A stretch of 64,000 nucleotides of DNA, taken from positions 320,001 to 384,000 of the forward strand of contig JAXDQS010000003.1 in the NCBI GenBank assembly GCA_034667725.1, given 5' to 3'. Both the position numbers and the translations under genes were made by a program. Of the stretch, positions 1 through 64,000 are shown piece by piece. The notes under the pieces were generated by a model. The model was not told the origin of the DNA, ran no database searches, and saw only the letters and a list, made by a program, of their open reading frames with translations. Origin of the DNA: Thermoplasmata archaeon. GTDB taxonomy: Archaea > Thermoplasmatota > E2 > JACPAO01 > JAHFTW01. Within the stretch, counting starts at the first letter, position 1. Each line of letters opens with the position of its first letter.

Positions 1-43
1 GGACCATGCGCTGCTCGTCCGAGAGGGTGAACTCGACGGCCAC
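1..43 (-). CDS. Probable acyl-CoA dehydrogenase, N-terminal 14 codons only (runs off window)
   Basis: Minus strand GTG at 43 reads (M)AVEFTLSDEQRMV, the typical 'F.LS.EQ.M' ACAD N-terminus; TTATGA element about 28 nt upstream. Confidence 0.6.
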   Translation of the reverse strand, partial: MAVEFTLSDEQRMV

Positions 44-73
44 GGCGCGGCGACCGCGCCTTTGCTCATAACG

Positions 74-253
74 CTAGGCGGCGGTCGCGACCAGCCGCTC
101 GTCCCGGCTGTTGCGGGACGCGATGCCGCCCTTGTCGTGGACGCGGTGGGCCAGCTCGCTCAAGACGGCGGCGCTGACGGCGGTGACCGCGATGGGGACG
201 AGGACATACTTGACCGCCAGCTTGGCGGAGAACCAGACGAGGCGCCCGAGCAT
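74..253 (-). CDS. Small (59 aa) membrane-anchored hypothetical protein
   Basis: Not in ORF track; MLGRLVWFSAKLAVKYVLVPIAVTAVSAAVLSELAHRVHDKGG..., GC3-rich codons, TTAAATA box about 31 nt upstream. Confidence 0.7.
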   Translation of the reverse strand: MLGRLVWFSAKLAVKYVLVPIAVTAVSAAVLSELAHRVHDKGGIASRNSRDERLVATAA

Positions 254-280
254 AGCCTTGGATGTTCCCCTTCGCGGTAT

Positions 281-1474
281 TTAATCCCGCCCGGCAAAGG
301 CTAGGCTTGGGGCGCAGGCCGGTCCCAGGACGCTGGTGCCGGGCACGCCGTGCAGCGCCGACGCCGTGCCGGCCACCCCCGGCGCGCCCGGCACGCCGGC
401 CGGCGCCCCGGCCCCGCCGGGCCCGCCGTCGCCGCCGAGGGCCGCGGCCTCGGCTCGGCCTTGGCCGCCGGGCCGGCCGCACAGGGCGTTGCCGCCGTCG
501 CCGGCCTTGGCGTTGGCGGTGCCGCCGTTGCCGCCGAGGCCGCCGTCGCCGCCCTTGCAGGCGCCGAACCAATGGTCGCCGCCGGCGCCGCCCGCCCCGC
601 CCCGGCCGCCTGCCGCCCCGGCGCGGGCGTCGCCGCCGCGGCCGCCGGCGCTGAAGCCGGCGCCCCCTGCGCCTCCGGTGGCGGTGGCGTCGCCGCCGTT
701 GCCGCCGTGCCCGCCGTTGCCGCCGGCGGTGCAGGTCCACCAGCCGCCGGCGCCGTCGCGGCCGGCCTCGCCGGCCTCGCCGCCGACCTCGGCGCAGGCG
801 TCGCCGCCGTCGCCGCCGCGCCCGAGCGCCTGGGCGTCGCCGGGCTCGCCGTCGGGCTGGCCGCAGGCGGCCTCGGTCCCCGTGGCGTCAGCGAGGGTGA
901 GGTCGGGCGCCAGGGTCCAGCCGCCCGCGAGGGCCGGGTCGAAGGCGCCGCCGGGCCCGCCCGCGCCTCCGGTCGCGCGGGGGCCGGTGGCGTCGCCGCC
1001 GTCGCCGCCCCGCCCGAGCGCGAGGGTGGCGCCGATCCACGCCTCGCCGGCGTGGACCGCGAGCGAGCCGCCGCGGCCGCCGGCGCCGCCTTGGCCTGCG
1101 GCGTCGCCGCCGGCGCCGCCGCTGCCGGTGACCAGGAGGGCGCCCACCTCGGCCCGGACCTGGTGGGCCGCGAGGACGATGCCGCCGCCGTCGGCGCCGG
1201 CTTCGCCGGGCGCGCCGCGGCGGCCGTCCGCGGCCTGCAGCAGGGCGCCGGCGCCGAGGGTGATGGCGTCGGCTTGCAGGACGAGGTCGCCGGGGGTGAG
1301 CTTCAGGAGGCTGCCTTCGACCTGGATGGTGGCGGCGACGACGGGGCCGTCCACGACGACGATGGCGCCGGCGGGGACGACGAACGCGGCGGCGGGGCCG
1401 TCGCCTTCGGCGGCGGGCAGGGCGGGGACCAGCAGCACCAGGGCTGCGAGGGCTTGGATGGCAGGGTGGGCCAT
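281..1474 (-). CDS. Secreted glycine-rich (GGxGGx, PGRS-like) protein
   Basis: Signal-peptide-like MAHPAIQALAALVLLVPALPA followed by many GGAGG/GGDGG/GGNGG repeats with interspersed Cys. Confidence 0.75.
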   Translation of the reverse strand: MAHPAIQALAALVLLVPALPAAEGDGPAAAFVVPAGAIVVVDGPVVAATIQVEGSLLKLTPGDLVLQADAITLGAGALLQAADGRRGAPGEAGADGGGIVLAAHQVRAEVGALLVTGSGGAGGDAAGQGGAGGRGGSLAVHAGEAWIGATLALGRGGDGGDATGPRATGGAGGPGGAFDPALAGGWTLAPDLTLADATGTEAACGQPDGEPGDAQALGRGGDGGDACAEVGGEAGEAGRDGAGGWWTCTAGGNGGHGGNGGDATATGGAGGAGFSAGGRGGDARAGAAGGRGGAGGAGGDHWFGACKGGDGGLGGNGGTANAKAGDGGNALCGRPGGQGRAEAAALGGDGGPGGAGAPAGVPGAPGVAGTASALHGVPGTSVLGPACAPSLAFAGRD

Positions 1475-1632
1475 GCGCCTTGGAGGGCGGGTCCCAGGAG
1501 AGTCGCAAACGCTCGGGCCCCGCCCCGTCCTATGCAAAAGCCCTTCAACCCGCACCAGGTCGGAATGTCCAGATTCGTACATCGGGTGCTTTCTTGGTCC
1601 GCTGGAACCCTTTCAAGCGCAAGTCCGCCCCC

Positions 1633-2457
1633 GTGGCGTCCGGGTGTCCGTTCGGCTTCGGGTCCGCCGCCGTCACCGCATTGGCGGCGCCCGCCGTCAC
1701 GCCGACCCCCGACTCCCCCGGCCACAGCGCCGCCGGCATGGTCCCCAACACCCCGCGCGGCAACCCTCAGCCGCTGCCCGGCCCGGCCAACGTCTCCGAC
1801 TACGAGAAGTACATGCGCGTGCCGGAGCTGCTGACGCTCCAGAAGCCCGAGGCCGCCCTCGTCCACCACGACGAGCTGATGTTCCAGGTCGTCCACCAGA
1901 GCTTCGAATTGTGGTGCAAGCTGGTGCTGTTCGAGCTGCGCACCGTCGGCAAGCTGCTGGACGAGGACCGCGTCGTCGAGGCCTACCCGCTGATCGAGCG
2001 CTGCACCGACGTCGTCAAGCTCCAGACCGACGCCATCCACGTCCTCGAGCGCATGCACCCGATGGACTTCCACGTCATCCGCGCCGCCCTCGGCCAAGGC
2101 TCCGGCGCCGAGTCCCCCGGCTTCCGCGACATCCAGCTCCACGCCCCCAGGCTCTGGCCCAAGGTCGAGGCGCTGCTGAAGCGCCGCGGCGCCAGCCTGC
2201 TGGAGATCTACGCCGAGCCCCGCAGCCACCCCGACCTCTTGCGGCTGCTGGAGCACCTCACCGACCTGGACATGTTCTTCCACATCTGGCGGCTGAACCA
2301 CCTCGCCATGGTCAAGCGCGTCATCGGCCGCGACGTCAAGTCCCTCAAGGGCTACGCCGTCCACCAGTTGGAAGTCGACGTCCAGATGGTGCTGTGGCCC
2401 GCCCTGTGGAAGGTGCGCAACCAGATCACGGAACGGGCAGGGACGAGCCCGCCTTGA
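1633..2457 (+). CDS. kynA: Tryptophan 2,3-dioxygenase
   Basis: Y..Y...ELL.LQ, HDELMFQVVHQSFELW, F..IR..LG.GSG.ESPGF and H...V.R.IG motifs; start GTG 1633 (gives GCPF N-terminus) or ATG 1738. Confidence 0.93.
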   Translation: MASGCPFGFGSAAVTALAAPAVTPTPDSPGHSAAGMVPNTPRGNPQPLPGPANVSDYEKYMRVPELLTLQKPEAALVHHDELMFQVVHQSFELWCKLVLFELRTVGKLLDEDRVVEAYPLIERCTDVVKLQTDAIHVLERMHPMDFHVIRAALGQGSGAESPGFRDIQLHAPRLWPKVEALLKRRGASLLEIYAEPRSHPDLLRLLEHLTDLDMFFHIWRLNHLAMVKRVIGRDVKSLKGYAVHQLEVDVQMVLWPALWKVRNQITERAGTSPP

Positions 2458-2525
2458 CCGGCTTCTTCCGCTTGTCCAGCCACGAAATTGGCAACATCTA
2501 AGTGCGAACCTTCGTGGGACGCCTG

Positions 2526-3539
2526 ATGCTGCGACCCTTGGCCTGGCTTGCGCCCGCCTTGCTCTTGGCGGGGTGTATCGGCGGCAACGGACCCGACGAG
2601 GTGGTCGGGCGCGAGCAGACGTTCGTCGTCCACGTCCTTGGGCCCGACGAACCTGTCCCTGGCGAGGTCCGGCTGAACCTCTTCTGGCAGGTGGGCGACG
2701 CGCTGTATCACATCGGGGGGCACGCCCACGACGGTGAAGCCGTCTTCCACGTTCCCCGGGAGGTCGTCGAGGTCCGTCTGCGGGCGGGCGGCGACGGATG
2801 GGCCAACGACATGGTGGGCGTGAAGGCGGCCGCCGCCGACGGGCAGGCCACCGTGCAAATCTACCCGGCGAAGGTGGAGGGGCGCGTCGAGGGCGTGTGG
2901 CAGACGCCGAACCCGCCAGCGAGCCCTCTGCCAATGCCCTTGGGCGTGGCCTTGACGCCTTGGCGGATGCACGACGTCACGCCCGGGGCCACCGAGGAAA
3001 CGCGCGCGGGGTTCCAGAGCCGACTCGTGCGCGCCAACGCGACGCTCGCTTGGTCGAACGGCCCCGGGGCGCAGGCGGATTTCGGGGCCGGCCTGCTGCG
3101 CCGCGACGCCGCCGACGAGTGCGCGTTCGCAGACAACGAAAACCAGTTCGGCGTGGACGGCGCCGCCCAGGAGTCGTTGGAGGCCAAGAGCACGTTCGGC
3201 TATGATCCGTGCAAGGCCTACCTCTCCTCCGGCGACCCCGACGGCCTGCCCTTGAAGGGCATCCTGGCCGGGCCCATGGCGCGCGGCGCCGTCGTCGGGC
3301 CGGTCGGCTACGCCGTGGACTATCGGCTGGAGTTTGGCGACCCCGTTGTTGGGGACGCTTTCGAGTTTGACGACGGATGCCCCGTGTGCCACTACGACAC
3401 GTTCTACGAGGTCGACCCCGAGACGGGCGACGCCTACCGGATGTCGTGGCCCCTGGGCGCCGCCGCCTCGCCCGCGCTGGCTGCGATGGCCGTCCTTCTG
3501 CTGGCCGCCATTCCCCTGCGCCGCCGCAAGGCGCCCTAG
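2526..3539 (+). CDS. Lipobox-containing surface protein with C-terminal TM anchor and basic tail
   Basis: MLRPLAWLAPALLLAGC lipobox; C-terminus SPALAAMAVLLLAAIPLRRRKAP. Confidence 0.75.
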   Translation: MLRPLAWLAPALLLAGCIGGNGPDEVVGREQTFVVHVLGPDEPVPGEVRLNLFWQVGDALYHIGGHAHDGEAVFHVPREVVEVRLRAGGDGWANDMVGVKAAAADGQATVQIYPAKVEGRVEGVWQTPNPPASPLPMPLGVALTPWRMHDVTPGATEETRAGFQSRLVRANATLAWSNGPGAQADFGAGLLRRDAADECAFADNENQFGVDGAAQESLEAKSTFGYDPCKAYLSSGDPDGLPLKGILAGPMARGAVVGPVGYAVDYRLEFGDPVVGDAFEFDDGCPVCHYDTFYEVDPETGDAYRMSWPLGAAASPALAAMAVLLLAAIPLRRRKAP

Positions 3540-3583
3540 GGCATGCGAAGCCTTCAGATACGCGCCTCCATGGGACGCTGCCC

Positions 3584-4822
3584 TTGCTGTTCGACGTGTT
3601 CTTCAGCATCTCGCAGACGCCGGTCGACGGCCGCACGCCGTCGGAGCCCGAGATGCTCCGGAGCTTCTTCGATCAAGTCGAGGCCGCCGACCGGCTCGGC
3701 TACGGGGTGGCGTGGATCGCGGAGTCGCACCTCTCCACCCACGTCCAGAAGCGCAACCCCAACCCCGTCGTCCCCCACTGGCAGGGCGAGGTGGGCCTCA
3801 ACGCGGACATCCTGCAGATGGCGCACGCCGTGTTCGCGCGCACCCGGCGCATCGAGGTCGGCAGCGCGGTGCTGAACCTGCTGTGCAACGGCGGCCCCGT
3901 CGCGCACGCCGAGCGCATCGCCACCTGGGCCAGCCTGCACGGCCTCGACCCCAGCGAACGCCGCCGGCTCCACGTCGGCTTCAGCGCCGGCCGCTTCGAC
4001 TACCAGAACCGCGCCTACGGCGTCGTCCCCCGCACGCCGCTGGAGAAGGCGATGCCGTTCGGCCTGTGGAAGGGCAAGGTGTTCGAGGAGGCCGCCGAAG
4101 TGTTCGCCCGCGTCCTGCTGGGCGGCGTCGTGGCCGGCGCCGACGTCGCGGAGCGCACGGTCGCGCGCGCCGACTGCCGCACCGACGCCGACTGGGACCG
4201 CATCGCCGCCGCCGCGAGCGCCGAAGGCCGGCTCGACGGCGACCGCGTGCGGCTGCCGAAGTGGTTCACCTTCGAGCCGCTCCAGGTGATTCCGAAGGAG
4301 TGGCGGCGCGGCCTGGTGCAGCTCGTCGTCGGCAGCCACGACCCCGTCGTGCACGCCCTCGTCAACCGGTTCCTGCCGGCGCACATCGCCAACCTGAGCA
4401 TCACGCCGCCCGCCGTCATCGAGGCGACCCACGACCGGATGCGGCGCGAGTTCCATCCGGACGGCGGCCCGTGGAAGCGCTCCTACATGCCGCGCACCGT
4501 CATGGTGTTCCTCAACGAGGAGGCCGGCCTCACGCCGGCGGCGCGGACCGAGGCGGCCAAGGCCGAGGCGAAGAAGGCGCTCACCGCCTACTGGAACGCG
4601 CTGGAGGGCACGCTCGACCCCAAGAAGGTGAACGAGGCGGCGGACAACGCTGTCATCGGCAACGCCGCGGAGGTCGCGTCCCAACTGGCGGCGCGCTACC
4701 ACCCGGAGGACCGCCTCATGCTCTGGTTCGACTTCTTCAACCACGACTCGGCGCGCGTGATCCGGAACATGGAGGCGTTCATGCAGAAGGTCGCGCCGAG
4801 GCTGCAGGAGGTCGCCGCATGA
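3584..4822 (+). CDS. Luciferase-like (LLM) flavin-dependent monooxygenase
   Basis: AADRLGYGVAWIAESH, RTRRIEVGSAV, GFSAGR and VIGNAAEVA LLM motifs; TTG start 31 nt after TTCAGA box; stop overlaps next start (ATGA). Confidence 0.88.
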   Translation: MLFDVFFSISQTPVDGRTPSEPEMLRSFFDQVEAADRLGYGVAWIAESHLSTHVQKRNPNPVVPHWQGEVGLNADILQMAHAVFARTRRIEVGSAVLNLLCNGGPVAHAERIATWASLHGLDPSERRRLHVGFSAGRFDYQNRAYGVVPRTPLEKAMPFGLWKGKVFEEAAEVFARVLLGGVVAGADVAERTVARADCRTDADWDRIAAAASAEGRLDGDRVRLPKWFTFEPLQVIPKEWRRGLVQLVVGSHDPVVHALVNRFLPAHIANLSITPPAVIEATHDRMRREFHPDGGPWKRSYMPRTVMVFLNEEAGLTPAARTEAAKAEAKKALTAYWNALEGTLDPKKVNEAADNAVIGNAAEVASQLAARYHPEDRLMLWFDFFNHDSARVIRNMEAFMQKVAPRLQEVAA

Positions 4823-5949
4823 AGCATCACCTGGAGTCCGGCCCCGGCTCCGAGATGTACCCCACCTCGCCGCTCGGGGAGCAGGCCAAAGGCATCCCGA
4901 CCGGCCGCGACGTCGAGTGGGAGCCGCTGGTGGACTACCGCCGCCACGGCATCAGCGAGACCACCATCCACGGCGCCGTCGCGTGGGCCAGCGGCAAGAA
5001 GATCATCCACTCCTTCGGCGGCAACGTGCTGTGCTACGGCCGCTCGATGATGAAGCCGTTCGCGATGAAGGTGTTCGCCGAGGAGCTCGCGGGCCTGTCG
5101 TGGGAGCAGAAGGCGATCGCGTGCAGCAGCCACAACGGCGACGTCGAGCACGTGGCGGCCGCCCAGAGCATCCTGCAACCGACCGAGTGGGGCCTGATGC
5201 AGGCGCCGCTCGACGTGCCCCTCGTGCAGTTCGGCCGCCAGGTGCGCCGCCCCCGCCGCTGGTACCACACCTGCTCCGGCGAGCACGCCGCCATCCTGCG
5301 GGGCTGCAAGGCGAAGGGCTGGCCGCGCATCGGCTACCTGCTGCCGCAGCATCCCTGGTTCTCGGCCTACCTGGGCCAGATGCAGCGCTTCCTCGGCAAC
5401 GACTGGCAGCCGCTGCGGGTCGCCCGCGACGGCTGCGGCCTGCCCACCGCCAGCAACACGGTCGCCGAGCTTGCCCTGCTGTACGCGAGCCTGGCCCAGC
5501 GCAAGGACGAGGACTGGATCTGGGAGGCGATGGTGCGCAACCCGGACCTGGTGGGCGGCTTCAACCGGCTCGACTCGACCATCCTGAAGGCGTGCGGCGG
5601 CAAGGTCCTGGCCAAGGAGGGCGCCGACGGCCTGCTGGGCCTCGCCATCGAGCACCCGGACTACCCGGACGGCCTCGGCGTCGTCATCAAGATCGCCCAC
5701 GGCTGGAACCCGCGGGCCACCTGGTACGTCGCGCGGGCCATCCTCGGCGTCCTCGGCTTCGAGCTCAGGAACCCCTACAAGCTGCACCGCCAGAAGGCGT
5801 TCCTGGTCCCCGGCATCGTGCCCCCGAAATACGCCAAGGCGCTGGAGGAGATCCCCACGTGGGACACTTGGGACCCCAACGACGACCGCTGGTACTACGA
5901 CTGGGAGAAGTGGAGCGAGGAGTGGCCGGCGCCGGGGTGGTCGCCGTGA
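4819..5949 (+). CDS. Class 3 (Rhizobium etli-type, Asparaginase_II) asparaginase homologue, divergent
   Basis: RSMMKP, SHNG, TCSGEH (canonical NCSGKH), DGCGLP and AKEGADG motifs in the correct order. Confidence 0.85.
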   Translation: MKHHLESGPGSEMYPTSPLGEQAKGIPTGRDVEWEPLVDYRRHGISETTIHGAVAWASGKKIIHSFGGNVLCYGRSMMKPFAMKVFAEELAGLSWEQKAIACSSHNGDVEHVAAAQSILQPTEWGLMQAPLDVPLVQFGRQVRRPRRWYHTCSGEHAAILRGCKAKGWPRIGYLLPQHPWFSAYLGQMQRFLGNDWQPLRVARDGCGLPTASNTVAELALLYASLAQRKDEDWIWEAMVRNPDLVGGFNRLDSTILKACGGKVLAKEGADGLLGLAIEHPDYPDGLGVVIKIAHGWNPRATWYVARAILGVLGFELRNPYKLHRQKAFLVPGIVPPKYAKALEEIPTWDTWDPNDDRWYYDWEKWSEEWPAPGWSP

Positions 5950-6317
5950 AGGAGCCCCGCGCCGCCGCGCTGGCGCTCGCCGTGGCCGCCGTGCTGGCGT
6001 TCTGGGTCCCCCTGCTGCTTGCCGTCGACGGCCGGTCCTGGGCCCTCTGGCTCACGTCGTTCACGCACGTCCCGGCCTGGATCGCCTTGGCCTTGGCCTG
6101 GCCCGCCGACCGCGTCGTCGTCCTGGGGCAATGGCGCAGCATCGCGCTCCTGCTCGCCCTTGCCGCCATCGCCGGCCACGCCTGGTTCTCGCTGCTGGTG
6201 TCCCTCAACAGCGGCCTCCCCTTGGCAGCGATTCTGGCCCTTTTGGTGCCCGCGATCGTGCTGGCGGCCCGCTGGCATCTCGCCTCGCCCCAGGCGGAAA
6301 CCCCCATGAACCCCTAG
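5946..6317 (+). CDS. Small 4-TM membrane protein
   Basis: GTGA overlap with upstream stop; four hydrophobic segments. Confidence 0.65.
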   Translation: MKEPRAAALALAVAAVLAFWVPLLLAVDGRSWALWLTSFTHVPAWIALALAWPADRVVVLGQWRSIALLLALAAIAGHAWFSLLVSLNSGLPLAAILALLVPAIVLAARWHLASPQAETPMNP

Positions 6318-6457
6318 GCCTCGTGGCCTCCTTGGTGACCGACGGCTTCGGCTGGCTGGAGAAGGACCGCGCGGTCCATCAGCGCGACCTCGGGCGGGCC
6401 TACGGGCACTTGCGCCGCGAGGGCGAACGGGAGCGCGAGGCCGAGGCCGCCGCGTGC

Positions 6458-7894
6458 ATGGTGCGCAAGACGCCAAACTGGATCGGCGGCAAGCCCGCGT
6501 TCTCGCAGGGCGGCTTCATCAAGGACCTCGACCCGGCCACGGGTGCGATCATCGCGACCATCCCGCGCAGCCAGAAGGACGACGTGGACGCCGCCGTCGC
6601 CGCCGCCACGGCCGCGTTTCCCGCGTGGGCTGCCACCCCGCTCGCGGAACGCTGCCGCATCCTCGACCGCATCGCGGACATCCTGGAGGCCGACCTCGAC
6701 ACCATCGCGCGCCTGGAGTCGCTGGACACGGGGAAGCCCATCACGCTGGCCCGGCGCATGGACGCCGACCGCTCGGTGCGCAACTTCCGCTTCTTCGCCC
6801 AGTTCGCGCGCGACTGGCGCGACGCCGACCACCCGATGGAAGGGCACGGCAACCGCACCCACCGCAAGCCGCTCGGCGTCGTCGCCCTCGTCACGCCGTG
6901 GAACCTGCCGCTCTACCTGCTGTCCTGGAAAGTGGCCCCCGCGCTCGCGATGGGCAACACCATCGTCGCCAAGCCGAGCGAACTGACCCCGCTCACCGCC
7001 GACCACCTCGCCCGCGTCGCGAAGGAGGCAGGCCTCCCCGACGGCGTCCTCAACATCGTCCACGGCTACGGCCCCGAGGCCGGGCAGGCCCTCGTCGAGC
7101 ATCCCGATGTCAAGGCCGTGAGCTTCACGGGCGGCACCGCCACCGGCCGCAAGGTCGCAGCCAGCGCCGCCGCGACCCTCAAGAAAGTCAGCCTGGAGCT
7201 CGGCGGCAAGAACCCGACCCTCGTGTTCGCCGACTGCGACCTCGACGCCACCGTCGAAGGGGTCGTCCGCAGCGCCTTCACCAACGCCGGCCAGATCTGC
7301 CTGTGCGGCAGCCGCGTCCTCGTCGAGCAGTCGATCGAGCCCGCGTTCCGCGCCCGCCTGGTCGAGCGGGTGCGGGCCCTGCGCGTCGGCGACCCCATGG
7401 ACCCCGCCACCGACGTCGGCGCCCTCATCTCGCAGGAGCACCGTGCCAAGGTCGAGGGCTACCTCGCCCTCGCCCGCGACGAGGGCGGCCAGGTCCTGGT
7501 CGGCGGCAAGCGCCCCGACGACCCCCGGCTCGCCAAGGGCGCCTTCCTGGAGCCGACCGTGATCGCGGGACTGCCCCAGTCGTCGCGCTGCGTGCAGGAG
7601 GAAATCTTCGGCCCCGTCGTCACCCTGCAGCCGTTCGCGACCCAGGCCGAGGCCGTCGCGCTGGCCAACGACGTGCCGTACGGGCTCGCCGCCACCGTCT
7701 GGACCCAGGACGCCGCCAAGGCCGACCGCGTCGCCGAGGCCCTGGACTCCGGGATGGTATGGGTCAACTGCTGGCTGGTGCGCGACCTCCGGGTCCCGTT
7801 CGGCGGCATGAAGCAGAGCGGCGTCGGCCGCGAGGGCGGGCACTGGTCGCTGGAGTTCTTCAGCGAGGCCCGCAACATCTGCGTCAAGGCCTAA
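6458..7894 (+). CDS. 2-aminomuconate 6-semialdehyde dehydrogenase (ALDH8A1/AmnC/NbaE-like)
   Basis: PWNLPLYLLSWKVAPAL, SFTGGTATG, SLELGGKNP, catalytic GQICLCGSR, EEIFGPV, WVNCWLVRDLRVPFGGMKQSGVGREGG. Confidence 0.9.
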   Translation: MVRKTPNWIGGKPAFSQGGFIKDLDPATGAIIATIPRSQKDDVDAAVAAATAAFPAWAATPLAERCRILDRIADILEADLDTIARLESLDTGKPITLARRMDADRSVRNFRFFAQFARDWRDADHPMEGHGNRTHRKPLGVVALVTPWNLPLYLLSWKVAPALAMGNTIVAKPSELTPLTADHLARVAKEAGLPDGVLNIVHGYGPEAGQALVEHPDVKAVSFTGGTATGRKVAASAAATLKKVSLELGGKNPTLVFADCDLDATVEGVVRSAFTNAGQICLCGSRVLVEQSIEPAFRARLVERVRALRVGDPMDPATDVGALISQEHRAKVEGYLALARDEGGQVLVGGKRPDDPRLAKGAFLEPTVIAGLPQSSRCVQEEIFGPVVTLQPFATQAEAVALANDVPYGLAATVWTQDAAKADRVAEALDSGMVWVNCWLVRDLRVPFGGMKQSGVGREGGHWSLEFFSEARNICVKA

Positions 7895-7918
7895 AGAGCG
7901 GACCCGGTCGGCGCCGCC

Positions 7919-8335
7919 GTGGAGTCCCCGTACCTGCTGGTCAGCCCCGCCCTCGCCGGCTACGTCGCCGGCTTCGTCCTCATGGCGCCCGCCCTCCAGG
8001 CCGCAAGCCGGGCCAGCCCCGTCGGCAAGGGCCGCGCCTTCATCTTCGCCATCCTGCCGCTGGCGGGCCTGCTGTTCGCGTTCGTCGCGGCGTTCCTGGC
8101 CTCCGGCAACGGCGCCGACATCCCCACGCCGCTCATGCTGCTGGGCGCCGCGGCCGCCGTGCAGTGCATCCTGCAAGGGTTCCTGGTGCGCGCCCGCCTT
8201 GGCACGCTCGACCCCGCCGACCCGCAGGACCCGGCCTTCGGGAAGCTCCTTGCCATGGTTGTCGCTTGCGAGGTGCTGACCATCCTCGCGTTCATCAACG
8301 CCTTCCTGGCGATGGGCCGGGCGACGGCGGGCTAG
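7919..8335 (+). CDS. Orphan V/A-type ATPase subunit K (double-hairpin proteolipid)-like membrane protein
   Basis: GRAFIFAILPLAGLLFAFVAAFL ... ILQG ... FGKLLAMVVACEVLTILAFINAFL mirrors NtpK helices 2-4, including helix-3 Gln and helix-4 Glu. Confidence 0.6.
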   Translation: MESPYLLVSPALAGYVAGFVLMAPALQAASRASPVGKGRAFIFAILPLAGLLFAFVAAFLASGNGADIPTPLMLLGAAAAVQCILQGFLVRARLGTLDPADPQDPAFGKLLAMVVACEVLTILAFINAFLAMGRATAG

Positions 8336-8373
8336 CACCACCTTCAAGGACCGGGAGCCCTGCTGGCGGCGCC

Positions 8374-9297
8374 ATGCCTGGCAAGAGTGGCCGCATCGTC
8401 GCCGGCTGCCTCACGCCCCACCCGCCTCACCTCGTCTACGCCGACAACCCGCCCCAGAACGAGCCGCGCGCCGAATGCGGCTGGGAGACGGTGCGCTGGG
8501 GCTACGAGCGGCTGCGCCACAGCCTGGGCCGCCGCGACTACGACGTCCTCATCGTTCACTCGCCGCACTGGCGCACCCAGGTCGGCCACCACTTCCTCGG
8601 CGTCCCCCACTTCTCGAACCTGAGCGTGGACCCGATCTTCCCCAACCTGTTCCGGTTCAAGTGCGACATCGACGTCGACGTCGAACTGGCCGAAGCCATC
8701 GAGCAGCGCGCCCGCAAGAAGGGCCTTGTCACCAAGATGATGCGCAACCCCGCCTACCGCGTCGACTACGGCACCATCGCGGCGTGCCACCTCGTCAACC
8801 CGGCGTGGGACAAGCCCATCGTCGGCATCAGCTCCAACGGCGCCTACAAGTATTACTCGAACGACGTGGGGCAGGCCCAGCAGCGCGCCCTCGGCGAAGC
8901 AACCAAGGAGGCCATCGAGGCCACCGGCCGCAAGGCGCTGCTGCTCGCAAGCAACTCGATCAGCCACCGCCACTTCACCCGCGAAGGCCCGCTCCCCGAG
9001 GACATGAGCCAGGAGCGCATCTACCACCACGGCCAGTACCTGTGGGACATGCACGCCATCCGCCTCATGCGCGAAGGCCGCGCCGAGCAGCTGTTCGACG
9101 AGATGCCCGACCTGATCGACGACGCCACCTCGGAGGCCGACGCCGGCTGCCTCAGTTGGCTCTTGTCCGCCTTGGGCTACCCGAAGTATCCCGCCGAGCT
9201 GCATGGCTACGGCACGGTGATCGGCACCGGCAACGCCGTCGTCGAATGGGACCCGGACCCCAAGACAAGACAAGTGACGCCACGGGGAAGGACCTAG
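8374..9297 (+). CDS. amnB: 2-aminophenol 1,6-dioxygenase beta (catalytic) subunit, LigB-type extradiol dioxygenase
   Basis: PHPPHLVYADNPPQNEPR, SPHW, SVDPIFPNLFR, RVDYGTI, SHRHF and GTVIGTGNAVVEW match AmnB/CnbCb, including His/His/Glu Fe ligands. Confidence 0.92.
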   Translation: MPGKSGRIVAGCLTPHPPHLVYADNPPQNEPRAECGWETVRWGYERLRHSLGRRDYDVLIVHSPHWRTQVGHHFLGVPHFSNLSVDPIFPNLFRFKCDIDVDVELAEAIEQRARKKGLVTKMMRNPAYRVDYGTIAACHLVNPAWDKPIVGISSNGAYKYYSNDVGQAQQRALGEATKEAIEATGRKALLLASNSISHRHFTREGPLPEDMSQERIYHHGQYLWDMHAIRLMREGRAEQLFDEMPDLIDDATSEADAGCLSWLLSALGYPKYPAELHGYGTVIGTGNAVVEWDPDPKTRQVTPRGRT

Positions 9298-9342
9298 CAA
9301 AAAACGCTATACCGAGCCGCCGATGCCGACGTGGTCCCGCCC

Positions 9343-9792
9343 ATGCGCTCCACCCTGCTCGCCTGCGCCTGCCTTCTGACCGCGATCTTGGCTGCCGCCC
9401 CCGTGGGCGCCTCGCCGCCCCCCGGCTACGACCCCAAGAGCTGCCGCTTCGCCATCGAGACGCACGGCATCGACGCCCACTGCACCGTCAAGGGCATGAC
9501 CGTCGGCGGCTACGTGGACTGCAACACCAACTGCGACTTCACCGGCCACGAATGGTCGTGCTTCTTCAGCACCGGCGGCCCCGTGGACTACTTCCAGTGC
9601 CCGGTGGCGGACCTGCTGCCGGACGCCTACTGCGTCCTCACCCCCACCAGCGCTGGCCTGTTCGGCGCCTGCACGATCGCCGGCAGCACCCTCCCCATCC
9701 TGGTCGGGTGCGAGAGCTGCGTCCCGCTCTGGGTCGGCCCCACCTGCACCCTCGGCCTCAAGGACGGCACGCCGGTCGCCGTGTGCGCCTGA
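9343..9792 (+). CDS. Secreted Cys-rich protein (12 Cys in mature part, two 6-Cys halves)
   Basis: Signal peptide MRSTLLACACLLTAILAAAPVGA; GC3-rich codons. Confidence 0.75.
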   Translation: MRSTLLACACLLTAILAAAPVGASPPPGYDPKSCRFAIETHGIDAHCTVKGMTVGGYVDCNTNCDFTGHEWSCFFSTGGPVDYFQCPVADLLPDAYCVLTPTSAGLFGACTIAGSTLPILVGCESCVPLWVGPTCTLGLKDGTPVAVCA

Positions 9793-9844
9793 GGACGCCA
9801 GAGGGGCCGCAACCGTCAAGGCGGCGGCCCTTCTGGCCGGGCCG

Positions 9845-11281
9845 ATGAGCCGCAAGGCCGCCCCAAAGGCCACGGGCACAAGGTCCGCGCCCAGCCCCAA
9901 CGCCGCCTCCGGCCTCGTCGCCGCCTTCCTCGTCCCCGGCCTCCCGCATCCGTACCTCATCCCGGACGCGAACCCGGGCTACCGCCGCGTCCGCGACGCC
10001 TACGACGCCGTGCGCACCGAAGTGCAGCGCCTCAAGCCCGACCTGCTGCTGCTCTACTCGACCCAGTGGCTCTCCGTCGTCGGCCACCAAGTCCAAGCGC
10101 GTGCGGAAGCGGTCTGGGACCACGTCGACCCCGAGTGGCACGAGCTGGGGCACATCCCCTACAAGCTCCGGTTCGACCCTGCCTTCGGAGCCCAGTACGT
10201 CGAGAAGGGCCGCGCCCGCGGCCTCGAGATGCGCACCGTGGACTACCACGGCTTCCCCATCGACACCGGCACCGTCATCGCGCTCAAGCTGCTGGACCCC
10301 GACGGCCGCATCCCCGCCAGCGTGGTGTCGTGCAACATGTACGCCGACCGCGCCGAGACCATCGTGCTCGGCAAGGCCGCCCGTGACGCCGCCCAAGCCA
10401 CCGGCAAGCGCGTCGTCGCCGTCGCTGTCACCGCCCTCAGCAGCCGCCTGCACACCGGCATCGTGCCGTGGAAGGACGACCGCATCCACAGCCTCAAGGA
10501 CGACGAGTGGAACCGCAAGTACCTCGAGTTCCTCGGCAAGGGCCGCCTCGAGGACGCCAGCCAGCTCGCCCGCGAGTTCAGCAGCCAGGCCAACGGCGAC
10601 CAGAAGCTGAAGGCCGTCTGGTGGCTGTCCGCCGTCATGGGGGCCAGCAACGCCTACGACGGCCGCGTCTTCGCCTACGAGCCGCTCTACGGCACCGGCG
10701 CCGCCCTCGTCGGCCTCACCCCGACCCAGAAGGCCACGGCGGACAAGGAGTTCGACGAGGACGACGCCGAGGTCTATCTCGGCGACCGCAACGTCCTCTC
10801 CAGCGGCTCCGACGCGGCGACCCTCACGATGGAGGAGCAGGACAAGTGGGCCGGGACCGCGACCGTCGTGCACGCCAAGGCCGCGCCCAAGCCCGTCGGC
10901 GCGTACGCGCACGCCCGCCTAGTTGGCGACCTCCTGTTCCTCGCCGGCATCGGGCCCCGCACGCCCGGCACGGACGAGATTCCCGGCGGCCCCATCCGCG
11001 ACGCCAACGGCAAGCCGCGCGACTACGACGTCCGCGCCCAGACCCGGCAATGCATCGAGAACGTCAAGGCCGTGCTCAAGGAGTCCGGCGCCAGCCTGGA
11101 GGACGTCTTCGACGTGCAGGTGTTCCTGGTCGACATGGACCGCGACTTCGCGGCGTTCAACGAGGTCTACGGCGAGCACTTCGGGAGCATCCAGGCCACG
11201 CGCACGACGGTCGAGGTCGAGGCGCTGCCGACGCCGATCGCGGTCGAGCTGAAGGTCATCGCGCAGGTGCGCAAGGCATGA
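9845..11281 (+). CDS. Fusion: 2-aminophenol 1,6-dioxygenase alpha subunit + RidA-family 2-aminomuconate deaminase
   Basis: N-part AFLVPGLPHP, YSTQW, DYHGFPIDTGT and YEPLYGTGAA (AmnA); C-part APKPVGAY, DMDRDFAAFNEVY and TRTTVEVEALPTPIAVELKVIA (RidA/AmnD/NbaF type). Confidence 0.88.
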   Translation: MSRKAAPKATGTRSAPSPNAASGLVAAFLVPGLPHPYLIPDANPGYRRVRDAYDAVRTEVQRLKPDLLLLYSTQWLSVVGHQVQARAEAVWDHVDPEWHELGHIPYKLRFDPAFGAQYVEKGRARGLEMRTVDYHGFPIDTGTVIALKLLDPDGRIPASVVSCNMYADRAETIVLGKAARDAAQATGKRVVAVAVTALSSRLHTGIVPWKDDRIHSLKDDEWNRKYLEFLGKGRLEDASQLAREFSSQANGDQKLKAVWWLSAVMGASNAYDGRVFAYEPLYGTGAALVGLTPTQKATADKEFDEDDAEVYLGDRNVLSSGSDAATLTMEEQDKWAGTATVVHAKAAPKPVGAYAHARLVGDLLFLAGIGPRTPGTDEIPGGPIRDANGKPRDYDVRAQTRQCIENVKAVLKESGASLEDVFDVQVFLVDMDRDFAAFNEVYGEHFGSIQATRTTVEVEALPTPIAVELKVIAQVRKA

Positions 11282-12072
11282 GCGCCCCCATCCGCCTCCA
11301 GTTGTCCGACGACGAGGCCGCCGTCCTGTGGGACCTCATCATGGAGTCCAGCGAAGAGGACCAGCGCATCCTGCGCCGCGTCGCCGGCGAGCTGGAGCCG
11401 CACGTGCTGGAGGGCGACGACGAACCCGAGGCGGCGCCGGCCCAAGACCCCGAAGGAATCCTCGACATCAGCCCCCTCGTCTCGCCCCGCATCGCCGTCT
11501 GGCCGGGCGACGTCCCGTACACCAGCCGCAAGTCCGCCACCCTTGGTCCCGCCGGCGGCATCGACCTCGGCGACATGCACACCACCTACCACGTCGGCGC
11601 CCACACCGACGCGCCGCGGCACTACAAGCTCGGCGCCGCCGACGCCGCCTCGGTCCCGCTCGAGCCCTACGTCGGCCCGTGCCAAGTGGTGCAGGTGCGC
11701 GCCCGCCGCGGCAAGCGCTTCGGCCTCGTGGACCTGGCGCAGCAGGTGACGGCGCCGCGGGTGCTGTTCAAGACCGGCACCTTCCCCGACCCGCACGCCT
11801 GGAACACCGACTTCGCTGCCCCCGAGCCGGAGCTGCTGGACGCCTTGGCCGCCCGCGGCGTCGTCCTCGTGGGCTTCGACACGCCGAGCACCGACCTGTT
11901 CGACTCCAAGGACCTGGCCGCGCATCAGCGGCTCGCCAAGCACGGCATGATGAACCTCGAAGGGCTCGTGCTGGACCACGTCGCGCCCGGCGACTACACC
12001 TTGGTCGCGCTGCCCCTGAAGCTCCAGGACGCCGACGCAAGCCCGGTGCGGGCCGTCCTGCTGCCGCCGTGA
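11278..12072 (+). CDS. kynB: Kynurenine formamidase (cyclase family) with acidic N-terminal extension
   Basis: DISP....WPGD, HVGAHTDAPRH metal motif, GFDTPSTD, NLEGL, ALPLKLQDADASPVRAV; ATGA-coupled to upstream gene. Confidence 0.88.
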   Translation: MSAPIRLQLSDDEAAVLWDLIMESSEEDQRILRRVAGELEPHVLEGDDEPEAAPAQDPEGILDISPLVSPRIAVWPGDVPYTSRKSATLGPAGGIDLGDMHTTYHVGAHTDAPRHYKLGAADAASVPLEPYVGPCQVVQVRARRGKRFGLVDLAQQVTAPRVLFKTGTFPDPHAWNTDFAAPEPELLDALAARGVVLVGFDTPSTDLFDSKDLAAHQRLAKHGMMNLEGLVLDHVAPGDYTLVALPLKLQDADASPVRAVLLPP

Positions 12073-12121
12073 AGCCCGCGCGTTGGACAACTTCAAGCCC
12101 TGCGCACCCACCCAGGTCCCG

Positions 12122-12703
12122 ATGGCCGCCCCCGTCCCGCGCCGCCCCTTGCCGCCCGCGCGCGCCGCCTACCGCTTCCCGACCCAGCCCGACCCGGCCA
12201 TGAAGACCGTGTGGGCGATCCGCGCCGCCGGCTTCGGGCTGTTCTACGCCATCCCGGTGACCTTCATGCTGGGTCCCTTGAGCCTGTTCCTGCGCGGCGA
12301 CGAGAAGCCCACGACGCTGCTCGACGTGGTCGGCCCCCTGATCGGCGTCTACGTCGCCGCCTGGCTCGTCTTCACCGTGATCGGCGTCGTGTACGCCCAA
12401 CTGGCCTGGGGCCGCTACCGCATCGAGGTGCGCGACGAGGAGGTCGTCGTCCACAAGGGCGTCCTGTTCCGCACCACCAGCCGCGTCCCGCTCCGGAAAG
12501 TGCAGGACATCCACGTCCGCCAAGGCCCGCTGCTGCGCGCGTTCGGCCTGGCCAGCCTCAAGCTCGACACCGCCGGCGGCTACGGCCCCGCCAACTCCGG
12601 CCGCGGCATGGCCGCCGAAGGCCAGATGCCCGGCATCCGCGACGCCCACGCGGCGGCCGAGGCCCTCATGGTGCGCGTCAAGCAGATCCGCAGCGACCTG
12701 TAG
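12122..12703 (+). CDS. Membrane protein with bacterial PH domain (bPH_2/YdbS-like)
   Basis: Two TMs then Y......V.V.KGVLFR...VPLRKVQDI...QGPL.R.FGLA.L...TAGG. Confidence 0.85.
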   Translation: MAAPVPRRPLPPARAAYRFPTQPDPAMKTVWAIRAAGFGLFYAIPVTFMLGPLSLFLRGDEKPTTLLDVVGPLIGVYVAAWLVFTVIGVVYAQLAWGRYRIEVRDEEVVVHKGVLFRTTSRVPLRKVQDIHVRQGPLLRAFGLASLKLDTAGGYGPANSGRGMAAEGQMPGIRDAHAAAEALMVRVKQIRSDL

Positions 12704-12707
12704 CGCC

Positions 12708-13268
12708 ATGATCGGGATTCCGCCGCGCCGCCTCGAGACGGTCCTGGTCGTCTCGGCCTTCGCCGGCACGCTCGTGGCCGCCATCCTCGGCTTGGCCCAC
12801 GCCAGCAGCGCCCTCCTGCTGTTCTGGCTGGAGACCGCCATCGTGCTCGCCGTCGGCGCCGTCCGGGGCGCGCTGCGCCGCGCCCCCAAGCCCGCCGCGC
12901 TGGCGCTGTTCTTCGGCTTCTTCCTGTTCGTCCACCTCCAGTTCCTCATCGCCCTGGCGGCAGCCGACCAAGGCGACTCCTTCCTGGTGTTCCGGCCCGG
13001 CTTCGCGCCCGGCCTGTTCGTGCCGCTGCTGCTGCCCGCCCTCGGCCTTGCCGTCGGCCACGCCCTCGCCGCCCCGCCCAAGGACGCGCTGCCCGCCGCC
13101 GCCATCGCCCGCGTCCTGGTGCTGCACGTCGCCCTCGTCCTCGGCGGCTTCGCCTCCTTCGTGCTCGGCACCGCCGTCCCCGTGCTGTTCGTCCTCACCG
13201 CCTTGCGCCTTGCCGCCGAGTTCGTGCCCGTGCGCTGGCCGTCGCGGCTTTCACCCCGCGCGGCTTGA
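12708..13268 (+). CDS. Hydrophobic membrane protein (DUF6498-like)
   Basis: LLLFWLE, FFGFFLFVH and RVLVLHVALVLGG pattern; multi-TM. Confidence 0.6.
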   Translation: MIGIPPRRLETVLVVSAFAGTLVAAILGLAHASSALLLFWLETAIVLAVGAVRGALRRAPKPAALALFFGFFLFVHLQFLIALAAADQGDSFLVFRPGFAPGLFVPLLLPALGLAVGHALAAPPKDALPAAAIARVLVLHVALVLGGFASFVLGTAVPVLFVLTALRLAAEFVPVRWPSRLSPRAA

Positions 13269-13275
13269 GCCGGGC

Positions 13276-14061
13276 GTGGACCTCTCCCTGCGCGGCCGCC
13301 ACGCCCTCGTGTGCGGCGCCTCCCAAGGCATCGGCCAGGCCGCCGCCGTCGCGCTCGCCGAGCTGGGCGCCACCGTCACGGTGCTGGCGCGCAACCCCGC
13401 CAAGCTCGCCTCGCTGCGCCCCATCCTGATGCAGGCCGGCGCCACCGAGACCCACATGATCGTGGCGGACCTCGACGACCGCGCCGGGCTGCGCGAGGCG
13501 GTCGCGGCCCATCTGGAAAAGGCGGGGCCGGTCCACATCCTGGTCAACAACACCGGCGGCCCCCACTCCGGCGCCCTGCTGGAGACCAAGGAGGCGGAGT
13601 TCCTCCACGCCTACGGCCGCCACCTCCTGGCCAGCCACCTCCTGGTCCAGCTCGTCGTGCCCGGCATGAAGGAAGCCGGCTACGGCCGCATCGTCAACGT
13701 CCTCTCCACCAGCGTCCGCGAGCCCATCCCCGGCCTCGGCGTCTCGAACACCATCCGCGCCACCATGGCCTCGTGGGCCAAGACCCTCAGCCGCGAGCTG
13801 CCGCCCGGCGTCACCATCAACTCGGTGCTGCCCGGCTACACCGACACCGAACGGCTGACCGAACTGTCCACCACGATGGCGGCCCGGCAAGGGAAGTCGC
13901 CCAAGGACGTGGCGAAGGGATGGGTGGACGTGACACCCGAAGGCCGCTTGGGTCGGCCTGAGGAAATCGGGAGCGTCATCGCGTTCCTGTGCAGCCCGGC
14001 GGCGTCGTTCGTGCGCGGCGTGGTGCTGCCGGTGGATGGCGGGCGGCTGAACTCGATCTAG
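13276..14061 (+). CDS. SDR family oxidoreductase with atypical active site (SNTIR instead of YxxxK)
   Basis: GASQGIG, ILVNNTGGP, GLGVSNTIR, NSVLPGYTDTER, VDGG. Confidence 0.9.
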   Translation: MDLSLRGRHALVCGASQGIGQAAAVALAELGATVTVLARNPAKLASLRPILMQAGATETHMIVADLDDRAGLREAVAAHLEKAGPVHILVNNTGGPHSGALLETKEAEFLHAYGRHLLASHLLVQLVVPGMKEAGYGRIVNVLSTSVREPIPGLGVSNTIRATMASWAKTLSRELPPGVTINSVLPGYTDTERLTELSTTMAARQGKSPKDVAKGWVDVTPEGRLGRPEEIGSVIAFLCSPAASFVRGVVLPVDGGRLNSI

Positions 14062-14805
14062 TCACTCCGAACCGTCCTCGTAGTCCAGGCAGCCAACATC
14101 GTTGATGTCCACAGCGCCATCCATGTCGTTGTCCGCCTTGTCGTCGCACACGGGCGGCACGCAGCCGGTCCCGTTCACCTTCATCCAGACGTCGTAGGTT
14201 CCGGACGAGGCGCCACCACCAACGTTGCCGGGGATGGAACTGCCCCAGTTGCCAATGAAGGCCACGATTTGGCCCTGGGTCCACGGCGCAGGGGCGCTGG
14301 GGTTCGCGGGCACCATGCAGAAAAAATGGGTGAATTCGGCGTCGGTTGGATCGGGGCAGTCCTTGGCGTCCTTGTCCTGCCCCTTGCAGTCTGCGCCTGG
14401 GACCGGCTTGTTCGAGTAAGCGAAGCGAAGCTGGTCCGTGGCGTCCCCAATGTTGCGGCACCAGCCATTCAGGTCGCGGTCGTTGCACACGGCCAGGTCG
14501 AACCCGGTCTGGAACTTGCCGCTGGTCCACTCGGCCCACACGCTGACGTCCACGGTCCCTGATGCAGGAAAGGCGGACATGTCGAAGACCGCGATCCCAG
14601 GCGTCGTGGTGGGGGCCATGAAGCACGGGACGTCATCCTTGAGACAGGGCTTCGAGAGCGCATGAATCGGCCCCAGGGCGGACCAACACTCGATGTTGTC
14701 CCCGTCCGCGTTGGTGTTGATCTCGGTGGAGCAGTCTGTGTCGCCATCGGAAGGGTTGGTGTCGTACGGGTTGCCGCTTGCCGACAGCGTGGCGACGGCG
14801 AGCAC
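14062..14805 (-). CDS. Secreted Cys/Asp-rich protein with Ca-binding-like C-terminal motif (start uncertain)
   Basis: Hydrophobic VLAVATLSASG leader; CDDKADNDMDGAVDINDVGC and CNDRDLNGWC motifs; lower GC than flanks. Confidence 0.7.
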   Translation of the reverse strand: MLAVATLSASGNPYDTNPSDGDTDCSTEINTNADGDNIECWSALGPIHALSKPCLKDDVPCFMAPTTTPGIAVFDMSAFPASGTVDVSVWAEWTSGKFQTGFDLAVCNDRDLNGWCRNIGDATDQLRFAYSNKPVPGADCKGQDKDAKDCPDPTDAEFTHFFCMVPANPSAPAPWTQGQIVAFIGNWGSSIPGNVGGGASSGTYDVWMKVNGTGCVPPVCDDKADNDMDGAVDINDVGCLDYEDGSE

Positions 14806-14807
14806 GG

Positions 14808-15056
14808 CTATCCGAACCAGCGTTGCAGCCAGGCGCCGAGGTCGGTCCAGGCCTTCTCGCCGGCGGGCGTGACGCGGATGCCACTTTCGTCCTCGATGGC
14901 CCAGCCTTTCTCGATGGCCATGGCGAGGTAGCGGCGGAACAGGTCGTAGTTGAGGCGGGTGGCGGCTTGGAGGCGGCTGCGGCTCCATGTCGTGCCTGGG
15001 CGTGCCAGGGCGCCGAGGAGGCGGGCGACGACGTGCAGGTCGAAGCGGGCGGGCAT
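14808..15056 (-). CDS. Archaeal winged helix-turn-helix protein (HTH_45-like)
   Basis: RSRLQAATRLNYDLFRRYL...KGW......VTPAG pattern. Confidence 0.8.
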   Translation of the reverse strand: MPARFDLHVVARLLGALARPGTTWSRSRLQAATRLNYDLFRRYLAMAIEKGWAIEDESGIRVTPAGEKAWTDLGAWLQRWFG

Positions 15057-15057
15057 G

Positions 15058-16044
15058 TCAGGCCAGGGGGTTTTGGGCGGCGTGGCGGCGCCAGGCGCGC
15101 AGTTGCCGTTGCACGCGCCATGCCATGAGGAGCCAGCAGGCCAGCACCGCGGCGGCGGCGGCGAGGTAGCTGGCTTGGACGGTGTCTTGCAGGCCGGGGG
15201 CCCAGACGCCGACGCGGTCGCGCAGCAGGCCCCACAGCAGTTGGCGGCCGAGCAGGATGGCGACGAGGAGGAACAGGCCGGCGGCGGCCATGGTGTCGCG
15301 CAGTTGGCGCAGGTGGGCGCCGGCGGCGGTGAACAGGGCGGCGACGTCGGGGAGGCCGGGCGGGCCGGTGGGCGGGGGCGGGGCCGTGGGGTGGCGGCGC
15401 CAGGGGACCAGGACCGCGACGGTGGCGAGGATCAATGCGGCCTCCAGCGTCAGGAAGCCAGGTTCCATGGCGAGCCAGAGCCCTTCGGCGCGGGTGAGGA
15501 CGACGGTGATGCCGGCGCCGTTGGGCTGGGTGGCGTTGTACCAGGCGAGGTCGATGCCGTGGACGCCGGCGGGGACGCGGAGCTGCCGGTTGATTTGGCG
15601 GACGACGTCGCCGTCGTTGGGGTAGATGCTGAAGGTGATGTTGCGGGTGGTGTTGCTGGAGCCGATGCCGTCGGGCCCGACGACGTGGCTGGTGGGCGGC
15701 GTGAACGGGACGTGCAGCAGGACGCGGGCGGTGCCGTTGGGGACTTGGAGGCCTTCGCCCAAGGGGACGACGTAGAGGTCGAGCGGGTACGGGTAGCGGG
15801 CGGCGGTGTCTTCTTCGATGCGCACGATGTCGCCGGGCTGGGCGTCGTCGTAGGGATACACCAGCAGGGTGGCGTTGTCGAGGTGGCTGCCCGTGGTGCC
15901 GGCGAAGGCGTGGCGCTCGCTTCCGTGCAGGCCTTCGCCGTAGAGGAACGCGGCGGCCACCGCCGTGCTGGCCAGCAGGAGGGCGAGGGCGAGGCGGCCG
16001 GGGCCGGGCAGGTCCATGGGCTGCACCACGGGCGCCTGCCTCAT
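15058..16044 (-). CDS. Membrane protein with extracellular domain
   Basis: N-terminal TM, soluble domain, three C-terminal TMs; adjacent to HTH gene; alternative start 16017. Confidence 0.7.
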   Translation of the reverse strand: MRQAPVVQPMDLPGPGRLALALLLASTAVAAAFLYGEGLHGSERHAFAGTTGSHLDNATLLVYPYDDAQPGDIVRIEEDTAARYPYPLDLYVVPLGEGLQVPNGTARVLLHVPFTPPTSHVVGPDGIGSSNTTRNITFSIYPNDGDVVRQINRQLRVPAGVHGIDLAWYNATQPNGAGITVVLTRAEGLWLAMEPGFLTLEAALILATVAVLVPWRRHPTAPPPPTGPPGLPDVAALFTAAGAHLRQLRDTMAAAGLFLLVAILLGRQLLWGLLRDRVGVWAPGLQDTVQASYLAAAAAVLACWLLMAWRVQRQLRAWRRHAAQNPLA

Positions 16045-16069
16045 GGGCGTTCCTCCGCGCCGGTCGGGC

Positions 16070-16993
16070 TCACGCCACGACGCGGCGCGCGCGGGCGCTG
16101 CGCGCCACCGCGAGGGCGGTGAACCCTGCCAGGCCGAGCAGCAGCGCGCCCAGGAAGGGGCGCAATTCGTCGAGGCCGAGGCCGAAGGCGTAGAGGTCGA
16201 TGAGGAAGTGGAGCATGATGGCGGCCCAGAGGCCGAAACGCCATGCCACGACGCCGGAGAGCAGGCCGAACAGGGCGGCGAACAGGAAATGCTGGAGGTT
16301 CTGGTAGCCGGCGTGGGCGAAGCCGAACAGGGCGGCTTGGAGGGTGATGGCGACGGCCATGGCGCCGCCGGCGTGGATTCGCTTCAGGGCGTGCCAGAGG
16401 CCGGTCTGGACGAGGCCGCGGTAGAGCAGCTCCTCGCCGACGGCGGCGACCGCCGAGATCATCAGGACGTGGTAGAGCGTGATGTTGGCGTCGAGCCGCG
16501 ACTCGTCGGAGTTCGACAGCCCCGCCGTCAGCCAAAGCAGGGCGAGGTTGGCGAGGGCCAGGACGGGGAACGCGGCGAGGCCGAGGCGGGCGCTGGGGGC
16601 TTCGCCGGCGCCGAGCGGGACGCCGGTGGCGCGCAGGTGGCCGGCGAGGCGGCGGGCCGAGAGGTGGCGCCACAGGCCGGGGTCGCGGCCGCGGGCCCAG
16701 AGCAGGAAGCCGGCGCCGAGCGGGCCGAGGACGCGCAGCGCGGGGACGATGTAGCGGCTCGACTGCTGCTGCGTGTCCAGGGGGCGGAACGGGACGGGGC
16801 TGCCGACGAACGGCAGCGCGAGGTCGGGCAGGACCGCGAGCAGGGTTTGCCAGGCGGGGACGGTCATCAGCCCGACGCCGGCGGCCTGCCAGCCGTTGCG
16901 GCGCACGGCGAAGTGGGCGAGGGCGACGGCGAGGCCCAGCACGAAGGCGGCCTGGTGCTCCTGGACCGCGGTCAGGAGTCCTTGGACTTCCAT
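16070..16993 (-). CDS. CPBP (Abi/CAAX) intramembrane glutamic endopeptidase
   Basis: EELLYRG, FGFAH and AIMLHFLID motifs. Confidence 0.88.
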   Translation of the reverse strand: MEVQGLLTAVQEHQAAFVLGLAVALAHFAVRRNGWQAAGVGLMTVPAWQTLLAVLPDLALPFVGSPVPFRPLDTQQQSSRYIVPALRVLGPLGAGFLLWARGRDPGLWRHLSARRLAGHLRATGVPLGAGEAPSARLGLAAFPVLALANLALLWLTAGLSNSDESRLDANITLYHVLMISAVAAVGEELLYRGLVQTGLWHALKRIHAGGAMAVAITLQAALFGFAHAGYQNLQHFLFAALFGLLSGVVAWRFGLWAAIMLHFLIDLYAFGLGLDELRPFLGALLLGLAGFTALAVARSARARRVVA

Positions 16994-17988
16994 GTGCGCG
17001 GGTAGGTGCCCTTGCGGAGCACGACGCGGGTCGGGACGGCGGCGATGCCCTTCTCCTCGGCGAGGGCGCGCTGGCTGGTCATCTTGGCCTCGCCCAGCGC
17101 CACCAGTTCGCCCTTCAGGGTCAGGAGCGCCACCTGCTCGCCCTCCTCGATGCCGGCGTCGAGCTGCGCGATGCCGATGACGGCGAGCGGGGCGCCGTGG
17201 CACACGGCGTCGACGGCGGAGTCGCGCAGCACGATGGCGTTGAGGTGGGCGGCGACCGCCTCGACCGGCCGGAGGACGCGGCGCATCCAGGCCTCGTCCT
17301 TGTCCGTCTGGAGGAAGTGGCGGGCGTCCAGGACGTCGTGCAGCGTCACGAGGTCGGACTCGGTGAACAGGCCGGTGCGGGTGCGGCGCAGCTCCTGCAT
17401 GTGGCCGCGGGTGCCGAGGGCGCGGCCCATGTCGACGCAGAGGTTGCGGATGTAGGTGCCCGCCTGGCAGCCGACGCGGAACAGCACGTCGCGGCCCGAG
17501 ACTTCGAGCACGTCGAGGTAGTACACGCGCCGGATGCGGGGGCGGCGGGCGACGGCGCTTCGAACTGGCGGGGTCTGGTTGATCTTGCCGACGAAGGTGG
17601 CGGCGACCCGGCGGATGTCGGATTCGGGCCGGTCCTCGTGCAGCCGCATCACGGCGACGTACTCCTTGCCCGCGGTCAGCAAGGCGCCGACGGCCCGCAC
17701 CGCGCCGCCGACGCACACCGGCAAGGCGCCGGTGACGCCGGGGTCAAGGGTGCCGCCGTGGCCGACCTCCTCCACCTGCAGGGCGTTGCGGAGCCACGCC
17801 GCCACCTGGTGGCTGGTCGGGCCCGCCGGCTTGTCGAGGACGATGACGCCCGCGGCCAGCAGCTCCGCGACGGAGCGCTGGCTCGGCGGCTTGCCGTACT
17901 TGTCGTCGGTGGCGGCGGCCATGCGGACGAGCCGCTTGCGCGGCCGCTCGGCCGGCAGCACGCCGCTGCGCGCCGGCCCCGCCGTCAC
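16972..17988 (-). CDS. cbf5: H/ACA pseudouridine synthase Cbf5 (TruB family, PUA domain)
   Basis: LDKPAGPTSHQV, GHGGTLDPGVTG, QTPPVRSAV, GTYIRNLC, MQELRRTRTG, AVDAVCHGA, GTYPRTW. Confidence 0.95.
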   Translation of the reverse strand: MTAGPARSGVLPAERPRKRLVRMAAATDDKYGKPPSQRSVAELLAAGVIVLDKPAGPTSHQVAAWLRNALQVEEVGHGGTLDPGVTGALPVCVGGAVRAVGALLTAGKEYVAVMRLHEDRPESDIRRVAATFVGKINQTPPVRSAVARRPRIRRVYYLDVLEVSGRDVLFRVGCQAGTYIRNLCVDMGRALGTRGHMQELRRTRTGLFTESDLVTLHDVLDARHFLQTDKDEAWMRRVLRPVEAVAAHLNAIVLRDSAVDAVCHGAPLAVIGIAQLDAGIEEGEQVALLTLKGELVALGEAKMTSQRALAEEKGIAAVPTRVVLRKGTYPRTWKSKDS

Positions 17989-18542
17989 GGCGCCTTCCCC
18001 GTCGTGCCGACCTGCGACTCGGCCAGGCGGGCCTGGATGCGCCCGATCAGCTGCTCGGGGGTCTCGTTGGTGGAGTCGAGCACCAGGTCGTAGAAGCCGG
18101 TCTCCTTGAGGTCGACGCCATAGTAGCGGCGGTAGCGGTCGGCCTCCGACTGCTCGCGCGCCCAGGTCGCCTCGGCCTGGGTGGCAAGGTCGCCGCCGTC
18201 GCGCTGCACGATGCGCCGCAGCCGCTCCTTCTCCTCGCACACCACCCACACTTTGAGGGCGTTGACCTTGTGGCGCTGGGCGAGCCAGCCCGACAGGCGG
18301 CCCTCGAGGATCAGGTTGCCGCGCTTGAGGAGGAAGATCTGGCGGTCGTCGAGCGCCTCGTCGATCGAGGGGTCCTTCTGGCAGAGGGCGCCGAACTCGG
18401 CGATGCTCATGCCGCGGCGCTTGGCCTCCTCGCGGAACAGCGCGCCGGCGTAGGTGTAGGGGAGCTGGAGCTTGTCCGCCAGCAGGCGGCACAGCGTGCT
18501 GGTGCCCGTGCCCGGGAGGCCGCCGACGGTGACCGTCCTCAT
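17985..18542 (-). CDS. cmk: Archaeal cytidylate kinase
   Basis: TVGGLPGTGTST, AGALFRE, EGRLSGW, RY..YYGVD. Confidence 0.92.
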   Translation of the reverse strand: MRTVTVGGLPGTGTSTLCRLLADKLQLPYTYAGALFREEAKRRGMSIAEFGALCQKDPSIDEALDDRQIFLLKRGNLILEGRLSGWLAQRHKVNALKVWVVCEEKERLRRIVQRDGGDLATQAEATWAREQSEADRYRRYYGVDLKETGFYDLVLDSTNETPEQLIGRIQARLAESQVGTTGKAP

Positions 18543-19216
18543 CCGTGGACCCCGGGGTGGCGCTTCGCCCAGCGCTCCTTCCAGGCGTAGTACTTCATGG
18601 CCTTCCCGATGAGCGAGCCCAGCGGGATGGACAGCAGCATGTAGAGGAGGACCCAGTGGGGGAAGACCGAGGTGCCGAACAGGACGCCGTTGTTGGCGAA
18701 CATGTTGACCTGAGGGTTCCACGGCGCCGTGAACCAGGTGTAGTCGAGCTGGTAGAGCCAAGTCGTGAGCCACGCGAACAAGGGCACGGCGACGATCATG
18801 GTGATGGGCATCGACTTGAGCTGCTTGCCCTGCAACGCCTGGCTGCGCGCCATGATCTCCGGCTGCGCGTCGTTGAGGACCTTCAGCTTGTAGGTGTTGT
18901 TCTCCTTGGTCGCCTTGATCTTCTCGCGCTGGAAATGGCGCATGTAGGCCTGGGTGCGCGCCGTCTCGAGCCAGTCGGTGGTGAAGTGGCGCACGACGGT
19001 GGAGCCGATGACCAGCAGGCTGCCGGCCAAGAGGATGGTCAGCACGGGGTAGTGGCCGCCGAAGCCCACCAGGGGGTCCAGCACGTAGCCGGCGTAGCGG
19101 CCGGTGACCAGCCGGAGGTCGTTGTTGAACAGGATGAAGAAGACCAGCACGATGCTGAGGATGGTGAGGAACCCCATCTTCGGGCGGGGCGGCGCCGGCT
19201 TGGCGTCGGCCATCAC
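18539..19216 (-). CDS. DUF106 / EMC3-TMCO1 (Oxa1 superfamily) membrane protein
   Basis: TM, coiled coil and TM layout, K.M..T, WVLLY; conserved position between adk and cmk. Confidence 0.88.
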   Translation of the reverse strand: MMADAKPAPPRPKMGFLTILSIVLVFFILFNNDLRLVTGRYAGYVLDPLVGFGGHYPVLTILLAGSLLVIGSTVVRHFTTDWLETARTQAYMRHFQREKIKATKENNTYKLKVLNDAQPEIMARSQALQGKQLKSMPITMIVAVPLFAWLTTWLYQLDYTWFTAPWNPQVNMFANNGVLFGTSVFPHWVLLYMLLSIPLGSLIGKAMKYYAWKERWAKRHPGVHG

Positions 19217-19785
19217 GCCACCGCCTTGACGGGAAGGTGGGCCACGACGGGCAGCATCTGGCGGATGGCCTCCTCGACCTTGCCGTCATGGTTGTGGACG
19301 GTGTGCACGGTGGCGCCGGTCAGGGTGGCGTAGGCGGCGGCGAAGCGGCGGTTGAACTCCTGGTGCTCCGCGATGGCCGCGAGCGTGTCGTCGTCGCGCT
19401 TGCGGGTGGCGTCGTTCTGGCGGCGGCGCAGGATCTCCTCCGGCGCGGCCTCGACCAGCACGATGGCGCTCGGCTCCAGCTCCGTCAGCACCCAGGCGGG
19501 CAGGCCGGGCAGGTAGCCGGTGGGCGTCTTGATGCTGCAATGGGTGTCGACGATGACGTCGCCCATGGCGGCGATGCGCTTGGCGGCCTCCTTCTGGATC
19601 TGCTTCTGGACCGTGGCCGGCAGCTTGCGCATCTCGTCGCGCGACTGCACCGTGCCGCTGCGCTGCGCGACCTCGAACATGACCGAGCCATAGACCGCGA
19701 TCGGGAGCTTGCGGGACTTGGCGGCGGTCTCCATGACCGTGGTCTTCCCGACCCCGGGGATGCCGGTCACGATGATGGCGCCCAT
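19213..19785 (-). CDS. adkA: Archaeal adenylate kinase
   Basis: VTGIPGVGKTTV, RDEMRKL, VDTHCSIKTPTGYLPGLP. Confidence 0.95.
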   Translation of the reverse strand: MGAIIVTGIPGVGKTTVMETAAKSRKLPIAVYGSVMFEVAQRSGTVQSRDEMRKLPATVQKQIQKEAAKRIAAMGDVIVDTHCSIKTPTGYLPGLPAWVLTELEPSAIVLVEAAPEEILRRRQNDATRKRDDDTLAAIAEHQEFNRRFAAAYATLTGATVHTVHNHDGKVEEAIRQMLPVVAHLPVKAVA

Positions 19786-19850
19786 GGCGGCGCCGACTCG
19801 GAGGCGGTTCTTAAGACCGTGGCCAAGCGTCCCACGACGCGCCCCCACGC

Positions 19851-19900
19851 GACGCAGATTCCACAGAATCCGCTTTGGCTCGGTCTGTGGAATCTGTGTC
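19851..19900. repeat. Palindromic REP-like element (CACAGA/TCTGTG family), single copy
   Basis: GACGCAGATTCCACAGA ... TCTGTGGAATCTGTGTC inverted arms between divergent adkA and traB. Confidence 0.85.
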
Positions 19901-19990
19901 CAGTCGGGGCGGGCCGGCCGGCACACCGTTCTGCAGAGCCCAACGCCGACCAGATGGTTTTCATCCCAAGCCCAGGTCGCCTGCCTTGCC

Positions 19991-21166
19991 GTGATCGAGG
20001 AGGTGCGCCCCGGCGTCGTGGTGGTCGGGACCGCCCACATCAGCGCGACCAGCGTCGCAGAGGTGGAGTCGACCATCCGGTCGCGCCGGCCGGCCAAGGT
20101 GCTGGTGGAGCTCGACGCCGTCCGCCGCGCCGCGCTGGAGGACCCGGAGGCGTGGCAGCGCACCGACATCTTCCAGGTGCTGAAGCAGAAGAAGCAGCAC
20201 CTGTTCATGCTGCAGCTCTACTTGGGCGCCATGCAAGCCCAGATGGGGCGCCAGACCGGTGTGGCCCCCGGCGCCGAGCTGCTGCGCGCCCTGCAGGTCG
20301 CCCACGAGGTCGGCGCGGAGGTCGTGCTGGTGGACCGCGACATCCGCATCACCCTCAAGCGCGGCTTCGGCGGCATGGGCTTCTGGGCCAAGATGCGCCT
20401 GGCGTTCCACGTCGCGATGGCGGTCTTCACGCCCTCCAAGGCCGGCGACGCCCAGAAGCTCGACGTCGATGCGATGCTCCAGTCGGACGCCATCACGCAG
20501 ATGACCGAGGAGTTCGCGCGCTTCGCCCCCGAGATCAAGGTCGCCCTCATCGACGAGCGCGACGCCTACATGGCCTCGCACATCCACGAGCAGGCGCAGC
20601 AGGCCGGCCCCACGGGCCTGGTGGCGGTCGTCGGCGCCGGCCACATGCCCGGCATCCGCGCCCACCTCGCCGCTCCCGCCGCGATCCCTGCGCGCGCCAC
20701 GCTGGACGAGCTGCCGGCGCCCCGCCTCACCGTCGGCAAAATCATCGGGTGGGCCATCCCCATCCTGTTCGTCGCCTACTTCGTCTGGCTGGGCGTCAGC
20801 GGCAACTACCGCCAGCTTGGCGAGGAGGCGGTCTGGTTCATCCTGATCACGGGCGGCTGCTCGGCCATCGGCTGCGCGCTTGCCCTAGGCCATCCGCTCT
20901 CCATCCTCACCGCGTTCGCCGCCGCCCCCATCGGCGTGCTGCATCCCTTGGTGGCCACGGGCTGGTTCGCGGGGCTGGTGGAGGCCAAGGTCCGCTCCCC
21001 CACCGTGGCCGACTTCGCCGCCATCAAGCACATGGAGACCATGGGCCAGTTCCTCCGGAACGGCGTCGTGCGGATTTTGTGGGTCACCGCCCTCACCAAC
21101 CTCGGCGCCATGGTGTCCACCGTGTTCGTGGCCTCGCGCATCATCGGGGCGCTGGGAGGCGGCTGA
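19991..21166 (+). CDS. TraB/GumN (PrgY) family protein
   Basis: VGTAHIS, VLVELD..R, DRDI..TL.R, LIDERD.YM, VAVVGAGHMPGI; C-terminal TMs. Confidence 0.92.
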   Translation: MIEEVRPGVVVVGTAHISATSVAEVESTIRSRRPAKVLVELDAVRRAALEDPEAWQRTDIFQVLKQKKQHLFMLQLYLGAMQAQMGRQTGVAPGAELLRALQVAHEVGAEVVLVDRDIRITLKRGFGGMGFWAKMRLAFHVAMAVFTPSKAGDAQKLDVDAMLQSDAITQMTEEFARFAPEIKVALIDERDAYMASHIHEQAQQAGPTGLVAVVGAGHMPGIRAHLAAPAAIPARATLDELPAPRLTVGKIIGWAIPILFVAYFVWLGVSGNYRQLGEEAVWFILITGGCSAIGCALALGHPLSILTAFAAAPIGVLHPLVATGWFAGLVEAKVRSPTVADFAAIKHMETMGQFLRNGVVRILWVTALTNLGAMVSTVFVASRIIGALGGG

Positions 21167-21813
21167 TGGAGGACTGGCATGACGGCCCGCCCAAGGTGCG
21201 CTTCAGCGGCACCGAGGCCTTGCACCTGGCCGTCGGCGTGGCGGTCCTGACCTACTGCTTCGCCATGCTGCGCGCCCCGCTGGTGGAGACGCCGGCCGAC
21301 CTGGCGCGGCGCATGACCCCCGAGCCCATCCACCTGCTGGCCGCGTTCCTGGCCGTCACCACCGGCTTCGTGCTGCACGAGCTGGCCCACAAGGTGGTCG
21401 CCCAGCGCTACGGCTACTGGGCCGAGTTCCGCGCCCAGTTCCCCAGCCTCGGCCTCAGCCTCCTCATGGCGGTCTTCACGCCGCTCTTGGTCGCGGCCCC
21501 CGGCGCCGTCTTGATCCAGGGCCGCGTCACCGCCCGCGAGTCCGGCATCATCAGCCTCGTCGGCCCCGCCCTCAACTTCGTCGTCGCCTTGGCCGCCCTG
21601 CCGTTCGCGCGCGGCGTCAACCCCGACGCCCCCGTGCCCCTGGTGTTCGGCATGGTCGCCCTGGTCAACGCCGTGCTGGCCGCCTTCAACCTGCTGCCGT
21701 TCGGGCCGCTCGACGGCCGCAAGGTGCTGCGCTGGAGCAAGCCGGTCTGGGCGGCCTGCTTCCTGGCCACCGGCGGCCTCGTGGTGCTGGCCTTCCTCCT
21801 GGTGCCGGCGTAG
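21166..21813 (+). CDS. Site-2 protease (peptidase M50)
   Basis: HELAH zinc motif, APGAV, GP..N, FNLLPFGPLDG. Confidence 0.92.
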   Translation: MEDWHDGPPKVRFSGTEALHLAVGVAVLTYCFAMLRAPLVETPADLARRMTPEPIHLLAAFLAVTTGFVLHELAHKVVAQRYGYWAEFRAQFPSLGLSLLMAVFTPLLVAAPGAVLIQGRVTARESGIISLVGPALNFVVALAALPFARGVNPDAPVPLVFGMVALVNAVLAAFNLLPFGPLDGRKVLRWSKPVWAACFLATGGLVVLAFLLVPA

Positions 21814-22017
21814 TCACCAGCGGCCGCCGGCGCGGCGCCGGGCGTTCTGGCGCGTGCCCACGAGGATGAGCGCCAGGACGGCGGCCAAAAGCGACAGGAT
21901 CCACGCCAGCACGAAGGCGTTCACGCCCTGGTCGGGCCAGAGGAGGCTCGCAATCCACTCGCCGAGGAACCAGGCGAGGGTGCCGGCGGCGAAGGCGGCG
22001 GCGACACGGCCTAGCAT
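21814..22017 (-). CDS. Small 2-TM membrane protein (67 aa)
   Basis: Two hydrophobic helices and basic tail; divergent from dys. Confidence 0.6.
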   Translation of the reverse strand: MLGRVAAAFAAGTLAWFLGEWIASLLWPDQGVNAFVLAWILSLLAAVLALILVGTRQNARRRAGGRW

Positions 22018-22086
22018 GGCTGGCGCCAGCGCGGCCGGCCTATTCAAGCGCCAAGCCTCAAGCCTGCGACCCGCCTCGCGCGCCGC

Positions 22087-23052
22087 ATGGACCTCGCGGC
22101 GCATCCTGAGGTGCGCGACCTTGCCGTCGACCGGCCGCTCCGGGTGCGGCAGCTCATGCAGATGTGGAGCGCGGGCGGCGGCTTCACCGCGAAGAAGCTC
22201 GCCGACGCCGCCGACCTGTTGGAGCGCATGGTCGCGAACCCGGACGAGAAGGTGTTCCTGAGCTTCCCCGCCGCCCTGTGCGCGACGGGCACGCGCGGCG
22301 TCCTCCGGGACCTGGTGAAGCACAAGCTCGTGGACGCCGTCATCACCACTTGCGGCACGCTCGACCACGACCTCGCCCGGCTGTGGGAGCCCTACTTGTC
22401 CGGCTCGTTCGAGATGGACGACCGCGTGCTGCACCAGGAGGGCATCAACCGGCTCGGCAACGTCCTGGTGCCGAACTCCAGCTACGGCGACGTGCTGGAG
22501 GCCAAGCTCCGTCCGCTGCTGGCGGAGTGGGTGGCGGCCGGCAACAAGCACTTCGGCACCCGCGAGCTGTGCGCCAAGCTGGGCGAGTGGGCGGGGCGCG
22601 AGGACAACCGCGAGGAGTCGATCCTCTACTGGGCGCACCGCAACAACATTCCCGTGTTCGTGCCCGGCCCCACCGACGGCAGCGTCGGCGCGCAGGTGTG
22701 GATGACGTACCAGCAGAACCGCGACCTGCGCTTCGACCTCTTGAAGGACGAGCAGGAACTGTGCGACTTCGTCTACGGCGCCAAGCGGCTCGGGTCGCTC
22801 ATGATCGGCGGCGGCATCTCGAAGCACCACGTCATCTGGTGGAGCCAGTTCCGCGACGGCCTCGACACGGTGGTCTACCTGACGAGCGCCCCCGAGTGGG
22901 ACGGCAGCCTGTCCGGCGCCCGCGTGCGCGAGGCCGTGAGCTGGGGGAAGGTGAAGGAGGACGCCCGCTGGGAGACGGTCGAGGGCGATGCGACGGTGCT
23001 GCTGCCGTTGCTGGTGGCGGACCTGTTCGAGCGGCTGGGCGGGCGCGTTTAG
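22087..23052 (+). CDS. dys: Deoxyhypusine synthase
   Basis: GINRLGNV, PGPTDGSVG, GGGISKHH, DGSLSGA..EAVSWGK. Confidence 0.95.
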   Translation: MDLAAHPEVRDLAVDRPLRVRQLMQMWSAGGGFTAKKLADAADLLERMVANPDEKVFLSFPAALCATGTRGVLRDLVKHKLVDAVITTCGTLDHDLARLWEPYLSGSFEMDDRVLHQEGINRLGNVLVPNSSYGDVLEAKLRPLLAEWVAAGNKHFGTRELCAKLGEWAGREDNREESILYWAHRNNIPVFVPGPTDGSVGAQVWMTYQQNRDLRFDLLKDEQELCDFVYGAKRLGSLMIGGGISKHHVIWWSQFRDGLDTVVYLTSAPEWDGSLSGARVREAVSWGKVKEDARWETVEGDATVLLPLLVADLFERLGGRV

Positions 23053-23450
23053 CCGAAGCGGGAGCCGAGCAGGCCAAGCAGGCCCAGGCCGCCGCTGGTG
23101 CCGACGAAGCCGCCGCCAATCAGGAGCGCGGTGCGCACGCCGTCGGTGAGGCGGGAGGGCAGGGCGGCGCCGAGCGCGCACGCGACCTGCAGCGTGATGC
23201 TCCCGAGCGTCGTGAACACCATGTAGGTGATGAGCTGGCCAGGGGCGCCGTCGGAGTCGGAGAGGGTGACGACCAGGAGCACCAGCGAGCCGAGGGCGAG
23301 GATGCCGAGGCCGATGGCGCCGACCAGGAACGGCAGCGGGGCGGGGTCCCACGTGGACGACGCCGGGGCGGGCAGGGGCAGCGGAGCCGGCAGGGGAGCA
23401 GGCTCCATCGGGTAGGCGGGGCGGGCGGCGGACGCGCGGGGAGTCGGCAT
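23049..23450 (-). CDS. Small 3-TM membrane protein, paralogue 3 of tandem trio (start may be 23408)
   Basis: Shares AIGL...L.D...LG...ALGA...GVR.A.L pattern with next two genes. Confidence 0.65.
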   Translation of the reverse strand: MPTPRASAARPAYPMEPAPLPAPLPLPAPASSTWDPAPLPFLVGAIGLGILALGSLVLLVVTLSDSDGAPGQLITYMVFTTLGSITLQVACALGAALPSRLTDGVRTALLIGGGFVGTSGGLGLLGLLGSRFG

Positions 23451-23481
23451 CGCGACGCCGCAGGTCCCACAGGTGAAAAGG

Positions 23482-23769
23482 CTAGCCGACCAGGTTCGCG
23501 GCCCCTGGCACGTGCGTCATGAAGTAGGCGGCGGCCACCAGGAACGCGCACCGCACGCCCCAGCCGAGCCCGCGCTGGAAGAAGGCGACGAGGGCCATGC
23601 CCACCGGAAGGGCGAGGAGACCCAGGAACCGGAGGGTCAGGACCAGGTGGTCGTCGGCCGCGTCCTCGAGGGTGGCGAAGTAGCGGGCCGCCGCCGCGGC
23701 GGCCATGAGGCCGAGCCCCGCGGCGGCGACCCACATGCCGAGGCCGGGCCGGTCGGCGGGGCTGGACAC
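23482..23769 (-). CDS. Small 3-TM membrane protein, paralogue 2 of tandem trio
   Basis: AAGLGLM...LED...LG...AL.A...WGVR.A.L. Confidence 0.7.
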   Translation of the reverse strand: MSSPADRPGLGMWVAAAGLGLMAAAAAARYFATLEDAADDHLVLTLRFLGLLALPVGMALVAFFQRGLGWGVRCAFLVAAAYFMTHVPGAANLVG

Positions 23770-23805
23770 GGCCTGGCAACGGCGGGGTCCGCTATGGCGT
23801 TGGCG

Positions 23806-24120
23806 CTAGCGGAAGGGCGGCAGGACGCCGGTGATGCCGACCAGCACCAGCGCGGCGCCGAGCAGCATGGCGAGGCGGATGCCCCAGGAGGCGCCCGTCA
23901 TGAACAGCGCGCCCAGGGCGAGGCCGCCGGTCAGGCCGACGACGCCGAGCATCTGGAAGAACATGGACGCCTTCTCCTCGTCGCGGTAGTCGTCGAGGCC
24001 GTTGAAGAACTGGATGATGAAGGCGAGCACCATCAGGGCCAGGCCGATGGCGGCGATGAGCCACCAGAGGTTGGCGCGGGCGTCGAAGCGGGCGTGCGAG
24101 GGGGAATAAGTCTCCACCAT
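23806..24120 (-). CDS. Small 3-TM membrane protein, paralogue 1 of tandem trio
   Basis: AIGLALM...LDD...LG...ALGA...WGIR.A.L; TTCATT box 29 nt upstream. Confidence 0.75.
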   Translation of the reverse strand: MVETYSPSHARFDARANLWWLIAAIGLALMVLAFIIQFFNGLDDYRDEEKASMFFQMLGVVGLTGGLALGALFMTGASWGIRLAMLLGAALVLVGITGVLPPFR

Positions 24121-24209
24121 CGCGGCAATGATCAAGGACCAGGAATGAAAGGCCTCCGGAATGCATCGCGGTTGGACGGGGTCGAGGGCAAGCGGCAGGT
24201 TCCTAAACC

Positions 24210-24680
24210 ATGTTCAACGTCGATGCGTCGGTGCCTGACGACCTGGACCGTCGCATCCTGCGCATCCTCATGGTGGACGCGCACACGCCGTTCCGCGAGA
24301 TCGCCGCCCAGGCCGGCACCACCGTGGGCACCGTCCACAACCGCATCAAGAAGATGCGCGCCGAAGGCATCATCAAGCGCTTCCTGCCGGAGATCGACGC
24401 CCAGAAGCTCGGGTTCGGCATCTGCGCCCTGATCGAGCTCAAGATTGCCGGCGGCCACCTTTTGGAGGTCCAGCAGGAGCTGAGCCGCGACCCGCACATC
24501 GTGGCGGTCTACGACGTCACCGGCGAGATGGACACCGTGTTCGTCGGCAAGTTCCGCGACACCGGCGACCTGGACCGCTTCGTCAAGGGGACGCTCCAGC
24601 ACAAGCACGTCAAGGAGACCCGCACCCGCCTGGTGCTGAACGTCGTGAAGGAAGGGTTCGCGCCGCGGCTGGACGACTGA
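24210..24680 (+). CDS. Lrp/AsnC transcriptional regulator
   Basis: DDLDRRIL, P.REIA, GTVHNRIKKM..EGII, YDVTGEMD. Confidence 0.93.
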   Translation: MFNVDASVPDDLDRRILRILMVDAHTPFREIAAQAGTTVGTVHNRIKKMRAEGIIKRFLPEIDAQKLGFGICALIELKIAGGHLLEVQQELSRDPHIVAVYDVTGEMDTVFVGKFRDTGDLDRFVKGTLQHKHVKETRTRLVLNVVKEGFAPRLDD

Positions 24681-24681
24681 C

Positions 24682-24768
24682 GTCTGACGCAGAAGTCTCC
24701 TGGCGCCGGGCTGCCCGGAGCCGACCGGCTGCGGATGGCCCGGCGGACAGGCTCCTTCCGCGTCAGAC
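24682..24768. repeat. Long imperfect hairpin between convergent genes
   Basis: GTCTGACGC-AGAAG ... CTTCC-GCGTCAGAC outer arms with inner CGCCGGGC/GCCCGGCG and AGCCG/CGGCT pairing. Confidence 0.7.
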
Positions 24769-24769
24769 T

Positions 24770-26314
24770 CTAGCACTCGACCTGGCGCTGGTATTGTGCG
24801 CCGAAGTGTCCGCCGAGGTCTGCGACGTAGGCGACGTGGACGCAGCCGTCCTCGTCCAGGTCGATGCCGATGAGGTCGCCGGCGAAGCGGTAGTCCGGGT
24901 CGGCGCTGGCGCAGCCCGCGATGCAGGCGTCCCCTTGGTGAAGGCCGCGCGCCACGGCCGTCTCCTGCCACACGGGGTTGGGGCTGCCGGCGTCGTCGGT
25001 CTCGGCGACGTAGAGGGTCCAGTTGCCGCCGTTGCCGTTGGCCATCCCCTCCCGGTCGGAGCCGTAGTAGACCAGGGCGGCGCGGCCGTGCGGGCCGGCG
25101 GCGACGTAGCTGAAGGAGACGGCCTTGGCCTCGCTCGCGATCGGGAACGTCTGCCAGGACACGGCATCAAGGCTGCGCGCCGCCACCACCCGGGACGAGC
25201 CGCCCTCGACCGGCTCGCCGCTCGTCCACAAGGCGCCGTCGTGCTCGGCCAGCCACGGCAGGGCGACCGTGTTCGGGACCTTGGTGTCGCGCGACTGGAC
25301 GAAGCCGAGGCTGTCGACGCGCAGCAGCTGCTGGGTGCCCCCGGTGTACTCGATCTGCCAGTACGCCTCGCGGGTGGCGTCGTAGAGCATGTTGCCGTTG
25401 CGCACCGCCAGCAGCGTCGTGGCCGTCGCGGTGGGGACGTACTTCAGGCTCCCCGTCGTGGTGGTGGCCCAGACGTGGTGGTAAAGGCCCTCGTTGGTCT
25501 GGACGATGCCGTTGGCGGCGTCCTTGGCGGCGATCCACATCCGGTCGGTGGCGCCCGGGATGGCGAGGTTGTCGCAGGTCCAGGAGTCGCCGCGGTCGGT
25601 GCTGGTGCAGGCCAAGGTGCCGCCGGCGTAGCCCCAGGTGCGGCTGAACCAGAGCGAGCCGTCGCGGGCGACGTAGAGTGCGGTGTCGCTGGCCAGCACG
25701 GGCAGCGCGTCCACCGCGGTCGGGGAGACGTCCTGGAAGGTGGCGCCGCCATCGGTGCTGCGGTAGACGCTGTTGAGCGGCGAGTAGTAGATGGTGCCGT
25801 CGGACGCCACGGCCACCTGCGGCTCGGCGCCCGCGGCGTCGTCCCAGACGGTCACCGGCGGCGCCCACGCGCGCTGCGCCAGCGGCACCGGCACGGGCTC
25901 GGCCTGCGCTTCGACGGTCAGGTTGGCGGCCGGCTCGACGGAGGGCTCCTCCGAAGGCGGCGGCGCCGGCAGCGGCACCAGCACCAGCCGCACCGCCACC
26001 GGCCCCTTGGCCTCGACCGCGGCCGACGCCGCCTCGCGGCCGGGCGCGCGGCCGGTCAGCAGGCCGGCGCCGGGCGGGACGCTGAGGCGGGCGGCGCCGT
26101 CGCCGTCCACCGGGACGATGCGGTCCAGGCCGGGGAAGCGGAACTGGCAGGTGCCGTCCGTGACGGGGTCGCCGGCCGGGTCCACCAGCCGGCACGTGGC
26201 CGCCACCAGGTCCGAGGTCGCCGCGTTGGAGGTGGCGGCCGGCTGGGCCGGGCCGGCGCATCCGGCCCCCACGAGCAACGCCAAGGCCATCGCCCCGGCC
26301 CACCAGCCACGCAT
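24770..26314 (-). CDS. Lipoprotein with BNR/Asp-box (sialidase-like beta-propeller) domain
   Basis: Lipobox-like VGAGC; Asp-boxes STDGGATF, STDRGDSW, SLDAVSW; EPQ.AV..DG, DR.W. Confidence 0.8.
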   Translation of the reverse strand: MRGWWAGAMALALLVGAGCAGPAQPAATSNAATSDLVAATCRLVDPAGDPVTDGTCQFRFPGLDRIVPVDGDGAARLSVPPGAGLLTGRAPGREAASAAVEAKGPVAVRLVLVPLPAPPPSEEPSVEPAANLTVEAQAEPVPVPLAQRAWAPPVTVWDDAAGAEPQVAVASDGTIYYSPLNSVYRSTDGGATFQDVSPTAVDALPVLASDTALYVARDGSLWFSRTWGYAGGTLACTSTDRGDSWTCDNLAIPGATDRMWIAAKDAANGIVQTNEGLYHHVWATTTTGSLKYVPTATATTLLAVRNGNMLYDATREAYWQIEYTGGTQQLLRVDSLGFVQSRDTKVPNTVALPWLAEHDGALWTSGEPVEGGSSRVVAARSLDAVSWQTFPIASEAKAVSFSYVAAGPHGRAALVYYGSDREGMANGNGGNWTLYVAETDDAGSPNPVWQETAVARGLHQGDACIAGCASADPDYRFAGDLIGIDLDEDGCVHVAYVADLGGHFGAQYQRQVEC

Positions 26315-26358
26315 CGCAGGGACCCGCCGGCCAGGTTCTTGGAGTTTGCCAGGGTGCC

Positions 26359-27372
26359 TCAGGCGCGAATCTCGGCGACCGACTTGCCCCGGGCCGCCGC
26401 CGCGTTGGCCGTCGCGACGCGGGCGAACGCCTCCTGGGCCGCCTTGACGTTGCCGGCCTTGCCGACCCAGGCCTTCATGGCGGGCTCCTGGAGGGCGCGG
26501 CCGTAGCTGAAGGTGAGCTTCCACGGCTGCGGGCCGAGGGTGTTCATGATCCGCAGGTGCTCGGTGGCCTGCTCGGGCGACTGGCCGCCGCTCAGGAACA
26601 CGATGCCGGGCACGGCGGGCGGCACGTGGGCGCGCAGCAGGCGGACGGTGCGCTCGGCGACCTCGGCGGGCTTGGCCTGCACGGGGCACTTCTTGCCGGG
26701 CACGACCATGTTGGGCTTCAGCAGGATGCCGGGCAGGTGGACGCCCATGAGCTGCAGCTCGTGGAACACCTCGCGCCACGCGGCGGCGGTGACCTCCTCG
26801 CAGCGCTCGATGGTGTTGTCGCCGTCCATGAGGACCTCGGGCTCGACGATCGGGACCAGGCCGGCCTCCTGCGCGAGGGCGGCGTAGCGGGCCAGCGCGT
26901 GCGCGTTGGCGTGCAGGTTGGCCTGGGTCGGCAGGCCGGCGCCGATGGTGATGACGGCCCGCCACTTGGTGAAGCGGGCGCCCAGGGCGTGGTACTCCTT
27001 GAGGCGCTCGGACAGGCCGTCCAGGCCCTCGGTGATCTTCTCGCCCGCGTGCAGCGGCATGTCCTTGGCGCCGGTGTCCACCTTGATGCCGGGCAGGATG
27101 CCTTGCGACAGCAGGACCTGGGAGAGCGGGGTGCCGTCGGCGGCCTTCTGCCGGAGGGTCTCGTCGTAGAGGATGACGCCGGAGACCGACTTGGCGACGC
27201 TGGGGGCCGTGAACAGCAGGTGGCGGTAGTCGCGCCGGTTCGCCTCGGTGTTCTCGACGCCGAGGTCCTTGAAGCGCTTGGCGATGGTGCCCGTCGACTC
27301 GTCGGCCGCCAGGATGCCCTTGCCGTCCGCCACGAGCTGCTGCGCGACCTGTTCCAAGGCCTTCTTGTCCAT
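26359..27372 (-). CDS. fba: Class I fructose-bisphosphate aldolase (eukaryote-like glycolytic family)
   Basis: GKGILAADES.GT..KRF, PGIKVD.G, FTKWRAV, VPIVEPEV, LLKPNMV, FLSGGQS, FSYGRALQ. Confidence 0.95.
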   Translation of the reverse strand: MDKKALEQVAQQLVADGKGILAADESTGTIAKRFKDLGVENTEANRRDYRHLLFTAPSVAKSVSGVILYDETLRQKAADGTPLSQVLLSQGILPGIKVDTGAKDMPLHAGEKITEGLDGLSERLKEYHALGARFTKWRAVITIGAGLPTQANLHANAHALARYAALAQEAGLVPIVEPEVLMDGDNTIERCEEVTAAAWREVFHELQLMGVHLPGILLKPNMVVPGKKCPVQAKPAEVAERTVRLLRAHVPPAVPGIVFLSGGQSPEQATEHLRIMNTLGPQPWKLTFSYGRALQEPAMKAWVGKAGNVKAAQEAFARVATANAAAARGKSVAEIRA

Positions 27373-27430
27373 GCCGTCGCCACAGGAGGGGCGCGCATAA
27401 GTCTTAGGCCGCCGGCACCTGGCGGCCGGC

Positions 27431-27748
27431 GTGGCGGAGCGGGGCCTCGCGGCGTTGTCCTACCTCCCGGTGCCGGGCCTGGCCTACCTCGTGGCCCGGG
27501 CCCGTCCGAAGGACGAGCTGGTGCGCCACCACGCCCGCCAGGGCGGCCTCTTGACCATCGTCGCCTGCGGCCTCCTGGTGGCGCTCGGCCTCCTGGCCGG
27601 CATCGGGCCCGCCCGCCCCGTCGTGGCCGCGGTCGCCGCCGTGGTGCTGGCCGTCGCCGTGGCGGGCGCCCTGACGGGGGCCATCGGGGCGGGGCGGGGA
27701 CGGTTCGTGCGGCTGCGGCCGCTGTGGGATGTCTTGGCGAGGTCGTGA
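27431..27748 (+). CDS. Small membrane protein (DUF4870-like)
   Basis: LAALSYL...D..VR.HA.QG...A..G....LP-like pattern. Confidence 0.7.
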   Translation: MAERGLAALSYLPVPGLAYLVARARPKDELVRHHARQGGLLTIVACGLLVALGLLAGIGPARPVVAAVAAVVLAVAVAGALTGAIGAGRGRFVRLRPLWDVLARS

Positions 27749-27750
27749 CG

Positions 27751-27827
27751 CTTCGGTGGGTTCGGTGGCCTCGGTGGATGGTCGCGCGTAGCGCACCAGT
27801 CCACCGAGCGCACCGAGGACACCGAAG
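27751..27827. repeat. Palindrome of 3x9-nt units per arm (TCGGTG/CACCGA variant)
   Basis: CTTCGGTGG-GTTCGGTGG-CCTCGGTGG ... CCACCGAG-CGCACCGAG-GACACCGAAG, with central GCGC-GTA-GCGC hairpin; between convergent genes. Confidence 0.85.
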
Positions 27828-27831
27828 ACGG

Positions 27832-29043
27832 TTAGTGTTCGAGCTGCACGTCGTAGCCGGCCGCCTTGAGCCCGTTCACCAGCTCCTCGATGTGCGCCGG
27901 CCCGCGGGTCTCGACGTGGACCTCGACGTTGGTGCGGTTGATGCTGATGTCGACGCGGTGGCGGTCGTGCCGGATGTCGATGACGGACGCCTTGTGGAAC
28001 GCGATGCGGTTCAGGAGGCCGGCGAGGGAGCCGGGGCGGTCGCTGATGGTGAGCGACAGGATGGCGATGCGGCCCTCGGCCACGAGCCCGCGGCGGATGA
28101 TGCGCGACATCAGCGTCATGTCGATGTTGCCGCCGGAGACGATGGCGCACGCCTGGCGGCCGGCGAGGTCCACCTTCTTGGTGACGGCGGCGGCGAGCGT
28201 CACGGCCCCCGCGCCCTCGGCGACGGCCTTGGTGCGCTCCAGGAGGAACAGGATGGCGGCGGCGATGTCGGGCTCGCCGACGGTGACGATCTTGTCGACG
28301 CGCTCGCGGATGATGGGCAGCGTGACGGTGCCGGGGGTGCGCACGGCGATGCCGTCGGCCATGGTGTCGGCGTGGTCGAGGCGGATGGCGACGCCCTTCT
28401 GGAGGCTGGGGGCCATGGTGCTGGCGCCCTCGGCCTGGACGCCGATGACCTCGATGTCGGGCCGCATCCCCTTGAGGGCGGTCGCGACGCCGCTGATGAG
28501 CCCGCCGCCGCCGACGGGGACGAGCACGGTCTCGACGTCGGGCAGGTCCTCCAGGATCTCCAGGCCGAGGGTGCCTTGGCCGGCCATGATGTGCGGGTCG
28601 TCGAAGGCGTGGACGTAGGTGGCGCTGGTCTTCTCCTGGAACCGGAGCGCGTGCTCGTAGGCCTCCTGGTAGTCGGCGCCGGCGAGGTGGACGCGGGCGC
28701 CGTAGCCGCGGGTCGCCGTGACCTTGGCGAGCGTGGCCTCCTCCGGCATGAAGATGTCGCACGCGACGCCGGCCTTGCGGGCGGCGAACGCGACGCCCTG
28801 CGCGTGGTTGCCCGCGCTGGCGGCCACGACGCCGCGCCGGCGCTCGTCGGCGTCCAGGCGGTGGATCTTGTTGAGCGCGCCGCGGACCTTGAACGAGCCC
28901 GTCACCTGGAAGTTCTCGAGCTTGAGGTGGAAGTCGGCGCCGGTCATCTCGCCCAGCGTGCTCGAGCGCTTCATCGGGGTGTGCCGCGCGACGGGACGCA
29001 CGACGGGGAGCGCCGCCTGGACGTCCGCCAGGGAAAGGACCAC
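27832..29043 (-). CDS. ilvA: Threonine ammonia-lyase (medium form with one ACT domain)
   Basis: KLENFQVTGSFKVRGA PLP lysine, SAGNHAQGVA, PVGGGGLISG, DRPGSL ACT. Confidence 0.93.
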   Translation of the reverse strand: MVLSLADVQAALPVVRPVARHTPMKRSSTLGEMTGADFHLKLENFQVTGSFKVRGALNKIHRLDADERRRGVVAASAGNHAQGVAFAARKAGVACDIFMPEEATLAKVTATRGYGARVHLAGADYQEAYEHALRFQEKTSATYVHAFDDPHIMAGQGTLGLEILEDLPDVETVLVPVGGGGLISGVATALKGMRPDIEVIGVQAEGASTMAPSLQKGVAIRLDHADTMADGIAVRTPGTVTLPIIRERVDKIVTVGEPDIAAAILFLLERTKAVAEGAGAVTLAAAVTKKVDLAGRQACAIVSGGNIDMTLMSRIIRRGLVAEGRIAILSLTISDRPGSLAGLLNRIAFHKASVIDIRHDRHRVDISINRTNVEVHVETRGPAHIEELVNGLKAAGYDVQLEH

Positions 29044-29068
29044 GGGCCGCAGGACCCTGGGTCGCGCG

Positions 29069-30052
29069 TTAAGGCTTCGCAGCGGCGGCGGGCGGCAGCC
29101 GGGCCCGGTTGACCACCAGGACGCCGACGATGACGAGCGCGCCGCCGAGGACGAAGTAGGGGGTCATCGGCTGGGCCGGGTAGCGTCCCGGGTCGAGGGC
29201 CGCCAAGGCAAGGGCGGCGAGGGCGGCCACGACCGGGTTGAAGTAGATGTACGTGGCAACGCTGCTGGCGGCGCGCTGCTTGATGGCGTGGTTCCACATG
29301 GCGTAGCCGAGCGCGGTGGACAGCAGGGCGAGGAAGGCGAGCCAGAACCAGCCTTGGCCGTCGAGGGCCGCAAGCGGGGCGGTGCCGTACCAGAAGGCGA
29401 GCGGCAGCAGGGTGGCGACGCCGAGGCTGAGGGTGGTTCCCGTGACGAACAGGCCGCCGTGCTTGGCGATGATGGGCTTGGTGTAGATCGAATAGAGCGC
29501 CCACGACAACGGGGCCAGGAGGCCGATGCCGGCCTTGGCGGCGACCGTGACCTCGGCATCGCCGTGCCCCTTGAGGACGACCAGCACGACGCCCGCGAAC
29601 GCCAGGACGGACCCAAGCACGGCGAGGGGGCGGGCGTTCTCGCGGCCGGTGGCCACCGAGACGCCGAGCGTCCAGAGCGGCGTGGTGGCGACCAGGAGGG
29701 CCCCCGTGGCGGGGCTGACGGCGCCGTCGCCCGCCATCGCCCAGTTGAGGCTGAAGTGGTAGCCGACGACGCCGAGGAAGCCGAGCAGGCCCATGCGGAT
29801 CCAGTCGAGGCCGGAGACGGCGCGGAACACGGCGCGGCGGCGCAGCAGCAGGTAGGCGCCGTACAACAATGGGAACGGCACGTAGCGGTACCAGGTGAGC
29901 TGGAACGGGTCGAGGGTGCGCTCCAGGTACTGGATGCCCGGGAACGCCGTGCCCCAAATCAGCACCAGGCCCACCATCATGGCGTCGACGCGGTCGAAGC
30001 CGAAGCCGCTCCTTGCCGCCGGGGCCATGGCGCGGCCACCTGGAGCCGCCAT
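29069..30052 (-). CDS. DMT/EamA family transporter
   Basis: Ten TMs in two EamA repeats; alternative start 30028. Confidence 0.9.
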   Translation of the reverse strand: MAAPGGRAMAPAARSGFGFDRVDAMMVGLVLIWGTAFPGIQYLERTLDPFQLTWYRYVPFPLLYGAYLLLRRRAVFRAVSGLDWIRMGLLGFLGVVGYHFSLNWAMAGDGAVSPATGALLVATTPLWTLGVSVATGRENARPLAVLGSVLAFAGVVLVVLKGHGDAEVTVAAKAGIGLLAPLSWALYSIYTKPIIAKHGGLFVTGTTLSLGVATLLPLAFWYGTAPLAALDGQGWFWLAFLALLSTALGYAMWNHAIKQRAASSVATYIYFNPVVAALAALALAALDPGRYPAQPMTPYFVLGGALVIVGVLVVNRARLPPAAAAKP

Positions 30053-30102
30053 ATGCGGGTTTGGGAACGATTATGGCCACGGCCCCTGTGGGCCGAAAGA
30101 GC

Positions 30103-31500
30103 ATGGACCTGGACGCGCCCCACGGCAAGATCGAGGAGGCGCCCACGCCCACGCCGGACCCCGCGGCCCAGCCGCCGTCGGAGCCGCGGCCGACGTTCCT
30201 CGACCGGCTCCCCGTGTGGATCGTCCCGGCCCTTCTGGTCGGCATCCCGCTCGCCATCGCCCTCGGCGCCGCCGTCGCGCCCGAGGCGGTGTACGACGGC
30301 TTCGTCTGGAAGTACTACTGGGGCCCGATCCACGCCGACGCCTCCAACGTCGGCGCCGAGTGCCTGCGGGCCGACGGCGCCATCGTGCGGGGCGCGTGCG
30401 GCCCGGCCGGCGGCGTCACGGCCGAGTCCGGCTACAACGTCGTCAACACCGCCACCTGGGCCGCGCTCTTGGGCCTCTGCCTGGTGGGCGTGGCGCAGCT
30501 CCTGGCCCGCCGCAAGACCGTGATGGGCGGCACCCTCATCGTCGGCGCCGTCGGCTGGGTGGTCGCGGGCTCGGTGTTCCACGTGCTCGAGGACGTCGGG
30601 CTGTTCGCGCCGCCGACGCAGTACTTCTTCATCACGCCGCCCATCTACCTGCTGTTCGCCGCGATGGGGGTCGTGACCTTCGTCCTCGGCCATTACCTCA
30701 AGGGGGTCGCGGAGCGGGCCAACCTCGAGCTGGCGCTCCAGAAGCTGCTGTTCGTCGTCGCCCTCCCCATCGTCGGCTACCTGCTGCTCTGGGCCCGCAC
30801 CAACGAGACCCTGAGCGGCCAGGTGACGGCCTACCTCAACCCCATCGTCGTGACGGTGTTCGGGCTTGCCGCCTACCTGGGCGCCTGCGTCCGGTTCCGC
30901 CGCCTCGGCCGCATCGACCCCAGCGAGCTCGTCGGCTGGATGAGCCTCGGCTGGATTCTCACCAGCCTCGCCTACGTGGCCCTCTACCTGCAGTCGCCGT
31001 GGCCGGACCCCGCCACCGGCCGCGTCGACGGCGGCGACGGCCTGCTGACGGCGCTGTGGGCCCCCGTCCTTGCGCTCCTGGGCGTCCTTGCCGTCCGCCT
31101 CGTGGCCAAGGCCATCAAGAACCCGAAGGCCAAGGCCTACCTCGACCCCATCAACGGCCTCCTCATCTACAGCCAGCTGCTGGACGGGTTCGCCACCAGC
31201 ATCGGCATCGACACCGGCGCCTACACCGAAAAGCACGTGCTGTCCGACGCCGTCATCCAGCGCACCCACGACCTCGGCGTCGCCATCGGCTTCGGCCCCA
31301 TGGCAGACTACCCCAGCTTCTTCGGCTTCCTGCCCATCAAGCTCGCCCTCAGCCTGCTCGTGGTGTACGCCATCGACGTCTCCAACCCGAAGGAGGCACA
31401 ACGCAACCCGACCCTCATCGGCCTGGTGAAGTTCGCCATCATCATGGTCGGCCTGGGGCCCGGCATCCGCGACTTCGTCCGGATGGCTTTGGGCGTCTAG
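30103..31500 (+). CDS. DUF63 family archaeal membrane protein
   Basis: YYWGPI, GYNVVNT, V.ED, FITPPIY, LDG.AT, Y.EKHVL, GLGPGIRD. Confidence 0.88.
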   Translation: MDLDAPHGKIEEAPTPTPDPAAQPPSEPRPTFLDRLPVWIVPALLVGIPLAIALGAAVAPEAVYDGFVWKYYWGPIHADASNVGAECLRADGAIVRGACGPAGGVTAESGYNVVNTATWAALLGLCLVGVAQLLARRKTVMGGTLIVGAVGWVVAGSVFHVLEDVGLFAPPTQYFFITPPIYLLFAAMGVVTFVLGHYLKGVAERANLELALQKLLFVVALPIVGYLLLWARTNETLSGQVTAYLNPIVVTVFGLAAYLGACVRFRRLGRIDPSELVGWMSLGWILTSLAYVALYLQSPWPDPATGRVDGGDGLLTALWAPVLALLGVLAVRLVAKAIKNPKAKAYLDPINGLLIYSQLLDGFATSIGIDTGAYTEKHVLSDAVIQRTHDLGVAIGFGPMADYPSFFGFLPIKLALSLLVVYAIDVSNPKEAQRNPTLIGLVKFAIIMVGLGPGIRDFVRMALGV

Positions 31501-31504
31501 CGCG

Positions 31505-32422
31505 CTACAGCACGGCCTGCTTGGGCTTGGCGGCCTTCTTCGCCCGCACGAGGGGCTCGTCGGTGCGCAGCGACCGCAGCAGCGCGATCTCCTTCTTCCA
31601 CGACTCCGGCCCCTCCGGCGTCTCGAGGTAGCCGGCCACGCCGTCCAGGCGGCGGTCGTTGACGAGGGTCCGGAAGAACTCCAGCCCCAGCAGCCCCTCG
31701 CCGATGGTGTCGTGGCGGTCGACGCGGGCGCCGCACGGCTGCTTCGAGTCGTTGAGGTGGAACGCCACCAGGTGCTTGCGGCCGACGGCGGCCTCGAAGC
31801 CGTCCCAGCACTCGTCGTAGTGGTCGCGCCAATCGTAGCCGCACGCCCACGAGTGCTGGGTGTCGATGGTGACGCCGACGCGGGCCTTGTCGGACACGGC
31901 GTCCACCAGGCGGCCGACCTCCTCCCACGAGTTGCCGACGTTGGTGCCTTGGCCGGCGGCGTTCTCGATGACGAGCTTGCAGCCCGAGCCTTTGGTCTCG
32001 TCCAGCACTTGGTTCATGCAGGCGGCGATGCGGTCGAGGCAGGCGTCGCGGACCCGACGGTCGTCCCTGAGCTTCTTGTCCTCCTCGCAGTGGCTCCCGG
32101 GGTGGAAGTTGAGGTAGTGGACGCCGAGCAGCTCGCTGCGCTGGTACTCGTCCAAGAAGGCAAGGCGGGCCTGCTCGCGCTTGCCGTCGTCCGGGTGGCC
32201 CATGTTGATGAGGTACGAGTCGTGCACCATGAGGGGCCCGACCTTGGCGGCGGCCACCGCGTCCCGGAACGCCTTGGCGTCCTCGGGCGCGATGGGCTTC
32301 GCCTTCCACTGGCGCTGGTTCTTGCAGAACATCTGCAGCGCGTCGCCGCCGATCGCGACGCACTCCGCGACCGCGTTGTGGAGTCCCCCGGCGATGGAGT
32401 TGTGGGCGCCGAGCTTCATCAT
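31505..32422 (-). CDS. nfo: Endonuclease IV (AP endonuclease)
   Basis: GAH.SIAGG, HDSYLIN, HPGS, IENAAGQG, DTQH, HLNDSK, DRH, ETP. Confidence 0.95.
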   Translation of the reverse strand: MMKLGAHNSIAGGLHNAVAECVAIGGDALQMFCKNQRQWKAKPIAPEDAKAFRDAVAAAKVGPLMVHDSYLINMGHPDDGKREQARLAFLDEYQRSELLGVHYLNFHPGSHCEEDKKLRDDRRVRDACLDRIAACMNQVLDETKGSGCKLVIENAAGQGTNVGNSWEEVGRLVDAVSDKARVGVTIDTQHSWACGYDWRDHYDECWDGFEAAVGRKHLVAFHLNDSKQPCGARVDRHDTIGEGLLGLEFFRTLVNDRRLDGVAGYLETPEGPESWKKEIALLRSLRTDEPLVRAKKAAKPKQAVL

Positions 32423-32451
32423 GGCAGGCGCGCCAAGCCGCGGCCCCGGGT

Positions 32452-33081
32452 TTACTTTTTGGCCTTCACGACGGCCTTGACGGCGCCGTTGTGCGCGGCC
32501 TGGAAGTACGCCTGCGACTTCTTCGGGTCCGCCACCATCGCGGGCGCGCCGGGCTTCCAGTCGGCGGGGCAGACCTCGCCGTGCGTCTCGTTGTGCTGCA
32601 AGGCGTCCACGACGCGGATGGCCTCGTCGATGCTGCGGCCCAGCGGATGGTCGTTGACGAGGGCCTGGCGCACGACGCCCTTGCGGTCGATCAGGAACAG
32701 GCCACGGTAGGCGGTGCCGTCGTCGGCCAGCACGTCGTAGGCGTTGACGATGGTGCGCTTCAGGTCGGCCACGAGCGGGTAGCGGACGTCGCCGATGCCG
32801 CCCTGGCTGCGGGGCGTGTTCTTCCAGGCGAGGTGGCTGAACTCGGAGTCCACGCTGACGCCGACGACCTGGACGTTGCGCTGCTCGAACTCGGCCACGC
32901 GGTCGCTGAACGCGATGATCTCCGTCGGGCAGACGAACGTGAAGTCCAGGGGATAGAAGAACAGCAGCGTGTACTTCGGCGACTTGCCCGACCAGTTCTT
33001 GGACAGCGTGTAGTCGACGAAGTCTTGGCCGACGACGGCCTTGGCGGTGAAGTCGGGGGCAGGCTTGCCAACGAGGACCAT
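32452..33081 (-). CDS. ahpC: 2-Cys peroxiredoxin
   Basis: [14 protein letters not shown] and GEVCPADW. Confidence 0.95.
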
Positions 33082-33255
33082 GGGCCGGCCGACGAAGGGG
33101 GGCGCTTTAGGGGTTCTGGCAGGAGTGGGCTCCAATCCCATGCTGGAAAAGCAAGCAGATCGGGCCGATTGTTGATGGAAAAGCCGCGATTAGCCAAAAC
33201 CTTCATGGGAGACACAAGGGTCCGACGTTCGGTCTTCGGACCAAGGTTGAACACC

Positions 33256-33576
33256 ATGAACAAGACAATCGTGCTAGGAATCGTATTGCTGATGTTGGGG
33301 ACGCTGGCCTTGGTCCCATCGGCGGCGGCGCAAAAGCCAAAGCCCATTGACTGCACCATTCATGGGCCCCCGCGGGGAACCATTGTCGGAGAGGTCCTCT
33401 ACATGGCGGGGGTCGCCGTCGAAGGCGCCTGCATCATCGCGAACCTCGCCGCGGATGGAAGCAAGGAAACAATCGACCGCACGCTTGATTACGCCGACGA
33501 AACAGTTAGCCGTACGCGTGCGATGGCCATGGAAGTAGTGCACAGCTGGTGCGTCATTGTCGGCCTCCCGTGCTAA
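33256..33576 (+). CDS. Small secreted protein, low-GC
   Basis: Signal peptide MNKTIVLGIVLLMLGTLALVPSAAA; four Cys; ends GLPC. Confidence 0.7.
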   Translation: MNKTIVLGIVLLMLGTLALVPSAAAQKPKPIDCTIHGPPRGTIVGEVLYMAGVAVEGACIIANLAADGSKETIDRTLDYADETVSRTRAMAMEVVHSWCVIVGLPC

Positions 33577-33785
33577 CCTTCAGATTTCCTGATGAACAGG
33601 CCCTGACGGAGTTCTCTTCGTAAGAAGCCTAGGAAGGACCTTTTTCTTTTTTCGGCACAGCTTTTGCACTTCAAATCAAAGGCAAGCGGGCCAACCACGA
33701 ATTGCACGCCCGAAGTTTCGTGCACTTTATGGGATTCGTGGTCTGCATGGGCCTTCACCATCTGGCGTGCAAAACCCCTTGGCAC
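33573..33785 (-). CDS. Possible small His/CxxC protein, low-GC
   Basis: HADHESH and CKSC motifs; atypical codon usage. Confidence 0.4.
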   Translation of the reverse strand: MPRGFARQMVKAHADHESHKVHETSGVQFVVGPLAFDLKCKSCAEKRKRSFLGFLRRELRQGLFIRKSEG

Positions 33786-33824
33786 GCGTTCAATCCGTGC
33801 CGCCAGCCGGACCGCAAGCGACGT

Positions 33825-35159
33825 TTATTCGGGAACCGTCACCAATCCCCTCAACTGCACCGCTTCCGCCACCCGCCCCACCGCGACGACGTACGCCGCG
33901 GTGCGCATGTCGGTCTTGAGGCGCTTGTGGGTCTCGTAAACCGCCTTGAACGCGGCCGTCATCTTGGCGTCGAGCTTCTGGTAGACCTCCTCGGCCGGCC
34001 AGTAGTAGCCGTAGAGGTTCTGGACCCATTCGAAGTAGGACACGGTGACGCCGCCGGAGTTGGCGAGGAAGTCCGGGATCTGCAGGATGCCCTTCTGGAA
34101 CAGGATCTTGTCGGCCTCGGGGGTGGTGGGGCCGTTGGCGAGCTCGACGACGATGCGGGCCTTGACCTTGGCCGCGTTGCCTTGGTGGAGTTGGTTCTCG
34201 ATGCCGGCGGGGATGAGGACGTCGACGTCCAGCTCCAGGAGCTCCTCGTTGGTGATGCGGCGGGTGCTGGGGAAGCCTTGGACGACGCCCTTGCGCTCCT
34301 TGAAGTCGGCCAGCTTGGCGTAGTCGAGGCCGGTGGGGCTGTAGACGCCGCCCTTGGAGTCGGACACGGCGACGACCTTGGCGCCGAACATCTCGGTGAC
34401 GAGCTTGTGGGCGAACTGGCCGGCGTTGCCGAAGCCTTGGATGGCGACGGTGGCGCCCTTGAGCTTGAGGCCGATCTCGCGGGCGGCTTCCCGGAGGTGG
34501 TACATGCCGCCGCGGGCGGTGGCGTCGCCGCGTCCGGCCGAGCCGCCCAAAGGCAGCGGCTTGCCCGTGATGAAGCCGGGCTCGTTGGCGCCGTGGATGA
34601 CCGACATCTCGTCCATCATCCAGGCCATGATTTGGGGCGTGGTGTAGACGTCGGGGGCGGGGACGTCCTTGTAGGTGCCGACGATCTGGTGGACGGCGCG
34701 CACCCAGCCGCGGCTCAGGCGCTCCAATTCGCCGGCGCTCATCGCCTTGGGGTCGCAGATGACGCCGCCCTTGCCGCCGCCGTAGGGAATGTCCGCGACG
34801 GCGCACTTCCAGGTCATCCAGGCCGCGAGGGCGCGCACGGTGTCGGCGGTCTCCTCGGGGTGGTAGCGGATGCCGCCCTTGGTGGGGCCGCGGGCGTCGT
34901 TGTATTGGCAGCGGAAGCCGGTGAACGTCTTGGTGGTGCCGTCGTCCATCCGCACCGGGATGCGGACCTGGAGGAACCGTTGCGGCTCGGAGAGGTACTC
35001 GTGCATCGCGGCGTCGAGGCCCATGACCTTGGCGGCCTTGGCCAACTGGGACTGGGCGATGCGGAAGGGGTTGAGCTCCTCCTGCGCCGGCAGGTGGCCG
35101 TTGGCCTCCAGGCGGACGATGGTCTTGCTTGGGCGCGGCTGCGTGACGGTCTTGGCCAT
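33825..35159 (-). CDS. gdhA: Glutamate dehydrogenase
   Basis: [61 protein letters not shown]. Confidence 0.96.
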
Positions 35160-35248
35160 GGAAGCACCCCAAAAGGAGGTGCGTCGGGATGTTGGGTGCC
35201 GCACTTGAAGGTGATGCACCTGCACCGTTCAGCCGATGGCCTCTGGGC

Positions 35249-35488
35249 TCAGACGTTCACGACGGCCTTGACTTCGGGCACCCGCTCCTTCAGGATGCGC
35301 TCGATGCCGGCCTGCAAGGTCAGCGTGCTCATCCCGCACCCCTGGCACGCGCCGTGCATCCGCAACTGGACGACGCCGGTGTCCTCGGAGAAGTCCACCA
35401 GCTCCGCGTCGCCGCCGTCGAACTGCAGCGCCGGCCGGATCTCGTCGAGCGCCGCCTGCACCCGCACCAACAGCTCCTCTTTGCTCAT
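35249..35488 (-). CDS. NifU C-terminal domain (Nfu) Fe-S carrier
   Basis: IRPALQFDGGD, GACQGC. Confidence 0.93.
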   Translation of the reverse strand: MSKEELLVRVQAALDEIRPALQFDGGDAELVDFSEDTGVVQLRMHGACQGCGMSTLTLQAGIERILKERVPEVKAVVNV

Positions 35489-35570
35489 CGCTGGTTTTCA
35501 GGGTGGAGCTTCGCTTAAGGCTTGGCGGTGGGGGCGGCGGGTTCATGAGGTCCCCCGCCCCCTTGGGAGC

Positions 35571-36341
35571 GTGCGCCTGCCCGCCTTCCTCGCGCTGCTC
35601 CTGCTGGCCGGCTGCCTGTCGCCGCCGCCTGCGGACGACTGGAGGCCGATGGCCTGCGCCGGGGGCACCGAGCGCTCCGCCAACGCGTCGCTGGCGGCGT
35701 TCTGGGCGGGCTCCCCCGAGACGGTCGCGCGCCGGGTGGGCGACGCCTTGGACGAGCCCGTGCGCGCCCGCGCCGAGGCGAGCGGGTGGGCGTGGACGAC
35801 GCCGCACGGCACCATCCGGGTCGAGCCCGAGGTGCCGATGGTGTCGTTCTTCGGCACCGGCGAGGCGTGGCTCGACGCGGCGCGGATGCAGCGGGCCTTG
35901 GAGCGGCTGGGCGTCTGGGACGAGGTGGCCGCCGAGCCCGACGGCGACTGGTCGACGACGTACCTCCAGCGTTGGGCGGGCGCCGCCGTCGCGCGGGCGT
36001 CGTTTTCGAGCACGCCGGACCACGTGAGCGAGGGCGCGGGCTACGGCACCTTCACGGACATGAACCTCGGCGACCTGCGCGACCTGTCCGGCGCCGCCGC
36101 CCGCCTGACGCGCGCCGAGGCCGAGGCGAAGGCGGCGGCGTTCGTGGCGTGCCGCGGCGACTGGCCGCAGGCGGCCTTGCAGCATGGCGGCGGCTTCGAC
36201 GTGGCGGCCGACTCGCTGGCGCACCGCGTCACGTACGGCTACCCGACGCCGGACGAGCACTGCACGACGTCGTACGTCGACGTGCTCGTGGACGCGATGA
36301 CGGGGACCGTGCTGGCGGCCGAGCCGAGCCTGTGCGCCTGA
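35571..36341 (+). CDS. Lipoprotein with C-terminal PepSY-like segment
   Basis: LLLLAGC lipobox; LT..EA...A and VLVDAMTG.VL. Confidence 0.7.
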   Translation: MRLPAFLALLLLAGCLSPPPADDWRPMACAGGTERSANASLAAFWAGSPETVARRVGDALDEPVRARAEASGWAWTTPHGTIRVEPEVPMVSFFGTGEAWLDAARMQRALERLGVWDEVAAEPDGDWSTTYLQRWAGAAVARASFSSTPDHVSEGAGYGTFTDMNLGDLRDLSGAAARLTRAEAEAKAAAFVACRGDWPQAALQHGGGFDVAADSLAHRVTYGYPTPDEHCTTSYVDVLVDAMTGTVLAAEPSLCA

Positions 36342-37910
36342 TCAGAGGCCGAGCAGGCTCGCGGCCGCCTTGAACGAGGCGTCCATGAACGGCTGCGGCC
36401 AGACGCCCATCACGACGATGGCGACCGCGCACACCAGCACCGCGGCCATGACGCCGACGGGCGCGTCGAGGCGGCCGGGCTCGCCTTCCTCGACCCACAT
36501 CGCGCGCATGACGCGGAGATAGTAGTACAGCGAGATGGCGGAGTTGACGACGGCCGCGATGGCGATCCAGAGCAGCCAGCCCATCTGGTGGGTGGTGGCG
36601 GCGTCGACGGCGCCCGAGAACAGCACGAGCTTGCTCTGGAAGCCGCCGAGCGGGGGCAGGCCGGCCATCGACAGCAGGAACAGCGTCATGCAGAACGCCA
36701 GCACGGGAGCGCGCCGGCCGAGGCCGCGCCAGCCTTCGACGGTGTCGGGGACGCCGGCGAACAGCACGGCACCCACCACGAGGAAGGCGCCGAGCTTCAT
36801 GGCGGCGTTCGTCATGAGGTGGAAGTAGCCGCCGCCGAGGGCGAACACGGCGGTCGAGGCGCCGGGGCCGACGCCGCCCGCCATGGCGCCCACCACGATG
36901 GGGGCGATGAGGAGGTAGCCGGCCTGGGCGATGGCGGAGTAGGCCAGCATGCGGCGCAGGTTGGTCTGCTGGAGGGCGACCAGGTTGCCGAAGAACATGC
37001 TCGCCAGTGCTACCAAAGCCAATGCGTATTGCCAGTCGCTGGCGCTGCCGACGAGGCCGACGAGGAAGACGTTGAAGACGGCGGCGAAGCCCATCGCCTT
37101 GCTGCCGGCGGCGAGCATCCCGGCGACGGGGACGGGGGCGCCGGAGTAGACGTCGGGGGCCCAGGCGTGGAACGGCACGCTGCTGATCTTGAAGCCGAGG
37201 CCGGCCAGCACCAAGACGGTGGCCATGAGGCTGATGCCGGCGAACGGGCCGCCCGAGAACGCGGCGCCGGTGAGCGACGAGATGTGGGTGGTGCCGGCGA
37301 TGCCGTAGAGCAGGCTGACGCCGAACAGCAAGAGGCCGCTGGAGACGGCGCCGACGGTGAAGTACTTCAGGCTGGCCTCGGCGCCGACGCGGTCGCGCCG
37401 GAAGCCGGCCAGGAGGTAGCTGCACATGCTGGCCATCTCGATGCCGAGCACCAGGACGATGAGGTCGGTGGCGGAGGCGACGACCATCATGCCGAGGGTG
37501 GCGAACAGGATGAGGCTGCAGAACTCGCCCCAGTCCTCCTCGGCCCTGCCCCGAAGGGGGCGGCCGACGCCGAGGATGGCGACGAAGGCGACGGCGAGCA
37601 CGATGAGCTTCAGCAGCTGGCTGGCATACGTGACCTGGTATGCGTTCCACAGGGTGACGCCGATGCCGACCATCGAGAACTCGCGCTCGACGACGGGGAT
37701 GGTGAAGTGCCAGTCCAGCAGGCTTCCGAGCGTCATGAGGATGGCGCCGCCGAGGCCGAACAGGGTGAAGTTGCGCATGCCGCGGCGGTCGTTGTCCGAG
37801 AGCGCGACGAGCGGGGCCAGGAGGCCGAACAGCAGCAGGATGAGCTCGGGGACCAGGCCTTGCAGGCTGACGCCGTTGACCATGTCGCCGACCCAGGAGA
37901 AGTCGACCAT
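36342..37910 (-). CDS. nuoN: NADH-quinone oxidoreductase-like subunit N
   Basis: EASLKYF, FKISSVPFHAWAPDVY.GAP, RRMLAYSAIAQAGY, SMAGLPP. Confidence 0.95.
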   Translation of the reverse strand: MVDFSWVGDMVNGVSLQGLVPELILLLFGLLAPLVALSDNDRRGMRNFTLFGLGGAILMTLGSLLDWHFTIPVVEREFSMVGIGVTLWNAYQVTYASQLLKLIVLAVAFVAILGVGRPLRGRAEEDWGEFCSLILFATLGMMVVASATDLIVLVLGIEMASMCSYLLAGFRRDRVGAEASLKYFTVGAVSSGLLLFGVSLLYGIAGTTHISSLTGAAFSGGPFAGISLMATVLVLAGLGFKISSVPFHAWAPDVYSGAPVPVAGMLAAGSKAMGFAAVFNVFLVGLVGSASDWQYALALVALASMFFGNLVALQQTNLRRMLAYSAIAQAGYLLIAPIVVGAMAGGVGPGASTAVFALGGGYFHLMTNAAMKLGAFLVVGAVLFAGVPDTVEGWRGLGRRAPVLAFCMTLFLLSMAGLPPLGGFQSKLVLFSGAVDAATTHQMGWLLWIAIAAVVNSAISLYYYLRVMRAMWVEEGEPGRLDAPVGVMAAVLVCAVAIVVMGVWPQPFMDASFKAAASLLGL

Positions 37911-39443
37911 CTAAGTGCCTCCGAGGAAGGCCAGGAGGCCCAAGGTCCAGTCGTTCATCTGGCCCATCAAGAGGCCGGGCAGGATGCCGAACAGCAGAGC
38001 CAGCAGGATGAGGGCGACCATGGCCCACTGCTCGGTGCGCGGGACGTCGTGGATGTGGTGCCAGTCGACGTCGGGGTGGCGGCGCTCGGGGCCGTAGAAC
38101 GCGCGCTGGAGGGCCCAGAGGTAGTAGCCGGCGGTGACGAGGATGCTCCAGATGGGCAGCAGGATCCACCAGCCGAACGCCTGCCAGACGCCGGCGAAGA
38201 TGGTGAACTCGGCGATGAAGCCCATCAGGCCGGGCAGGCCGAGGCTGGCCAGGAACAGCGTGGCGGTGAGGCCGGTGAGCTTCGGCACCGTGGCGCCGAC
38301 GCCGCCGAGCCGGGACACCAGGCGGGTGCCGGTGGCGTGCTGGAGGGAGCCGGCGGCCATGAACATCCCGGCGCTGATGACGCCGTGGGCGATGTTCATG
38401 TAGGCGGCGCCCGCGAGGCCGAGCGGCGTCATGGTGGCGAGCGCGATGGTGATCATGCCCATGTGCGAGACCGACGAGTAGGCGATCAGGCTCTTCATGT
38501 CGTCCTGGGCGAGGCAGAGGAAGGCGCCGTAGAGGACGGACACGGTGCCGAGGACGAAGAACAGCCACTGGTAGGACCAGCCGAACGCGAACAGGCCGAG
38601 GTCCACCGTGTGCATCAGGGTGAAGGCGTCGCCGAACATCGGGATGGCGATGCGCATCAGGCCGTAGCTGCCCATCTTCAGCAGCACTCCGGCCAAGAGG
38701 ACGGAGCCGGCGGTGGGGGCCTGGACGTGGGCGTCGGGGAGCCAGGTATGGAACGGCGCGCTCGGCATCTTGACGAGGAAGCCGAGGGCCAAGAGGCCGA
38801 ACGCGATGGCGGCGAAGTCGGCGGCGAGGGCCGCGTGCTGGAACTGCGCGACGATGGTGGGGATGCTCCAGGTGCCGCCGGCGGCGAACGCGACCGCCAT
38901 GAAGCCGACCAGCATCACCAGCGAGGCGGCGCCGGTGTAGACGAAGAACTTGGTGCTGGCGTACTTCCGGTTGGGCCCGCCCCAGACCGCGATGAGGAAG
39001 TACATCGGGATCAGGACGAACTCCCAGAAGACGTAGAACAGCAGCAGGTCGAGCGCGGAGAACACGCCCATGACGCTGGCGTTCAGGAGCAGGATGAGGC
39101 TGTAGAACATCTTGGGCTTGTGCGCCTCGTTCCACGAGTACAGGATGACAAGCGGCGTCAGGAGCGCGGTCAGCCAGGCCAGCGAGGCGCTGAGGCCGTC
39201 GACGCCGAACTCCAGGTTGGCGTTGATGGCGGGGATCCAGGCCCACTTGACATGGTCGATGTAGCCGCCGCCTCCGCCGATGCCGGCCTGCCAGAACAGC
39301 ACGGAGGTGATGGCAAGTGCTGGGGCGCAGAACGCCAACGCGACGAGGCGGCTGGTGCGGGCGGAGGCGCGGGCGGTCGCCAGGGCCCCGACCAGGGTGG
39401 TGGCGATCGCGATGGGCATGAGGCCGTCGATCATGGCAGCCAC
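37911..39443 (-). CDS. nuoM: Subunit M
   Basis: FYVFWE..LIPMY, PFHTWLPDAHVQAP, LLKMG.YG, IAYSSVSHMG; start 39443 or 39434. Confidence 0.95.
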   Translation of the reverse strand: MAAMIDGLMPIAIATTLVGALATARASARTSRLVALAFCAPALAITSVLFWQAGIGGGGGYIDHVKWAWIPAINANLEFGVDGLSASLAWLTALLTPLVILYSWNEAHKPKMFYSLILLLNASVMGVFSALDLLLFYVFWEFVLIPMYFLIAVWGGPNRKYASTKFFVYTGAASLVMLVGFMAVAFAAGGTWSIPTIVAQFQHAALAADFAAIAFGLLALGFLVKMPSAPFHTWLPDAHVQAPTAGSVLLAGVLLKMGSYGLMRIAIPMFGDAFTLMHTVDLGLFAFGWSYQWLFFVLGTVSVLYGAFLCLAQDDMKSLIAYSSVSHMGMITIALATMTPLGLAGAAYMNIAHGVISAGMFMAAGSLQHATGTRLVSRLGGVGATVPKLTGLTATLFLASLGLPGLMGFIAEFTIFAGVWQAFGWWILLPIWSILVTAGYYLWALQRAFYGPERRHPDVDWHHIHDVPRTEQWAMVALILLALLFGILPGLLMGQMNDWTLGLLAFLGGT

Positions 39444-41449
39444 CCCAGGCGCGGGAGGACTTGGCTCACGAACAGGAGGAGCACGGTGAGGCCGACGGCG
39501 ACGCTTGCGACGTAGGTGGTGAGGCGGCCGTCCTGCCAGCGGCGGGCGCGGGCGCCGGCGTTGTCGGTGCGGTGGGCGATGCCGTTGACGGCGCCGTCGA
39601 TGCCCTTGCGGTCGAACCAGTCGCTGAGGCGGGCGATGCCGTAGGCGACCGTGTTGCCGAGCGGGTTGTAGATGCCCTGCGTCACGTAGTAGCGGTTGTA
39701 GAGGAGGCCGCGCCAGCCGCGGGTCGGCGTCTCCTCCTCGCTGCGCGGGAGGCCCTTGCGGTAGCGGGCGCGCGCCACCAGGATGCCCGTGACGGCGACG
39801 CCGAGGCTGAGGTAGGTGAGCGGGCTCGCCAGGATGTGGCCCAAGGTGTAGCCGGGGTCGTGGACGAGGTGGACGCCTTCATGCTCGAAGGCGACGAGGG
39901 GCTGGGCGATGAGCTCTCCAAAGCCGCCGGCGAAGCTTGTGACCAGCCACAGGCCGGCGATGGCGGCGAAGACGGCGAGGACCATGAGCGGGACCGTCAT
40001 GACGGCGGGCGACTCGTGGGCGTGCTCGGCGGATTCCGTGCGGGGCCGGCCGTAGAAGGCGAGCCACATCATGCGGAACATGTAGAACGCGGTCAGCCCG
40101 GCGGTCAGGATGCCCATGGCCCACAGCAGCGTGAACATGGGGTTGAGGTGGCCGGCCTCGAAGGCGGTGCTGAGGACCTCGTCCTTCGACCAGAAGCCGC
40201 TCAGGGGGATGATGCCCGCGATCGCGAGCGAGCCGATGAGCATGGTGGCGTGCGTGGTGGGCATGTGCTTGCGCAGGCCGCCCATCTCGCGCAGGTCCTG
40301 GTGGTGGTGCATCCCGAGGATGACCGAGGCGCTGCCCAGGAACAGGAGGGCCTTGAAGAAGGCGTGGTTCATCAGGTGCAGCAGGGCGGCGACGAAGCCG
40401 AGGGCGCTGCCGGTGTGCATGAACAGGACGCCGCCGGCGCCGAGGGCGAGGAACATGTAGCCAAGCTGCGACAGCGTGGAGAACGCCAGCACGCGCTTGA
40501 TGTCGGTCGCGACCAGGGCCATGGTGGCGGTGTAGAGGGCGGTGATGCCGCCGACCAGGCCGACCAGCAGGAACAGCGAGTCGCCGCTGGCGAACAGCAG
40601 CGGCCAGGAGCGGGCGACGAGGTAGACGCCGGCCTTGACCATGGTGGCGGCATGGATGAGCGCCGAGACGGTGGTGGGGCCTTCCATGGCGTCGGGCAGC
40701 CACAGGTCGAGCGGGAACTGGGCGGACTTGCCGACGGCGCCGAAGAAGATGAACAGGCCCGCGAAGAACGCCTCGGACTGGTGGGCGGCGAGGTCCATGG
40801 CGAACAGCTCGCGGTAGCTGAAGGTGCCGAACGTGGTCGCCAGGATGATGATGCCCAAAAACAGGAAGATGTCGCCGAGGCGGGTGGTCAGAAACGCCTT
40901 CTTGGCGGCGCTCGCGGCGCTGGCCTTGTGGTACCAGTAGCCGATGAGGAGGTACGAGCACAGGCCCATGACCTCCCAGAAGATGAACATCAGGAGGTAG
41001 TTGTCCATCACGACGGTGCCGAGCATCCCCGCGACGAACAGTGCCTTGACGGCGTAGTAGCGGCGGAGCTTGCTGTCCGGCTCGTCGGCCAGGTAGCCCG
41101 TCGAGAACACGATGATGAGGAACGAGAGCAGGCTGACCAGGGTCATCAGCCAGACGCTGAGGTTGTCCAGCAGGAAGCCGACGGTGAAGGTCATGTCGCC
41201 GACGACGAACCACTCCGTCTCCCATGCCATCGGCCCGCCGCCGCCGATCATGCGCAGGAAGAAGTAGAGGCTCGCGGCCAGGGAGCCGGCCACGGCCGCG
41301 ATGGGCAGCAGGGCGCCGCCGCGCCACATGCGCTTGCCGACGAGGAAGGTGATGGCGGCGGCCGCGATGGGCAGCAGCGGGATGGCGATGGCGAGCCAGA
41401 GCTCGGTGCCTGCCAGGTGCGCGATGTCGGCTGCGTGCTCGGTCGCCAA
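39431..41449 (-). CDS. nuoL: Subunit L
   Basis: WEVMGLCSYLLIG, GKSAQFPL..WLPDAMEGPTTVSALIHAATMV, HAFFKALLF. Confidence 0.95.
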   Translation of the reverse strand: MATEHAADIAHLAGTELWLAIAIPLLPIAAAAITFLVGKRMWRGGALLPIAAVAGSLAASLYFFLRMIGGGGPMAWETEWFVVGDMTFTVGFLLDNLSVWLMTLVSLLSFLIIVFSTGYLADEPDSKLRRYYAVKALFVAGMLGTVVMDNYLLMFIFWEVMGLCSYLLIGYWYHKASAASAAKKAFLTTRLGDIFLFLGIIILATTFGTFSYRELFAMDLAAHQSEAFFAGLFIFFGAVGKSAQFPLDLWLPDAMEGPTTVSALIHAATMVKAGVYLVARSWPLLFASGDSLFLLVGLVGGITALYTATMALVATDIKRVLAFSTLSQLGYMFLALGAGGVLFMHTGSALGFVAALLHLMNHAFFKALLFLGSASVILGMHHHQDLREMGGLRKHMPTTHATMLIGSLAIAGIIPLSGFWSKDEVLSTAFEAGHLNPMFTLLWAMGILTAGLTAFYMFRMMWLAFYGRPRTESAEHAHESPAVMTVPLMVLAVFAAIAGLWLVTSFAGGFGELIAQPLVAFEHEGVHLVHDPGYTLGHILASPLTYLSLGVAVTGILVARARYRKGLPRSEEETPTRGWRGLLYNRYYVTQGIYNPLGNTVAYGIARLSDWFDRKGIDGAVNGIAHRTDNAGARARRWQDGRLTTYVASVAVGLTVLLLFVSQVLPRLGWLP

Positions 41450-41450
41450 G

Positions 41451-41753
41451 TTACCACCTCAGCTGCGTGTTGGCGTTGACGTCCACGGTCTTGGCGTGGC
41501 GGTACAGGTGAATCAGGATGCCCAGGCCGACGGCGGCCTCGGCGGCGGCCAAGGCGATGCTGAACAGCGTCAGCACGAGGCCGTTGGGGTCGCCGTGGTA
41601 GTTGGCGAACGCGACGAAGTTGATGTTGGCGGCGTTCAGCACCAGCTCGACCGAGACCAAGACCCGGAGGGCGTTGCGCTGGGTGAGGAGGCCGAGGACG
41701 CCGATGGCCAGGAGGGCGGCGGCGAGGGTGACGCTCCAGGCGACGGGGATCAC
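41451..41753 (-). CDS. nuoK: Subunit K
   Basis: SVELVLNAAN, AAAEAAVGL; GTG overlapping nuoJ stop. Confidence 0.93.
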   Translation of the reverse strand: MIPVAWSVTLAAALLAIGVLGLLTQRNALRVLVSVELVLNAANINFVAFANYHGDPNGLVLTLFSIALAAAEAAVGLGILIHLYRHAKTVDVNANTQLRW

Positions 41754-42580
41754 TTGGGCACCTCCGAGACGCGCTGGGACTCGCGCACCTGCTCGGCGGT
41801 GACGCTCTGGTAGTGCGACTCGTCGGCCACGACGCCCATGGGGCGGGCGATGACGAGGGCGCCGATCATGACGGCGGTGAGCAGGATGCCGAGGACCTCG
41901 AGGGCGATGACCTGGGGGCCGAACATGACGGCGACGATGCCGTCGATGTCGTTGGCGGCGGCCTGGGTCGCCTCGGTGGCGCTGCCGGCCCAGGGGGCGA
42001 CCGCCATGGTGACGCCGACCATGAGGCCGAACAGGGCGGCCGCGACGGCGCCGCCCACGATGCGGCCCCAGGTCCAGGCGCGCAGGACGTGGTCGATGCC
42101 GATCCAGGCCACGATGGCGGCCACCACGACGGCGCCGAGGAACACGAGGCCCAAGACGAAGCCGAGGATCTCGCCGCCGACGCCGGGGACGCGGTTGTAG
42201 GCGACGTTGTAGGCGCGGTGGGCGTAGAGGAAGAACACGACGAGCGCCACGAGGGCGACGGCGATGCCGGCCATGGTGCTCCAGGCGCGGCTGCGCGGCG
42301 CCACGGTGGGCGGGATGGCCTCGGTGGCCTCGTCGCCGCTCACGAACATGACGGCGAAGATGAACAGCGTGAGGATGCCGCCGACGTAGACCAGGATTTG
42401 GATGACGCCGACGAGGGCGGAGCCGAGGAGGATGTAGAGCGCGGCGGCGGCCACCAGGGTGACGCCGAGGAACATGACGCTGTGGAAGGTGCGCTTGACC
42501 ATCGAGCTGGCCAAGGCGGAGGCAAGGAGGGTGAAGGCAATGGTGCCGAAGGCGATGGTCTCGCCGAGGTCGGGGCTCAT
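41750..42580 (-). CDS. nuoJ: Subunit J (long, with extra TM insertion)
   Basis: QILVYVGGI..LF.F.VM and LE...ILL...MIGA..IA. Confidence 0.9.
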   Translation of the reverse strand: MSPDLGETIAFGTIAFTLLASALASSMVKRTFHSVMFLGVTLVAAAALYILLGSALVGVIQILVYVGGILTLFIFAVMFVSGDEATEAIPPTVAPRSRAWSTMAGIAVALVALVVFFLYAHRAYNVAYNRVPGVGGEILGFVLGLVFLGAVVVAAIVAWIGIDHVLRAWTWGRIVGGAVAAALFGLMVGVTMAVAPWAGSATEATQAAANDIDGIVAVMFGPQVIALEVLGILLTAVMIGALVIARPMGVVADESHYQSVTAEQVRESQRVSEVPK

Positions 42581-42597
42581 GGAGCCGCCTCCTGGCG

Positions 42598-42662
42598 AAC
42601 CACGGATCGCCCGGATTCCACGGATGCACGGTCGTTCCGTGCGATCCGTGCAATCCGTGGTT
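42598..42662. repeat. Palindromic 9-nt-period element (CACGGAT/ATCCGTG) between nuoI and nuoJ
   Basis: AACCACGGATCGCCCGGATTCCACGGA ... TCCGTGCGATCCGTGCAATCCGTGGTT. Confidence 0.9.
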
Positions 42663-42680
42663 GGGCCACAAGGGCGAAGC

Positions 42681-43118
42681 TCACTTGTACGGCCCCCTGC
42701 CGAGCGAGGCCTCGTTCTGGCTGAGGCGGTCGGGCTTGTAGTCGAAGTCGCGCACGTAGGCGGCGGTCTCGAACTCCTTGCCCATGCGGATCGAGTCGGT
42801 GGGGCAGGCCTCCTCGCACAGCGAGCAGTACATGCACTTCGAGATCTCGACGGCGGGGAACTTCTTGCGCTTGTTCTGGGGCGTGTCGAAGCCGGGGTCG
42901 TAGTCGACCATGTAGCACGAGCCGTTGGGGCACGCTTGGGCGCAGAGGGTGCAGCCGATGCAGGTCTCGAGCTTGAGGTAGATGCGGCCGCGGAACCGGT
43001 CGGCGACGGGCCGCTTGTCCTCGGGGTACTCCACCGTCACGGGCTTCTTGAAGAAGTGCTGGAGGGTGACTCCCATGCCTTGCAGGATGGGGACGAGCGG
43101 GACCGGGTTGCGCACCAT
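42681..43118 (-). CDS. nuoI: Subunit I (2x[4Fe-4S])
   Basis: CIGCTLCAQACP and CMYCSLCEEACP. Confidence 0.95.
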   Translation of the reverse strand: MVRNPVPLVPILQGMGVTLQHFFKKPVTVEYPEDKRPVADRFRGRIYLKLETCIGCTLCAQACPNGSCYMVDYDPGFDTPQNKRKKFPAVEISKCMYCSLCEEACPTDSIRMGKEFETAAYVRDFDYKPDRLSQNEASLGRGPYK

Positions 43119-43119
43119 T

Positions 43120-44187
43120 TCACATCACTCCGGCCTTGACCAGGACGGCAACGAGCACGAAGTTCACGATCGAGAGGGGCAGCATGACCTTCCAGGCGAC
43201 GCTGAGGTACTGGTCGACGCGGACGCGGGGCAGGGTGACCCAGACCCAGAAGACCACGAAGCACATGAGAAGCGACTTGCCGAGGAACCACAGCACCGGC
43301 GTGAAGGGGCCGAGGAAGGTGTCGAGGGCGGGGACGGTGGCGCTGAAGGGGGCGTGCCAGCCGCCGAGGTAGAGCATGGTGATCATCGCGGAGACGAAGA
43401 ACACGTTCGAGAACAGCACGACGAAGAACATGCCGAAGCGCATGGCGCCGTATTCGGTGGTGAAGCCGGCGACCAGCTCGGACTCGGACTCGGCGAGGTC
43501 GGTGGGGACCAGGCCGGCCTTGGCGAGGGCGGTGATGAAGAAGATGACGAAGCCGATGATCTGGGGCAGGAAGAACCAGAGGTGGCCTTCCTGGGCGTTG
43601 ACGATGTCGAGGGTGCTGAGGCTGCTGGTCTGCAGGATGATGGCGGCGACGGCGAACACCATCGGGATCTCGTAGCTGACGTCGAGGGCGGCCGCGCGGA
43701 CGCCGCCGTAGAGCGAGTACTTGTTGTTGGAGCCCCAGCCGGCGAGGATCTCCGCGAGGGGGGCGATGGCGCCCATGGCGAGCACGAGAAGGATGCCGGT
43801 GCCGACGTTGGCGAACACGACGTCGCCGGACCAGGGGATGGGCGCCCAGGCCATGACGGTGAAGACGACGGCGACGTAGAGCGCCGCGGTCCAGGCCATC
43901 TTGTCGACGCGGGCGGGGCGGACGTCCTCCTTGCTGATCAGCTTGGCGCCGTCGGCGAGGAACTGGAAGATGCCTTGGGGGCCGACGCGGTTGGGGCCGG
44001 GGCGTTGGCCCATGCGGGCGAAGATGCGGCGGAACGCGAAGGTGAAGATGCCGCCGATCGAGAGGACCACGGTGAACAGCAGGACGGCGCCGATGAGGCT
44101 GGCCACGACGATGACGAACCATTCGGGCGGGGATTGCCAGCCGAGCGCCTGGAGGAGGCCGATGATCCAGTCCGTGAGAACGCCCAT
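43120..44187 (-). CDS. nuoH: Subunit H
   Basis: RPGPNRVGP.G..Q..ADG.KL..KE, SYEIP, DLAESESELVAG..TEY, LPRVR.DQ. Confidence 0.95.
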   Translation of the reverse strand: MGVLTDWIIGLLQALGWQSPPEWFVIVVASLIGAVLLFTVVLSIGGIFTFAFRRIFARMGQRPGPNRVGPQGIFQFLADGAKLISKEDVRPARVDKMAWTAALYVAVVFTVMAWAPIPWSGDVVFANVGTGILLVLAMGAIAPLAEILAGWGSNNKYSLYGGVRAAALDVSYEIPMVFAVAAIILQTSSLSTLDIVNAQEGHLWFFLPQIIGFVIFFITALAKAGLVPTDLAESESELVAGFTTEYGAMRFGMFFVVLFSNVFFVSAMITMLYLGGWHAPFSATVPALDTFLGPFTPVLWFLGKSLLMCFVVFWVWVTLPRVRVDQYLSVAWKVMLPLSIVNFVLVAVLVKAGVM

Positions 44188-44192
44188 TCAGG

Positions 44193-45380
44193 TCACCTGT
44201 CCACGTCGCCGAGCACGATGTCGATGGAGCCCAAGGTCGCGATCATGTCCGCGATTTTCTGGCCGCGCGCCATGAGGGGGAGGACCTGGAGGTTGGCGAA
44301 CGAGGGGGCGCGCACGTGGACGCGCACCGGGTTCTGCTTGCCGTCGCCGATGACGTGGCAGCCGTACTCGCCCTTCGGGTGCTCGGTGCGCGAGTAGGCC
44401 TCGCCTTTGGCCTTGATGCGCAGGATCTTGCCGCCGGCGTAGTCGGGGTTGAGGTGGAGGCCGTCGAGGTCGCGCTTCTCGAGGCGGTCGAGCACTTGGT
44501 CGAGGATGCGGCACGACTGGACCATCTCGGCCCAGCGGAGCTGGAGGCGGCCGTAGCAGTCGGACTGGTGCGTGGTGGGCACCTCGAAGTTGAGCCGCTT
44601 GTAGATGGAGTAGGGCGCGACCTTGCGGAGGTCATGGGCGACGCCGGTGGCCCGCAGCATCGGGCCCGTGATGCCCCAGTCGAGCGCCTGGTCGCGGGTG
44701 AGGGGGCCGGTGCCGGTGAGGCGGGACAGGATGATGTCGTTCTTCTTCAGGAGCTTCTCGTACATCGCGACCTGGCCGGGCATCCGGCGCACGAAGTCGC
44801 GGACGCGGGGCAGGAAGGTCGGGTCCTGCGGCAGGTCGTACTTGACGCCGCCGAAGCGCATGTAGTTGAAGGTGAGGCGGGCGCCGCACAATTCCTCCAT
44901 GAAGCCGAGGATCTCCTCGCGCTCCCGGAGGGCGTAGAACAGGGGCGTGATGGCGCCCAGGTCCAGCATGAAGGTGCCCATCCAGAACAGGTGGTTGGCG
45001 AGGCGGTTCAGCTCGACCGCGAGGACGCGGATGTGCTCGGCGCGCTCGGAGACGATCTGCTCGTCGGGGCCGCCCAAAAGCTGCTCGACGGCCAGGACGT
45101 AGCCGTGGTTGTTGGCCATGGCCGAGATGTAGTCCATCCGGTCGGTGAGCGGGATGAACTTGATCCAGTGCATGCCCTCCGCGAGCTTCTCCGAGCCGCG
45201 GTGCAGGTAGCCCAGGACGGGTTCGACGTCGACGACGATCTCGCCGTCCAAGAGGAGCTTGAGGCGGAGCACGCCGTGGGTGGACGGGTGCTGGGGGCCC
45301 ATGTTGAGGGTCATGAGCTGCGCCGTTGGGGCCGAGCCGTCGGGCATCCTGGGGTTGTTGAAGTCGACCTGGCCCATCAC
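44193..45380 (-). CDS. nuoD: Subunit D
   Basis: NMGPQHPSTHGVLRL, GYLHRGSEK, DRMDY, GPMLRATG, E.PKGE, D.VLGDVDR. Confidence 0.96.
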   Translation of the reverse strand: MMGQVDFNNPRMPDGSAPTAQLMTLNMGPQHPSTHGVLRLKLLLDGEIVVDVEPVLGYLHRGSEKLAEGMHWIKFIPLTDRMDYISAMANNHGYVLAVEQLLGGPDEQIVSERAEHIRVLAVELNRLANHLFWMGTFMLDLGAITPLFYALREREEILGFMEELCGARLTFNYMRFGGVKYDLPQDPTFLPRVRDFVRRMPGQVAMYEKLLKKNDIILSRLTGTGPLTRDQALDWGITGPMLRATGVAHDLRKVAPYSIYKRLNFEVPTTHQSDCYGRLQLRWAEMVQSCRILDQVLDRLEKRDLDGLHLNPDYAGGKILRIKAKGEAYSRTEHPKGEYGCHVIGDGKQNPVRVHVRAPSFANLQVLPLMARGQKIADMIATLGSIDIVLGDVDR

Positions 45381-45404
45381 GCCACGCTCCTGCGGGCGGA
45401 TGGG

Positions 45405-45457
45405 ACCACGGATTGCACGGAGGTCACGGTTCCGTGGAATCCGTGCGATCCGTGGTT
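45405..45457. repeat. Palindromic 9-nt-period element (CACGGA/TCCGTG) between nuoC and nuoD
   Basis: ACCACGGATTGCACGGAGGTCACGG-T-TCCGTGGAATCCGTGCGATCCGTGGTT. Confidence 0.9.
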
Positions 45458-45477
45458 GGGCCCGGTGAAAGCGAAGC

Positions 45478-46092
45478 TCACCAGGCGCCCTCCTCGGGAT
45501 GCTTGACGGTGACGTCCTCGCCGTCGCGCAGGGCGACGTACTGCTCGGGCTCCTTGTTGTCCTTGCGCATGGGATGGCCGGTCCAGTCGGACGGAAGGAA
45601 CATGCGGCGCAGGTCGGGGTGGCCCTCGAACCGGATGCCGTACATGTCGAACATCTCGCGCTCCTGCCAGTCGGCGGCAGGGAACAGCGACACGAGGCTG
45701 GGGACGACCGGCTCGACGACGGCGTTGGTGGCGGCGTCCTTCTTGGGGACCGTCACCCGCAGGCGCAGCTCGGCGAACTCGGCGGGGGCGGCCGCGAGCT
45801 TGACGAAGGCGTACAGGACGCCGAAGTGGTCGCCGCGGTCGTAGCCGGAGAGCAGCGACAGGATGCGGTAGCCCATGGCCTTGGCCTCGGCGGCCACGGC
45901 GAACAGGCCGTCGGGCGAAACGTGCAGCACGCCCACGCCGTCCTGCAGCACCTCGTAGCGGACCACGTCGGGCGCGTGCGCGTCGCGCAGCATCGCGTGG
46001 TCGCCGGTGGGCTCGGGGGCGGGCGGGGGCGGCGGGGCGGCGGGCTTGGCCGCGGGCGGGGGGGCAGCGGCGGGGGCGGGGGTGTCGGCCAT
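45478..46092 (-). CDS. nuoC: Subunit C
   Basis: [32 protein letters not shown]; Pro/Ala-rich N-terminus. Confidence 0.93.
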
Positions 46093-46634
46093 CAGAACCC
46101 GAGCTCCAAGGCGTTGTTCTGGTCGCGGATTTTCGCCTGCAGCTTCTGGAGGCCGTCCAGGAGGGCCTCGGGGCGCGGCGGGCAGCCGGGGATGTAGACG
46201 TCGACGGGGATGATCTTGTCCACGCCCTTCACGACGAAGTAGGAGTCCTGGTAGGGGCCGCCGTTGGTGGCGCAAGCACCCATGGCGATGACGTACTTCG
46301 GGTCGGCCATCTGGTCGTAGAGGACCTTGATGCGGGGCGCCATCTTCTTGGTGACCGTGCCGGGGACGATCATGAGGTCGCATTGGCGGGGGCTGGCGCG
46401 GCTGACCTCGGAGCCGAAGCGGCTCATGTCGAAGGTGCTGCCCTGGGTGCCGATCATCTCGATGGCGCAGCAGGCCAGGCCGAAGGTGAAGGGCCAGAGC
46501 GAGTTGCTGCGGCCCCAGTTGAAGATCTTGGACGCCACCGTCATGATGACGCCCTCGCGCTGCTCCTCGACCACGATGGGGATGCGCTCGTCGAGGCGGG
46601 ACGGCTCGTAGGCGGGCACGTCCATGGCGTTCAT
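46092..46634 (-). CDS. nuoB: Subunit B
   Basis: [33 protein letters not shown]. Confidence 0.96.
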
Positions 46635-46975
46635 TCGAGCACCCGCCAGCCCAGTAGCTTCTTGCGGATTTCGTAGAGGAACCCGACCAGGATCAAGGAG
46701 ACGAAGACGGCGATGGCGAGGATGGGGGCCCAGCCGAGGTCGCGGAACTTGATCGCGAACGGGATGAGGAACATCGCCTCGACGTCGAAGATGAGGAACG
46801 TCAGGACGTACATGTAGTACTGGACGTCGATGGGGCCGCGGGCGCCGGGGGTCGCCTTCTCGCCGCACTCGTAGGTGCTGACCTTGCCCACCGACGCGCG
46901 CTTGGGGCCGAGGAACTTGTTGCCCACCAGGGTGAGGAACACCAGGAGGAACGCGACAAGGCCGAGGATGGCCAT
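46631..46975 (-). CDS. nuoA: Subunit A (start may be slightly upstream)
   Basis: K.STYECG, YY....FLIFDVE. Confidence 0.92.
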
Positions 46976-47114
46976 CGGCAGGTACGTCAGGGCCTCGTTC
47001 GCCGTATTTGAACCCCCTTCGGGCGCGGCCAAAGTGGGGTGGGTTATAGCCGCTTGGATGGCGTGTTTCCAGAGGAAGGACACGTTCATGGACGGCGGCG
47101 GCGTCGGCGCCGCG

Positions 47115-48161
47115 ATGGCCGACCCGCTCGCATCGAGGCTGCGCGCGGCCATCCGCCAGCAAGGCCCCATGCCGTTCTCCGCGTGGATGGAAGCCTGCCT
47201 GCACGACCCCGCCGACGGCTTCTACACCCGCGGCGGCGTGACCGGCTCCGGGCCCGACCGGCACTTCACCACCAGCCCGGCCTTGCACCCGTTCTTCGGC
47301 GCGGCCGTCGCCATGGAGGCCGCCGCCGCGTGGCGCGCGCTTGGCCAGCCCGACCCGTTCGAGGTGGTCGAGTTCGGCGGCGGCGAGGGCGGGCTGGCCC
47401 GCGCGGCGCTCGCCTGGCTGGACGCGCACGAGCCCGCCCTGGCCGCCCGGACGCGCTGGCTGCACGCGGAGCGCAGCCCGGCGCACAGGGCGATGCAGGC
47501 GGCCGGCGGCGACCCGCGCGTGGGCGCCGGCGACGGCGGCGTGGCCGGCCGGAGCGTGTTCGTGGTGGCCAACGAGTTCGTGGACGCGCTGCCGTTCGAG
47601 TGGCTGGAGCGCGCGGCCGACGGCGCGGGCTGGTCGCGCGTCTGCGTCGGCGTGGGCGCGGACGGCGGCTTCCGCGAGGCGCTGGAGCCGTGCCCGCCGC
47701 CCGGCGTGCCCAACGTGGCGCCGGGGACGCGGTGCGCCGTGATGCGGGAGGCGGCCCGTTGGCTGGAAGGGTTGGCGCAGGCGCGGCGCGTGGTGGCGCT
47801 GGTGGTGGACTACGGCGAGCGCGGCCAGCGGCTATGGGACGGGTCGCGGCCGGACGGGACCGTGCGCGGCTACCGCGGCCACGCCTTCGCGCCGGTGCTT
47901 GCGGCGCCGGGGGAGGCCGACATCACGGCGTCGGTGGACTTCTCGTTCCTGCGCCAGGCGGCGGAGGCGGCGGGGCTGGCCGAGGCGTCGTTCGAGACGC
48001 AGGAGGCGTTCCTGCTGCGGCACGGCATCCTGGATGAATTGAACCGGACGGAGCGCGCCACGATGGAGGGGGCGTCGTCCTACCTGCGGCTGCGCCAGCT
48101 GCTATTGCCGACCGGGATGGGGACGGCGTTCAAGGTGGCGCGGTACGTCAAGCAGACCTAG
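47115..48161 (+). CDS. SAM-dependent methyltransferase, MidA/NDUFAF7 family
   Basis: [63 protein letters not shown]. Confidence 0.9.
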
Positions 48162-48183
48162 GCGGAAAGGGTGCGCCGTCAGG

Positions 48184-48275
48184 CGCCGCCGCTGGCCGAA
48201 GGCCGCGGCGATGCGTGGGTCGGCCGCGGAGCGGTGCCGACCCGCGAAGGGGTCCTAGGGGGCGGAGCCCCCTAG
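48184..48275. repeat. Intergenic element of three consecutive GNA-triloop hairpins
   Basis: GGCC-GAA-GGCC, GGGTCGGC.CGC-GGA-GCG..GCCGACCC, CTAGGGGGC-GGA-GCCCCCTAG between convergent genes. Confidence 0.75.
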
Positions 48276-48688
48276 ACTGGAATCAGTTGCCGCACCTTGT
48301 AGTGCATCCGCTGGCACAATTTCTCCAGCTTGTGCCGCAGCTGGGCGAAGTCGAAGTCCACCTTGTCGTAGGTGAGCTTCAAGAGTTGCGACTGGCGCTC
48401 GTAGGCCGTGCGCTCCCAGATGGTGCCGACGCGGTAGGCTTCGTCGCGGGGCCGCAGGTCGGGGGCCAGCTCGACCGTGTCGGAGGCGCCGCGCTCGAAC
48501 AGGGTCTCGTGGACGAGGACGGTGCGGTCGGGCTCGTCCACCTCGAACTGGAGGCGGTAGCGCAGCAGGCGGAGGTGGCCGGCCTCGCGTTGCGCCACCG
48601 TCCACTCGGCGGTGAGGCGGTCCTTGTCCCGCCGCGGCTCGGCGCCGCAGGCTTGGGCCCAATCGGCAAGCGCGGACCAGACGTCCAT
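48272..48688 (-). CDS. Hypothetical protein
   Basis: 138-aa ORF with host-like codon usage; no recognised motif. Confidence 0.7.
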   Translation of the reverse strand: MDVWSALADWAQACGAEPRRDKDRLTAEWTVAQREAGHLRLLRYRLQFEVDEPDRTVLVHETLFERGASDTVELAPDLRPRDEAYRVGTIWERTAYERQSQLLKLTYDKVDFDFAQLRHKLEKLCQRMHYKVRQLIPV

Positions 48689-48793
48689 GGCGAGAGCGTT
48701 GTTTCTTCGGGGTGGTTGATATTGGTTCCGGCGCAGGGGTGGAACGGCCGAACCAAAAGCGAAGGAAGGAGGGGAAAAAGGGGGCTGGCGGGC

Positions 48794-49540
48794 TCAGGCG
48801 CCGTAGAGGGCGCGGATGCCCAGGATGTCGCCGTCGCCCAAGGTGCGCTTCATGGTCTCGCCGTTGTTGGCGTAGGCGTACATCGTGAGGCAGCCGATGC
48901 CGGACCCGCTCGGGTGGTCGAGGCCGAAGGTGTGGCCGACCTCGTGGGTGGCGATGTTCAGGACGTCCATGGCGCCGGCGCGGCCGTCGGTGGCCCACGT
49001 GTAGTAGGTGTTGTACTGCCCGTCCGACTCGACGGCCTGGCCGGTGAAGCGGTTGTACCAGGTCGTGGTCACGGCGATGGTGGTCGAGGCGCCGAGCGAC
49101 ACGAAGTCGAGCTGGTTGGCGCCGTCGTAGGTGCCGGCGGCGCCGCGGGAGCCGGAGGTGATGCCGCCGAAGATGGCGGCGCCGGTGGCGGCGTCCCAGG
49201 CCTGGCCGGCCGCGTTGAACAGGCTGGCCTGCGACGAGGCGGTGGCGGAGTAGGGGGAGCTCCACTTCCACGGGGCCGCGCGGTAGCTGGTCGAGGCGCA
49301 GTCGGTGCCGGGGCTGCCACCTCCGCCGCCGGGCTTGGCCTTGGCGCCGGCGTGGTGGTACACGCGCTCGAAGGCGATGGCGTCGTTGTCGGTGCGGAGG
49401 CCGGTCTCCCACGCCAGCCGGCCGTCGCCGTCGAAGGCCTGGTCGGTGACGCGGTCGGAGCCGCGGCCTTCAGGGGGGACGGCGCCGACGGGGAGGGCGA
49501 TCGCGAGGGCAAAGAGCAATGCAAGCAGGGTCGCGCGCAT
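48794..49540 (-). CDS. Secreted matrixin-family (M10-like) metzincin protease
   Basis: Signal peptide; HEVGHTFGLDH and Met-turn TMY; L..GDI.GI..LYG. Confidence 0.9.
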   Translation of the reverse strand: MRATLLALLFALAIALPVGAVPPEGRGSDRVTDQAFDGDGRLAWETGLRTDNDAIAFERVYHHAGAKAKPGGGGGSPGTDCASTSYRAAPWKWSSPYSATASSQASLFNAAGQAWDAATGAAIFGGITSGSRGAAGTYDGANQLDFVSLGASTTIAVTTTWYNRFTGQAVESDGQYNTYYTWATDGRAGAMDVLNIATHEVGHTFGLDHPSGSGIGCLTMYAYANNGETMKRTLGDGDILGIRALYGA

Positions 49541-49633
49541 CTGGGCCGGCACGGACAAGGTTGGTGCAAGGGCGTGGCGGTGGCGGCAACGCCCAAGTGG
49601 GCCCATGCGCCCGGTTTGGCTGCCCAGTTCTGT

Positions 49634-50803
49634 TCAAGGCGCCGGCGTGAAGCGGCCGACTTGGTATTGCGCCGACTTGATGGAGGGGTCCACGAGCGCG
49701 TAGGCAGGCGCCAGCGCCGCGTCCAGGGTCGGGTCGCCGGAGCGCACGAGGGCGGTGGGCAGTGGGTCGCCGGTCTCGGGCGTGTAGGTCCCCGTGAGCA
49801 CCGGCTGGGCCGTGGCCGCGATGGTCTTGGCGACTATCTTGAGCACCAGCTCCTTGCCGGCGGACTGGTGGTCGGGCAGGCCGAGGCCGTTGATGCCGTT
49901 CGGGTAGAGCCCGGGCGCGCCGGGGTCGGGCGTGCGGAACGTGCCGCGGAAGGGAACGGCGTACATCGTGACCGGGATGCCCTGCGCGGCCAGCGTCGCC
50001 TGGAGCTGGGTGCCGTGGTCCGGCGGGACGATGGGGTCGGCGGCCTCGTAGAGCAGGTAGGCGCGGGCCAGGCCGGCGCCGGCCCAGGCCGTCGGGTTGA
50101 GCGCCGGCGACGACGCGACCAGGTCGGCCTCGCGGCCGGCGTAGGCGGCGGCCACGGCGTTCACCAGCGTGATGCCGGCGAGGCAGGCGTTGTTGGAGGT
50201 GGTGACGGTGGGGTCCTTGCACGGGTCGGGCGCCAGCGGGGCGGTGGCCTCGCTCCAGCCGTAGCTCGCGCCGTACACGACGCCGCCGGGCACGAGGGTG
50301 GCGAGCAGCTCGGGGATGTTGCTGGGGCCGACGTCATCGACCAGGTAGTCGGCGAGGCCCGGGTTCTGCATGATGGCCAGCGCGGAGATGTGGCCACCCA
50401 TCGAGGTGCCCCACAGCACGACGCGCGTCAGGTTGGGGCATTGGGCCTGGAAGTCGTGCACGGCGGCGGCCACGTCCTGGGCGCCAGTGAACACCTTGTA
50501 TTCTGTGCTAAGGCCACGGTAGTCCATCGCGACCGCGACGGCGCCGGCGCGCGACAGGGTGGTGAGGGTGCTGCCCATGGTGGATGCCTTGCCGCCGTAG
50601 CCGTGGTTGACCAGGACGAGGGTGTCGCCCAGGTTGGTGGGCCAGGCGTAGAGGCCGGCGGCGGACTGGCCTGCGACCTCCACGTCGTAGGGCTGGGCGA
50701 CGTTGGAGCCGACGCCGAAGCAGCTGACGGCGGTCGAGGCCGACGAGGGCGGAGCGAGCAAGGGCGCAAGTGCTAGCACGGCAAGGATGGGAGCGAACCG
50801 CAT
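49634..50803 (-). CDS. Secreted alpha/beta hydrolase
   Basis: Signal peptide; HGYG, MDYRG, nucleophile GTSMGG, D.IVP. Confidence 0.85.
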   Translation of the reverse strand: MRFAPILAVLALAPLLAPPSSASTAVSCFGVGSNVAQPYDVEVAGQSAAGLYAWPTNLGDTLVLVNHGYGGKASTMGSTLTTLSRAGAVAVAMDYRGLSTEYKVFTGAQDVAAAVHDFQAQCPNLTRVVLWGTSMGGHISALAIMQNPGLADYLVDDVGPSNIPELLATLVPGGVVYGASYGWSEATAPLAPDPCKDPTVTTSNNACLAGITLVNAVAAAYAGREADLVASSPALNPTAWAGAGLARAYLLYEAADPIVPPDHGTQLQATLAAQGIPVTMYAVPFRGTFRTPDPGAPGLYPNGINGLGLPDHQSAGKELVLKIVAKTIAATAQPVLTGTYTPETGDPLPTALVRSGDPTLDAALAPAYALVDPSIKSAQYQVGRFTPAP

Positions 50804-50859
50804 CGCGCGGCAAGGCGGACACCCTCGGAATAAGGATGAGTGGACGTTCTTGTCCATTC

Positions 50860-52608
50860 TCACCAAGCGTACACGACGCTCGTGGCCGTGGCGCCCTGGC
50901 CCGACACTGCCGTGAACACGACCTGCGTCCCCTTGGGCGCGTTGACGCTGCGGGCCCAGGTGCCCCAGTCGGTGCGGGGCAGGTCGTAGGCCGTGGCGCC
51001 GACCGTCGCCGTCACCTTGGCGACCGGCTCGCTGGCGGACACGGTGACCTCGACCCACCAGGCGTTGCCCATCCCCTTGGGCGTGAAGGTGGGCGCGAAC
51101 GGCCCGGCCGGCGCGGGCGCGGGCGCGGGCCCGAGCCACGCCATGGGCTCCGACGCCGCGGCCTGGCCTTGGGCGTTGGCCGCCGTGAACGCCATCATGG
51201 TGCCGCGCACGGCGTGGAAGCTCGCGGCCCACGTGCCCCAGCTGGTCTTCGCGAGCGCGTGGACGACGCCGTCCGCGACGGCGTCCACGCGCACGGGGTC
51301 GCCGCCTTGCACCCGGACGTCCACCCACCACTCGTTGGAGCCGGAGGACACGGTGAAGGCGGGCGGCCAGCCCGTCGTGCCGCCCACGGCCACCGTGCCC
51401 GGGCAGGTCCGGGCGAGCAGGCGGTCGGCGCGCACCAGGCCATGGCCGTAGGTGTCGTCGCGGCCGGCGGCCCCCAGGTCCTCGGCGCTTGCCTGCAGGT
51501 GGCCGACGAGGGTCGCGGCGTCGAGCGTGGGCGCGCACGCCAGCGCGAGCGCCACGGCGCCGGCCACGTGCGGCGCGGAGTAGCTGGTGCCGCCGCCGGA
51601 GCCGTAAGCGCTGCCGGGCCGCAGCACGTCGATGTTCACGCCGGGGGCGACGAAGTCGAGCTGCGGGCCGCGGTTCGACCACGACGCCACCGTCTTGCTG
51701 GCGTCCACGGCGCCGATGGCGAGGGCGTTCGGGTCGGAGGCGGGGTACTTGATGCCGACCTGGCCGTTGTTGCCGGAGCCGGCCACGACCACGACGCCGC
51801 GGTCGCGGGCGTACTTGATGGCGGCCGCCGTCGTCGAGTCGCTGGAGGTGGCGGCCAGGCTGAGGTTGATCACCTTGGCACCTTGGTCGGTGGCGTCCGT
51901 GACGGCGCGCGCCACGTTGGCCATCGAGCCGGTGCAGGCGCCCGTCGACGCGTCCCGGGCCGTCACCTTGAGCGGCAGCAGCGTGGCTTGGGCGATGCCG
52001 GCCAGCCCGACGCCGTTGTTGGTGGTCGCCGCCACGATGCCGGCCACCGCGGTGCCGTGGCCGCAGTCGTCCTCCGGCGTGCCGTCGCGGTGGACGTAGT
52101 CGTAGCCGACCAGCACGCGCGACGCCGCCAGATCCGGGTGGGCCCGGTCGAGGCCGGAGTCGATCACCGCCACCTTGACGCTGGCCGCGCCGTAGCCCGC
52201 GCCGCCGTCCCAGGCCGCGGGGACGCCCATCAAGCGCGGCCCGTACTGGTTCGGGTAGCGCGGGTCGTTGGGGGTCGCAAGGGCCTCCGCGACCCCGTCC
52301 GGCTCGGCGTAGCGCACCTCCGGGCGCTCCTGGAGGTCGCGGCGCGCGGCGGCCGGGTCGGCGTCGCGGTCCAGCTCGACCACGACGGCGTCGAGGGCAG
52401 GCAGGGCCGCAACGACGCGGTGGCCGTGCAGCGTGCCGCCCTCGGCCACCATGGCGTGGCGCTGCAGGCCGACCACCAGAAGGGCGGAAGGGGCGTCTGG
52501 GCGGGCCCGGCCTGCGTCGTCCTGGGGATGGACCGCGACCGCGACCAGCGAGGCCGCCAGCAGCATCCCGACCCAGACCGCCCCCTCGCCCCGACGCACA
52601 GCTGCCAT
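50860..52608 (-). CDS. Secreted subtilisin-like S8 protease with duplicated C-terminal Trp-rich domains
   Basis: VAVIDSG, HGTAVAG, GSGNNG, GTSYSAPHVAG catalytic motifs; two N.WW...WGTW repeats. Confidence 0.92.
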   Translation of the reverse strand: MAAVRRGEGAVWVGMLLAASLVAVAVHPQDDAGRARPDAPSALLVVGLQRHAMVAEGGTLHGHRVVAALPALDAVVVELDRDADPAAARRDLQERPEVRYAEPDGVAEALATPNDPRYPNQYGPRLMGVPAAWDGGAGYGAASVKVAVIDSGLDRAHPDLAASRVLVGYDYVHRDGTPEDDCGHGTAVAGIVAATTNNGVGLAGIAQATLLPLKVTARDASTGACTGSMANVARAVTDATDQGAKVINLSLAATSSDSTTAAAIKYARDRGVVVVAGSGNNGQVGIKYPASDPNALAIGAVDASKTVASWSNRGPQLDFVAPGVNIDVLRPGSAYGSGGGTSYSAPHVAGAVALALACAPTLDAATLVGHLQASAEDLGAAGRDDTYGHGLVRADRLLARTCPGTVAVGGTTGWPPAFTVSSGSNEWWVDVRVQGGDPVRVDAVADGVVHALAKTSWGTWAASFHAVRGTMMAFTAANAQGQAAASEPMAWLGPAPAPAPAGPFAPTFTPKGMGNAWWVEVTVSASEPVAKVTATVGATAYDLPRTDWGTWARSVNAPKGTQVVFTAVSGQGATATSVVYAW

Positions 52609-52719
52609 TGGCCCGCCCAGGTCCAAGCCACGCCGCTCCGGGCGGCCGAAGGGTGGCCCCCGGGAAGCCCGGCCGCCTTCGGGATGGGTCCGTGGAACCG
52701 GCGGGTCAGCAGCTCGACG

Positions 52720-53064
52720 GCTCACTCCGTCAAACCGCTTCGATGCCCCTTCCGTCTACGGACGGAAGGCCCGGCGCCGCCCTCCGGGCGTGCCTGCACC
52801 CGAGCGACCACGGTCGCTTCGCTGCGCATCGCTCTCATGAATCGCTCAGGTGCCCCTTCCGGCCTGCGGCCGGAAGGTCCGCCGCGGCCCTTCGGGCCTG
52901 GCTGCATCGAACCGGTCGCCGCCCGTTCGCTTCGCTCACTCCGTCAAACCGCTTCGATGCCCCTTCCGGCCTCACGGCCAGAAGGCCCGGCGCCGCCCTG
53001 CGGGCGTGCCTGCATCGAAGCGACCGCCGTCGCTCGCTCCGCTCGCTTCGTCAAGCCTCTTCGA
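52720..53064 (-). repeat. Tandem array of three 107-bp structured units plus a partial fourth, abutting tRNA-Gly 3' end
   Basis: TGC anchors at 52744, 52851, 52958 and 53065 (exact 107-nt spacing); each unit has conserved hairpins. Confidence 0.9.
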
Positions 53065-53135
53065 TGCACCGTGCGGGATTTGAACCCACGCTGGCGGCTT
53101 GGAAGGCCGAAGTCATACCCCTAGACCAACGGTGC
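53065..53135 (-). tRNA. tRNA-Gly(TCC), no encoded CCA
   Basis: GCACCGT acceptor pairs with ACGGTGC-A; D arm TGGTCTAGGGGTATGA; anticodon arm CGGC-CTTCCAA-GCCG; T loop GGTTCAAATCC. Confidence 0.96.
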
Positions 53136-53181
53136 GCGGGCGGCGCGACTCAAGCGGTCGCCATAAACCACACGGCCGTGC

Positions 53182-55761
53182 TCACGCCTTCTTCTTGGCC
53201 GCCTTCTTGCTTGCGGCCTTGCGGGCGGGGCGCTTCTTGCTGGGCGCGCGGCCCTCCTTCTCGGCCAGCAGGGCCACGGCCTCGTCCATGGTGACGGCGC
53301 CCACGTCCATTCCCTTCGGCAGGGTGGCGTTGGTGTCGCCGTGCTTGAGGTAGGGCCCGAAGCGGCCGTCGAGGATGCGCACGGGCTTGCCGTCGGCGGG
53401 GTGGTCGCCGACCTCGCGCAAGGCCGAGGCGGCAGCGCGTTGGCCGCGACCGCGCTTGGGCTGCGCGAGCAGGGCCAAGGCTTCGTCCAGGCCGATGGTG
53501 CCCAGCTGGGCCGGCGGGATGCTGCGGTACTCCAGCTTGCCGCCGACGTCGTGGGCGATGTAGGGGCCGAAGCGGCCGAGGCCGACGATGACGCGGCCGC
53601 CGTCGGGGTGCTCGCCCAGCTCCTTGGGGAGGCTGAGGAGGAACAGCGCTTCGTCGAGGTCGGCGTTGTCGGGGGTCTTGCCCTTGGGGAGGCTGGCGCG
53701 CTTGGGCTTGCCGTCGGCGGCGTCCTCGATGGTGCCGAGCTGGTAGTAGGGGCCGAAGCGGCCGTCGAGCACGAAGACGCGCAGGCCGGACTCGGGGTCT
53801 TCGCCGACGACTTGGGGGCCTTCCGCCTTCTGCTTCAGCAGGCGCTCGACGGTGGCTTCGTCCAGTTCGTCGGGGGTGACAGCCTCAGGGAGGCTAGCCG
53901 TGAGCTTCTCGCCGTCGCGCTCCACTTCGATGTAGGGGCCGAAGCGGCCGATCTTGACCTTGCAGGGCAGGTCGCCCAAGTCCACTTCGCGGCCTTCGCC
54001 GGGCGGGATCGACTCGAGGCGTTCCTGGATCTGGGCCTGCAGGCCGTCGGGGCCGAGGAAGAACCCGGTGAGGAACGGGACCCATTCGGCCTCGCCGGCG
54101 GCGATGAGGTCGAGCTTTTCCTCCATCTCGGCGGTGAAGGCGAGGTCCACCAGCTTGGGGAAGTGCTTCTCCAGGAGGCCGACGACGGCGAACGCGGTGA
54201 AGGTGGGGACGAGCGCCTTGCCCTTGGAGGCGACGTAGCCGCGGTTCTGGATGGTGTCCAGGATGGCGGCGTAGGTGCTGGGGCGGCCGATGCGCTCCTC
54301 GACGAGGGCCTTGACCAGGCTGGCTTCCGTGTAGCGCGCCGGCGGCTTGGTCTCGTGGCCTTCGGCGGCGACCTCCTTGCATTCCGGCTTGTCGCCTTGC
54401 TTGAGCGGGGGGAGGCTGCCTTCCTCGTCCTCGGTGGCGCCGTAGGCGGCGCGGTGGCCGGCGAAGTCGACGCGCTTGCCGCTGGCGGTGAAGGTGGCGT
54501 CGAGCGCCTGCAGGGTGACGGTCGTGGCGGTGAAGCGCTCGTTGGCCATCTGCGACGCGAGGGTGCGGGCCCAGACGAGGCGGTAGAGCGCCAGGTCGAT
54601 GCCGGCCAGGCCGGTGCGGTCGGGGTGCTGGAACTCGGCGCCGGCGGGGCGGATGGCCTCGTGGGCCTCCTGGGCGCCCTTCTGCTGCTTGCCGGCGTAG
54701 TCGCGCGGCTGCGGGTGCAGATAGTCGGCCCCAAACTCGGCACGCACCGCGGCCGCGGCGCCCTTCTGGCCTTCCTCGCTGAGGGCCGTCGAGTCGGTCC
54801 TCATGTAGGTGATGAACCCGTTCTCGAACAGCCGCTGGGCGGCCTGCATCGCCTGCTTGGCGCTGAGGTTGAGGCGGTTGTTGGCCTCCTGCTGGAGCGT
54901 GCTGGTGACGAACGGCGGCTGCGGGCTGCTCTGGCGCTGGGCCTCCGTGACCTCGGCGACCTTCCACGGCGCCTTCCTGAGGGCGGCCTGGAGCGTCTTG
55001 GCCTGCGCCTCCTCCAGCAGCAGGACGTCCTTGCCGGCGGCGAGCTTGCCCGTGTCGGGGTCGAAGTCCTTGCCGGTGGCCAGCCGCTTGCCGGCAAGGG
55101 CGACCATGCGTGCCTCGAACGGCCCGCCCTTGACGAGGCTCGCGGTGAGGCCCCAGTAGGCGCCGGCGCGGAAGGCGCGGCGCTCGCGCTCGCGCATCAC
55201 CACAAGGCGCACGGCGACCGACTGGACGCGGCCGGCGCTGAGGCCGCCGCCCACCTTCTTCCACAAGAGCGGGGACAGGGCGTAGCCGTAGAGGCGGTCG
55301 AGGATGCGGCGGGTCTCCTGCGCCTGCACCAGGTTGAGGTCCAGTTCGCGCGGCTTGGCGAGCGCCTTCAGCACGGCGTCCTTGGTGATCTCGTTGAAGA
55401 CCATCCGGCGCACGGGCACCTTGGGCTTGAGGGCCTCCACCAGGTGCCAGCTGATGCTCTCGCCCTCGCGGTCCTCGTCGGTGGCCAGGAACAGCTCGTC
55501 GGCGTCCTTCAGCTTGGAGCGCAACTCTCGCAGCACCTTCTCCTTGCCCGGGATGGTGACGTAGTAAGGCTGGAAGCCGTGCTCGATGTCCACGCCGTAG
55601 TCCGCCCACGGCTTGCCCTTGATCTCGGCCGGGATGACCGCCTTGCTGGTGGGCAGGTCGCGGATGTGGCCGACGCACGAGTCGACGACGTAGCCCTTGG
55701 GGAGGTAGCCCTGGATCTTCTTGCTCTTCGTCGGGGATTCCACGATGACGAGTTTGGGCAT
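53182..55761 (-). CDS. topA: DNA topoisomerase I, bacterial type with C-terminal GRFGPY repeats and Lys-rich tail
   Basis: LVIVESPTK, GHIRDL, ATDEDREGE, SAGRVQS, ITYMRTDS, QEAHEAIRP, GRPSTYA; four GRFGPY repeats. Confidence 0.96.
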   Translation of the reverse strand: MPKLVIVESPTKSKKIQGYLPKGYVVDSCVGHIRDLPTSKAVIPAEIKGKPWADYGVDIEHGFQPYYVTIPGKEKVLRELRSKLKDADELFLATDEDREGESISWHLVEALKPKVPVRRMVFNEITKDAVLKALAKPRELDLNLVQAQETRRILDRLYGYALSPLLWKKVGGGLSAGRVQSVAVRLVVMRERERRAFRAGAYWGLTASLVKGGPFEARMVALAGKRLATGKDFDPDTGKLAAGKDVLLLEEAQAKTLQAALRKAPWKVAEVTEAQRQSSPQPPFVTSTLQQEANNRLNLSAKQAMQAAQRLFENGFITYMRTDSTALSEEGQKGAAAAVRAEFGADYLHPQPRDYAGKQQKGAQEAHEAIRPAGAEFQHPDRTGLAGIDLALYRLVWARTLASQMANERFTATTVTLQALDATFTASGKRVDFAGHRAAYGATEDEEGSLPPLKQGDKPECKEVAAEGHETKPPARYTEASLVKALVEERIGRPSTYAAILDTIQNRGYVASKGKALVPTFTAFAVVGLLEKHFPKLVDLAFTAEMEEKLDLIAAGEAEWVPFLTGFFLGPDGLQAQIQERLESIPPGEGREVDLGDLPCKVKIGRFGPYIEVERDGEKLTASLPEAVTPDELDEATVERLLKQKAEGPQVVGEDPESGLRVFVLDGRFGPYYQLGTIEDAADGKPKRASLPKGKTPDNADLDEALFLLSLPKELGEHPDGGRVIVGLGRFGPYIAHDVGGKLEYRSIPPAQLGTIGLDEALALLAQPKRGRGQRAAASALREVGDHPADGKPVRILDGRFGPYLKHGDTNATLPKGMDVGAVTMDEAVALLAEKEGRAPSKKRPARKAASKKAAKKKA

Positions 55762-55830
55762 CCAGGGCTCCGCGGGGTCGGCCGACGCCGGGTGTGCCGG
55801 AAAACCCTTCGCCCGCGGGCCGGCATTGCG

Positions 55831-55849
55831 CACCCCCCGTAGGGGGGTG
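55831..55849. other. GTA-triloop hairpin in topA divergent promoter region
   Basis: CACCCCCC-GTA-GGGGGGTG. Confidence 0.6.
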
Positions 55850-55905
55850 TCGCGTTCGCCGGCGGCTGCCAAGCTTCTTGACGCCCGGGCGGGGTGGGTC
55901 GCGGC

Positions 55906-56241
55906 ATGGCCGAGCAGCTGACCTTGGATGCGATCGAGACCCGCGACATCGCGGAGGACCGGCTGGAGGTCGCCACCGTCCTGCTGGAGGCGGTCTTGGC
56001 GGCCGGCTTTCGAGCGCGGCGGCCCGACCTCGAGCTGGGCCACTTCGAGTTCACCGACGGCCAGGCCAAGGACCACGTGGTCACGGTTGACCTGGTGGCG
56101 TTGGGCCCGAAGGCCACGCGCGCCGTCGTGATGTCGCGCATCCTGTGGGGGCCGAAGCACGCCAACTTCACGAGCGCCCAGCGCAACGGCGACAATGTCC
56201 AGCGCGTCGTGGCCTTGATGGCGCGCTGGCCGAAGGCGTAG
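55906..56241 (+). CDS. Hypothetical protein
   Basis: 111-aa ORF with host-like codon usage, divergent from topA. Confidence 0.65.
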   Translation: MAEQLTLDAIETRDIAEDRLEVATVLLEAVLAAGFRARRPDLELGHFEFTDGQAKDHVVTVDLVALGPKATRAVVMSRILWGPKHANFTSAQRNGDNVQRVVALMARWPKA

Positions 56242-56244
56242 CGG

Positions 56245-57756
56245 CTACGCGAACCCGGTCAGGGCAGGGTCGCCGAGCGCGTCGCCCGTGTAGCCGAAGA
56301 CCCAGAGGCCGGTGGCGCGGTCGGTGCCGTAGACGTGGCCGTCCACGACGTTGACGTCCCAGGTGTTCAGGACGGCGTTCGGCACGTGGTCGTCGGGGAT
56401 GGGCGTGCGGGCGAGGTTGTAGCCGAGGACGGCCTGGGCGTTGTCGCCGGCCAGGATCTGCCCGAAGTCGAGCACCCAGACGCCGGCGTGGTTGTAGGTG
56501 AGGTAGACGCGGACGTCCTCGACGCTGACGTCGTCGCCGCGGGGCGCCACCTGCCACTGGTGGGTGGTGAGGTAGAGGCCTTGGCTGCCGTGCAGGCCCG
56601 GGTGGAACCACTCGGCCACGAGCTGGAGGTTGCCGAGGTCGTCGGCGTCCAGCACCCAGAGGCTGGGGACCGTCGTGCCGGCGGTGTACTCGGGGCTGGC
56701 CATGATGTAGCGGTGGCCGGCGGCACGGAACATCATGGCGGTGTGGACGTTGCCGTCGTAGTGGGTGGCGCCCTCGCCGTTCCAGGCGCCGACCTCGGTG
56801 ATCAGCGGCGCTTGCGAGATGTCGAGCACCTTGAGGCCCTCGTCCCAGTGCGACACCACGGCGTAGGAGCCGGCGCCGAAGGTGCCGTTCTCGTGGGTGA
56901 CGGTGACGTCGTGCGGGCCGCTGGAGAACAAGGTGCCGGCGACGCAGGTGGCCGGCTCGGGCAGGTCGCAGCTCGGGTCGCCGACGGCGGGCACCGCGCT
57001 GGGCATGGGGAGGCCGCCGCGGGTGGGCACGTACTCCACGAAGCCGAGGTTGAGGATGAACGGGCCGTCGCGCTGGATGAGGTAGCTGCGGACGTGCTGG
57101 CTGATGCAGAACACGGCGTCCTGGTTGGCGGCGACCTGGACGGGCTCCAGCATGTGGCAGCCCACCTGCGTGTCGAAGACGGCGCCGAGGTGCTGGGGCG
57201 CCTTGGGGTCGGTGAGCGAGTAGGCCGTGAAGCCGGCGGGGGAGGCGGGCGCCATGGGGTCCGCGACGCCGGCGGTGGCCAGGGCTTGGCTGGCGGTGTA
57301 GAGGATCTTGCCGTCGTCGCTGATCTTCACGTCGGTGACGTGCAGGCCCGGCTGCGGGATGAACGACAGCACCTTGGGCGCAGCGCGGTCGGCGATGTCG
57401 AGGACGTAGACGCCGCCGGGCTCGCCGGAGCCGACGACCGCCACGGCGCCCAGGTCGAGGTCGCCGCGCATGTCCATCTCGCCGAGGTACTTGTGGGGCA
57501 CGCCGTCCTGCCGCAGCGCCGTCCAGCCGATGGCGGGCAGGGTGCAGGTGCGGACGTTGGTGGTGGCGAACTCGGTGGCGTTGTCCTTGTCGTCCGAGAT
57601 GGGGTCGAACGTGGGCTCGGCCAGCAGGACGCCTTCCTGGTCGTACGGGCTGGACGGGCACAGCTGCGCCTGGTCGAGGACGTCGTCGTCCGTCGTGGGG
57701 GTCGTGCAGCCGGCCAACAGGAGGGCAAGGCCGAGGGCGAGGGGCGTCCAGCGCAT
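56245..57756 (-). CDS. LVIVD-repeat lipoprotein (beta-propeller)
   Basis: LLLAGC lipobox; GVYVLDIAD..P, GLKVLDIS..P and GVWVLDF repeats; several His (HDV, NVHT, TTHQ). Confidence 0.85.
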   Translation of the reverse strand: MRWTPLALGLALLLAGCTTPTTDDDVLDQAQLCPSSPYDQEGVLLAEPTFDPISDDKDNATEFATTNVRTCTLPAIGWTALRQDGVPHKYLGEMDMRGDLDLGAVAVVGSGEPGGVYVLDIADRAAPKVLSFIPQPGLHVTDVKISDDGKILYTASQALATAGVADPMAPASPAGFTAYSLTDPKAPQHLGAVFDTQVGCHMLEPVQVAANQDAVFCISQHVRSYLIQRDGPFILNLGFVEYVPTRGGLPMPSAVPAVGDPSCDLPEPATCVAGTLFSSGPHDVTVTHENGTFGAGSYAVVSHWDEGLKVLDISQAPLITEVGAWNGEGATHYDGNVHTAMMFRAAGHRYIMASPEYTAGTTVPSLWVLDADDLGNLQLVAEWFHPGLHGSQGLYLTTHQWQVAPRGDDVSVEDVRVYLTYNHAGVWVLDFGQILAGDNAQAVLGYNLARTPIPDDHVPNAVLNTWDVNVVDGHVYGTDRATGLWVFGYTGDALGDPALTGFA

Positions 57757-57864
57757 CGAGGCAAGCGACTTGGGGGGAGGTGATGAAGGATGCGGCAGTG
57801 GGCTTTTGGCGCGACCAGTCCCCTGAACCGTTTTGCAGGTCGCCCAAGTTCGGGGGTCTCGGTG

Positions 57865-58072
57865 GATTCCTGAGAACTCTGTGGAATCTGTGTCCAGCCG
57901 GCGGCCGACGGGCACCGATTTCCCCAGATTCGGAAGATTCCCACAGAGGTCTGTGGAGTCTGTGTCCAGCCGGCGGCCCGCGACGAGCACTGATTTTCCC
58001 AGATTCGGAAGATTCCCGCAGAGGTCTGTGGAATCTGTGTCCAGGGGGCCGCTCTGTGGAGTCTGTGTCCAG
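57865..58072 (+). repeat. Tandem array of 70-75-bp units of the CAGATT/AATCTGTG repeat family
   Basis: GCAC.GATTT.CCCAGATTCGGAAGATTCCC.CAGAGGTCTGTGGA.TCTGTGTCCAG, two full plus two partial copies. Confidence 0.9.
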
Positions 58073-58085
58073 TTGGGGCAGACCC

Positions 58086-58238
58086 CTAGTTCGGTGGGCT
58101 CGGACCCAGGCCGCCGTTGCCAAGGTTCGCCCGCAGCCCCGCAAGCGCCAGCTCCTTCAGGCTCCGCCCCGCGTTCTCCGGCCGCAGCGGGCACAGCACG
58201 CATTCCGGCTCGCTCCGGCAGCACGCCAGTTCCCGCAT
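58086..58238 (-). CDS. Small Cys-rich protein (CCxSxPxCxxCP)
   Basis: MRELACCRSEPECVLCPLRPEN...; divergent from Lrp gene; alternative TTG start 58253. Confidence 0.55.
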   Translation of the reverse strand: MRELACCRSEPECVLCPLRPENAGRSLKELALAGLRANLGNGGLGPSPPN

Positions 58239-58372
58239 CCGCAGCGTCTCCAACGAATTGCGGCAGAAGTGCTGCGCACAAGAGGATGGCGCCTGAAATT
58301 CTCCACCGGAAACCGCAGCCGCGGAATGCCAAACCCCCAAATACTGCCCAAGTTTGTGCATCGGCGGTCGGT

Positions 58373-58780
58373 ATGGACGAAGTCGACAAGAAGATCGTTT
58401 TGATCCTGCGCCAGAACGCCCGCGAGTCGTTCACGCAGATCGCGGAGCAGGTCGGGACGTCGGAGGGCACGGTGCGGGCCCGCGTGAAGAAGCTCACGGA
58501 GGACGGCACCATCCGCCAGTTCACCATCCGCACGGCGGGCAGCCACGTCAAGGCCTTGGTCGAGGTCAACGTGACCGCCAACGTGCACACCTCGGACGTG
58601 GCCAAGACCATCCGGCAATGGGCCGGCGTGGACGCGGTCTGGGAGGTCACCGGGGACAACGACATCATGGTGGTGGCGGACTGCCCGACGACCGAGGAGC
58701 TCAACGGCATCATCGACAAGATTCGCGACGTGCCGGGGACCCAGGCGACGCGGTCGCGGCTCATCCTGAAGGAGCACTAG
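58373..58780 (+). CDS. Lrp/AsnC transcriptional regulator
   Basis: MDEVDKKIV, NARES..IA, SEGTVRARVKKL, EVTGDND. Confidence 0.93.
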   Translation: MDEVDKKIVLILRQNARESFTQIAEQVGTSEGTVRARVKKLTEDGTIRQFTIRTAGSHVKALVEVNVTANVHTSDVAKTIRQWAGVDAVWEVTGDNDIMVVADCPTTEELNGIIDKIRDVPGTQATRSRLILKEH

Positions 58781-58803
58781 GCTGCGGCCCTCCCCACCCA
58801 CTA

Positions 58804-58838
58804 GACACAGATTCCGAAGATTCTGTGGAATCTGTGTC
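58804..58838. repeat. Single palindromic CACAGATT/AATCTGTG element between convergent genes
   Basis: GACACAGATTCC ... GGAATCTGTGTC perfect 12-bp inverted repeat. Confidence 0.88.
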
Positions 58839-58862
58839 AGGTCCATCGGTCGGGTCAAGCGG

Positions 58863-59510
58863 TCAAGCGCGCGCCGCCAGCCACCCGTCGATGCCATCGA
58901 GGACGTACTGCACGGCGAACGCCACGGTCAGCAGGCCCATGATGCGGGTGATGACGCGGCGGCCGTTGTCGCCGATGATGTGGCTGGCGCGGGCGGTGGC
59001 CAGCAGGATCGCGAGCGCGCCCACCATGGCCAGCAGGATGGCGACGCTGATGGTGGCCAGGTCATGGCGGGTGCCTTGCACGATGACCAGGCTGATGGCG
59101 CCCGGGCCGGCGAGCATGGGAAGCCCGAGAGGCACCAGGCTCGGGTCGTGGGCAACAGGGCCGCCGCGGTGGGTGCCGCCGGTCGTGACCTCCAGCTCCC
59201 CTTCCGCGATCTCGCGCAGGGGGACCTCCTCGCCTTCGCGCAGCATGTTGAGGCCAATCAGCACCAGCAGGATGCCGCCGGCGACGCGAAGGCTGTAGAG
59301 CTCGATGCCGAGGTGGCGCAGCAGGGCTTGGCCGGCGACCGCGAACAGCAGCAGCACCGCTGCGGCGAACATGCAGGCCTTGAGGGCGATGCGGTCGCGG
59401 GCAGGCCGGTCGGCGCGCGCCGTGAGGCCGAGATAGAGGCCGATGGAGGCCAGCGGGTCCACCACCACGAAGAGCGGGACGAGGGCGAGCACCAGCTCCT
59501 GCGGGTCCAT
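58863..59510 (-). CDS. MarC family membrane protein
   Basis: LFVVVDP, AGGILL, VPLG.P.LAGPGAI, RIMGLL...AVQ. Confidence 0.92.
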   Translation of the reverse strand: MDPQELVLALVPLFVVVDPLASIGLYLGLTARADRPARDRIALKACMFAAAVLLLFAVAGQALLRHLGIELYSLRVAGGILLVLIGLNMLREGEEVPLREIAEGELEVTTGGTHRGGPVAHDPSLVPLGLPMLAGPGAISLVIVQGTRHDLATISVAILLAMVGALAILLATARASHIIGDNGRRVITRIMGLLTVAFAVQYVLDGIDGWLAARA

Positions 59511-59516
59511 GGGGCC

Positions 59517-60476
59517 TCAGTAGGCGACCGTCATGCGACGGCGCGGGTTGCGCGGGCGCTCCATCTCGTCCACGAAGGCCACGGCGTAGTCCTCCATGCT
59601 GATGCGGCTCTCGCCCTTGGCGTCGGCCAGGAGCTGGTCGGTGCCGGCGCGGTACTTGCCGGTGCGCTTGCCGGGCTCGACCATGGCGGGCGGGCTGATG
59701 CAGGTCCACTGCAGGTCGCCGGCGCGCTCGGCCAGCACCTGCATGGCGTCGCGGTGCGCGAGGGCCAGCGGGCGCCACTCGGCGGGGAAGCTGGGCGAGT
59801 CCAGCAGCTGCTTGCCGCCGGGGACCTGGAGGCTGCCGGCGCCGCCGACCCACAGCAGGCGCGGGACGTTGGCCTCGCGGGTGCCTTGCGTCAGCGCGAC
59901 CGCGGCGTCCGACAGCTCGTCGGGGCTCTCCAGCCGCGGCGCCACGGCGGCGGCCACCACGTCGTGGCCCTTGGCGACGGCGCGGACCATCAAGGGGTCG
60001 GAGGCGTCGGCGCGCACCGCCCGCAGGTTGGGGTGGCGCAGCTGGAGCTTCTCCGGGTGCCGCATGGCGGCCGTGACCTGGTGGCCGCGCGCGAGCGCCT
60101 CCTGCGCGATGCGCGAGCCGATGCGGCCCGACGCGCCAAAGAGCGCGACCCGCAGCGGCTTGACGACCTCGCGGAACTCGACCTCGGGCGCGGCGGGGGC
60201 CGGGCGCGCCGCGGCCGTGCGCACGGCGGGCTTCGCCTTCGCCGGCGCCGCGGCCTTCTTGGCCGGCGGCCGGGCCGCGGCCTTGCGGACGGCCGGCTTG
60301 GACGCGCGCTTGGGCACCTTCTTGGCCGCCGGGCGCGCCGCCTTGCGGACGGCCTTCTTCGGGGCCTTGCGGGCGACGGCCTTCTTGGGGGCACGCGCCG
60401 GGCGCTTGGCGGGGCGGGGGGAACGCGCGGAGCGGGCGGGGCGGGCGGCCTTCTTCGGGGCCTTGCGGGCGGCCAT
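59517..60476 (-). CDS. NAD(P)H-binding oxidoreductase (YwnB/BVR-B-like) with histone-H1-like N-terminal extension
   Basis: About 100 aa of ARKAPKKA repeats, then GASGRIG, VGGAGSL, WT..SP, G.RTG.YR.G, ISMEDYA.A. Confidence 0.88.
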   Translation of the reverse strand: MAARKAPKKAARPARSARSPRPAKRPARAPKKAVARKAPKKAVRKAARPAAKKVPKRASKPAVRKAAARPPAKKAAAPAKAKPAVRTAAARPAPAAPEVEFREVVKPLRVALFGASGRIGSRIAQEALARGHQVTAAMRHPEKLQLRHPNLRAVRADASDPLMVRAVAKGHDVVAAAVAPRLESPDELSDAAVALTQGTREANVPRLLWVGGAGSLQVPGGKQLLDSPSFPAEWRPLALAHRDAMQVLAERAGDLQWTCISPPAMVEPGKRTGKYRAGTDQLLADAKGESRISMEDYAVAFVDEMERPRNPRRRMTVAY

Positions 60477-60707
60477 GGCCGTGCCAAGGGCCTCGCGGCC
60501 ATAAGCGATGCCCCTGCGGAAAGCGGTATCAAGGACCACGACCACACTAGAGGCTAGCCACGCCGCAGTGACGCAAGCCTTCGAGGGCTCGCCCTCCACC
60601 GGCCTGGACCCGCTTCGCGGCAGTCCCAGGCCAAATCTGTGCCGTGATCCTCGGCGTGGCGTTCTTCTCCTCCCGTTTTTATCCCCCCGCCCGGTGGCCG
60701 CGCGTCC

Positions 60708-62162
60708 ATGCCCGCCACCGCCGTTGCCAAGTCCAAGGACTTCATGGAGTGGTACAACGAGATTGTCGAGGTCGCGGAGCTGACGGACAAGCGCTACCCG
60801 ATCAAGGGCATGAACATCTGGCGCCCGTACGGCCAGCGCATCATGTCGGCGATCGACGGCTTCACCCGCGCCGAGATGGCCCGCACCCACCACGACGAGG
60901 TGTCGTTCCCGCTCTTGATCCCGGAGAAGCTGTTCATGAAGGAGGCCGACCAGATCAAGGGCTTCGGCTCCGAGGTGTTCTGGGTGACGCACGCCGGCGA
61001 CAACAAGCTGCCCGACGGCGAGCGCTGGATCGTGCGCCCCACGTCAGAGTGCGCGATGTACGAGATCTTCCCGCTCTGGATCCGCAGCCACTCGGACCTG
61101 CCGCTCACCACCTACCAGATCTGCAACGTGTTCCGGTACGAGACCAAGCAGACACGGGCCTTCATGCGGGTGCGCGAAATCCACTTTTTCGAGGACCACT
61201 CCGTCTTCGCCGACGAGAAGTCCGCCCGCGAGCACGTCGAGCTGGACCTGCAGATCGTCCGCAACGTGTACCAGAAGCTCGCCCTGCCCGCGCTCTACTC
61301 GAAGCGCCCCGACTGGGACAAGTTCCCGGGGGCCGTGGACTCCACCGGCGCCGACGTCGTCATGCCGTCGGGCCGCACCCTGCAATGCGCCACGGTCCAC
61401 TACTACGGCGAGAACTTCGCGCGCGCCTACGACATGAAGTATGAGGCCGAGTCCGGCGGGCACAAGCACTGCCACCAGACCACCTACGGCATGAGCGAGC
61501 GCCTGGTCGGCGCCATCGTGGGCTGCCACGGCGACGACAACGGCCTGATTCTCCCGCCGGACATCGCGCCCCTCCAGGTCGTCGTCGTGCCCGTGCTGTT
61601 CAAGGGGGACGCCGAGCCCGTGCTGAAGGCGTGCCGCGAGGTGGCGGCCCGGCTGCGCGCCGCCGGCTTCCGCGTCGAATTGGACGAGCGCAACAAGTCG
61701 AGCGGCGAGAAGTACTACCACTGGGAACTGCGTGGCGTCCCGCTCCGGCTCGAGGTCGGCCCCAAGGACGTCGAGAAGCAGTCGGTGTTCGCCGCCCGCC
61801 GCGACATGGGCAAGGAGGGCAAGAAAGCCATCCCGATGGCGGAGCTGGAGACCGGCGTGCGCGCCATCCTGGACTCGGTCCAGAAGGCCTTGTTCGAGAA
61901 GCAGGCCGCGTTCGTCGCCACCCGGGTCCAGCACCCGAGGACGCTGGAGGAGGCAAAGACGCTCGACGCCGACGGGCAGGCCTCCGGCACCGGCTACATC
62001 CTCGCCATGGCGATCTGCGGCAACGCGTGCGCCGCCCAGGTCGAGAAGGGCCTCGACATCAAGACCCTCGGCGTGCCCGTGGACAAGGAGTATGCGCCGG
62101 CGCCATGCGCGGTGTGCGGCACGCAGGCCAAGGACACGCTCAGGTTCGCGCGGACGTACTGA
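60708..62162 (+). CDS. proS: Prolyl-tRNA synthetase, archaeal/eukaryotic type
   Basis: EWY, RPTSE, WIRSHSDLP, FRYETK.TR.F.R.RE, TTYG.SER, HGDD.GL.LPP. Confidence 0.96.
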   Translation: MPATAVAKSKDFMEWYNEIVEVAELTDKRYPIKGMNIWRPYGQRIMSAIDGFTRAEMARTHHDEVSFPLLIPEKLFMKEADQIKGFGSEVFWVTHAGDNKLPDGERWIVRPTSECAMYEIFPLWIRSHSDLPLTTYQICNVFRYETKQTRAFMRVREIHFFEDHSVFADEKSAREHVELDLQIVRNVYQKLALPALYSKRPDWDKFPGAVDSTGADVVMPSGRTLQCATVHYYGENFARAYDMKYEAESGGHKHCHQTTYGMSERLVGAIVGCHGDDNGLILPPDIAPLQVVVVPVLFKGDAEPVLKACREVAARLRAAGFRVELDERNKSSGEKYYHWELRGVPLRLEVGPKDVEKQSVFAARRDMGKEGKKAIPMAELETGVRAILDSVQKALFEKQAAFVATRVQHPRTLEEAKTLDADGQASGTGYILAMAICGNACAAQVEKGLDIKTLGVPVDKEYAPAPCAVCGTQAKDTLRFARTY

Positions 62163-62195
62163 GCCTCCTTCGTTTGTCTCGGTGCGGCGCGGCGG

Positions 62196-62444
62196 GCACT
62201 GATTTACCCAGATTCGGAAGATTCTCGCAGAACTCTGTGGAATCTGTGTCTAGTTGCGGCGACGGGCACCGATTCGCACAGATTCGGAAGATTCCCACAG
62301 AGGTCTGTGGAATTTTTTGGCTAGGCCCCGCCAGAACCAAAGTCAGGGTCTGTGGAATCTGCGTCCAGTCGGCGGCCCCGCGACGAGCACTGATTTCCTC
62401 AGATTCAGAAGATTCCCACAGAAATCTGTGGAATCTGTGTCCAG
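62196..62444 (+). repeat. Second tandem array of the CAGATT/AATCTGTG repeat family
   Basis: Three GCAC.GATT...CAGATTC.GAAGATTC..CAGA..TCTGTGGAAT units plus one half-unit; between convergent genes. Confidence 0.9.
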
Positions 62445-62496
62445 TCGGCGGTGAGGCGTCGCCCACCCATCCCCCAAACCCACCGGGGACCCCGAG

Positions 62497-64000
62497 CTAG
62501 GCCTTCGGCCCGTTCGGGTACACCGTCGGCCCCAAGTCCAGCCCGCCGTCGGTCGCGATGAACCGGTTCGTCAGTCCCGCCGCGTCGCGCTTGGCGTACA
62601 CGCCCATGAGGCGGCCGTCGGGGGCGATGTCGGATTGCAGGAAGTCGCCGAGGTTGCGGCCGATGGGTCCGCGCAGGAGGTTGGGGTCCGCGACGCCGGA
62701 CTGGAAGCTGGGGGTCTCCTGGTCGGCGTCGATGCTGGCGGCGGCCATGAGGCTCCAGGTCCGTTGGGCGGGCTCGACGTCGGCGTCGGCGTGGTACCAG
62801 AGGATGCCGACATGGCCGGCGCGGCCGGCGGCGGGCCAGGGGAGGGTGTTGTCGCCCGGGGCGCCGAGGGCCACGGTGGGAAGCCAGGACCCGTCGGGGC
62901 GCTGGCGGGCCAGGAACAGGTCGGTGGTCTTCGGGTCGAGGCTGTGCACGAAGGCCACGTAGAGGTTGCCGGCCTCGTCCACGACGGGGGGAATCTGGAT
63001 GTCCCAGCCGCCGGGGCGTTCGGTGTCGGGGAGGGGCAGGGGCTCGTCGTCGCTCCAGGTCGTGCCGCCGTCGAGGCTGCGCCACAGGCGAATGGTGTCG
63101 CCGCAGCTTGCGACCACGGCGAGGTCGTCGCGCTGGGGGCCTTGGCCGAGGTTGCCGAGGCCGCAGGGGAACGAGCCGCGGGCGGTGGCGTCCCAGGTCT
63201 CGCCGCCGTCGGTGGAGCCGTAGACGCGGGTGGCGCTGCCCGTGTTGTAGGCGATCCACACTTGGCCGGGGGCGCCGGCGCGGACCCAGGGGCGGTCCAC
63301 GATGGGCTCGACGGGCCAGGCGCCTTGGAACTCCAGCTCGCCGGTGGCGGAGTAGCGGGAGAACCAAGTGCTGCCGACGGCGATGTCGAAGAAGTAGACG
63401 TCGCCGGCGTCGTCGATGGCGAAGTCGCCCTCGATGCCGAAGGCGTCGCGCGCGATGCCTTGCGAGGTGCCGGCCTCAAGGGTCTGGAAGGTCTTGCCGC
63501 CGTCGCGGGAGGTCCAGATGGGCGGGGACTGGCCGATGCAGCACACGGCGCTGGCCCAGACGGTGCCGTCGCCGGCGACCTCCAGCTGGGGCTCGCCGAA
63601 GTCGCCGCAGCCGCGGGCCTGGAACGGCGTCGGCTGGCACACCAGGTCGACGGGGGCCAGGAAGCCGAGCGTGCCCGGGAGGGCGGCCTCGGTCGCGGGC
63701 TGGAGCTCCAGGCGGTCGCCGAGCGTGTCCGCGGCGGCGAGGGCGGCAAGGCCGCCGAAGCGCACGGCGACGGTGGCGCCTGGGGGCACGGCCGCGCGGG
63801 GGAAGCGGCCGTCGGCGCCGGTCTCGAAGGCGGCCAGGGTGGCGTTGCCGGCGGAGACGCCGACGAAGGCGCCGCGGACGGGGGCGCCCGCCTCGTCGAC
63901 GACCAGGATGGTGCTGGACGGGGGCGGCGCGACCGGGGCGGGGGTCGTGCAGCCGGCCAGGAGGGCGCCCAGCAGGAAGGCGGCAAGGAGGACGGGTGTG
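62497..64000 (-). CDS. Lipoprotein with BNR/Asp-box sialidase-like domain (5' end outside window)
   Basis: Frame open to window edge with LLAGC lipobox; SRDGGKTF, STDGGETW, SLDGGTTW; paralogous to 24770-26314. Confidence 0.82.
   Translation of the reverse strand, partial: TPVLLAAFLLGALLAGCTTPAPVAPPPSSTILVVDEAGAPVRGAFVGVSAGNATLAAFETGADGRFPRAAVPPGATVAVRFGGLAALAAADTLGDRLELQPATEAALPGTLGFLAPVDLVCQPTPFQARGCGDFGEPQLEVAGDGTVWASAVCCIGQSPPIWTSRDGGKTFQTLEAGTSQGIARDAFGIEGDFAIDDAGDVYFFDIAVGSTWFSRYSATGELEFQGAWPVEPIVDRPWVRAGAPGQVWIAYNTGSATRVYGSTDGGETWDATARGSFPCGLGNLGQGPQRDDLAVVASCGDTIRLWRSLDGGTTWSDDEPLPLPDTERPGGWDIQIPPVVDEAGNLYVAFVHSLDPKTTDLFLARQRPDGSWLPTVALGAPGDNTLPWPAAGRAGHVGILWYHADADVEPAQRTWSLMAAASIDADQETPSFQSGVADPNLLRGPIGRNLGDFLQSDIAPDGRLMGVYAKRDAAGLTNRFIATDGGLDLGPTVYPNGPKA

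Follow-up and report, generated by a model that had tools for sequence, protein, structure and literature searches.

How could a microbe pass from tryptophan to 2-aminophenol when kynureninase is missing? The question is raised by positions 1633-14061 of the window, a 64,000-nucleotide stretch of contig JAXDQS010000003.1 from a Thermoplasmata archaeon (2.32-Mb genome, 90% complete). The initial annotation had placed here a co-oriented cluster with TDO, KynB and a 2-aminophenol lower pathway. It proposed that a luciferase-like monooxygenase (LLM) and an asparaginase homologue bridge the two halves. This layout was confirmed by a GC3 frame plot together with Pfam, NCBIfam and PDB searches, which gave the 14 co-oriented genes below. 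Counts out of 80 refer to the best 80 loci of at least 589.

1633..2457, + strand: putative TDO (KynA), short divergent form (PF03301, 115 bits, cut-off 34.9; GC3 frame)
2502..3539, + strand: lipoprotein-like protein ending in a TM helix and a basic tail, no Pfam or NCBIfam match (0/80 loci)
3584..4822, + strand: LLM, divergent luciferase-like (group C flavin) monooxygenase homologue, 412 aa (PF00296, 43 bits, over cut-off)
4819..5949, + strand: class-3-asparaginase homologue ("the hydrolase"), 376 aa (PF06089, 174 bits)
5946..6317, + strand: small multi-TM membrane protein, lineage-specific, start uncertain (GC3 frame, hydrophobic translation; 0/80 loci)
6323..7894, + strand: predicted 2-aminomuconate-6-semialdehyde dehydrogenase, AmnC / ALDH8A1 type ("ALDH"; PF00171, 594 bits)
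7919..8335, + strand: small membrane protein, lineage-specific (1/80 loci)
8374..9297, + strand: AmnB, predicted 2-aminophenol 1,6-dioxygenase beta (catalytic) subunit (CnbCb similarity)
9331..9792, + strand: Cys-rich secreted protein, lineage-specific (0/80 loci)
9845..11281, + strand: AmnA-RidA fusion (PF02900 and PF01042)
11278..12072, + strand: KynB, predicted kynurenine formamidase, cyclase family (PF04199)
12083..12703, + strand: bPH_2-domain membrane protein, lineage-specific (PF03703; 0/80 loci)
12708..13268, + strand: DUF6498 membrane protein, lineage-specific (PF20108; 0/80 loci)
13276..14061, + strand: classical SDR, conserved cluster member (PF13561 and PF00106)

Eight of these genes are of conserved type: TDO, LLM, Asparaginase_II, ALDH, AmnB, AmnA-RidA, KynB and SDR. 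The SDR is an addition to the first reading. The other six, which encode small membrane or secreted proteins, are lineage-specific, lie scattered between the pathway genes and are unconserved elsewhere (0-1/80 loci). The ATGA overlap between the LLM stop and the hydrolase start is real (4819-4822), and a second one joins AmnA-RidA to KynB (11278-11281). The LLM start was set at TTG 3584 because orthologs open with MxFD[VI]FFSISQTP; the start first read was rejected by these ortholog N-termini. For TDO, an alternative start at TTG 1594 is possible. ORF 8475-9848, considered as AmnB, was rejected since its frame is wrong and Pfam gave no match.

The lower pathway (AmnB, AmnA, RidA and ALDH) can be assigned firmly from sequence. 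AmnB matched CnbCb (3vsg_B) at E 3e-115 and 8ihg_A at E 8e-111, and is about 62% identical to enzymes using free 2-aminophenol or 2-amino-5-chlorophenol. It conserves the residues aligned with CnbCb His13, His62 and Glu251, which we take to be the Fe ligands. The RidA deaminase, first read as a gene of its own, proved to be the C-terminal domain of AmnA. The AmnA alpha subunit spans residues ~22-290 (7txy_A, E 1e-50) and the RidA-type 2-aminomuconate deaminase ~338-476 (6izh, E 2e-23); the same fusion was found in Myxococcota loci. The best PDB matches of ALDH were AMSDH 4u3w (E 5e-141), 7bzv and 4i1w. The SDR occurs in 51/80 loci and in 19 of the 20 hydrolase-positive Myxococcota. Its ortholog heads one canonical cluster, L107, in the order SDR-AMSDH-RidA-3HAO-ACMSD-kynureninase. 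With AMSDH and the deaminase as its neighbours there, the SDR may belong to the lower pathway, perhaps catalysing an NAD(P)H-dependent reaction once 2-aminomuconate has been deaminated. A search for genes acting past 2-oxohex-3-enedioate found only one generic FAH-family protein.

The entry enzymes score under the cut-offs of curated models. TDO scored 127 bits against TIGR03036, under the cut-off of 391, and KynB scored 202 bits against the arylformamidase model TIGR03035, just below the cut-off of 223. Only 23 of the 80 loci include TDO, and only 28 the cyclase-type formamidase. In loci lacking this formamidase, an alpha/beta-hydrolase stands in for it.

As the initial annotation had stated, no kynureninase lies in the window, and none was found when the search was extended to the whole source genome. 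No strong candidate for kynurenine 3-monooxygenase (KMO) was found in that genome either (PF01494 matches of at most 60 bits). The search for 3-HAO gave no match, but its control genomes gave none either. Among 38 genomes of the source order, 34 have TDO and none has a kynureninase that passes the curated cut-off. The hydrolase query matched 32 of the 38 at E<=1e-20; about 28 of these matches are at ortholog level (76-89% identity) and the remainder are only a 30-37% identical paralog.

The cluster is carried by hundreds of uncultured archaeal and bacterial species. A hydrolase ortholog was found in at least 589 species genomes, and the core of LLM, hydrolase, ALDH, AmnB and AmnA-RidA recurs in Thermoplasmatota, Marine Group II (MGII), Myxococcota, Planctomycetota, Acidobacteriota and others. 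Among the best 80 of these loci, LLM is present in 75, ALDH in 72 and AmnB in 63; many of the absences fall where a contig stops. In 68 of its 75 loci, LLM is the gene immediately before the hydrolase. One 8-Mb genome, of unknown completeness, has the hydrolase-AmnB-AmnA trio and no LLM ortholog detectable with this query.

We profiled an even sample of 151 Myxococcota genomes, in which related genomes are non-independent and statistical significance is overstated. The hydrolase was found in 20 genomes, never without both LLM and AmnB, each of which occurs in only one further genome (21/151 each). This association persisted when the genes sat on separate contigs. TDO was present in 19 of the 20 hydrolase-positive genomes compared with 46 of the 131 others. 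Kynureninase was found in 27 genomes, with no overlap with the hydrolase-positive set, and 20 genomes have TDO and neither route. Thus the pair co-occurs with AmnB and TDO and anti-correlates with kynU, as had been anticipated. Outside this sample, all five MGII genomes checked have TDO, always on another contig, and no kynureninase; five bacterial genomes gave the same counts (TDO 5/5, kynureninase 0/5). The streamlined marine archaeal genomes (1.3-2.8 Mb) keep TDO and the cluster with no other kynurenine outlet.

The AF2 model of LLM is a TIM barrel with pLDDT 92.8. The top Foldseek matches were RslO1, LuxA and 2i7g at ~15% identity, and luciferase-like structures were matched with probability 1.0 and TM-scores of 0.6-0.78. 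The modelled fold is that of flavin-peroxide enzymes attacking carbonyls, namely luciferase, RutA and 3,6-diketocamphane monooxygenase. Since a type II Baeyer-Villiger enzyme ranks only 41st among the structural matches, and LLM is ~15% identical to any solved structure, the fold is not specific for Baeyer-Villiger chemistry. The cluster has no flavin reductase gene of its own; two unlinked Flavin_Reduct genes elsewhere in the genome could supply reduced flavin. F420 CofD was not found in the source genome. We propose LLM as an (N-formyl)kynurenine Baeyer-Villiger oxygenase.

The hydrolase is annotated publicly as an L-asparaginase. It matched ReAIV and ReAV only weakly (E 1e-17, about 65 bits), and retains the ReAV nucleophile, both Ser-Lys tandems, the oxyanion residue and both metal-site Cys. 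Ser48, Lys51, Ser80, Lys263, Ala266, Cys135 and Cys189 are invariant in 120 orthologs. Lys138, a metal-ligand position, is replaced by Glu in 120/120, a clade-specific change. A conserved Trp-rich segment (residues ~345-365) follows the part alignable with ReAV. Identity is 74-93% to all 119 homologs listed, archaeal and bacterial, compared with 30-37% to the canonical paralogs in genomes of the source order, which places the hydrolase in a separate clade by sequence. In ReAV, L-Asn is held at the metal site by its alpha-NH2 and alpha-COO- groups (PMC12951835). The retained Ser-Lys tandems and metal-site Cys are what a beta-aspartyl substrate would need. We propose the enzyme as a beta-aspartyl-(2-aminophenol) hydrolase.

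The following route can be drawn. By homology, TDO would open the indole ring of tryptophan and KynB would take off the formyl group to give kynurenine. An FMN-dependent LLM would then direct its flavin peroxide at the aryl-ketone carbonyl of kynurenine or N-formylkynurenine, and oxygen insertion with aryl migration would give the beta-aspartyl ester of 2-aminophenol, which might shift to N4-(2-hydroxyphenyl)asparagine. With the alpha-amino acid head bound at its metal site, the hydrolase would cut the beta-acyl bond with its Ser, releasing L-aspartate and 2-aminophenol. AmnAB is predicted to convert the latter to 2-aminomuconic semialdehyde, ALDH to oxidize this to 2-aminomuconate, and the RidA domain to deaminate it to 2-oxohex-3-enedioate, after which the SDR may act. 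We infer the Baeyer-Villiger step, the O-to-N shift and the two cleavage products from chemistry.

Co-occurrence, kynU exclusion and conservation of the hydrolase residues support the pathway-level reading first put forward. We therefore regard the cluster as very probably an aerobic tryptophan catabolism operon that bypasses kynureninase, KMO, 3-HAO and ACMSD. The specific chemistry of LLM (Baeyer-Villiger) and the hydrolase (beta-aspartyl) is favoured with modest confidence. A literature search found no published description of this kynureninase-free route. If it is correct, aspartate retains the ketone carbon, which the canonical route loses as CO2, no PLP enzyme is required and no quinolinate is made.

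The best surviving alternative, which we think unlikely, changes the order of reactions: LLM would act on N-formylkynurenine, the hydrolase would split the product into aspartate and 2-formamidophenol, from which KynB or the alpha/beta-hydrolase, as formamidase, would finally make 2-aminophenol. With the formyl group still in place, neither the O-to-N acyl shift nor autoxidation of the aminophenol could occur. Among the pathway genes KynB indeed comes last, and its translational coupling is to AmnA-RidA rather than to TDO; the cyclase follows AmnA-RidA in bacterial loci as well, and gene content fits both orders equally. However, gene order is only a weak indication of reaction order, and the score of KynB on the arylformamidase equivalog model makes it look like an ordinary N-formylkynurenine formamidase.

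It is quite improbable that LLM hydroxylates kynurenine, for example to 3-hydroxykynurenine, with AmnAB-type cleavage next and side-chain removal by the asparaginase-like enzyme after ring opening. 3-Hydroxykynurenine is an o-aminophenol, and the genome offers no strong KMO candidate. However, to our knowledge aromatic hydroxylation is not typical of luciferase-like TIM-barrel flavoenzymes, and AmnB resembles enzymes of free aminophenols. The ring-opened product would offer a Ser-Lys amidase no obvious C-C or vinylogous-amide substrate, and the kept alpha-amino acid metal site is better suited to a beta-aspartyl one.

A slighter chance still is given to a core that serves an external, non-tryptophan compound (an N-acyl or aspartyl aminophenol, or another aryl ketone), with TDO and KynB as mere neighbours. 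Their sparse linkage to the core and the nitroaromatic role of known amn clusters speak for it. The genome-wide enrichment of TDO in hydrolase-positive Myxococcota, its presence in all MGII and bacterial genomes tested, the exclusion of kynureninase and the gene content of the streamlined archaea speak against it. An ordinary L-asparaginase beside an unrelated LLM, in an incomplete or chance assembly with kynurenine excreted or otherwise used, would suit the public annotation and the full set of ReAV catalytic residues, but is highly improbable given the sharply separate clade, the invariant Glu at position 138 and the constant company of AmnB and LLM.

Compared with the 2-aminophenol meta-cleavage pathway of amnBACD (Pseudomonas sp. 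AP-3), cnbCaCb (Comamonas sp. CNB-1) and nbz (P. pseudoalcaligenes JS45), the cluster shares AmnB, AmnA, the 2-aminomuconic semialdehyde dehydrogenase and the RidA-type deaminase with high sequence similarity. In contrast, its 2-aminophenol would derive from tryptophan instead of nitrobenzene or chloronitrobenzene, AmnA and the deaminase form one protein, and genes for 4-oxalocrotonate decarboxylase, hydratase and aldolase are missing from the cluster, with the SDR conserved instead. The canonical kynurenine / 3-hydroxyanthranilate pathway (kynA, kynB, kmo, kynU, 3-HAO, ACMSD, AMSDH, AMD; Burkholderia, Cupriavidus, L107) has the same entry (TDO, formamidase) and exit (AMSDH, RidA deaminase), and L107 also has the SDR ortholog. 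Here, however, LLM, the hydrolase and AmnAB appear to replace KMO, kynureninase, 3-HAO and ACMSD. The by-product would be aspartate instead of alanine and CO2, with neither a PLP step nor a quinolinate branch. No sampled genome has both routes.

The hydrolase shares its Pfam family and its catalytic and Cys residues with ReAV and ReAIV of Rhizobium etli (PDB 7os3, 8cly, 9g66), but differs in the weak match, the Lys138 replacement, the Trp-rich C-terminal segment and a context of aromatic catabolism instead of nitrogen assimilation. LLM has the TIM-barrel fold of LuxAB, RutA, 3,6-diketocamphane 1,6-monooxygenase (4uwm) and RslO1 (7bip, the best structural match). Unlike these, it is about 60-80 residues longer at ~15% identity, has no partner reductase gene nearby and would act on an amino acid aryl ketone.

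The proposed logic is that of the 4-hydroxyacetophenone pathway of Pseudomonas fluorescens ACB, in which the Baeyer-Villiger monooxygenase HAPMO and an aryl-ester hydrolase lead to hydroquinone ring cleavage. In both, an aryl ketone would undergo Baeyer-Villiger oxidation with aryl migration, ester hydrolysis to a phenol and extradiol-type opening. However, HAPMO is a single-component FAD/NADPH type I enzyme whereas LLM is a two-component-type TIM-barrel flavoenzyme by homology, and the esterase there is an alpha/beta-hydrolase whereas the hydrolase here belongs to the beta-lactamase/glutaminase-like fold of class 3 asparaginases.

The cluster at 1633-14061 probably encodes a tryptophan route that is independent of kynureninase and runs through 2-aminophenol, as judged from sequence comparison and from gene distribution. 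The window DNA is about 70% G+C, so genes were called by third-position GC and not by ORF length. Fourteen co-oriented genes were found on the plus strand:

1633-14061, plus strand: the whole cluster (TDO, LLM, hydrolase, ALDH, AmnB, AmnA-RidA, KynB, SDR and six small ORFs)
3584-4822, plus strand: luciferase-like monooxygenase (LLM)
4819-5949, plus strand: class-3 asparaginase homologue (the hydrolase)
9845-11281, plus strand: AmnA-RidA fusion
11278-12072, plus strand: KynB, a cyclase-family formamidase
13276-14061, plus strand: SDR

The initial annotation had joined the LLM and the asparaginase homologue by an ATGA, and this overlap is present at 4819-4822. A second one lies between AmnA-RidA and KynB at 11278-11281. 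From their arrangement, these overlaps would couple the LLM to the hydrolase and AmnA-RidA to KynB. The genes around the cluster are archaeal housekeeping genes, among them a Cbf5-type pseudouridine synthase, deoxyhypusine synthase and a class I aldolase. The host is a Thermoplasmatota archaeon with a small, GC-rich genome.

Several other reading frames in and beside the cluster have secreted-type features. The minus-strand gene at 281-1582, where G+C reaches about 80%, encodes a Gly/Ala/Asp-rich low-complexity protein of 433 amino acids. This protein begins with a hydrophobic segment, belongs to no Pfam family and is probably secreted or displayed at the surface. Cys-rich or acidic products resembling secreted proteins or lipoproteins, none with a family, are encoded at 14062-14988 (minus), 9331-9792 (plus) and 2502-3539 (plus). 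The last has a lipobox-like N-terminus, and its C-terminal transmembrane helix and basic tail resemble an archaeal sorting signal.

The hydrolase had 1726 homologs at E ≤ 0.001. Among the homologs listed, 119 of 119 were 74-93% identical to it, and they came from both archaea and bacteria. A scan with one genome per species found a hydrolase relative in at least 589 species. The best 80 of these at least 589 loci were compared with the window proteins by tblastn, where many gaps are contig ends: the LLM was found in 75 of the 80 (in 68 as the immediate upstream neighbour of the hydrolase), ALDH in 72, AmnB in 63, AmnA in 58, the RidA domain in 53, SDR in 51, the cyclase in 28 and TDO in 23. 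For the five loci without LLM, three genomes have it elsewhere, one assembly is fragmentary and one 8-Mb genome gave no match. The six interspersed small membrane or secreted ORFs each had a counterpart in 0-1 of the 80 best loci and are thus treated as lineage-specific passengers. All named matches among the hydrolase homologs, where a cultured carrier was sought, were MAGs.

Myxococcota loci have AmnA and RidA fused in the same way, with an alpha/beta-hydrolase in the locus where the cyclase is missing. In loci of Marine Group II archaea (MGII) the place of the cyclase is taken by a BD-FAE/Abhydrolase_3 hydrolase together with an amino-acid permease, possibly an importer of tryptophan or kynurenine. 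In one MGII locus (L023), panB (ketopantoate hydroxymethyltransferase) lies between ALDH and AmnB at 12614-13432, and AmnA-RidA is followed at 16390-18051 by the permease, which has a pair of EF hands at its C-terminus. Two loci from bacterial genomes of 8-10 Mb (L054 and L015) contain a hydrolase/AmnB/AmnA trio with no ALDH, RidA or LLM nearby; one of these genomes gave no LLM ortholog anywhere with the window LLM as query. A single in-frame TGA was seen in each of three hydrolase or LLM orthologs (G022:C19:16119-17219, G019:C5:185593-186702 and G197:C70:14388-15596); it may reflect assembly error, a pseudogene or recoding.

The upper and lower ends of the route were assigned by comparison with known enzymes. 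TDO matched PF03301 at 115 bits (cut-off 34.9) and fell below the equivalog TIGR03036 (127 bits against 391), so it is a divergent short form. KynB scored 202 bits with TIGR03035 (cut-off 223) and was above the cut-off of PF04199. AmnB is about 62% identical (E 3e-115) to 3vsg_B, the beta subunit of 2-amino-5-chlorophenol 1,6-dioxygenase. Its residues at the positions of His13, His62 and Glu251, which we take to be the 2-His-1-carboxylate ligands, are conserved. The AmnA part, an alpha subunit, matched 7txy_A at E 1e-50. The pair thus has the make-up of AmnAB, a catalytic beta subunit with conserved ligand positions and a homologous non-catalytic alpha subunit. The top PDB matches of ALDH (4u3w, 7bzv and 4i1w; E 1e-130 to 5e-141) are 2-aminomuconate-6-semialdehyde dehydrogenases (AMSDH), and the NCBIfam HpaE and 2-HMS dehydrogenase models fell just short of their cut-offs. 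The RidA domain fused to AmnA scored 91 bits with PF01042. Its second-best RidA match in PDB is 6izh, a validated 2-aminomuconate deaminase (E 2e-23), and the domain is predicted to be related to this type. The full 2-aminophenol lower pathway that had been proposed from the sequence was recovered: AmnB, AmnA and an AMSDH-type ALDH matched, as did RidA in the form of a domain.

In the genome that contains the window, the matches to a PF01557 search for 4-oxalocrotonate decarboxylase/hydratase were limited to a generic FAH/HpaG-like protein and a second, unassigned one. Neither the cluster nor this search identified a gene for the step onward from 2-oxohex-3-enedioate. Recent work shows that, even in eukaryotes, the reactions downstream of 2-aminomuconate are not yet fully established (bioRxiv 10.64898/2026.06.05.730449).

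The distribution of kynureninase was compared with that of the cluster. The genome that contains the window (2.32 Mb, 90% complete) gave no kynureninase match at all; kynU, which had been noticed as absent from the window, was not found in the rest of this genome either. In its order, the hydrolase query had a match at E ≤ 1e-20 in 32 of 38 genomes; about 28 matches are at ortholog level (76-89% identity, some of them fragments) and the others are only a paralog of 30-37% identity. TDO was above cut-off in 34 of the 38 and kynureninase above its curated cut-off in 0. A genome of a sister family without a hydrolase ortholog has a kynureninase-like gene (G002:C197:2-1881; 95 bits, below the curated cut-off) that adjoins TDO. 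This pattern looks like a switch between two routes within the order. MGII genomes with the cluster had TDO elsewhere in the genome in 5/5 and kynureninase in 0/5. The counts were the same, 5/5 and 0/5, in five bacterial genomes with the cluster, labelled as four groups.

Next, 151 evenly sampled Myxococcota genomes were profiled.

Occurrence of pathway genes in 151 Myxococcota genomes
Hydrolase ortholog: 20
LLM: 21 (all 20 hydrolase-positive genomes and one more)
AmnB: 21 (all 20 hydrolase-positive genomes and one more)
Kynureninase: 27 (overlap with the 20 hydrolase-positive genomes, 0)
TDO: 65 (19 of 20 hydrolase-positive, 26 of 27 kynureninase-positive, 20 with neither)

The split is clear: a genome with TDO mostly has either the hydrolase route or the kynureninase route. 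Simple tests put the chance that hydrolase and kynureninase never overlap at 0.014 and give a Fisher P of 3e-7 for the association of hydrolase with TDO, both of which overstate the case because related genomes are not independent. The cluster genes also co-occur when they lie on separate contigs, as in G113, G153 and G177. The initial annotation had asked whether the LLM and asparaginase pair co-occurs with kynA and amnB and anti-correlates with kynU. Co-occurrence was found for AmnB in 20 and TDO in 19 of the 20 hydrolase-positive Myxococcota, and none of these was among the 27 with kynureninase. Its reading of the cluster was supported in every computational test run (co-occurrence, kynU exclusion and own-genome search). 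The 3-HAO search of the own genome had no match, but control genomes were unmatched too, so it carries no weight. The KMO search via PF01494 gave weak generic matches only and is not decisive.

Kynurenine is an o-aminoaryl ketone. The LLM would attack the ketone of kynurenine (or N-formylkynurenine), and migration of the electron-rich aryl group would be expected in the Criegee intermediate. This would give the 2-aminophenyl ester of the aspartate beta-carboxyl, which can rearrange to an N4-aryl asparagine. Either compound would be a beta-aspartyl derivative suited to an asparaginase-type acyl-enzyme mechanism, and the hydrolase would release L-aspartate and 2-aminophenol, the AmnAB substrate. 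We favour this specific chemistry, a Baeyer-Villiger step followed by beta-aspartyl hydrolysis, by somewhat more than an even chance.

The hydrolase matched PF06089 at 174.5 bits (cut-off 25) and was aligned with ReAV, ReAIV and 119 orthologs (120 sequences with that of the window). The two Ser-Lys tandems (Ser48-Lys51 and Ser80-Lys263) and Ala266 are invariant in 119-120 of the 120. In ReAV, Ser48 is the nucleophile, the tandems are catalytic elements and Ala266 is the oxyanion residue; the metal has no part in catalysis and anchors the alpha-amino and alpha-carboxy groups of L-asparagine (PMC12951835). Cys135 and Cys189 are invariant in the hydrolase clade (alignment of 120). The third zinc ligand of ReAV, Lys138, is replaced by Glu in 120 of 120, hence the class-3 zinc site Cys135/Lys138/Cys189 is incomplete; in related genomes, the three canonical paralogs that were correctly recovered have Lys at this position. 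The retained metal-site cysteines favour a substrate that still offers an aspartyl or asparaginyl head group. Baeyer-Villiger oxidation of kynurenine would produce an aspartyl head group, which fits the retained metal site. The genomic context argues for a beta-aspartyl substrate other than L-asparagine; the literature on class 3 asparaginases treats L-asparagine only. A conserved Trp-rich segment at residues ~345-365 of the C-terminus (consensus PTWDxWDPxxDRWYYDW) lies outside the region alignable with ReAV.

The LLM is very divergent. It scored 43.2 bits (cut-off 27.9) with PF00296, the family of group C flavin monooxygenases, and the PDB sequence search returned nothing better than E 0.007. 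Its AF2 model (pLDDT 92.8) is a (beta/alpha)8 LLM TIM barrel. In Foldseek the nearest structures were RslO1, luciferase alpha subunits (LuxA) and 2i7g (E 5e-15, about 15% identity), with RutA and 3,6-diketocamphane monooxygenase lower down at a similar identity. By its modelled fold, the LLM groups with enzymes in which flavin peroxide attacks a carbonyl carbon. As a pointer to Baeyer-Villiger chemistry in particular Foldseek was set aside: the type II Baeyer-Villiger enzyme 4uwm came at rank 41 (12% identity), no nearer than other LLMs, and the general LLM fold does not separate this chemistry from others. F420 dependence seems unlikely, since CofD was not found in the 90%-complete genome while control genomes were positive. 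FMNH2 for the LLM could come from the products of two Flavin_Reduct genes located outside the cluster. A complex prediction for LLM and hydrolase, with channelling of the labile ester in mind, scored 0.00; it gave no verdict and was counted neither way.

The SDR, a classical SDR, is part of the conserved cluster set, being present in 51 of the 80 best loci and in 19 of 20 hydrolase-positive Myxococcota. PDB and NCBIfam searches gave only generic matches of the FabG or glucose-dehydrogenase kind. In one Myxococcota locus (L107, G048:C31:1-14000) the region 249-6633 has the canonical order SDR, AMSDH, RidA, 3-HAO, ACMSD, kynureninase. This SDR is an ortholog with 51% identity to that of the window, and L107 is the single such locus. 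Since an ortholog heads a kynureninase-type cluster there, we take it as a weak hint that the SDR may act in the lower pathway common to both routes, downstream of 2-aminomuconate, where it might for instance reduce 2-oxohex-3-enedioate. A role as flavin reductase of the LLM is less likely, given this ortholog in a cluster without LLM and 59-61% identical SDRs beside unrelated genes in four other Myxococcota genomes.

Tryptophan degradation via kynurenine is textbook biochemistry, and to our knowledge the described aerobic kynurenine routes all pass through kynureninase. In a full-text literature search, neither the route nor either of the two enzyme activities was found described. The cluster appears to be a catabolic operon for an aromatic amino acid, assembled from enzymes of known families; what would be new is the pathway topology and the two predicted activities. 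The wider picture stands, in our estimate, at an even chance: a Baeyer-Villiger flavoenzyme and a repurposed class-3 asparaginase would form an undescribed major tryptophan route, the main outlet in Marine Group II/III archaea and in many uncultured Myxococcota, Planctomycetota and Acidobacteriota. AmnAB would have a natural, non-xenobiotic substrate, and the SDR could take 2-oxohex-3-enedioate onward with NAD(P)H, for example to 2-oxoadipate.

If true, at least 589 species would have a second, PLP-independent and carbon-saving branch, and metagenome annotation of tryptophan and dissolved organic nitrogen turnover would change. Some of these species are among the most abundant planktonic archaea. 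The route would also account for the wide occurrence of 2-aminophenol dioxygenase genes beyond nitroaromatic degraders, and would add two new activities to applied families, the type II Baeyer-Villiger biocatalysts and the class 3 asparaginases. The hypothesis is directly testable, because the proteins are soluble single-gene products and the substrates are commercial or easily made.

The logic of the proposed route parallels that of the 4-hydroxyacetophenone pathway, which reportedly uses a Baeyer-Villiger monooxygenase, an esterase and then ring cleavage. From kynurenine, the canonical route uses four enzymes (KMO, kynureninase, 3-HAO and ACMSD), whereas the proposed one would use three (LLM, hydrolase and AmnAB), with the same demand for oxygen and reductant. 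The canonical route needs a PLP enzyme, forms quinolinate, yields alanine and loses the ketone carbon as CO2. In contrast, the proposed route would need no PLP enzyme, form no quinolinate and yield aspartate, in which the ketone carbon is kept.

Follow-up and report, generated by a model that had tools for sequence, protein, structure and literature searches.

Background

The 3' ends of tRNA genes are a classical integration site. They may also be followed by tandem repeats, as in the tyrT operon of E. coli, where the repeats reportedly measure 178 bp and occur 3.14 times, figures said to go back to Egan and Landy in 1978. To our knowledge rtT, the RNA that comes from this operon, is not known behind protein genes. 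It is released from the repeat-containing trailer (bioRxiv 10.1101/2024.07.17.603846). The array described here lies behind a tRNA-Gly gene of a Thermoplasmata archaeon and is made of gene-less hairpin cassettes. It shares with the tyrT trailer a set of about 3.1-3.3 structured tandem repeats behind a tRNA gene, which echo the tRNA 3' end; co-transcription with the tRNA can be listed as a further common feature, but for the archaeal array it is a prediction. There is no sequence or Rfam (RF00391) match between the two, and the archaeal unit, unlike rtT, belongs to a dispersed family.

WHO elements at the yeast FBA1 gene (Coughlan et al. 2020, PMC7282813) dock at the 3' end of a gene and supply a replacement end, as the cassettes do, and the old ends pile up downstream in arrays. 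This pile-up matches the three recoded secY tails found in the present genome. WHO elements are kilobases long and equipped with their own endonuclease; the cassettes measure ~107 nt and contain no gene, and only 3 nt are replaced at tRNA-Gly. By analogy of behaviour, tyrT/rtT (an array behind a tRNA) and WHO (replacement of a gene end) appear to be the closest described systems.

tRNA-targeting integrative elements, cis-mobilisable elements and tycheposons (bioRxiv 10.1101/2020.12.28.424599) also dock at tRNA 3' ends, form tandem arrays and include non-autonomous members. Integrative elements have tRNA-derived att repeats and a tyrosine or serine recombinase with one site specificity, whereas the cassette array has no such repeat and the cassettes have very diverse targets. 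The direct repeats derived from a tRNA 3' end that flank each unit in an att remnant are absent from the array.

REP/BIME repeats with their RAYTs and the miniatures of IS200/IS605 (PATEs) share with the cassettes a small size, a high G+C content, the lack of genes, a hairpin structure and a position behind genes, at times in arrays. In IS200/IS605 elements (IS608), a guide within the element pairs with a short target, and insertion takes place 3' of that target; this pairing resembles the first stem of the cassette, stem I, which reaches over the GCA of the host. The cassettes differ from both groups in that no Y1/HUH gene is found in 32 family genomes and no TnpB gene in their own genome, in pairing with 3-30 nt of the host, and in the long host-end duplications seen at other loci. 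IS200/IS605 elements insert 3' of a fixed short target, in one orientation and without target duplication; tRNA-linked cassettes follow ..GCA(C/T), and copies at protein genes follow unrelated tails and have long tail copies after them. The cassettes do not resemble MITEs, as they have no terminal inverted repeat longer than ~5 nt and a host repeat that is not fixed but ranges from 3 to 66 nt.

Integron attC sites and the attP(+) site of CTXphi likewise conserve hairpin structure over sequence, lie right behind open reading frames and are strand-specific. On reading the units, no attC cores (GTTRRRY/RYYYAAC) are visible, and no IntI gene is seen near the array. Integron gene cassettes are mobile, while the hosts here are fixed core genes.

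The tRNA-Gly(TCC) locus

The window, that is, the whole stretch of DNA analysed, comprises 64,000 nucleotides of a Thermoplasmata archaeon assembly (GCA_034667725.1, JAXDQS010000003.1:320001-384000). tRNA-Gly(TCC) is the sole tRNA in the window and, according to the tRNA list of the genome, the only TCC isoacceptor genome-wide. The surrounding features are as follows.

53182-56160, minus strand: topoisomerase I gene (topA); stop codon 46 nt ahead of tRNA-Gly
53163..53167, minus strand: TTTAT, TATA-box-like, read from the sequence; 32 nt 5' of the tRNA, just past the topA stop
53065..53135, minus strand: tRNA-Gly(TCC), intact (ARAGORN; Rfam tRNA 60.4 bits)
52609..52719, minus strand: spacer from the array to the likely subtilase S8 start codon (52608), from the sequence

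The discriminator base of the tRNA is the A at 53065 and CCA is not encoded; the terminal TGCA is at the same time the foot of stem I in the first unit of the array. Judging from archaeal promoter architecture, TTTAT is probably the tRNA promoter. On the sense strand, runs of T stay below four in length all the way from the tRNA to the subtilase start, hence no canonical archaeal oligo-T terminator; read-through from the tRNA towards the protease gene is therefore likely. The genome is archaeal: it matches the archaeal RNase P model above its threshold, and two TFIIB domains are present.

The topoisomerase I belongs to the bacterial type and carries Toprim_C_rpt repeats as well as a lysine-rich tail. 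Its named relatives include two Thermoplasmatota bins (78% and 53% identity), and the nearest named relative is a Thermoplasmatota metagenome bin; the other best ones are bacterial, at ~50% identity (Actinomycetota, Bdellovibrionota). These similarities suggest that the gene may have passed from bacteria to the archaeon in an old transfer. At the locus of the nearest named relative, tRNA-Gly is absent downstream of topA.

The longest open frame of the subtilase, 50860-52725 on the minus strand, starts at a GTG (52725) inside the array, and a signal-peptide-like N-terminus starts at the ATG at 52608. Since the internal GTG opens a frame into the protease gene, automatic gene calls are likely to overrun the repeat; this frame is an example of how cassette arrays mislead gene callers.

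Structure of the array

The initial annotation described a tandem array of structured units fused to the 3' end of tRNA-Gly. This array is real: three 107-nt units and a 24-nt partial fourth follow the discriminator base. Tandem Repeats Finder reports a period of 108 and 3.3 copies over 52720-53067, with 74% matches. The units had been called exact, which is true of their length; as sequences they are diverged copies with pairwise identities of 81.5% (units 1 and 2), 78.2% (units 1 and 3) and 69.4% (units 2 and 3). The features below are all on the minus strand; bit scores are those of a covariance model, R1.

52958..53064: unit 1, 107 nt, 94.5 bits
53067-53059 (GCATCGAAG, including the tRNA GCA): stem I of unit 1, paired with 53020-53012
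53044-53034: unit 1 apex GAGCGGAGCGA; hairpin B 53006-52994; hairpin C 52985-52962; GGGGCA end 52963-52958
52851..52957: unit 2, 107 nt, 92.6 bits
52960-52948: stem I of unit 2, paired with 52916-52904
52937-52927: unit 2 apex GAGCGAAGCGA; hairpin B 52898-52886; hairpin C 52877-52855; GGGGCA end 52856-52851
52744..52850: unit 3, 107 nt, 82.9 bits
52853-52842 (GCACCTGAGCGA): variant stem I of unit 3, paired with 52807-52796 (TCGCTCGGGTGC)
52827-52814: unit 3 apex region; hairpin B 52790-52778; hairpin C 52769-52748; GGGGCA end 52749-52744
52720..52743: partial fourth unit, 24 nt, matching unit 2 exactly over its first 24 nt; stops within the apex motif (..GGAGTGAGC)

Each unit is a gene-less hairpin cassette with GNA triloops, of a ~105-nt type, directly behind the end of a gene or tRNA. 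Stem I has 9-13 bp, and its 5' arm opens with the GCA of the tRNA or of the preceding unit. The tip of stem I reads GA-GCGNAGC-GA and forms a GNA-triloop mini-hairpin; GCGNAGC is an extraordinarily stable DNA mini-hairpin (PMC13037366), and the GA/GA flanks can form tandem sheared G.A pairs. TGCAG follows directly 3' of the 3' arm. Hairpin B has a 5-bp stem and a GNA triloop; hairpin C has a 9-10-bp stem followed by GGGGCA. With the GGC-A extension, hairpin C amounts to ~12-13 bp followed by an unpaired A.

The motifs reported in the initial annotation (a GCCC-GNA-GGGC hairpin, a CCTTCC..GGAAGG hairpin and GCGNAGC) are all found, and GGGGCA is present at the end of every unit; the echo of the tRNA end GGTGCA is limited to GG-GCA. 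The inverted repeat at the first junction (53011-53020 with 53059-53068) is complementary at 10 of 10 positions and takes in the TGCA of the tRNA. The arms of unit 3 (52796-52807 and 52842-52853) have indeed changed together, with 12 pairs of which 11 are Watson-Crick and one is G.T on the tRNA strand. Three pairs of stem I are altered on both sides between units 1 and 3, a G-C to U-A change in hairpin C of unit 3 is compensated, and the outermost pair of hairpin B is G-C in unit 2 versus C-G in units 1 and 3.

A fold in which the 3' arm of one unit pairs with the 5' arm of the next, in a three-way junction around hairpins B and C, was considered and rejected, since in unit 3 the variant arms find their partners within the unit and not in the neighbouring units; this fixes the fold as the one first drawn.

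The tRNA strand folds at -109.3 kcal/mol (z -6.5 against dinucleotide shuffles) and its complement at -94.4 kcal/mol (z -5.0), a gap of 15 kcal/mol. G.T mismatches in the stems outnumber A.C mismatches by 12 to 7, which is weak as a strand test.

For the proposed alternation of units in the order A-B-A'-B', a mosaic is the better description: the first hairpin of unit 1 resembles that of unit 2, and its two 3' hairpins resemble those of unit 3 (87%). The partial fourth unit is either a truncated copy or the displaced original trailer. The flank of the array reads ..CGTCGAGCTG. Local alignment reveals no significant copy of the tRNA in the units or the distal flank (shuffle p 0.2-0.5), and a 20-nt probe of the tRNA-Gly end finds no copy. 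One candidate for an old, displaced tRNA end distal to the array (~52695-52665) was dismissed as its similarity is not significant.

A family of cassettes

With nhmmer, a profile of the three units recovers only the array and weak noise from its own genome, and no second copy. A search by sequence alone is too insensitive for this element; a covariance model is needed. A regular-expression search for hairpin C was also tried and yields mostly coding noise.

Trailers of the same tRNA in relatives show units with the same plan, and BLAST fragments lead to more copies behind tRNA-Leu, tRNA-Glu and tRNA-Gly(GCC). Alignment A1 contains ten sequences, namely units 1 to 3 and the cassettes behind tRNA-Gly(TCC), tRNA-Leu(TAG), tRNA-Leu(GAG) and tRNA-Glu(TTC) of five other genomes. 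Mean column identity is 67%; GCA, GAGCG, TGCAG, CGAGCGGACC and GGGGCA are shared. The three helices are 90% paired in this alignment; 17 pairs change on both sides, which no shuffle reaches.

R1 recovers the three units of the array at 83-95 bits and gives 38 matches (E<=1e-3) in 15 of the 32 family genomes sampled, which are metagenome bins with a completeness of 65-94%. Two weaker copies are located elsewhere in the genome of the array, behind secY (contig C8) and behind another gene (C11). There are no matches in 120 genomes from nine other families of the class; as far as sampled, the cassette family is confined to one family of uncultured Thermoplasmatota archaea.

The unit is thus not unique to its locus, and covariation extends to every modelled pair. 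Among 36 aligned copies, 93% of cells are paired, each of the 29 modelled pairs has changes on both sides and covariation scores 0.68 versus 0.17 for shuffles (0 of 500 reach it), with 33-44% paired in slid controls; these figures are somewhat inflated, as the 36-copy alignment is fitted to R1, and the MAFFT alignment agreed. Scanning 51500-54500 against Rfam with cmscan (E<=1) returns the tRNA and a 22-bit chance match on the tRNA antisense, and no RtT (RF00391) or other known family. A literature search found no description of such cassettes; the family is apparently undescribed so far.

Many single R1-type cassettes of relatives have a fourth small hairpin, NNNNGCGC-ARCR-GCGCNNNN, directly after GGGGCAC (loci L046, L049, L052, L053, L063, L066 and L070). 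It is absent from the array in the window. A 20-nt motif shared with unit 2, GGAGTGAGCGAAGCGAACG, occurs twice in hairpins near a tRNA-Gly(CCC) (L037) in a genome of lower G+C from another family of the class (G040); the tip motif thus has a wider distribution than the R1-type cassette.

Docking at gene ends

In each of the 14 tRNA-linked R1 matches, the first bases are the final 3-4 nt of a tRNA in the same orientation. These tRNAs represent seven isoacceptors (Gly-TCC, Gly-CCC, Glu-TTC, Leu-GAG, Leu-TAG, Pro-CGG and Arg-TCT). The copies follow ..GCA(C/T) and finish in GGGGCA(C). Every R1 match with readable context is co-oriented with the upstream gene.

Beyond what was initially noted, the family also docks on the ends of protein genes, where stem I is built from the tail of the host gene. 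In copies behind secY and other protein genes, the 5' arm of stem I consists of the last codons and the stop codon at most loci with a traceable frame, and the stop codon lies beside or within the GCGNAGC tip. A second, often degenerate copy of the gene tail comes after hairpin C and GGGG, and is significant at most such loci. The duplicated host segment begins where the 5' arm of stem I begins at no fewer than eight loci. Its length varies by locus between 3 and 66 nt, and the part of the host gene that is paired in stem I measures 3-30 nt.

In the genome of the array, 11 of 47 tRNAs are followed by a 105-135-nt hairpin cassette and then by a copy of the tRNA end. A cassette between two host-tail copies is found at secY, on C11, at C10:395 kb and at these 11 other tRNAs. 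At tRNA-Gly the arrangement is minimal: the repeat comprises GCA, or GCA plus trailer, and nothing else derived from the tRNA. In secY three tails follow one another, each encoding VLRSFFGAE*, with different codons (Ser TCC versus AGC) and three different stop codons. Since they are recoded, these tails must have evolved as working gene ends in other lineages. Related cassettes also occur antisense to a neighbouring gene in this genome (C1:342407, C5:182166/182233, C2:79377 and C3:159924).

Mobile core and turnover

Hairpins B and C form a core with up to 97-98% identity between loci or species, while the first hairpin is locus-specific. In one relative (G019), the cassettes behind tRNA-Leu(GAG) and tRNA-Leu(TAG), on different contigs, are 98.3% identical in B/C and 67% in the first hairpin. 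At secY in two congeners (G017 and G025), identity differs sharply between segments, as follows.

Core (hairpins B and C): 96.5%
secY, third codon positions: 66%
secY, final 30 nt: 70%
Downstream flank of the cassette: 59-65%

Where the secY tail differs synonymously between these congeners, the 3' arm of stem I differs with it. The core has either been copied between loci and species or been strongly selected; the near-identical cores at two tRNA loci within G019 argue for copying.

Behind tRNA-Gly(TCC) itself, relatives have zero to four units of different subtypes. The trailer is empty and opens with a T run in three genomes (G002, G003, G014), contains one R1-type unit in three (G011, G006, G016) and contains units which close in 16-25-nt copies of the tRNA 3' end in another three (G004, G005, G013). 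Further relatives have arrays of other subtypes. The nearest relatives of the units in the window are one another; the array therefore probably expanded locally, either when a neighbouring copy re-docked or through unequal crossing-over.

A scan of metagenomes for the unit-junction pattern gives two matches, both by chance in unrelated contexts, and neither an excised form nor an empty site in a near-identical strain was seen. A look-up of contigs with identical neighbouring proteins gives one JGI contig and one short Logan contig, and a look-up with the S8 protease finds none on record. The JGI contig (Ga0467041_0000264, L044:16250-16477) is identical to the window and stops 38 nt into unit 1. 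Cassette arrays break short-read and metagenome assemblies, with contigs ending inside them. In the present assembly, the 3' end of secY is split between C5 and C8 at a cassette array.

Candidate enzymes

The initial annotation found no integrase near the array, and this is borne out. The sole Phage_integrase match (PF00589) of the genome is weak, at 27 bits, and lies on another contig (C10:27530-28006, plus strand). It is ~150 nt from tRNA-Pro(TGG), within an open frame of 884 aa. Tyrosine recombinases are present in 25 of the 32 family genomes and have no clear link to the cassettes. Many relatives have a strong XerA-like match (113-140 bits), which is not found in the bin of the array.

Y1/HUH transposases (PF01797) are found in 0 of the 32 family genomes, while control genomes respond; a search of the genome of the array finds neither TnpB (PF07282) nor an IS110 DEDD transposase nor a reverse transcriptase. 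As the bins are incomplete (65-94%), absence of an enzyme is weak evidence.

Origin of the array

The array is best read as three diverged tandem copies, plus a 24-nt stump, of a gene-less, non-autonomous ~107-nt DNA cassette which docks at gene ends in a strand-specific manner; the probability of this reading is put at about 0.58. Its basis is the family and its architecture, the positions at which copies dock, cores that are nearly identical from one locus to another, and the lack of the usual transposases. One suggestion of the initial annotation had been a non-autonomous element at tRNA ends; it is supported by the homologues, which follow seven tRNA isoacceptors as well as protein genes and are spread over 15 of the 32 family genomes. 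Repeated insertion of the units is plausible; growth in place through unequal crossing-over is an equally good fit, because each unit has its nearest relatives within the array. Insertion via folded single-stranded DNA is a plausible model, for which the grounds are the DNA-type motifs (GNA triloops, GCGNAGC) and the strand asymmetry.

The anatomy of the cassettes suggests how such an element may work, from a single-stranded intermediate and a host enzyme to the mode of array growth. The cassette would act at the DNA level, strand-specifically, as a folded single strand. Because it encodes nothing, host recombination or repair enzymes are presumed to handle it. Hairpins B and C are the conserved, copyable core, which would be recognised as a fold. 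The first part, A, is locus-specific; it stays complementary to the abutting host end and would present a duplex copy of the target end. Recombination would take place at the foot of the first hairpin; docking is exact at gene ends and leaves them undamaged. Each copy ends in a helix and GCA, like a tRNA acceptor end, and would thereby recreate the docking site, so that arrays could grow by re-docking or unequal crossing-over. The match between the 3' arm of stem I and the host end may reflect selection for pairing, a guide-like requirement for docking, or snap-back copying from the tip of the mini-hairpin; stem-loop extension is documented for Pol theta (PMC11292364).

A more specific form of this reading, with odds somewhat short of even, is a protein-less, homing-like DNA cassette. 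Its mobile part would be the two-hairpin core of ~57 nt, and the first hairpin, carried along or built on arrival, would be a folded copy of the end of the target gene. Host enzymes would recombine it with precision where essential genes and tRNAs end, and in some cases a foreign gene tail would replace the resident one; at tRNA-Gly only GCA would be exchanged, and each copy would regenerate the target. If this is true, an element with no enzyme of its own, whose target is chosen via a hairpin that copies the target's end, would represent a new, harmless way for selfish DNA to live on essential genes, and a route for exchanging the ends of tRNAs and of core genes such as secY between archaeal lineages. 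The tRNA-Gly array is the cleanest small test case, with one intact tRNA, three complete units and no coding constraint.

As a counterpoint to a mobile cassette, the array lacks the long host-end duplication known from other loci. Since its units are also mutual nearest relatives, plain local duplication could have built it; co-orientation, and conservation of B/C beyond that of neutral DNA at secY, would also fit a transcribed and selected RNA element.

Such an RNA element, serving the host, is the main rival; it is unlikely but has several observations in its favour. A co-transcribed array processed into small RNAs had been the other suggestion of the initial annotation. The cassettes would be structured 3' trailers that terminate, stabilise or direct the processing of transcripts, the array would be cut into ~107-nt RNAs at ends which resemble a tRNA minihelix (helix plus GCA), and mobility would be secondary. 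Co-orientation of all readable R1 matches with the upstream gene (including 14 of 14 tRNAs), probable read-through in the absence of a run of four or more T up to the next gene, covariation in all stems, the ~12-13 bp and unpaired A of hairpin C with GGC-A, and the 96.5% conservation of B/C at secY against 66% at synonymous sites are all consistent with this, and the tyrT operon with its released rtT RNA is a precedent (bioRxiv 10.1101/2024.07.17.603846). However, conservation fails at the orthologous tRNA-Gly(TCC), where congeners have zero to four unrelated or different units, and the near-identical cores at two tRNA loci of one genome point to copying and not to vertical constraint. Related cassettes of the same genome are also antisense to a neighbouring gene, and the gene tails that stand displaced, decaying or recoded behind cassettes call for an event at the DNA level. 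In RNA, moreover, stem I would tie up the 3' end of the tRNA.

It is quite improbable that the array arose purely by local tandem duplication of a structured tRNA trailer, through slippage or unequal crossing-over and with no mobility. The units are one another's closest relatives, 3.3 copies with a partial last unit are typical of slippage, and the nhmmer profile finds no further copy in the genome; yet homologues stand behind tRNAs and protein genes in 14 other genomes, two more occur in the same genome (C8 secY and C11), and 69-82% identity with compensated stems is unlike recent slippage. Local duplication is contradicted as the origin of the unit and possible as the mode of array growth.

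Highly improbable, finally, is a stack of fossil att sites, scars of tyrosine-integrase elements that integrated at the tRNA 3' end and decayed time after time, comparable to cis-mobilisable elements or the remnants of tycheposons: the units in G004, G005 and G013 that close in 16-25-nt copies of this same tRNA end and the tyrosine recombinases of 25 of 32 family genomes would fit it, but the array has no tRNA-derived segment beyond GCA, its conserved, covarying three-hairpin content is unlike the interior of a decayed element, the many unrelated protein-gene ends would need as many integrase specificities, and the genome has one weak 27-bit recombinase match on another contig.

Other cassettes in the genome

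Behind tRNA-Leu(CAG), at C5:34589-35000 (plus strand), there are three ~133-nt units, each of which closes with 20 nt copied from the tRNA 3' end, without mismatch in two units and with one mismatch in the third. In these units a conserved ~85 nt alternates with a variable ~47 nt.

A cassette is also located behind the TFB (TFIIB) gene (C1:236150-236420, minus strand). The first tail copy, followed in frame, reads through the cassette without a stop; the cassette may encode an extension of the TFB protein, unless the frame proves to be wrong.

A second cassette type has a ~60-nt core of three hairpins (..GCGGGCGACCCGCGGGGCGCAGCCCCCGG) and occurs at five loci with unrelated flanking duplications of 24-75 nt: C2:79377, C2:110132, C9:788, C10:110838 and the tRNA-Thr(TGT) trailer at C3:192700-192830. 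In one copy of the second type, located in antisense orientation at the 5' end of tRNA-Ser(TGA), the duplication covers the 5' half of the tRNA together with the promoter region.
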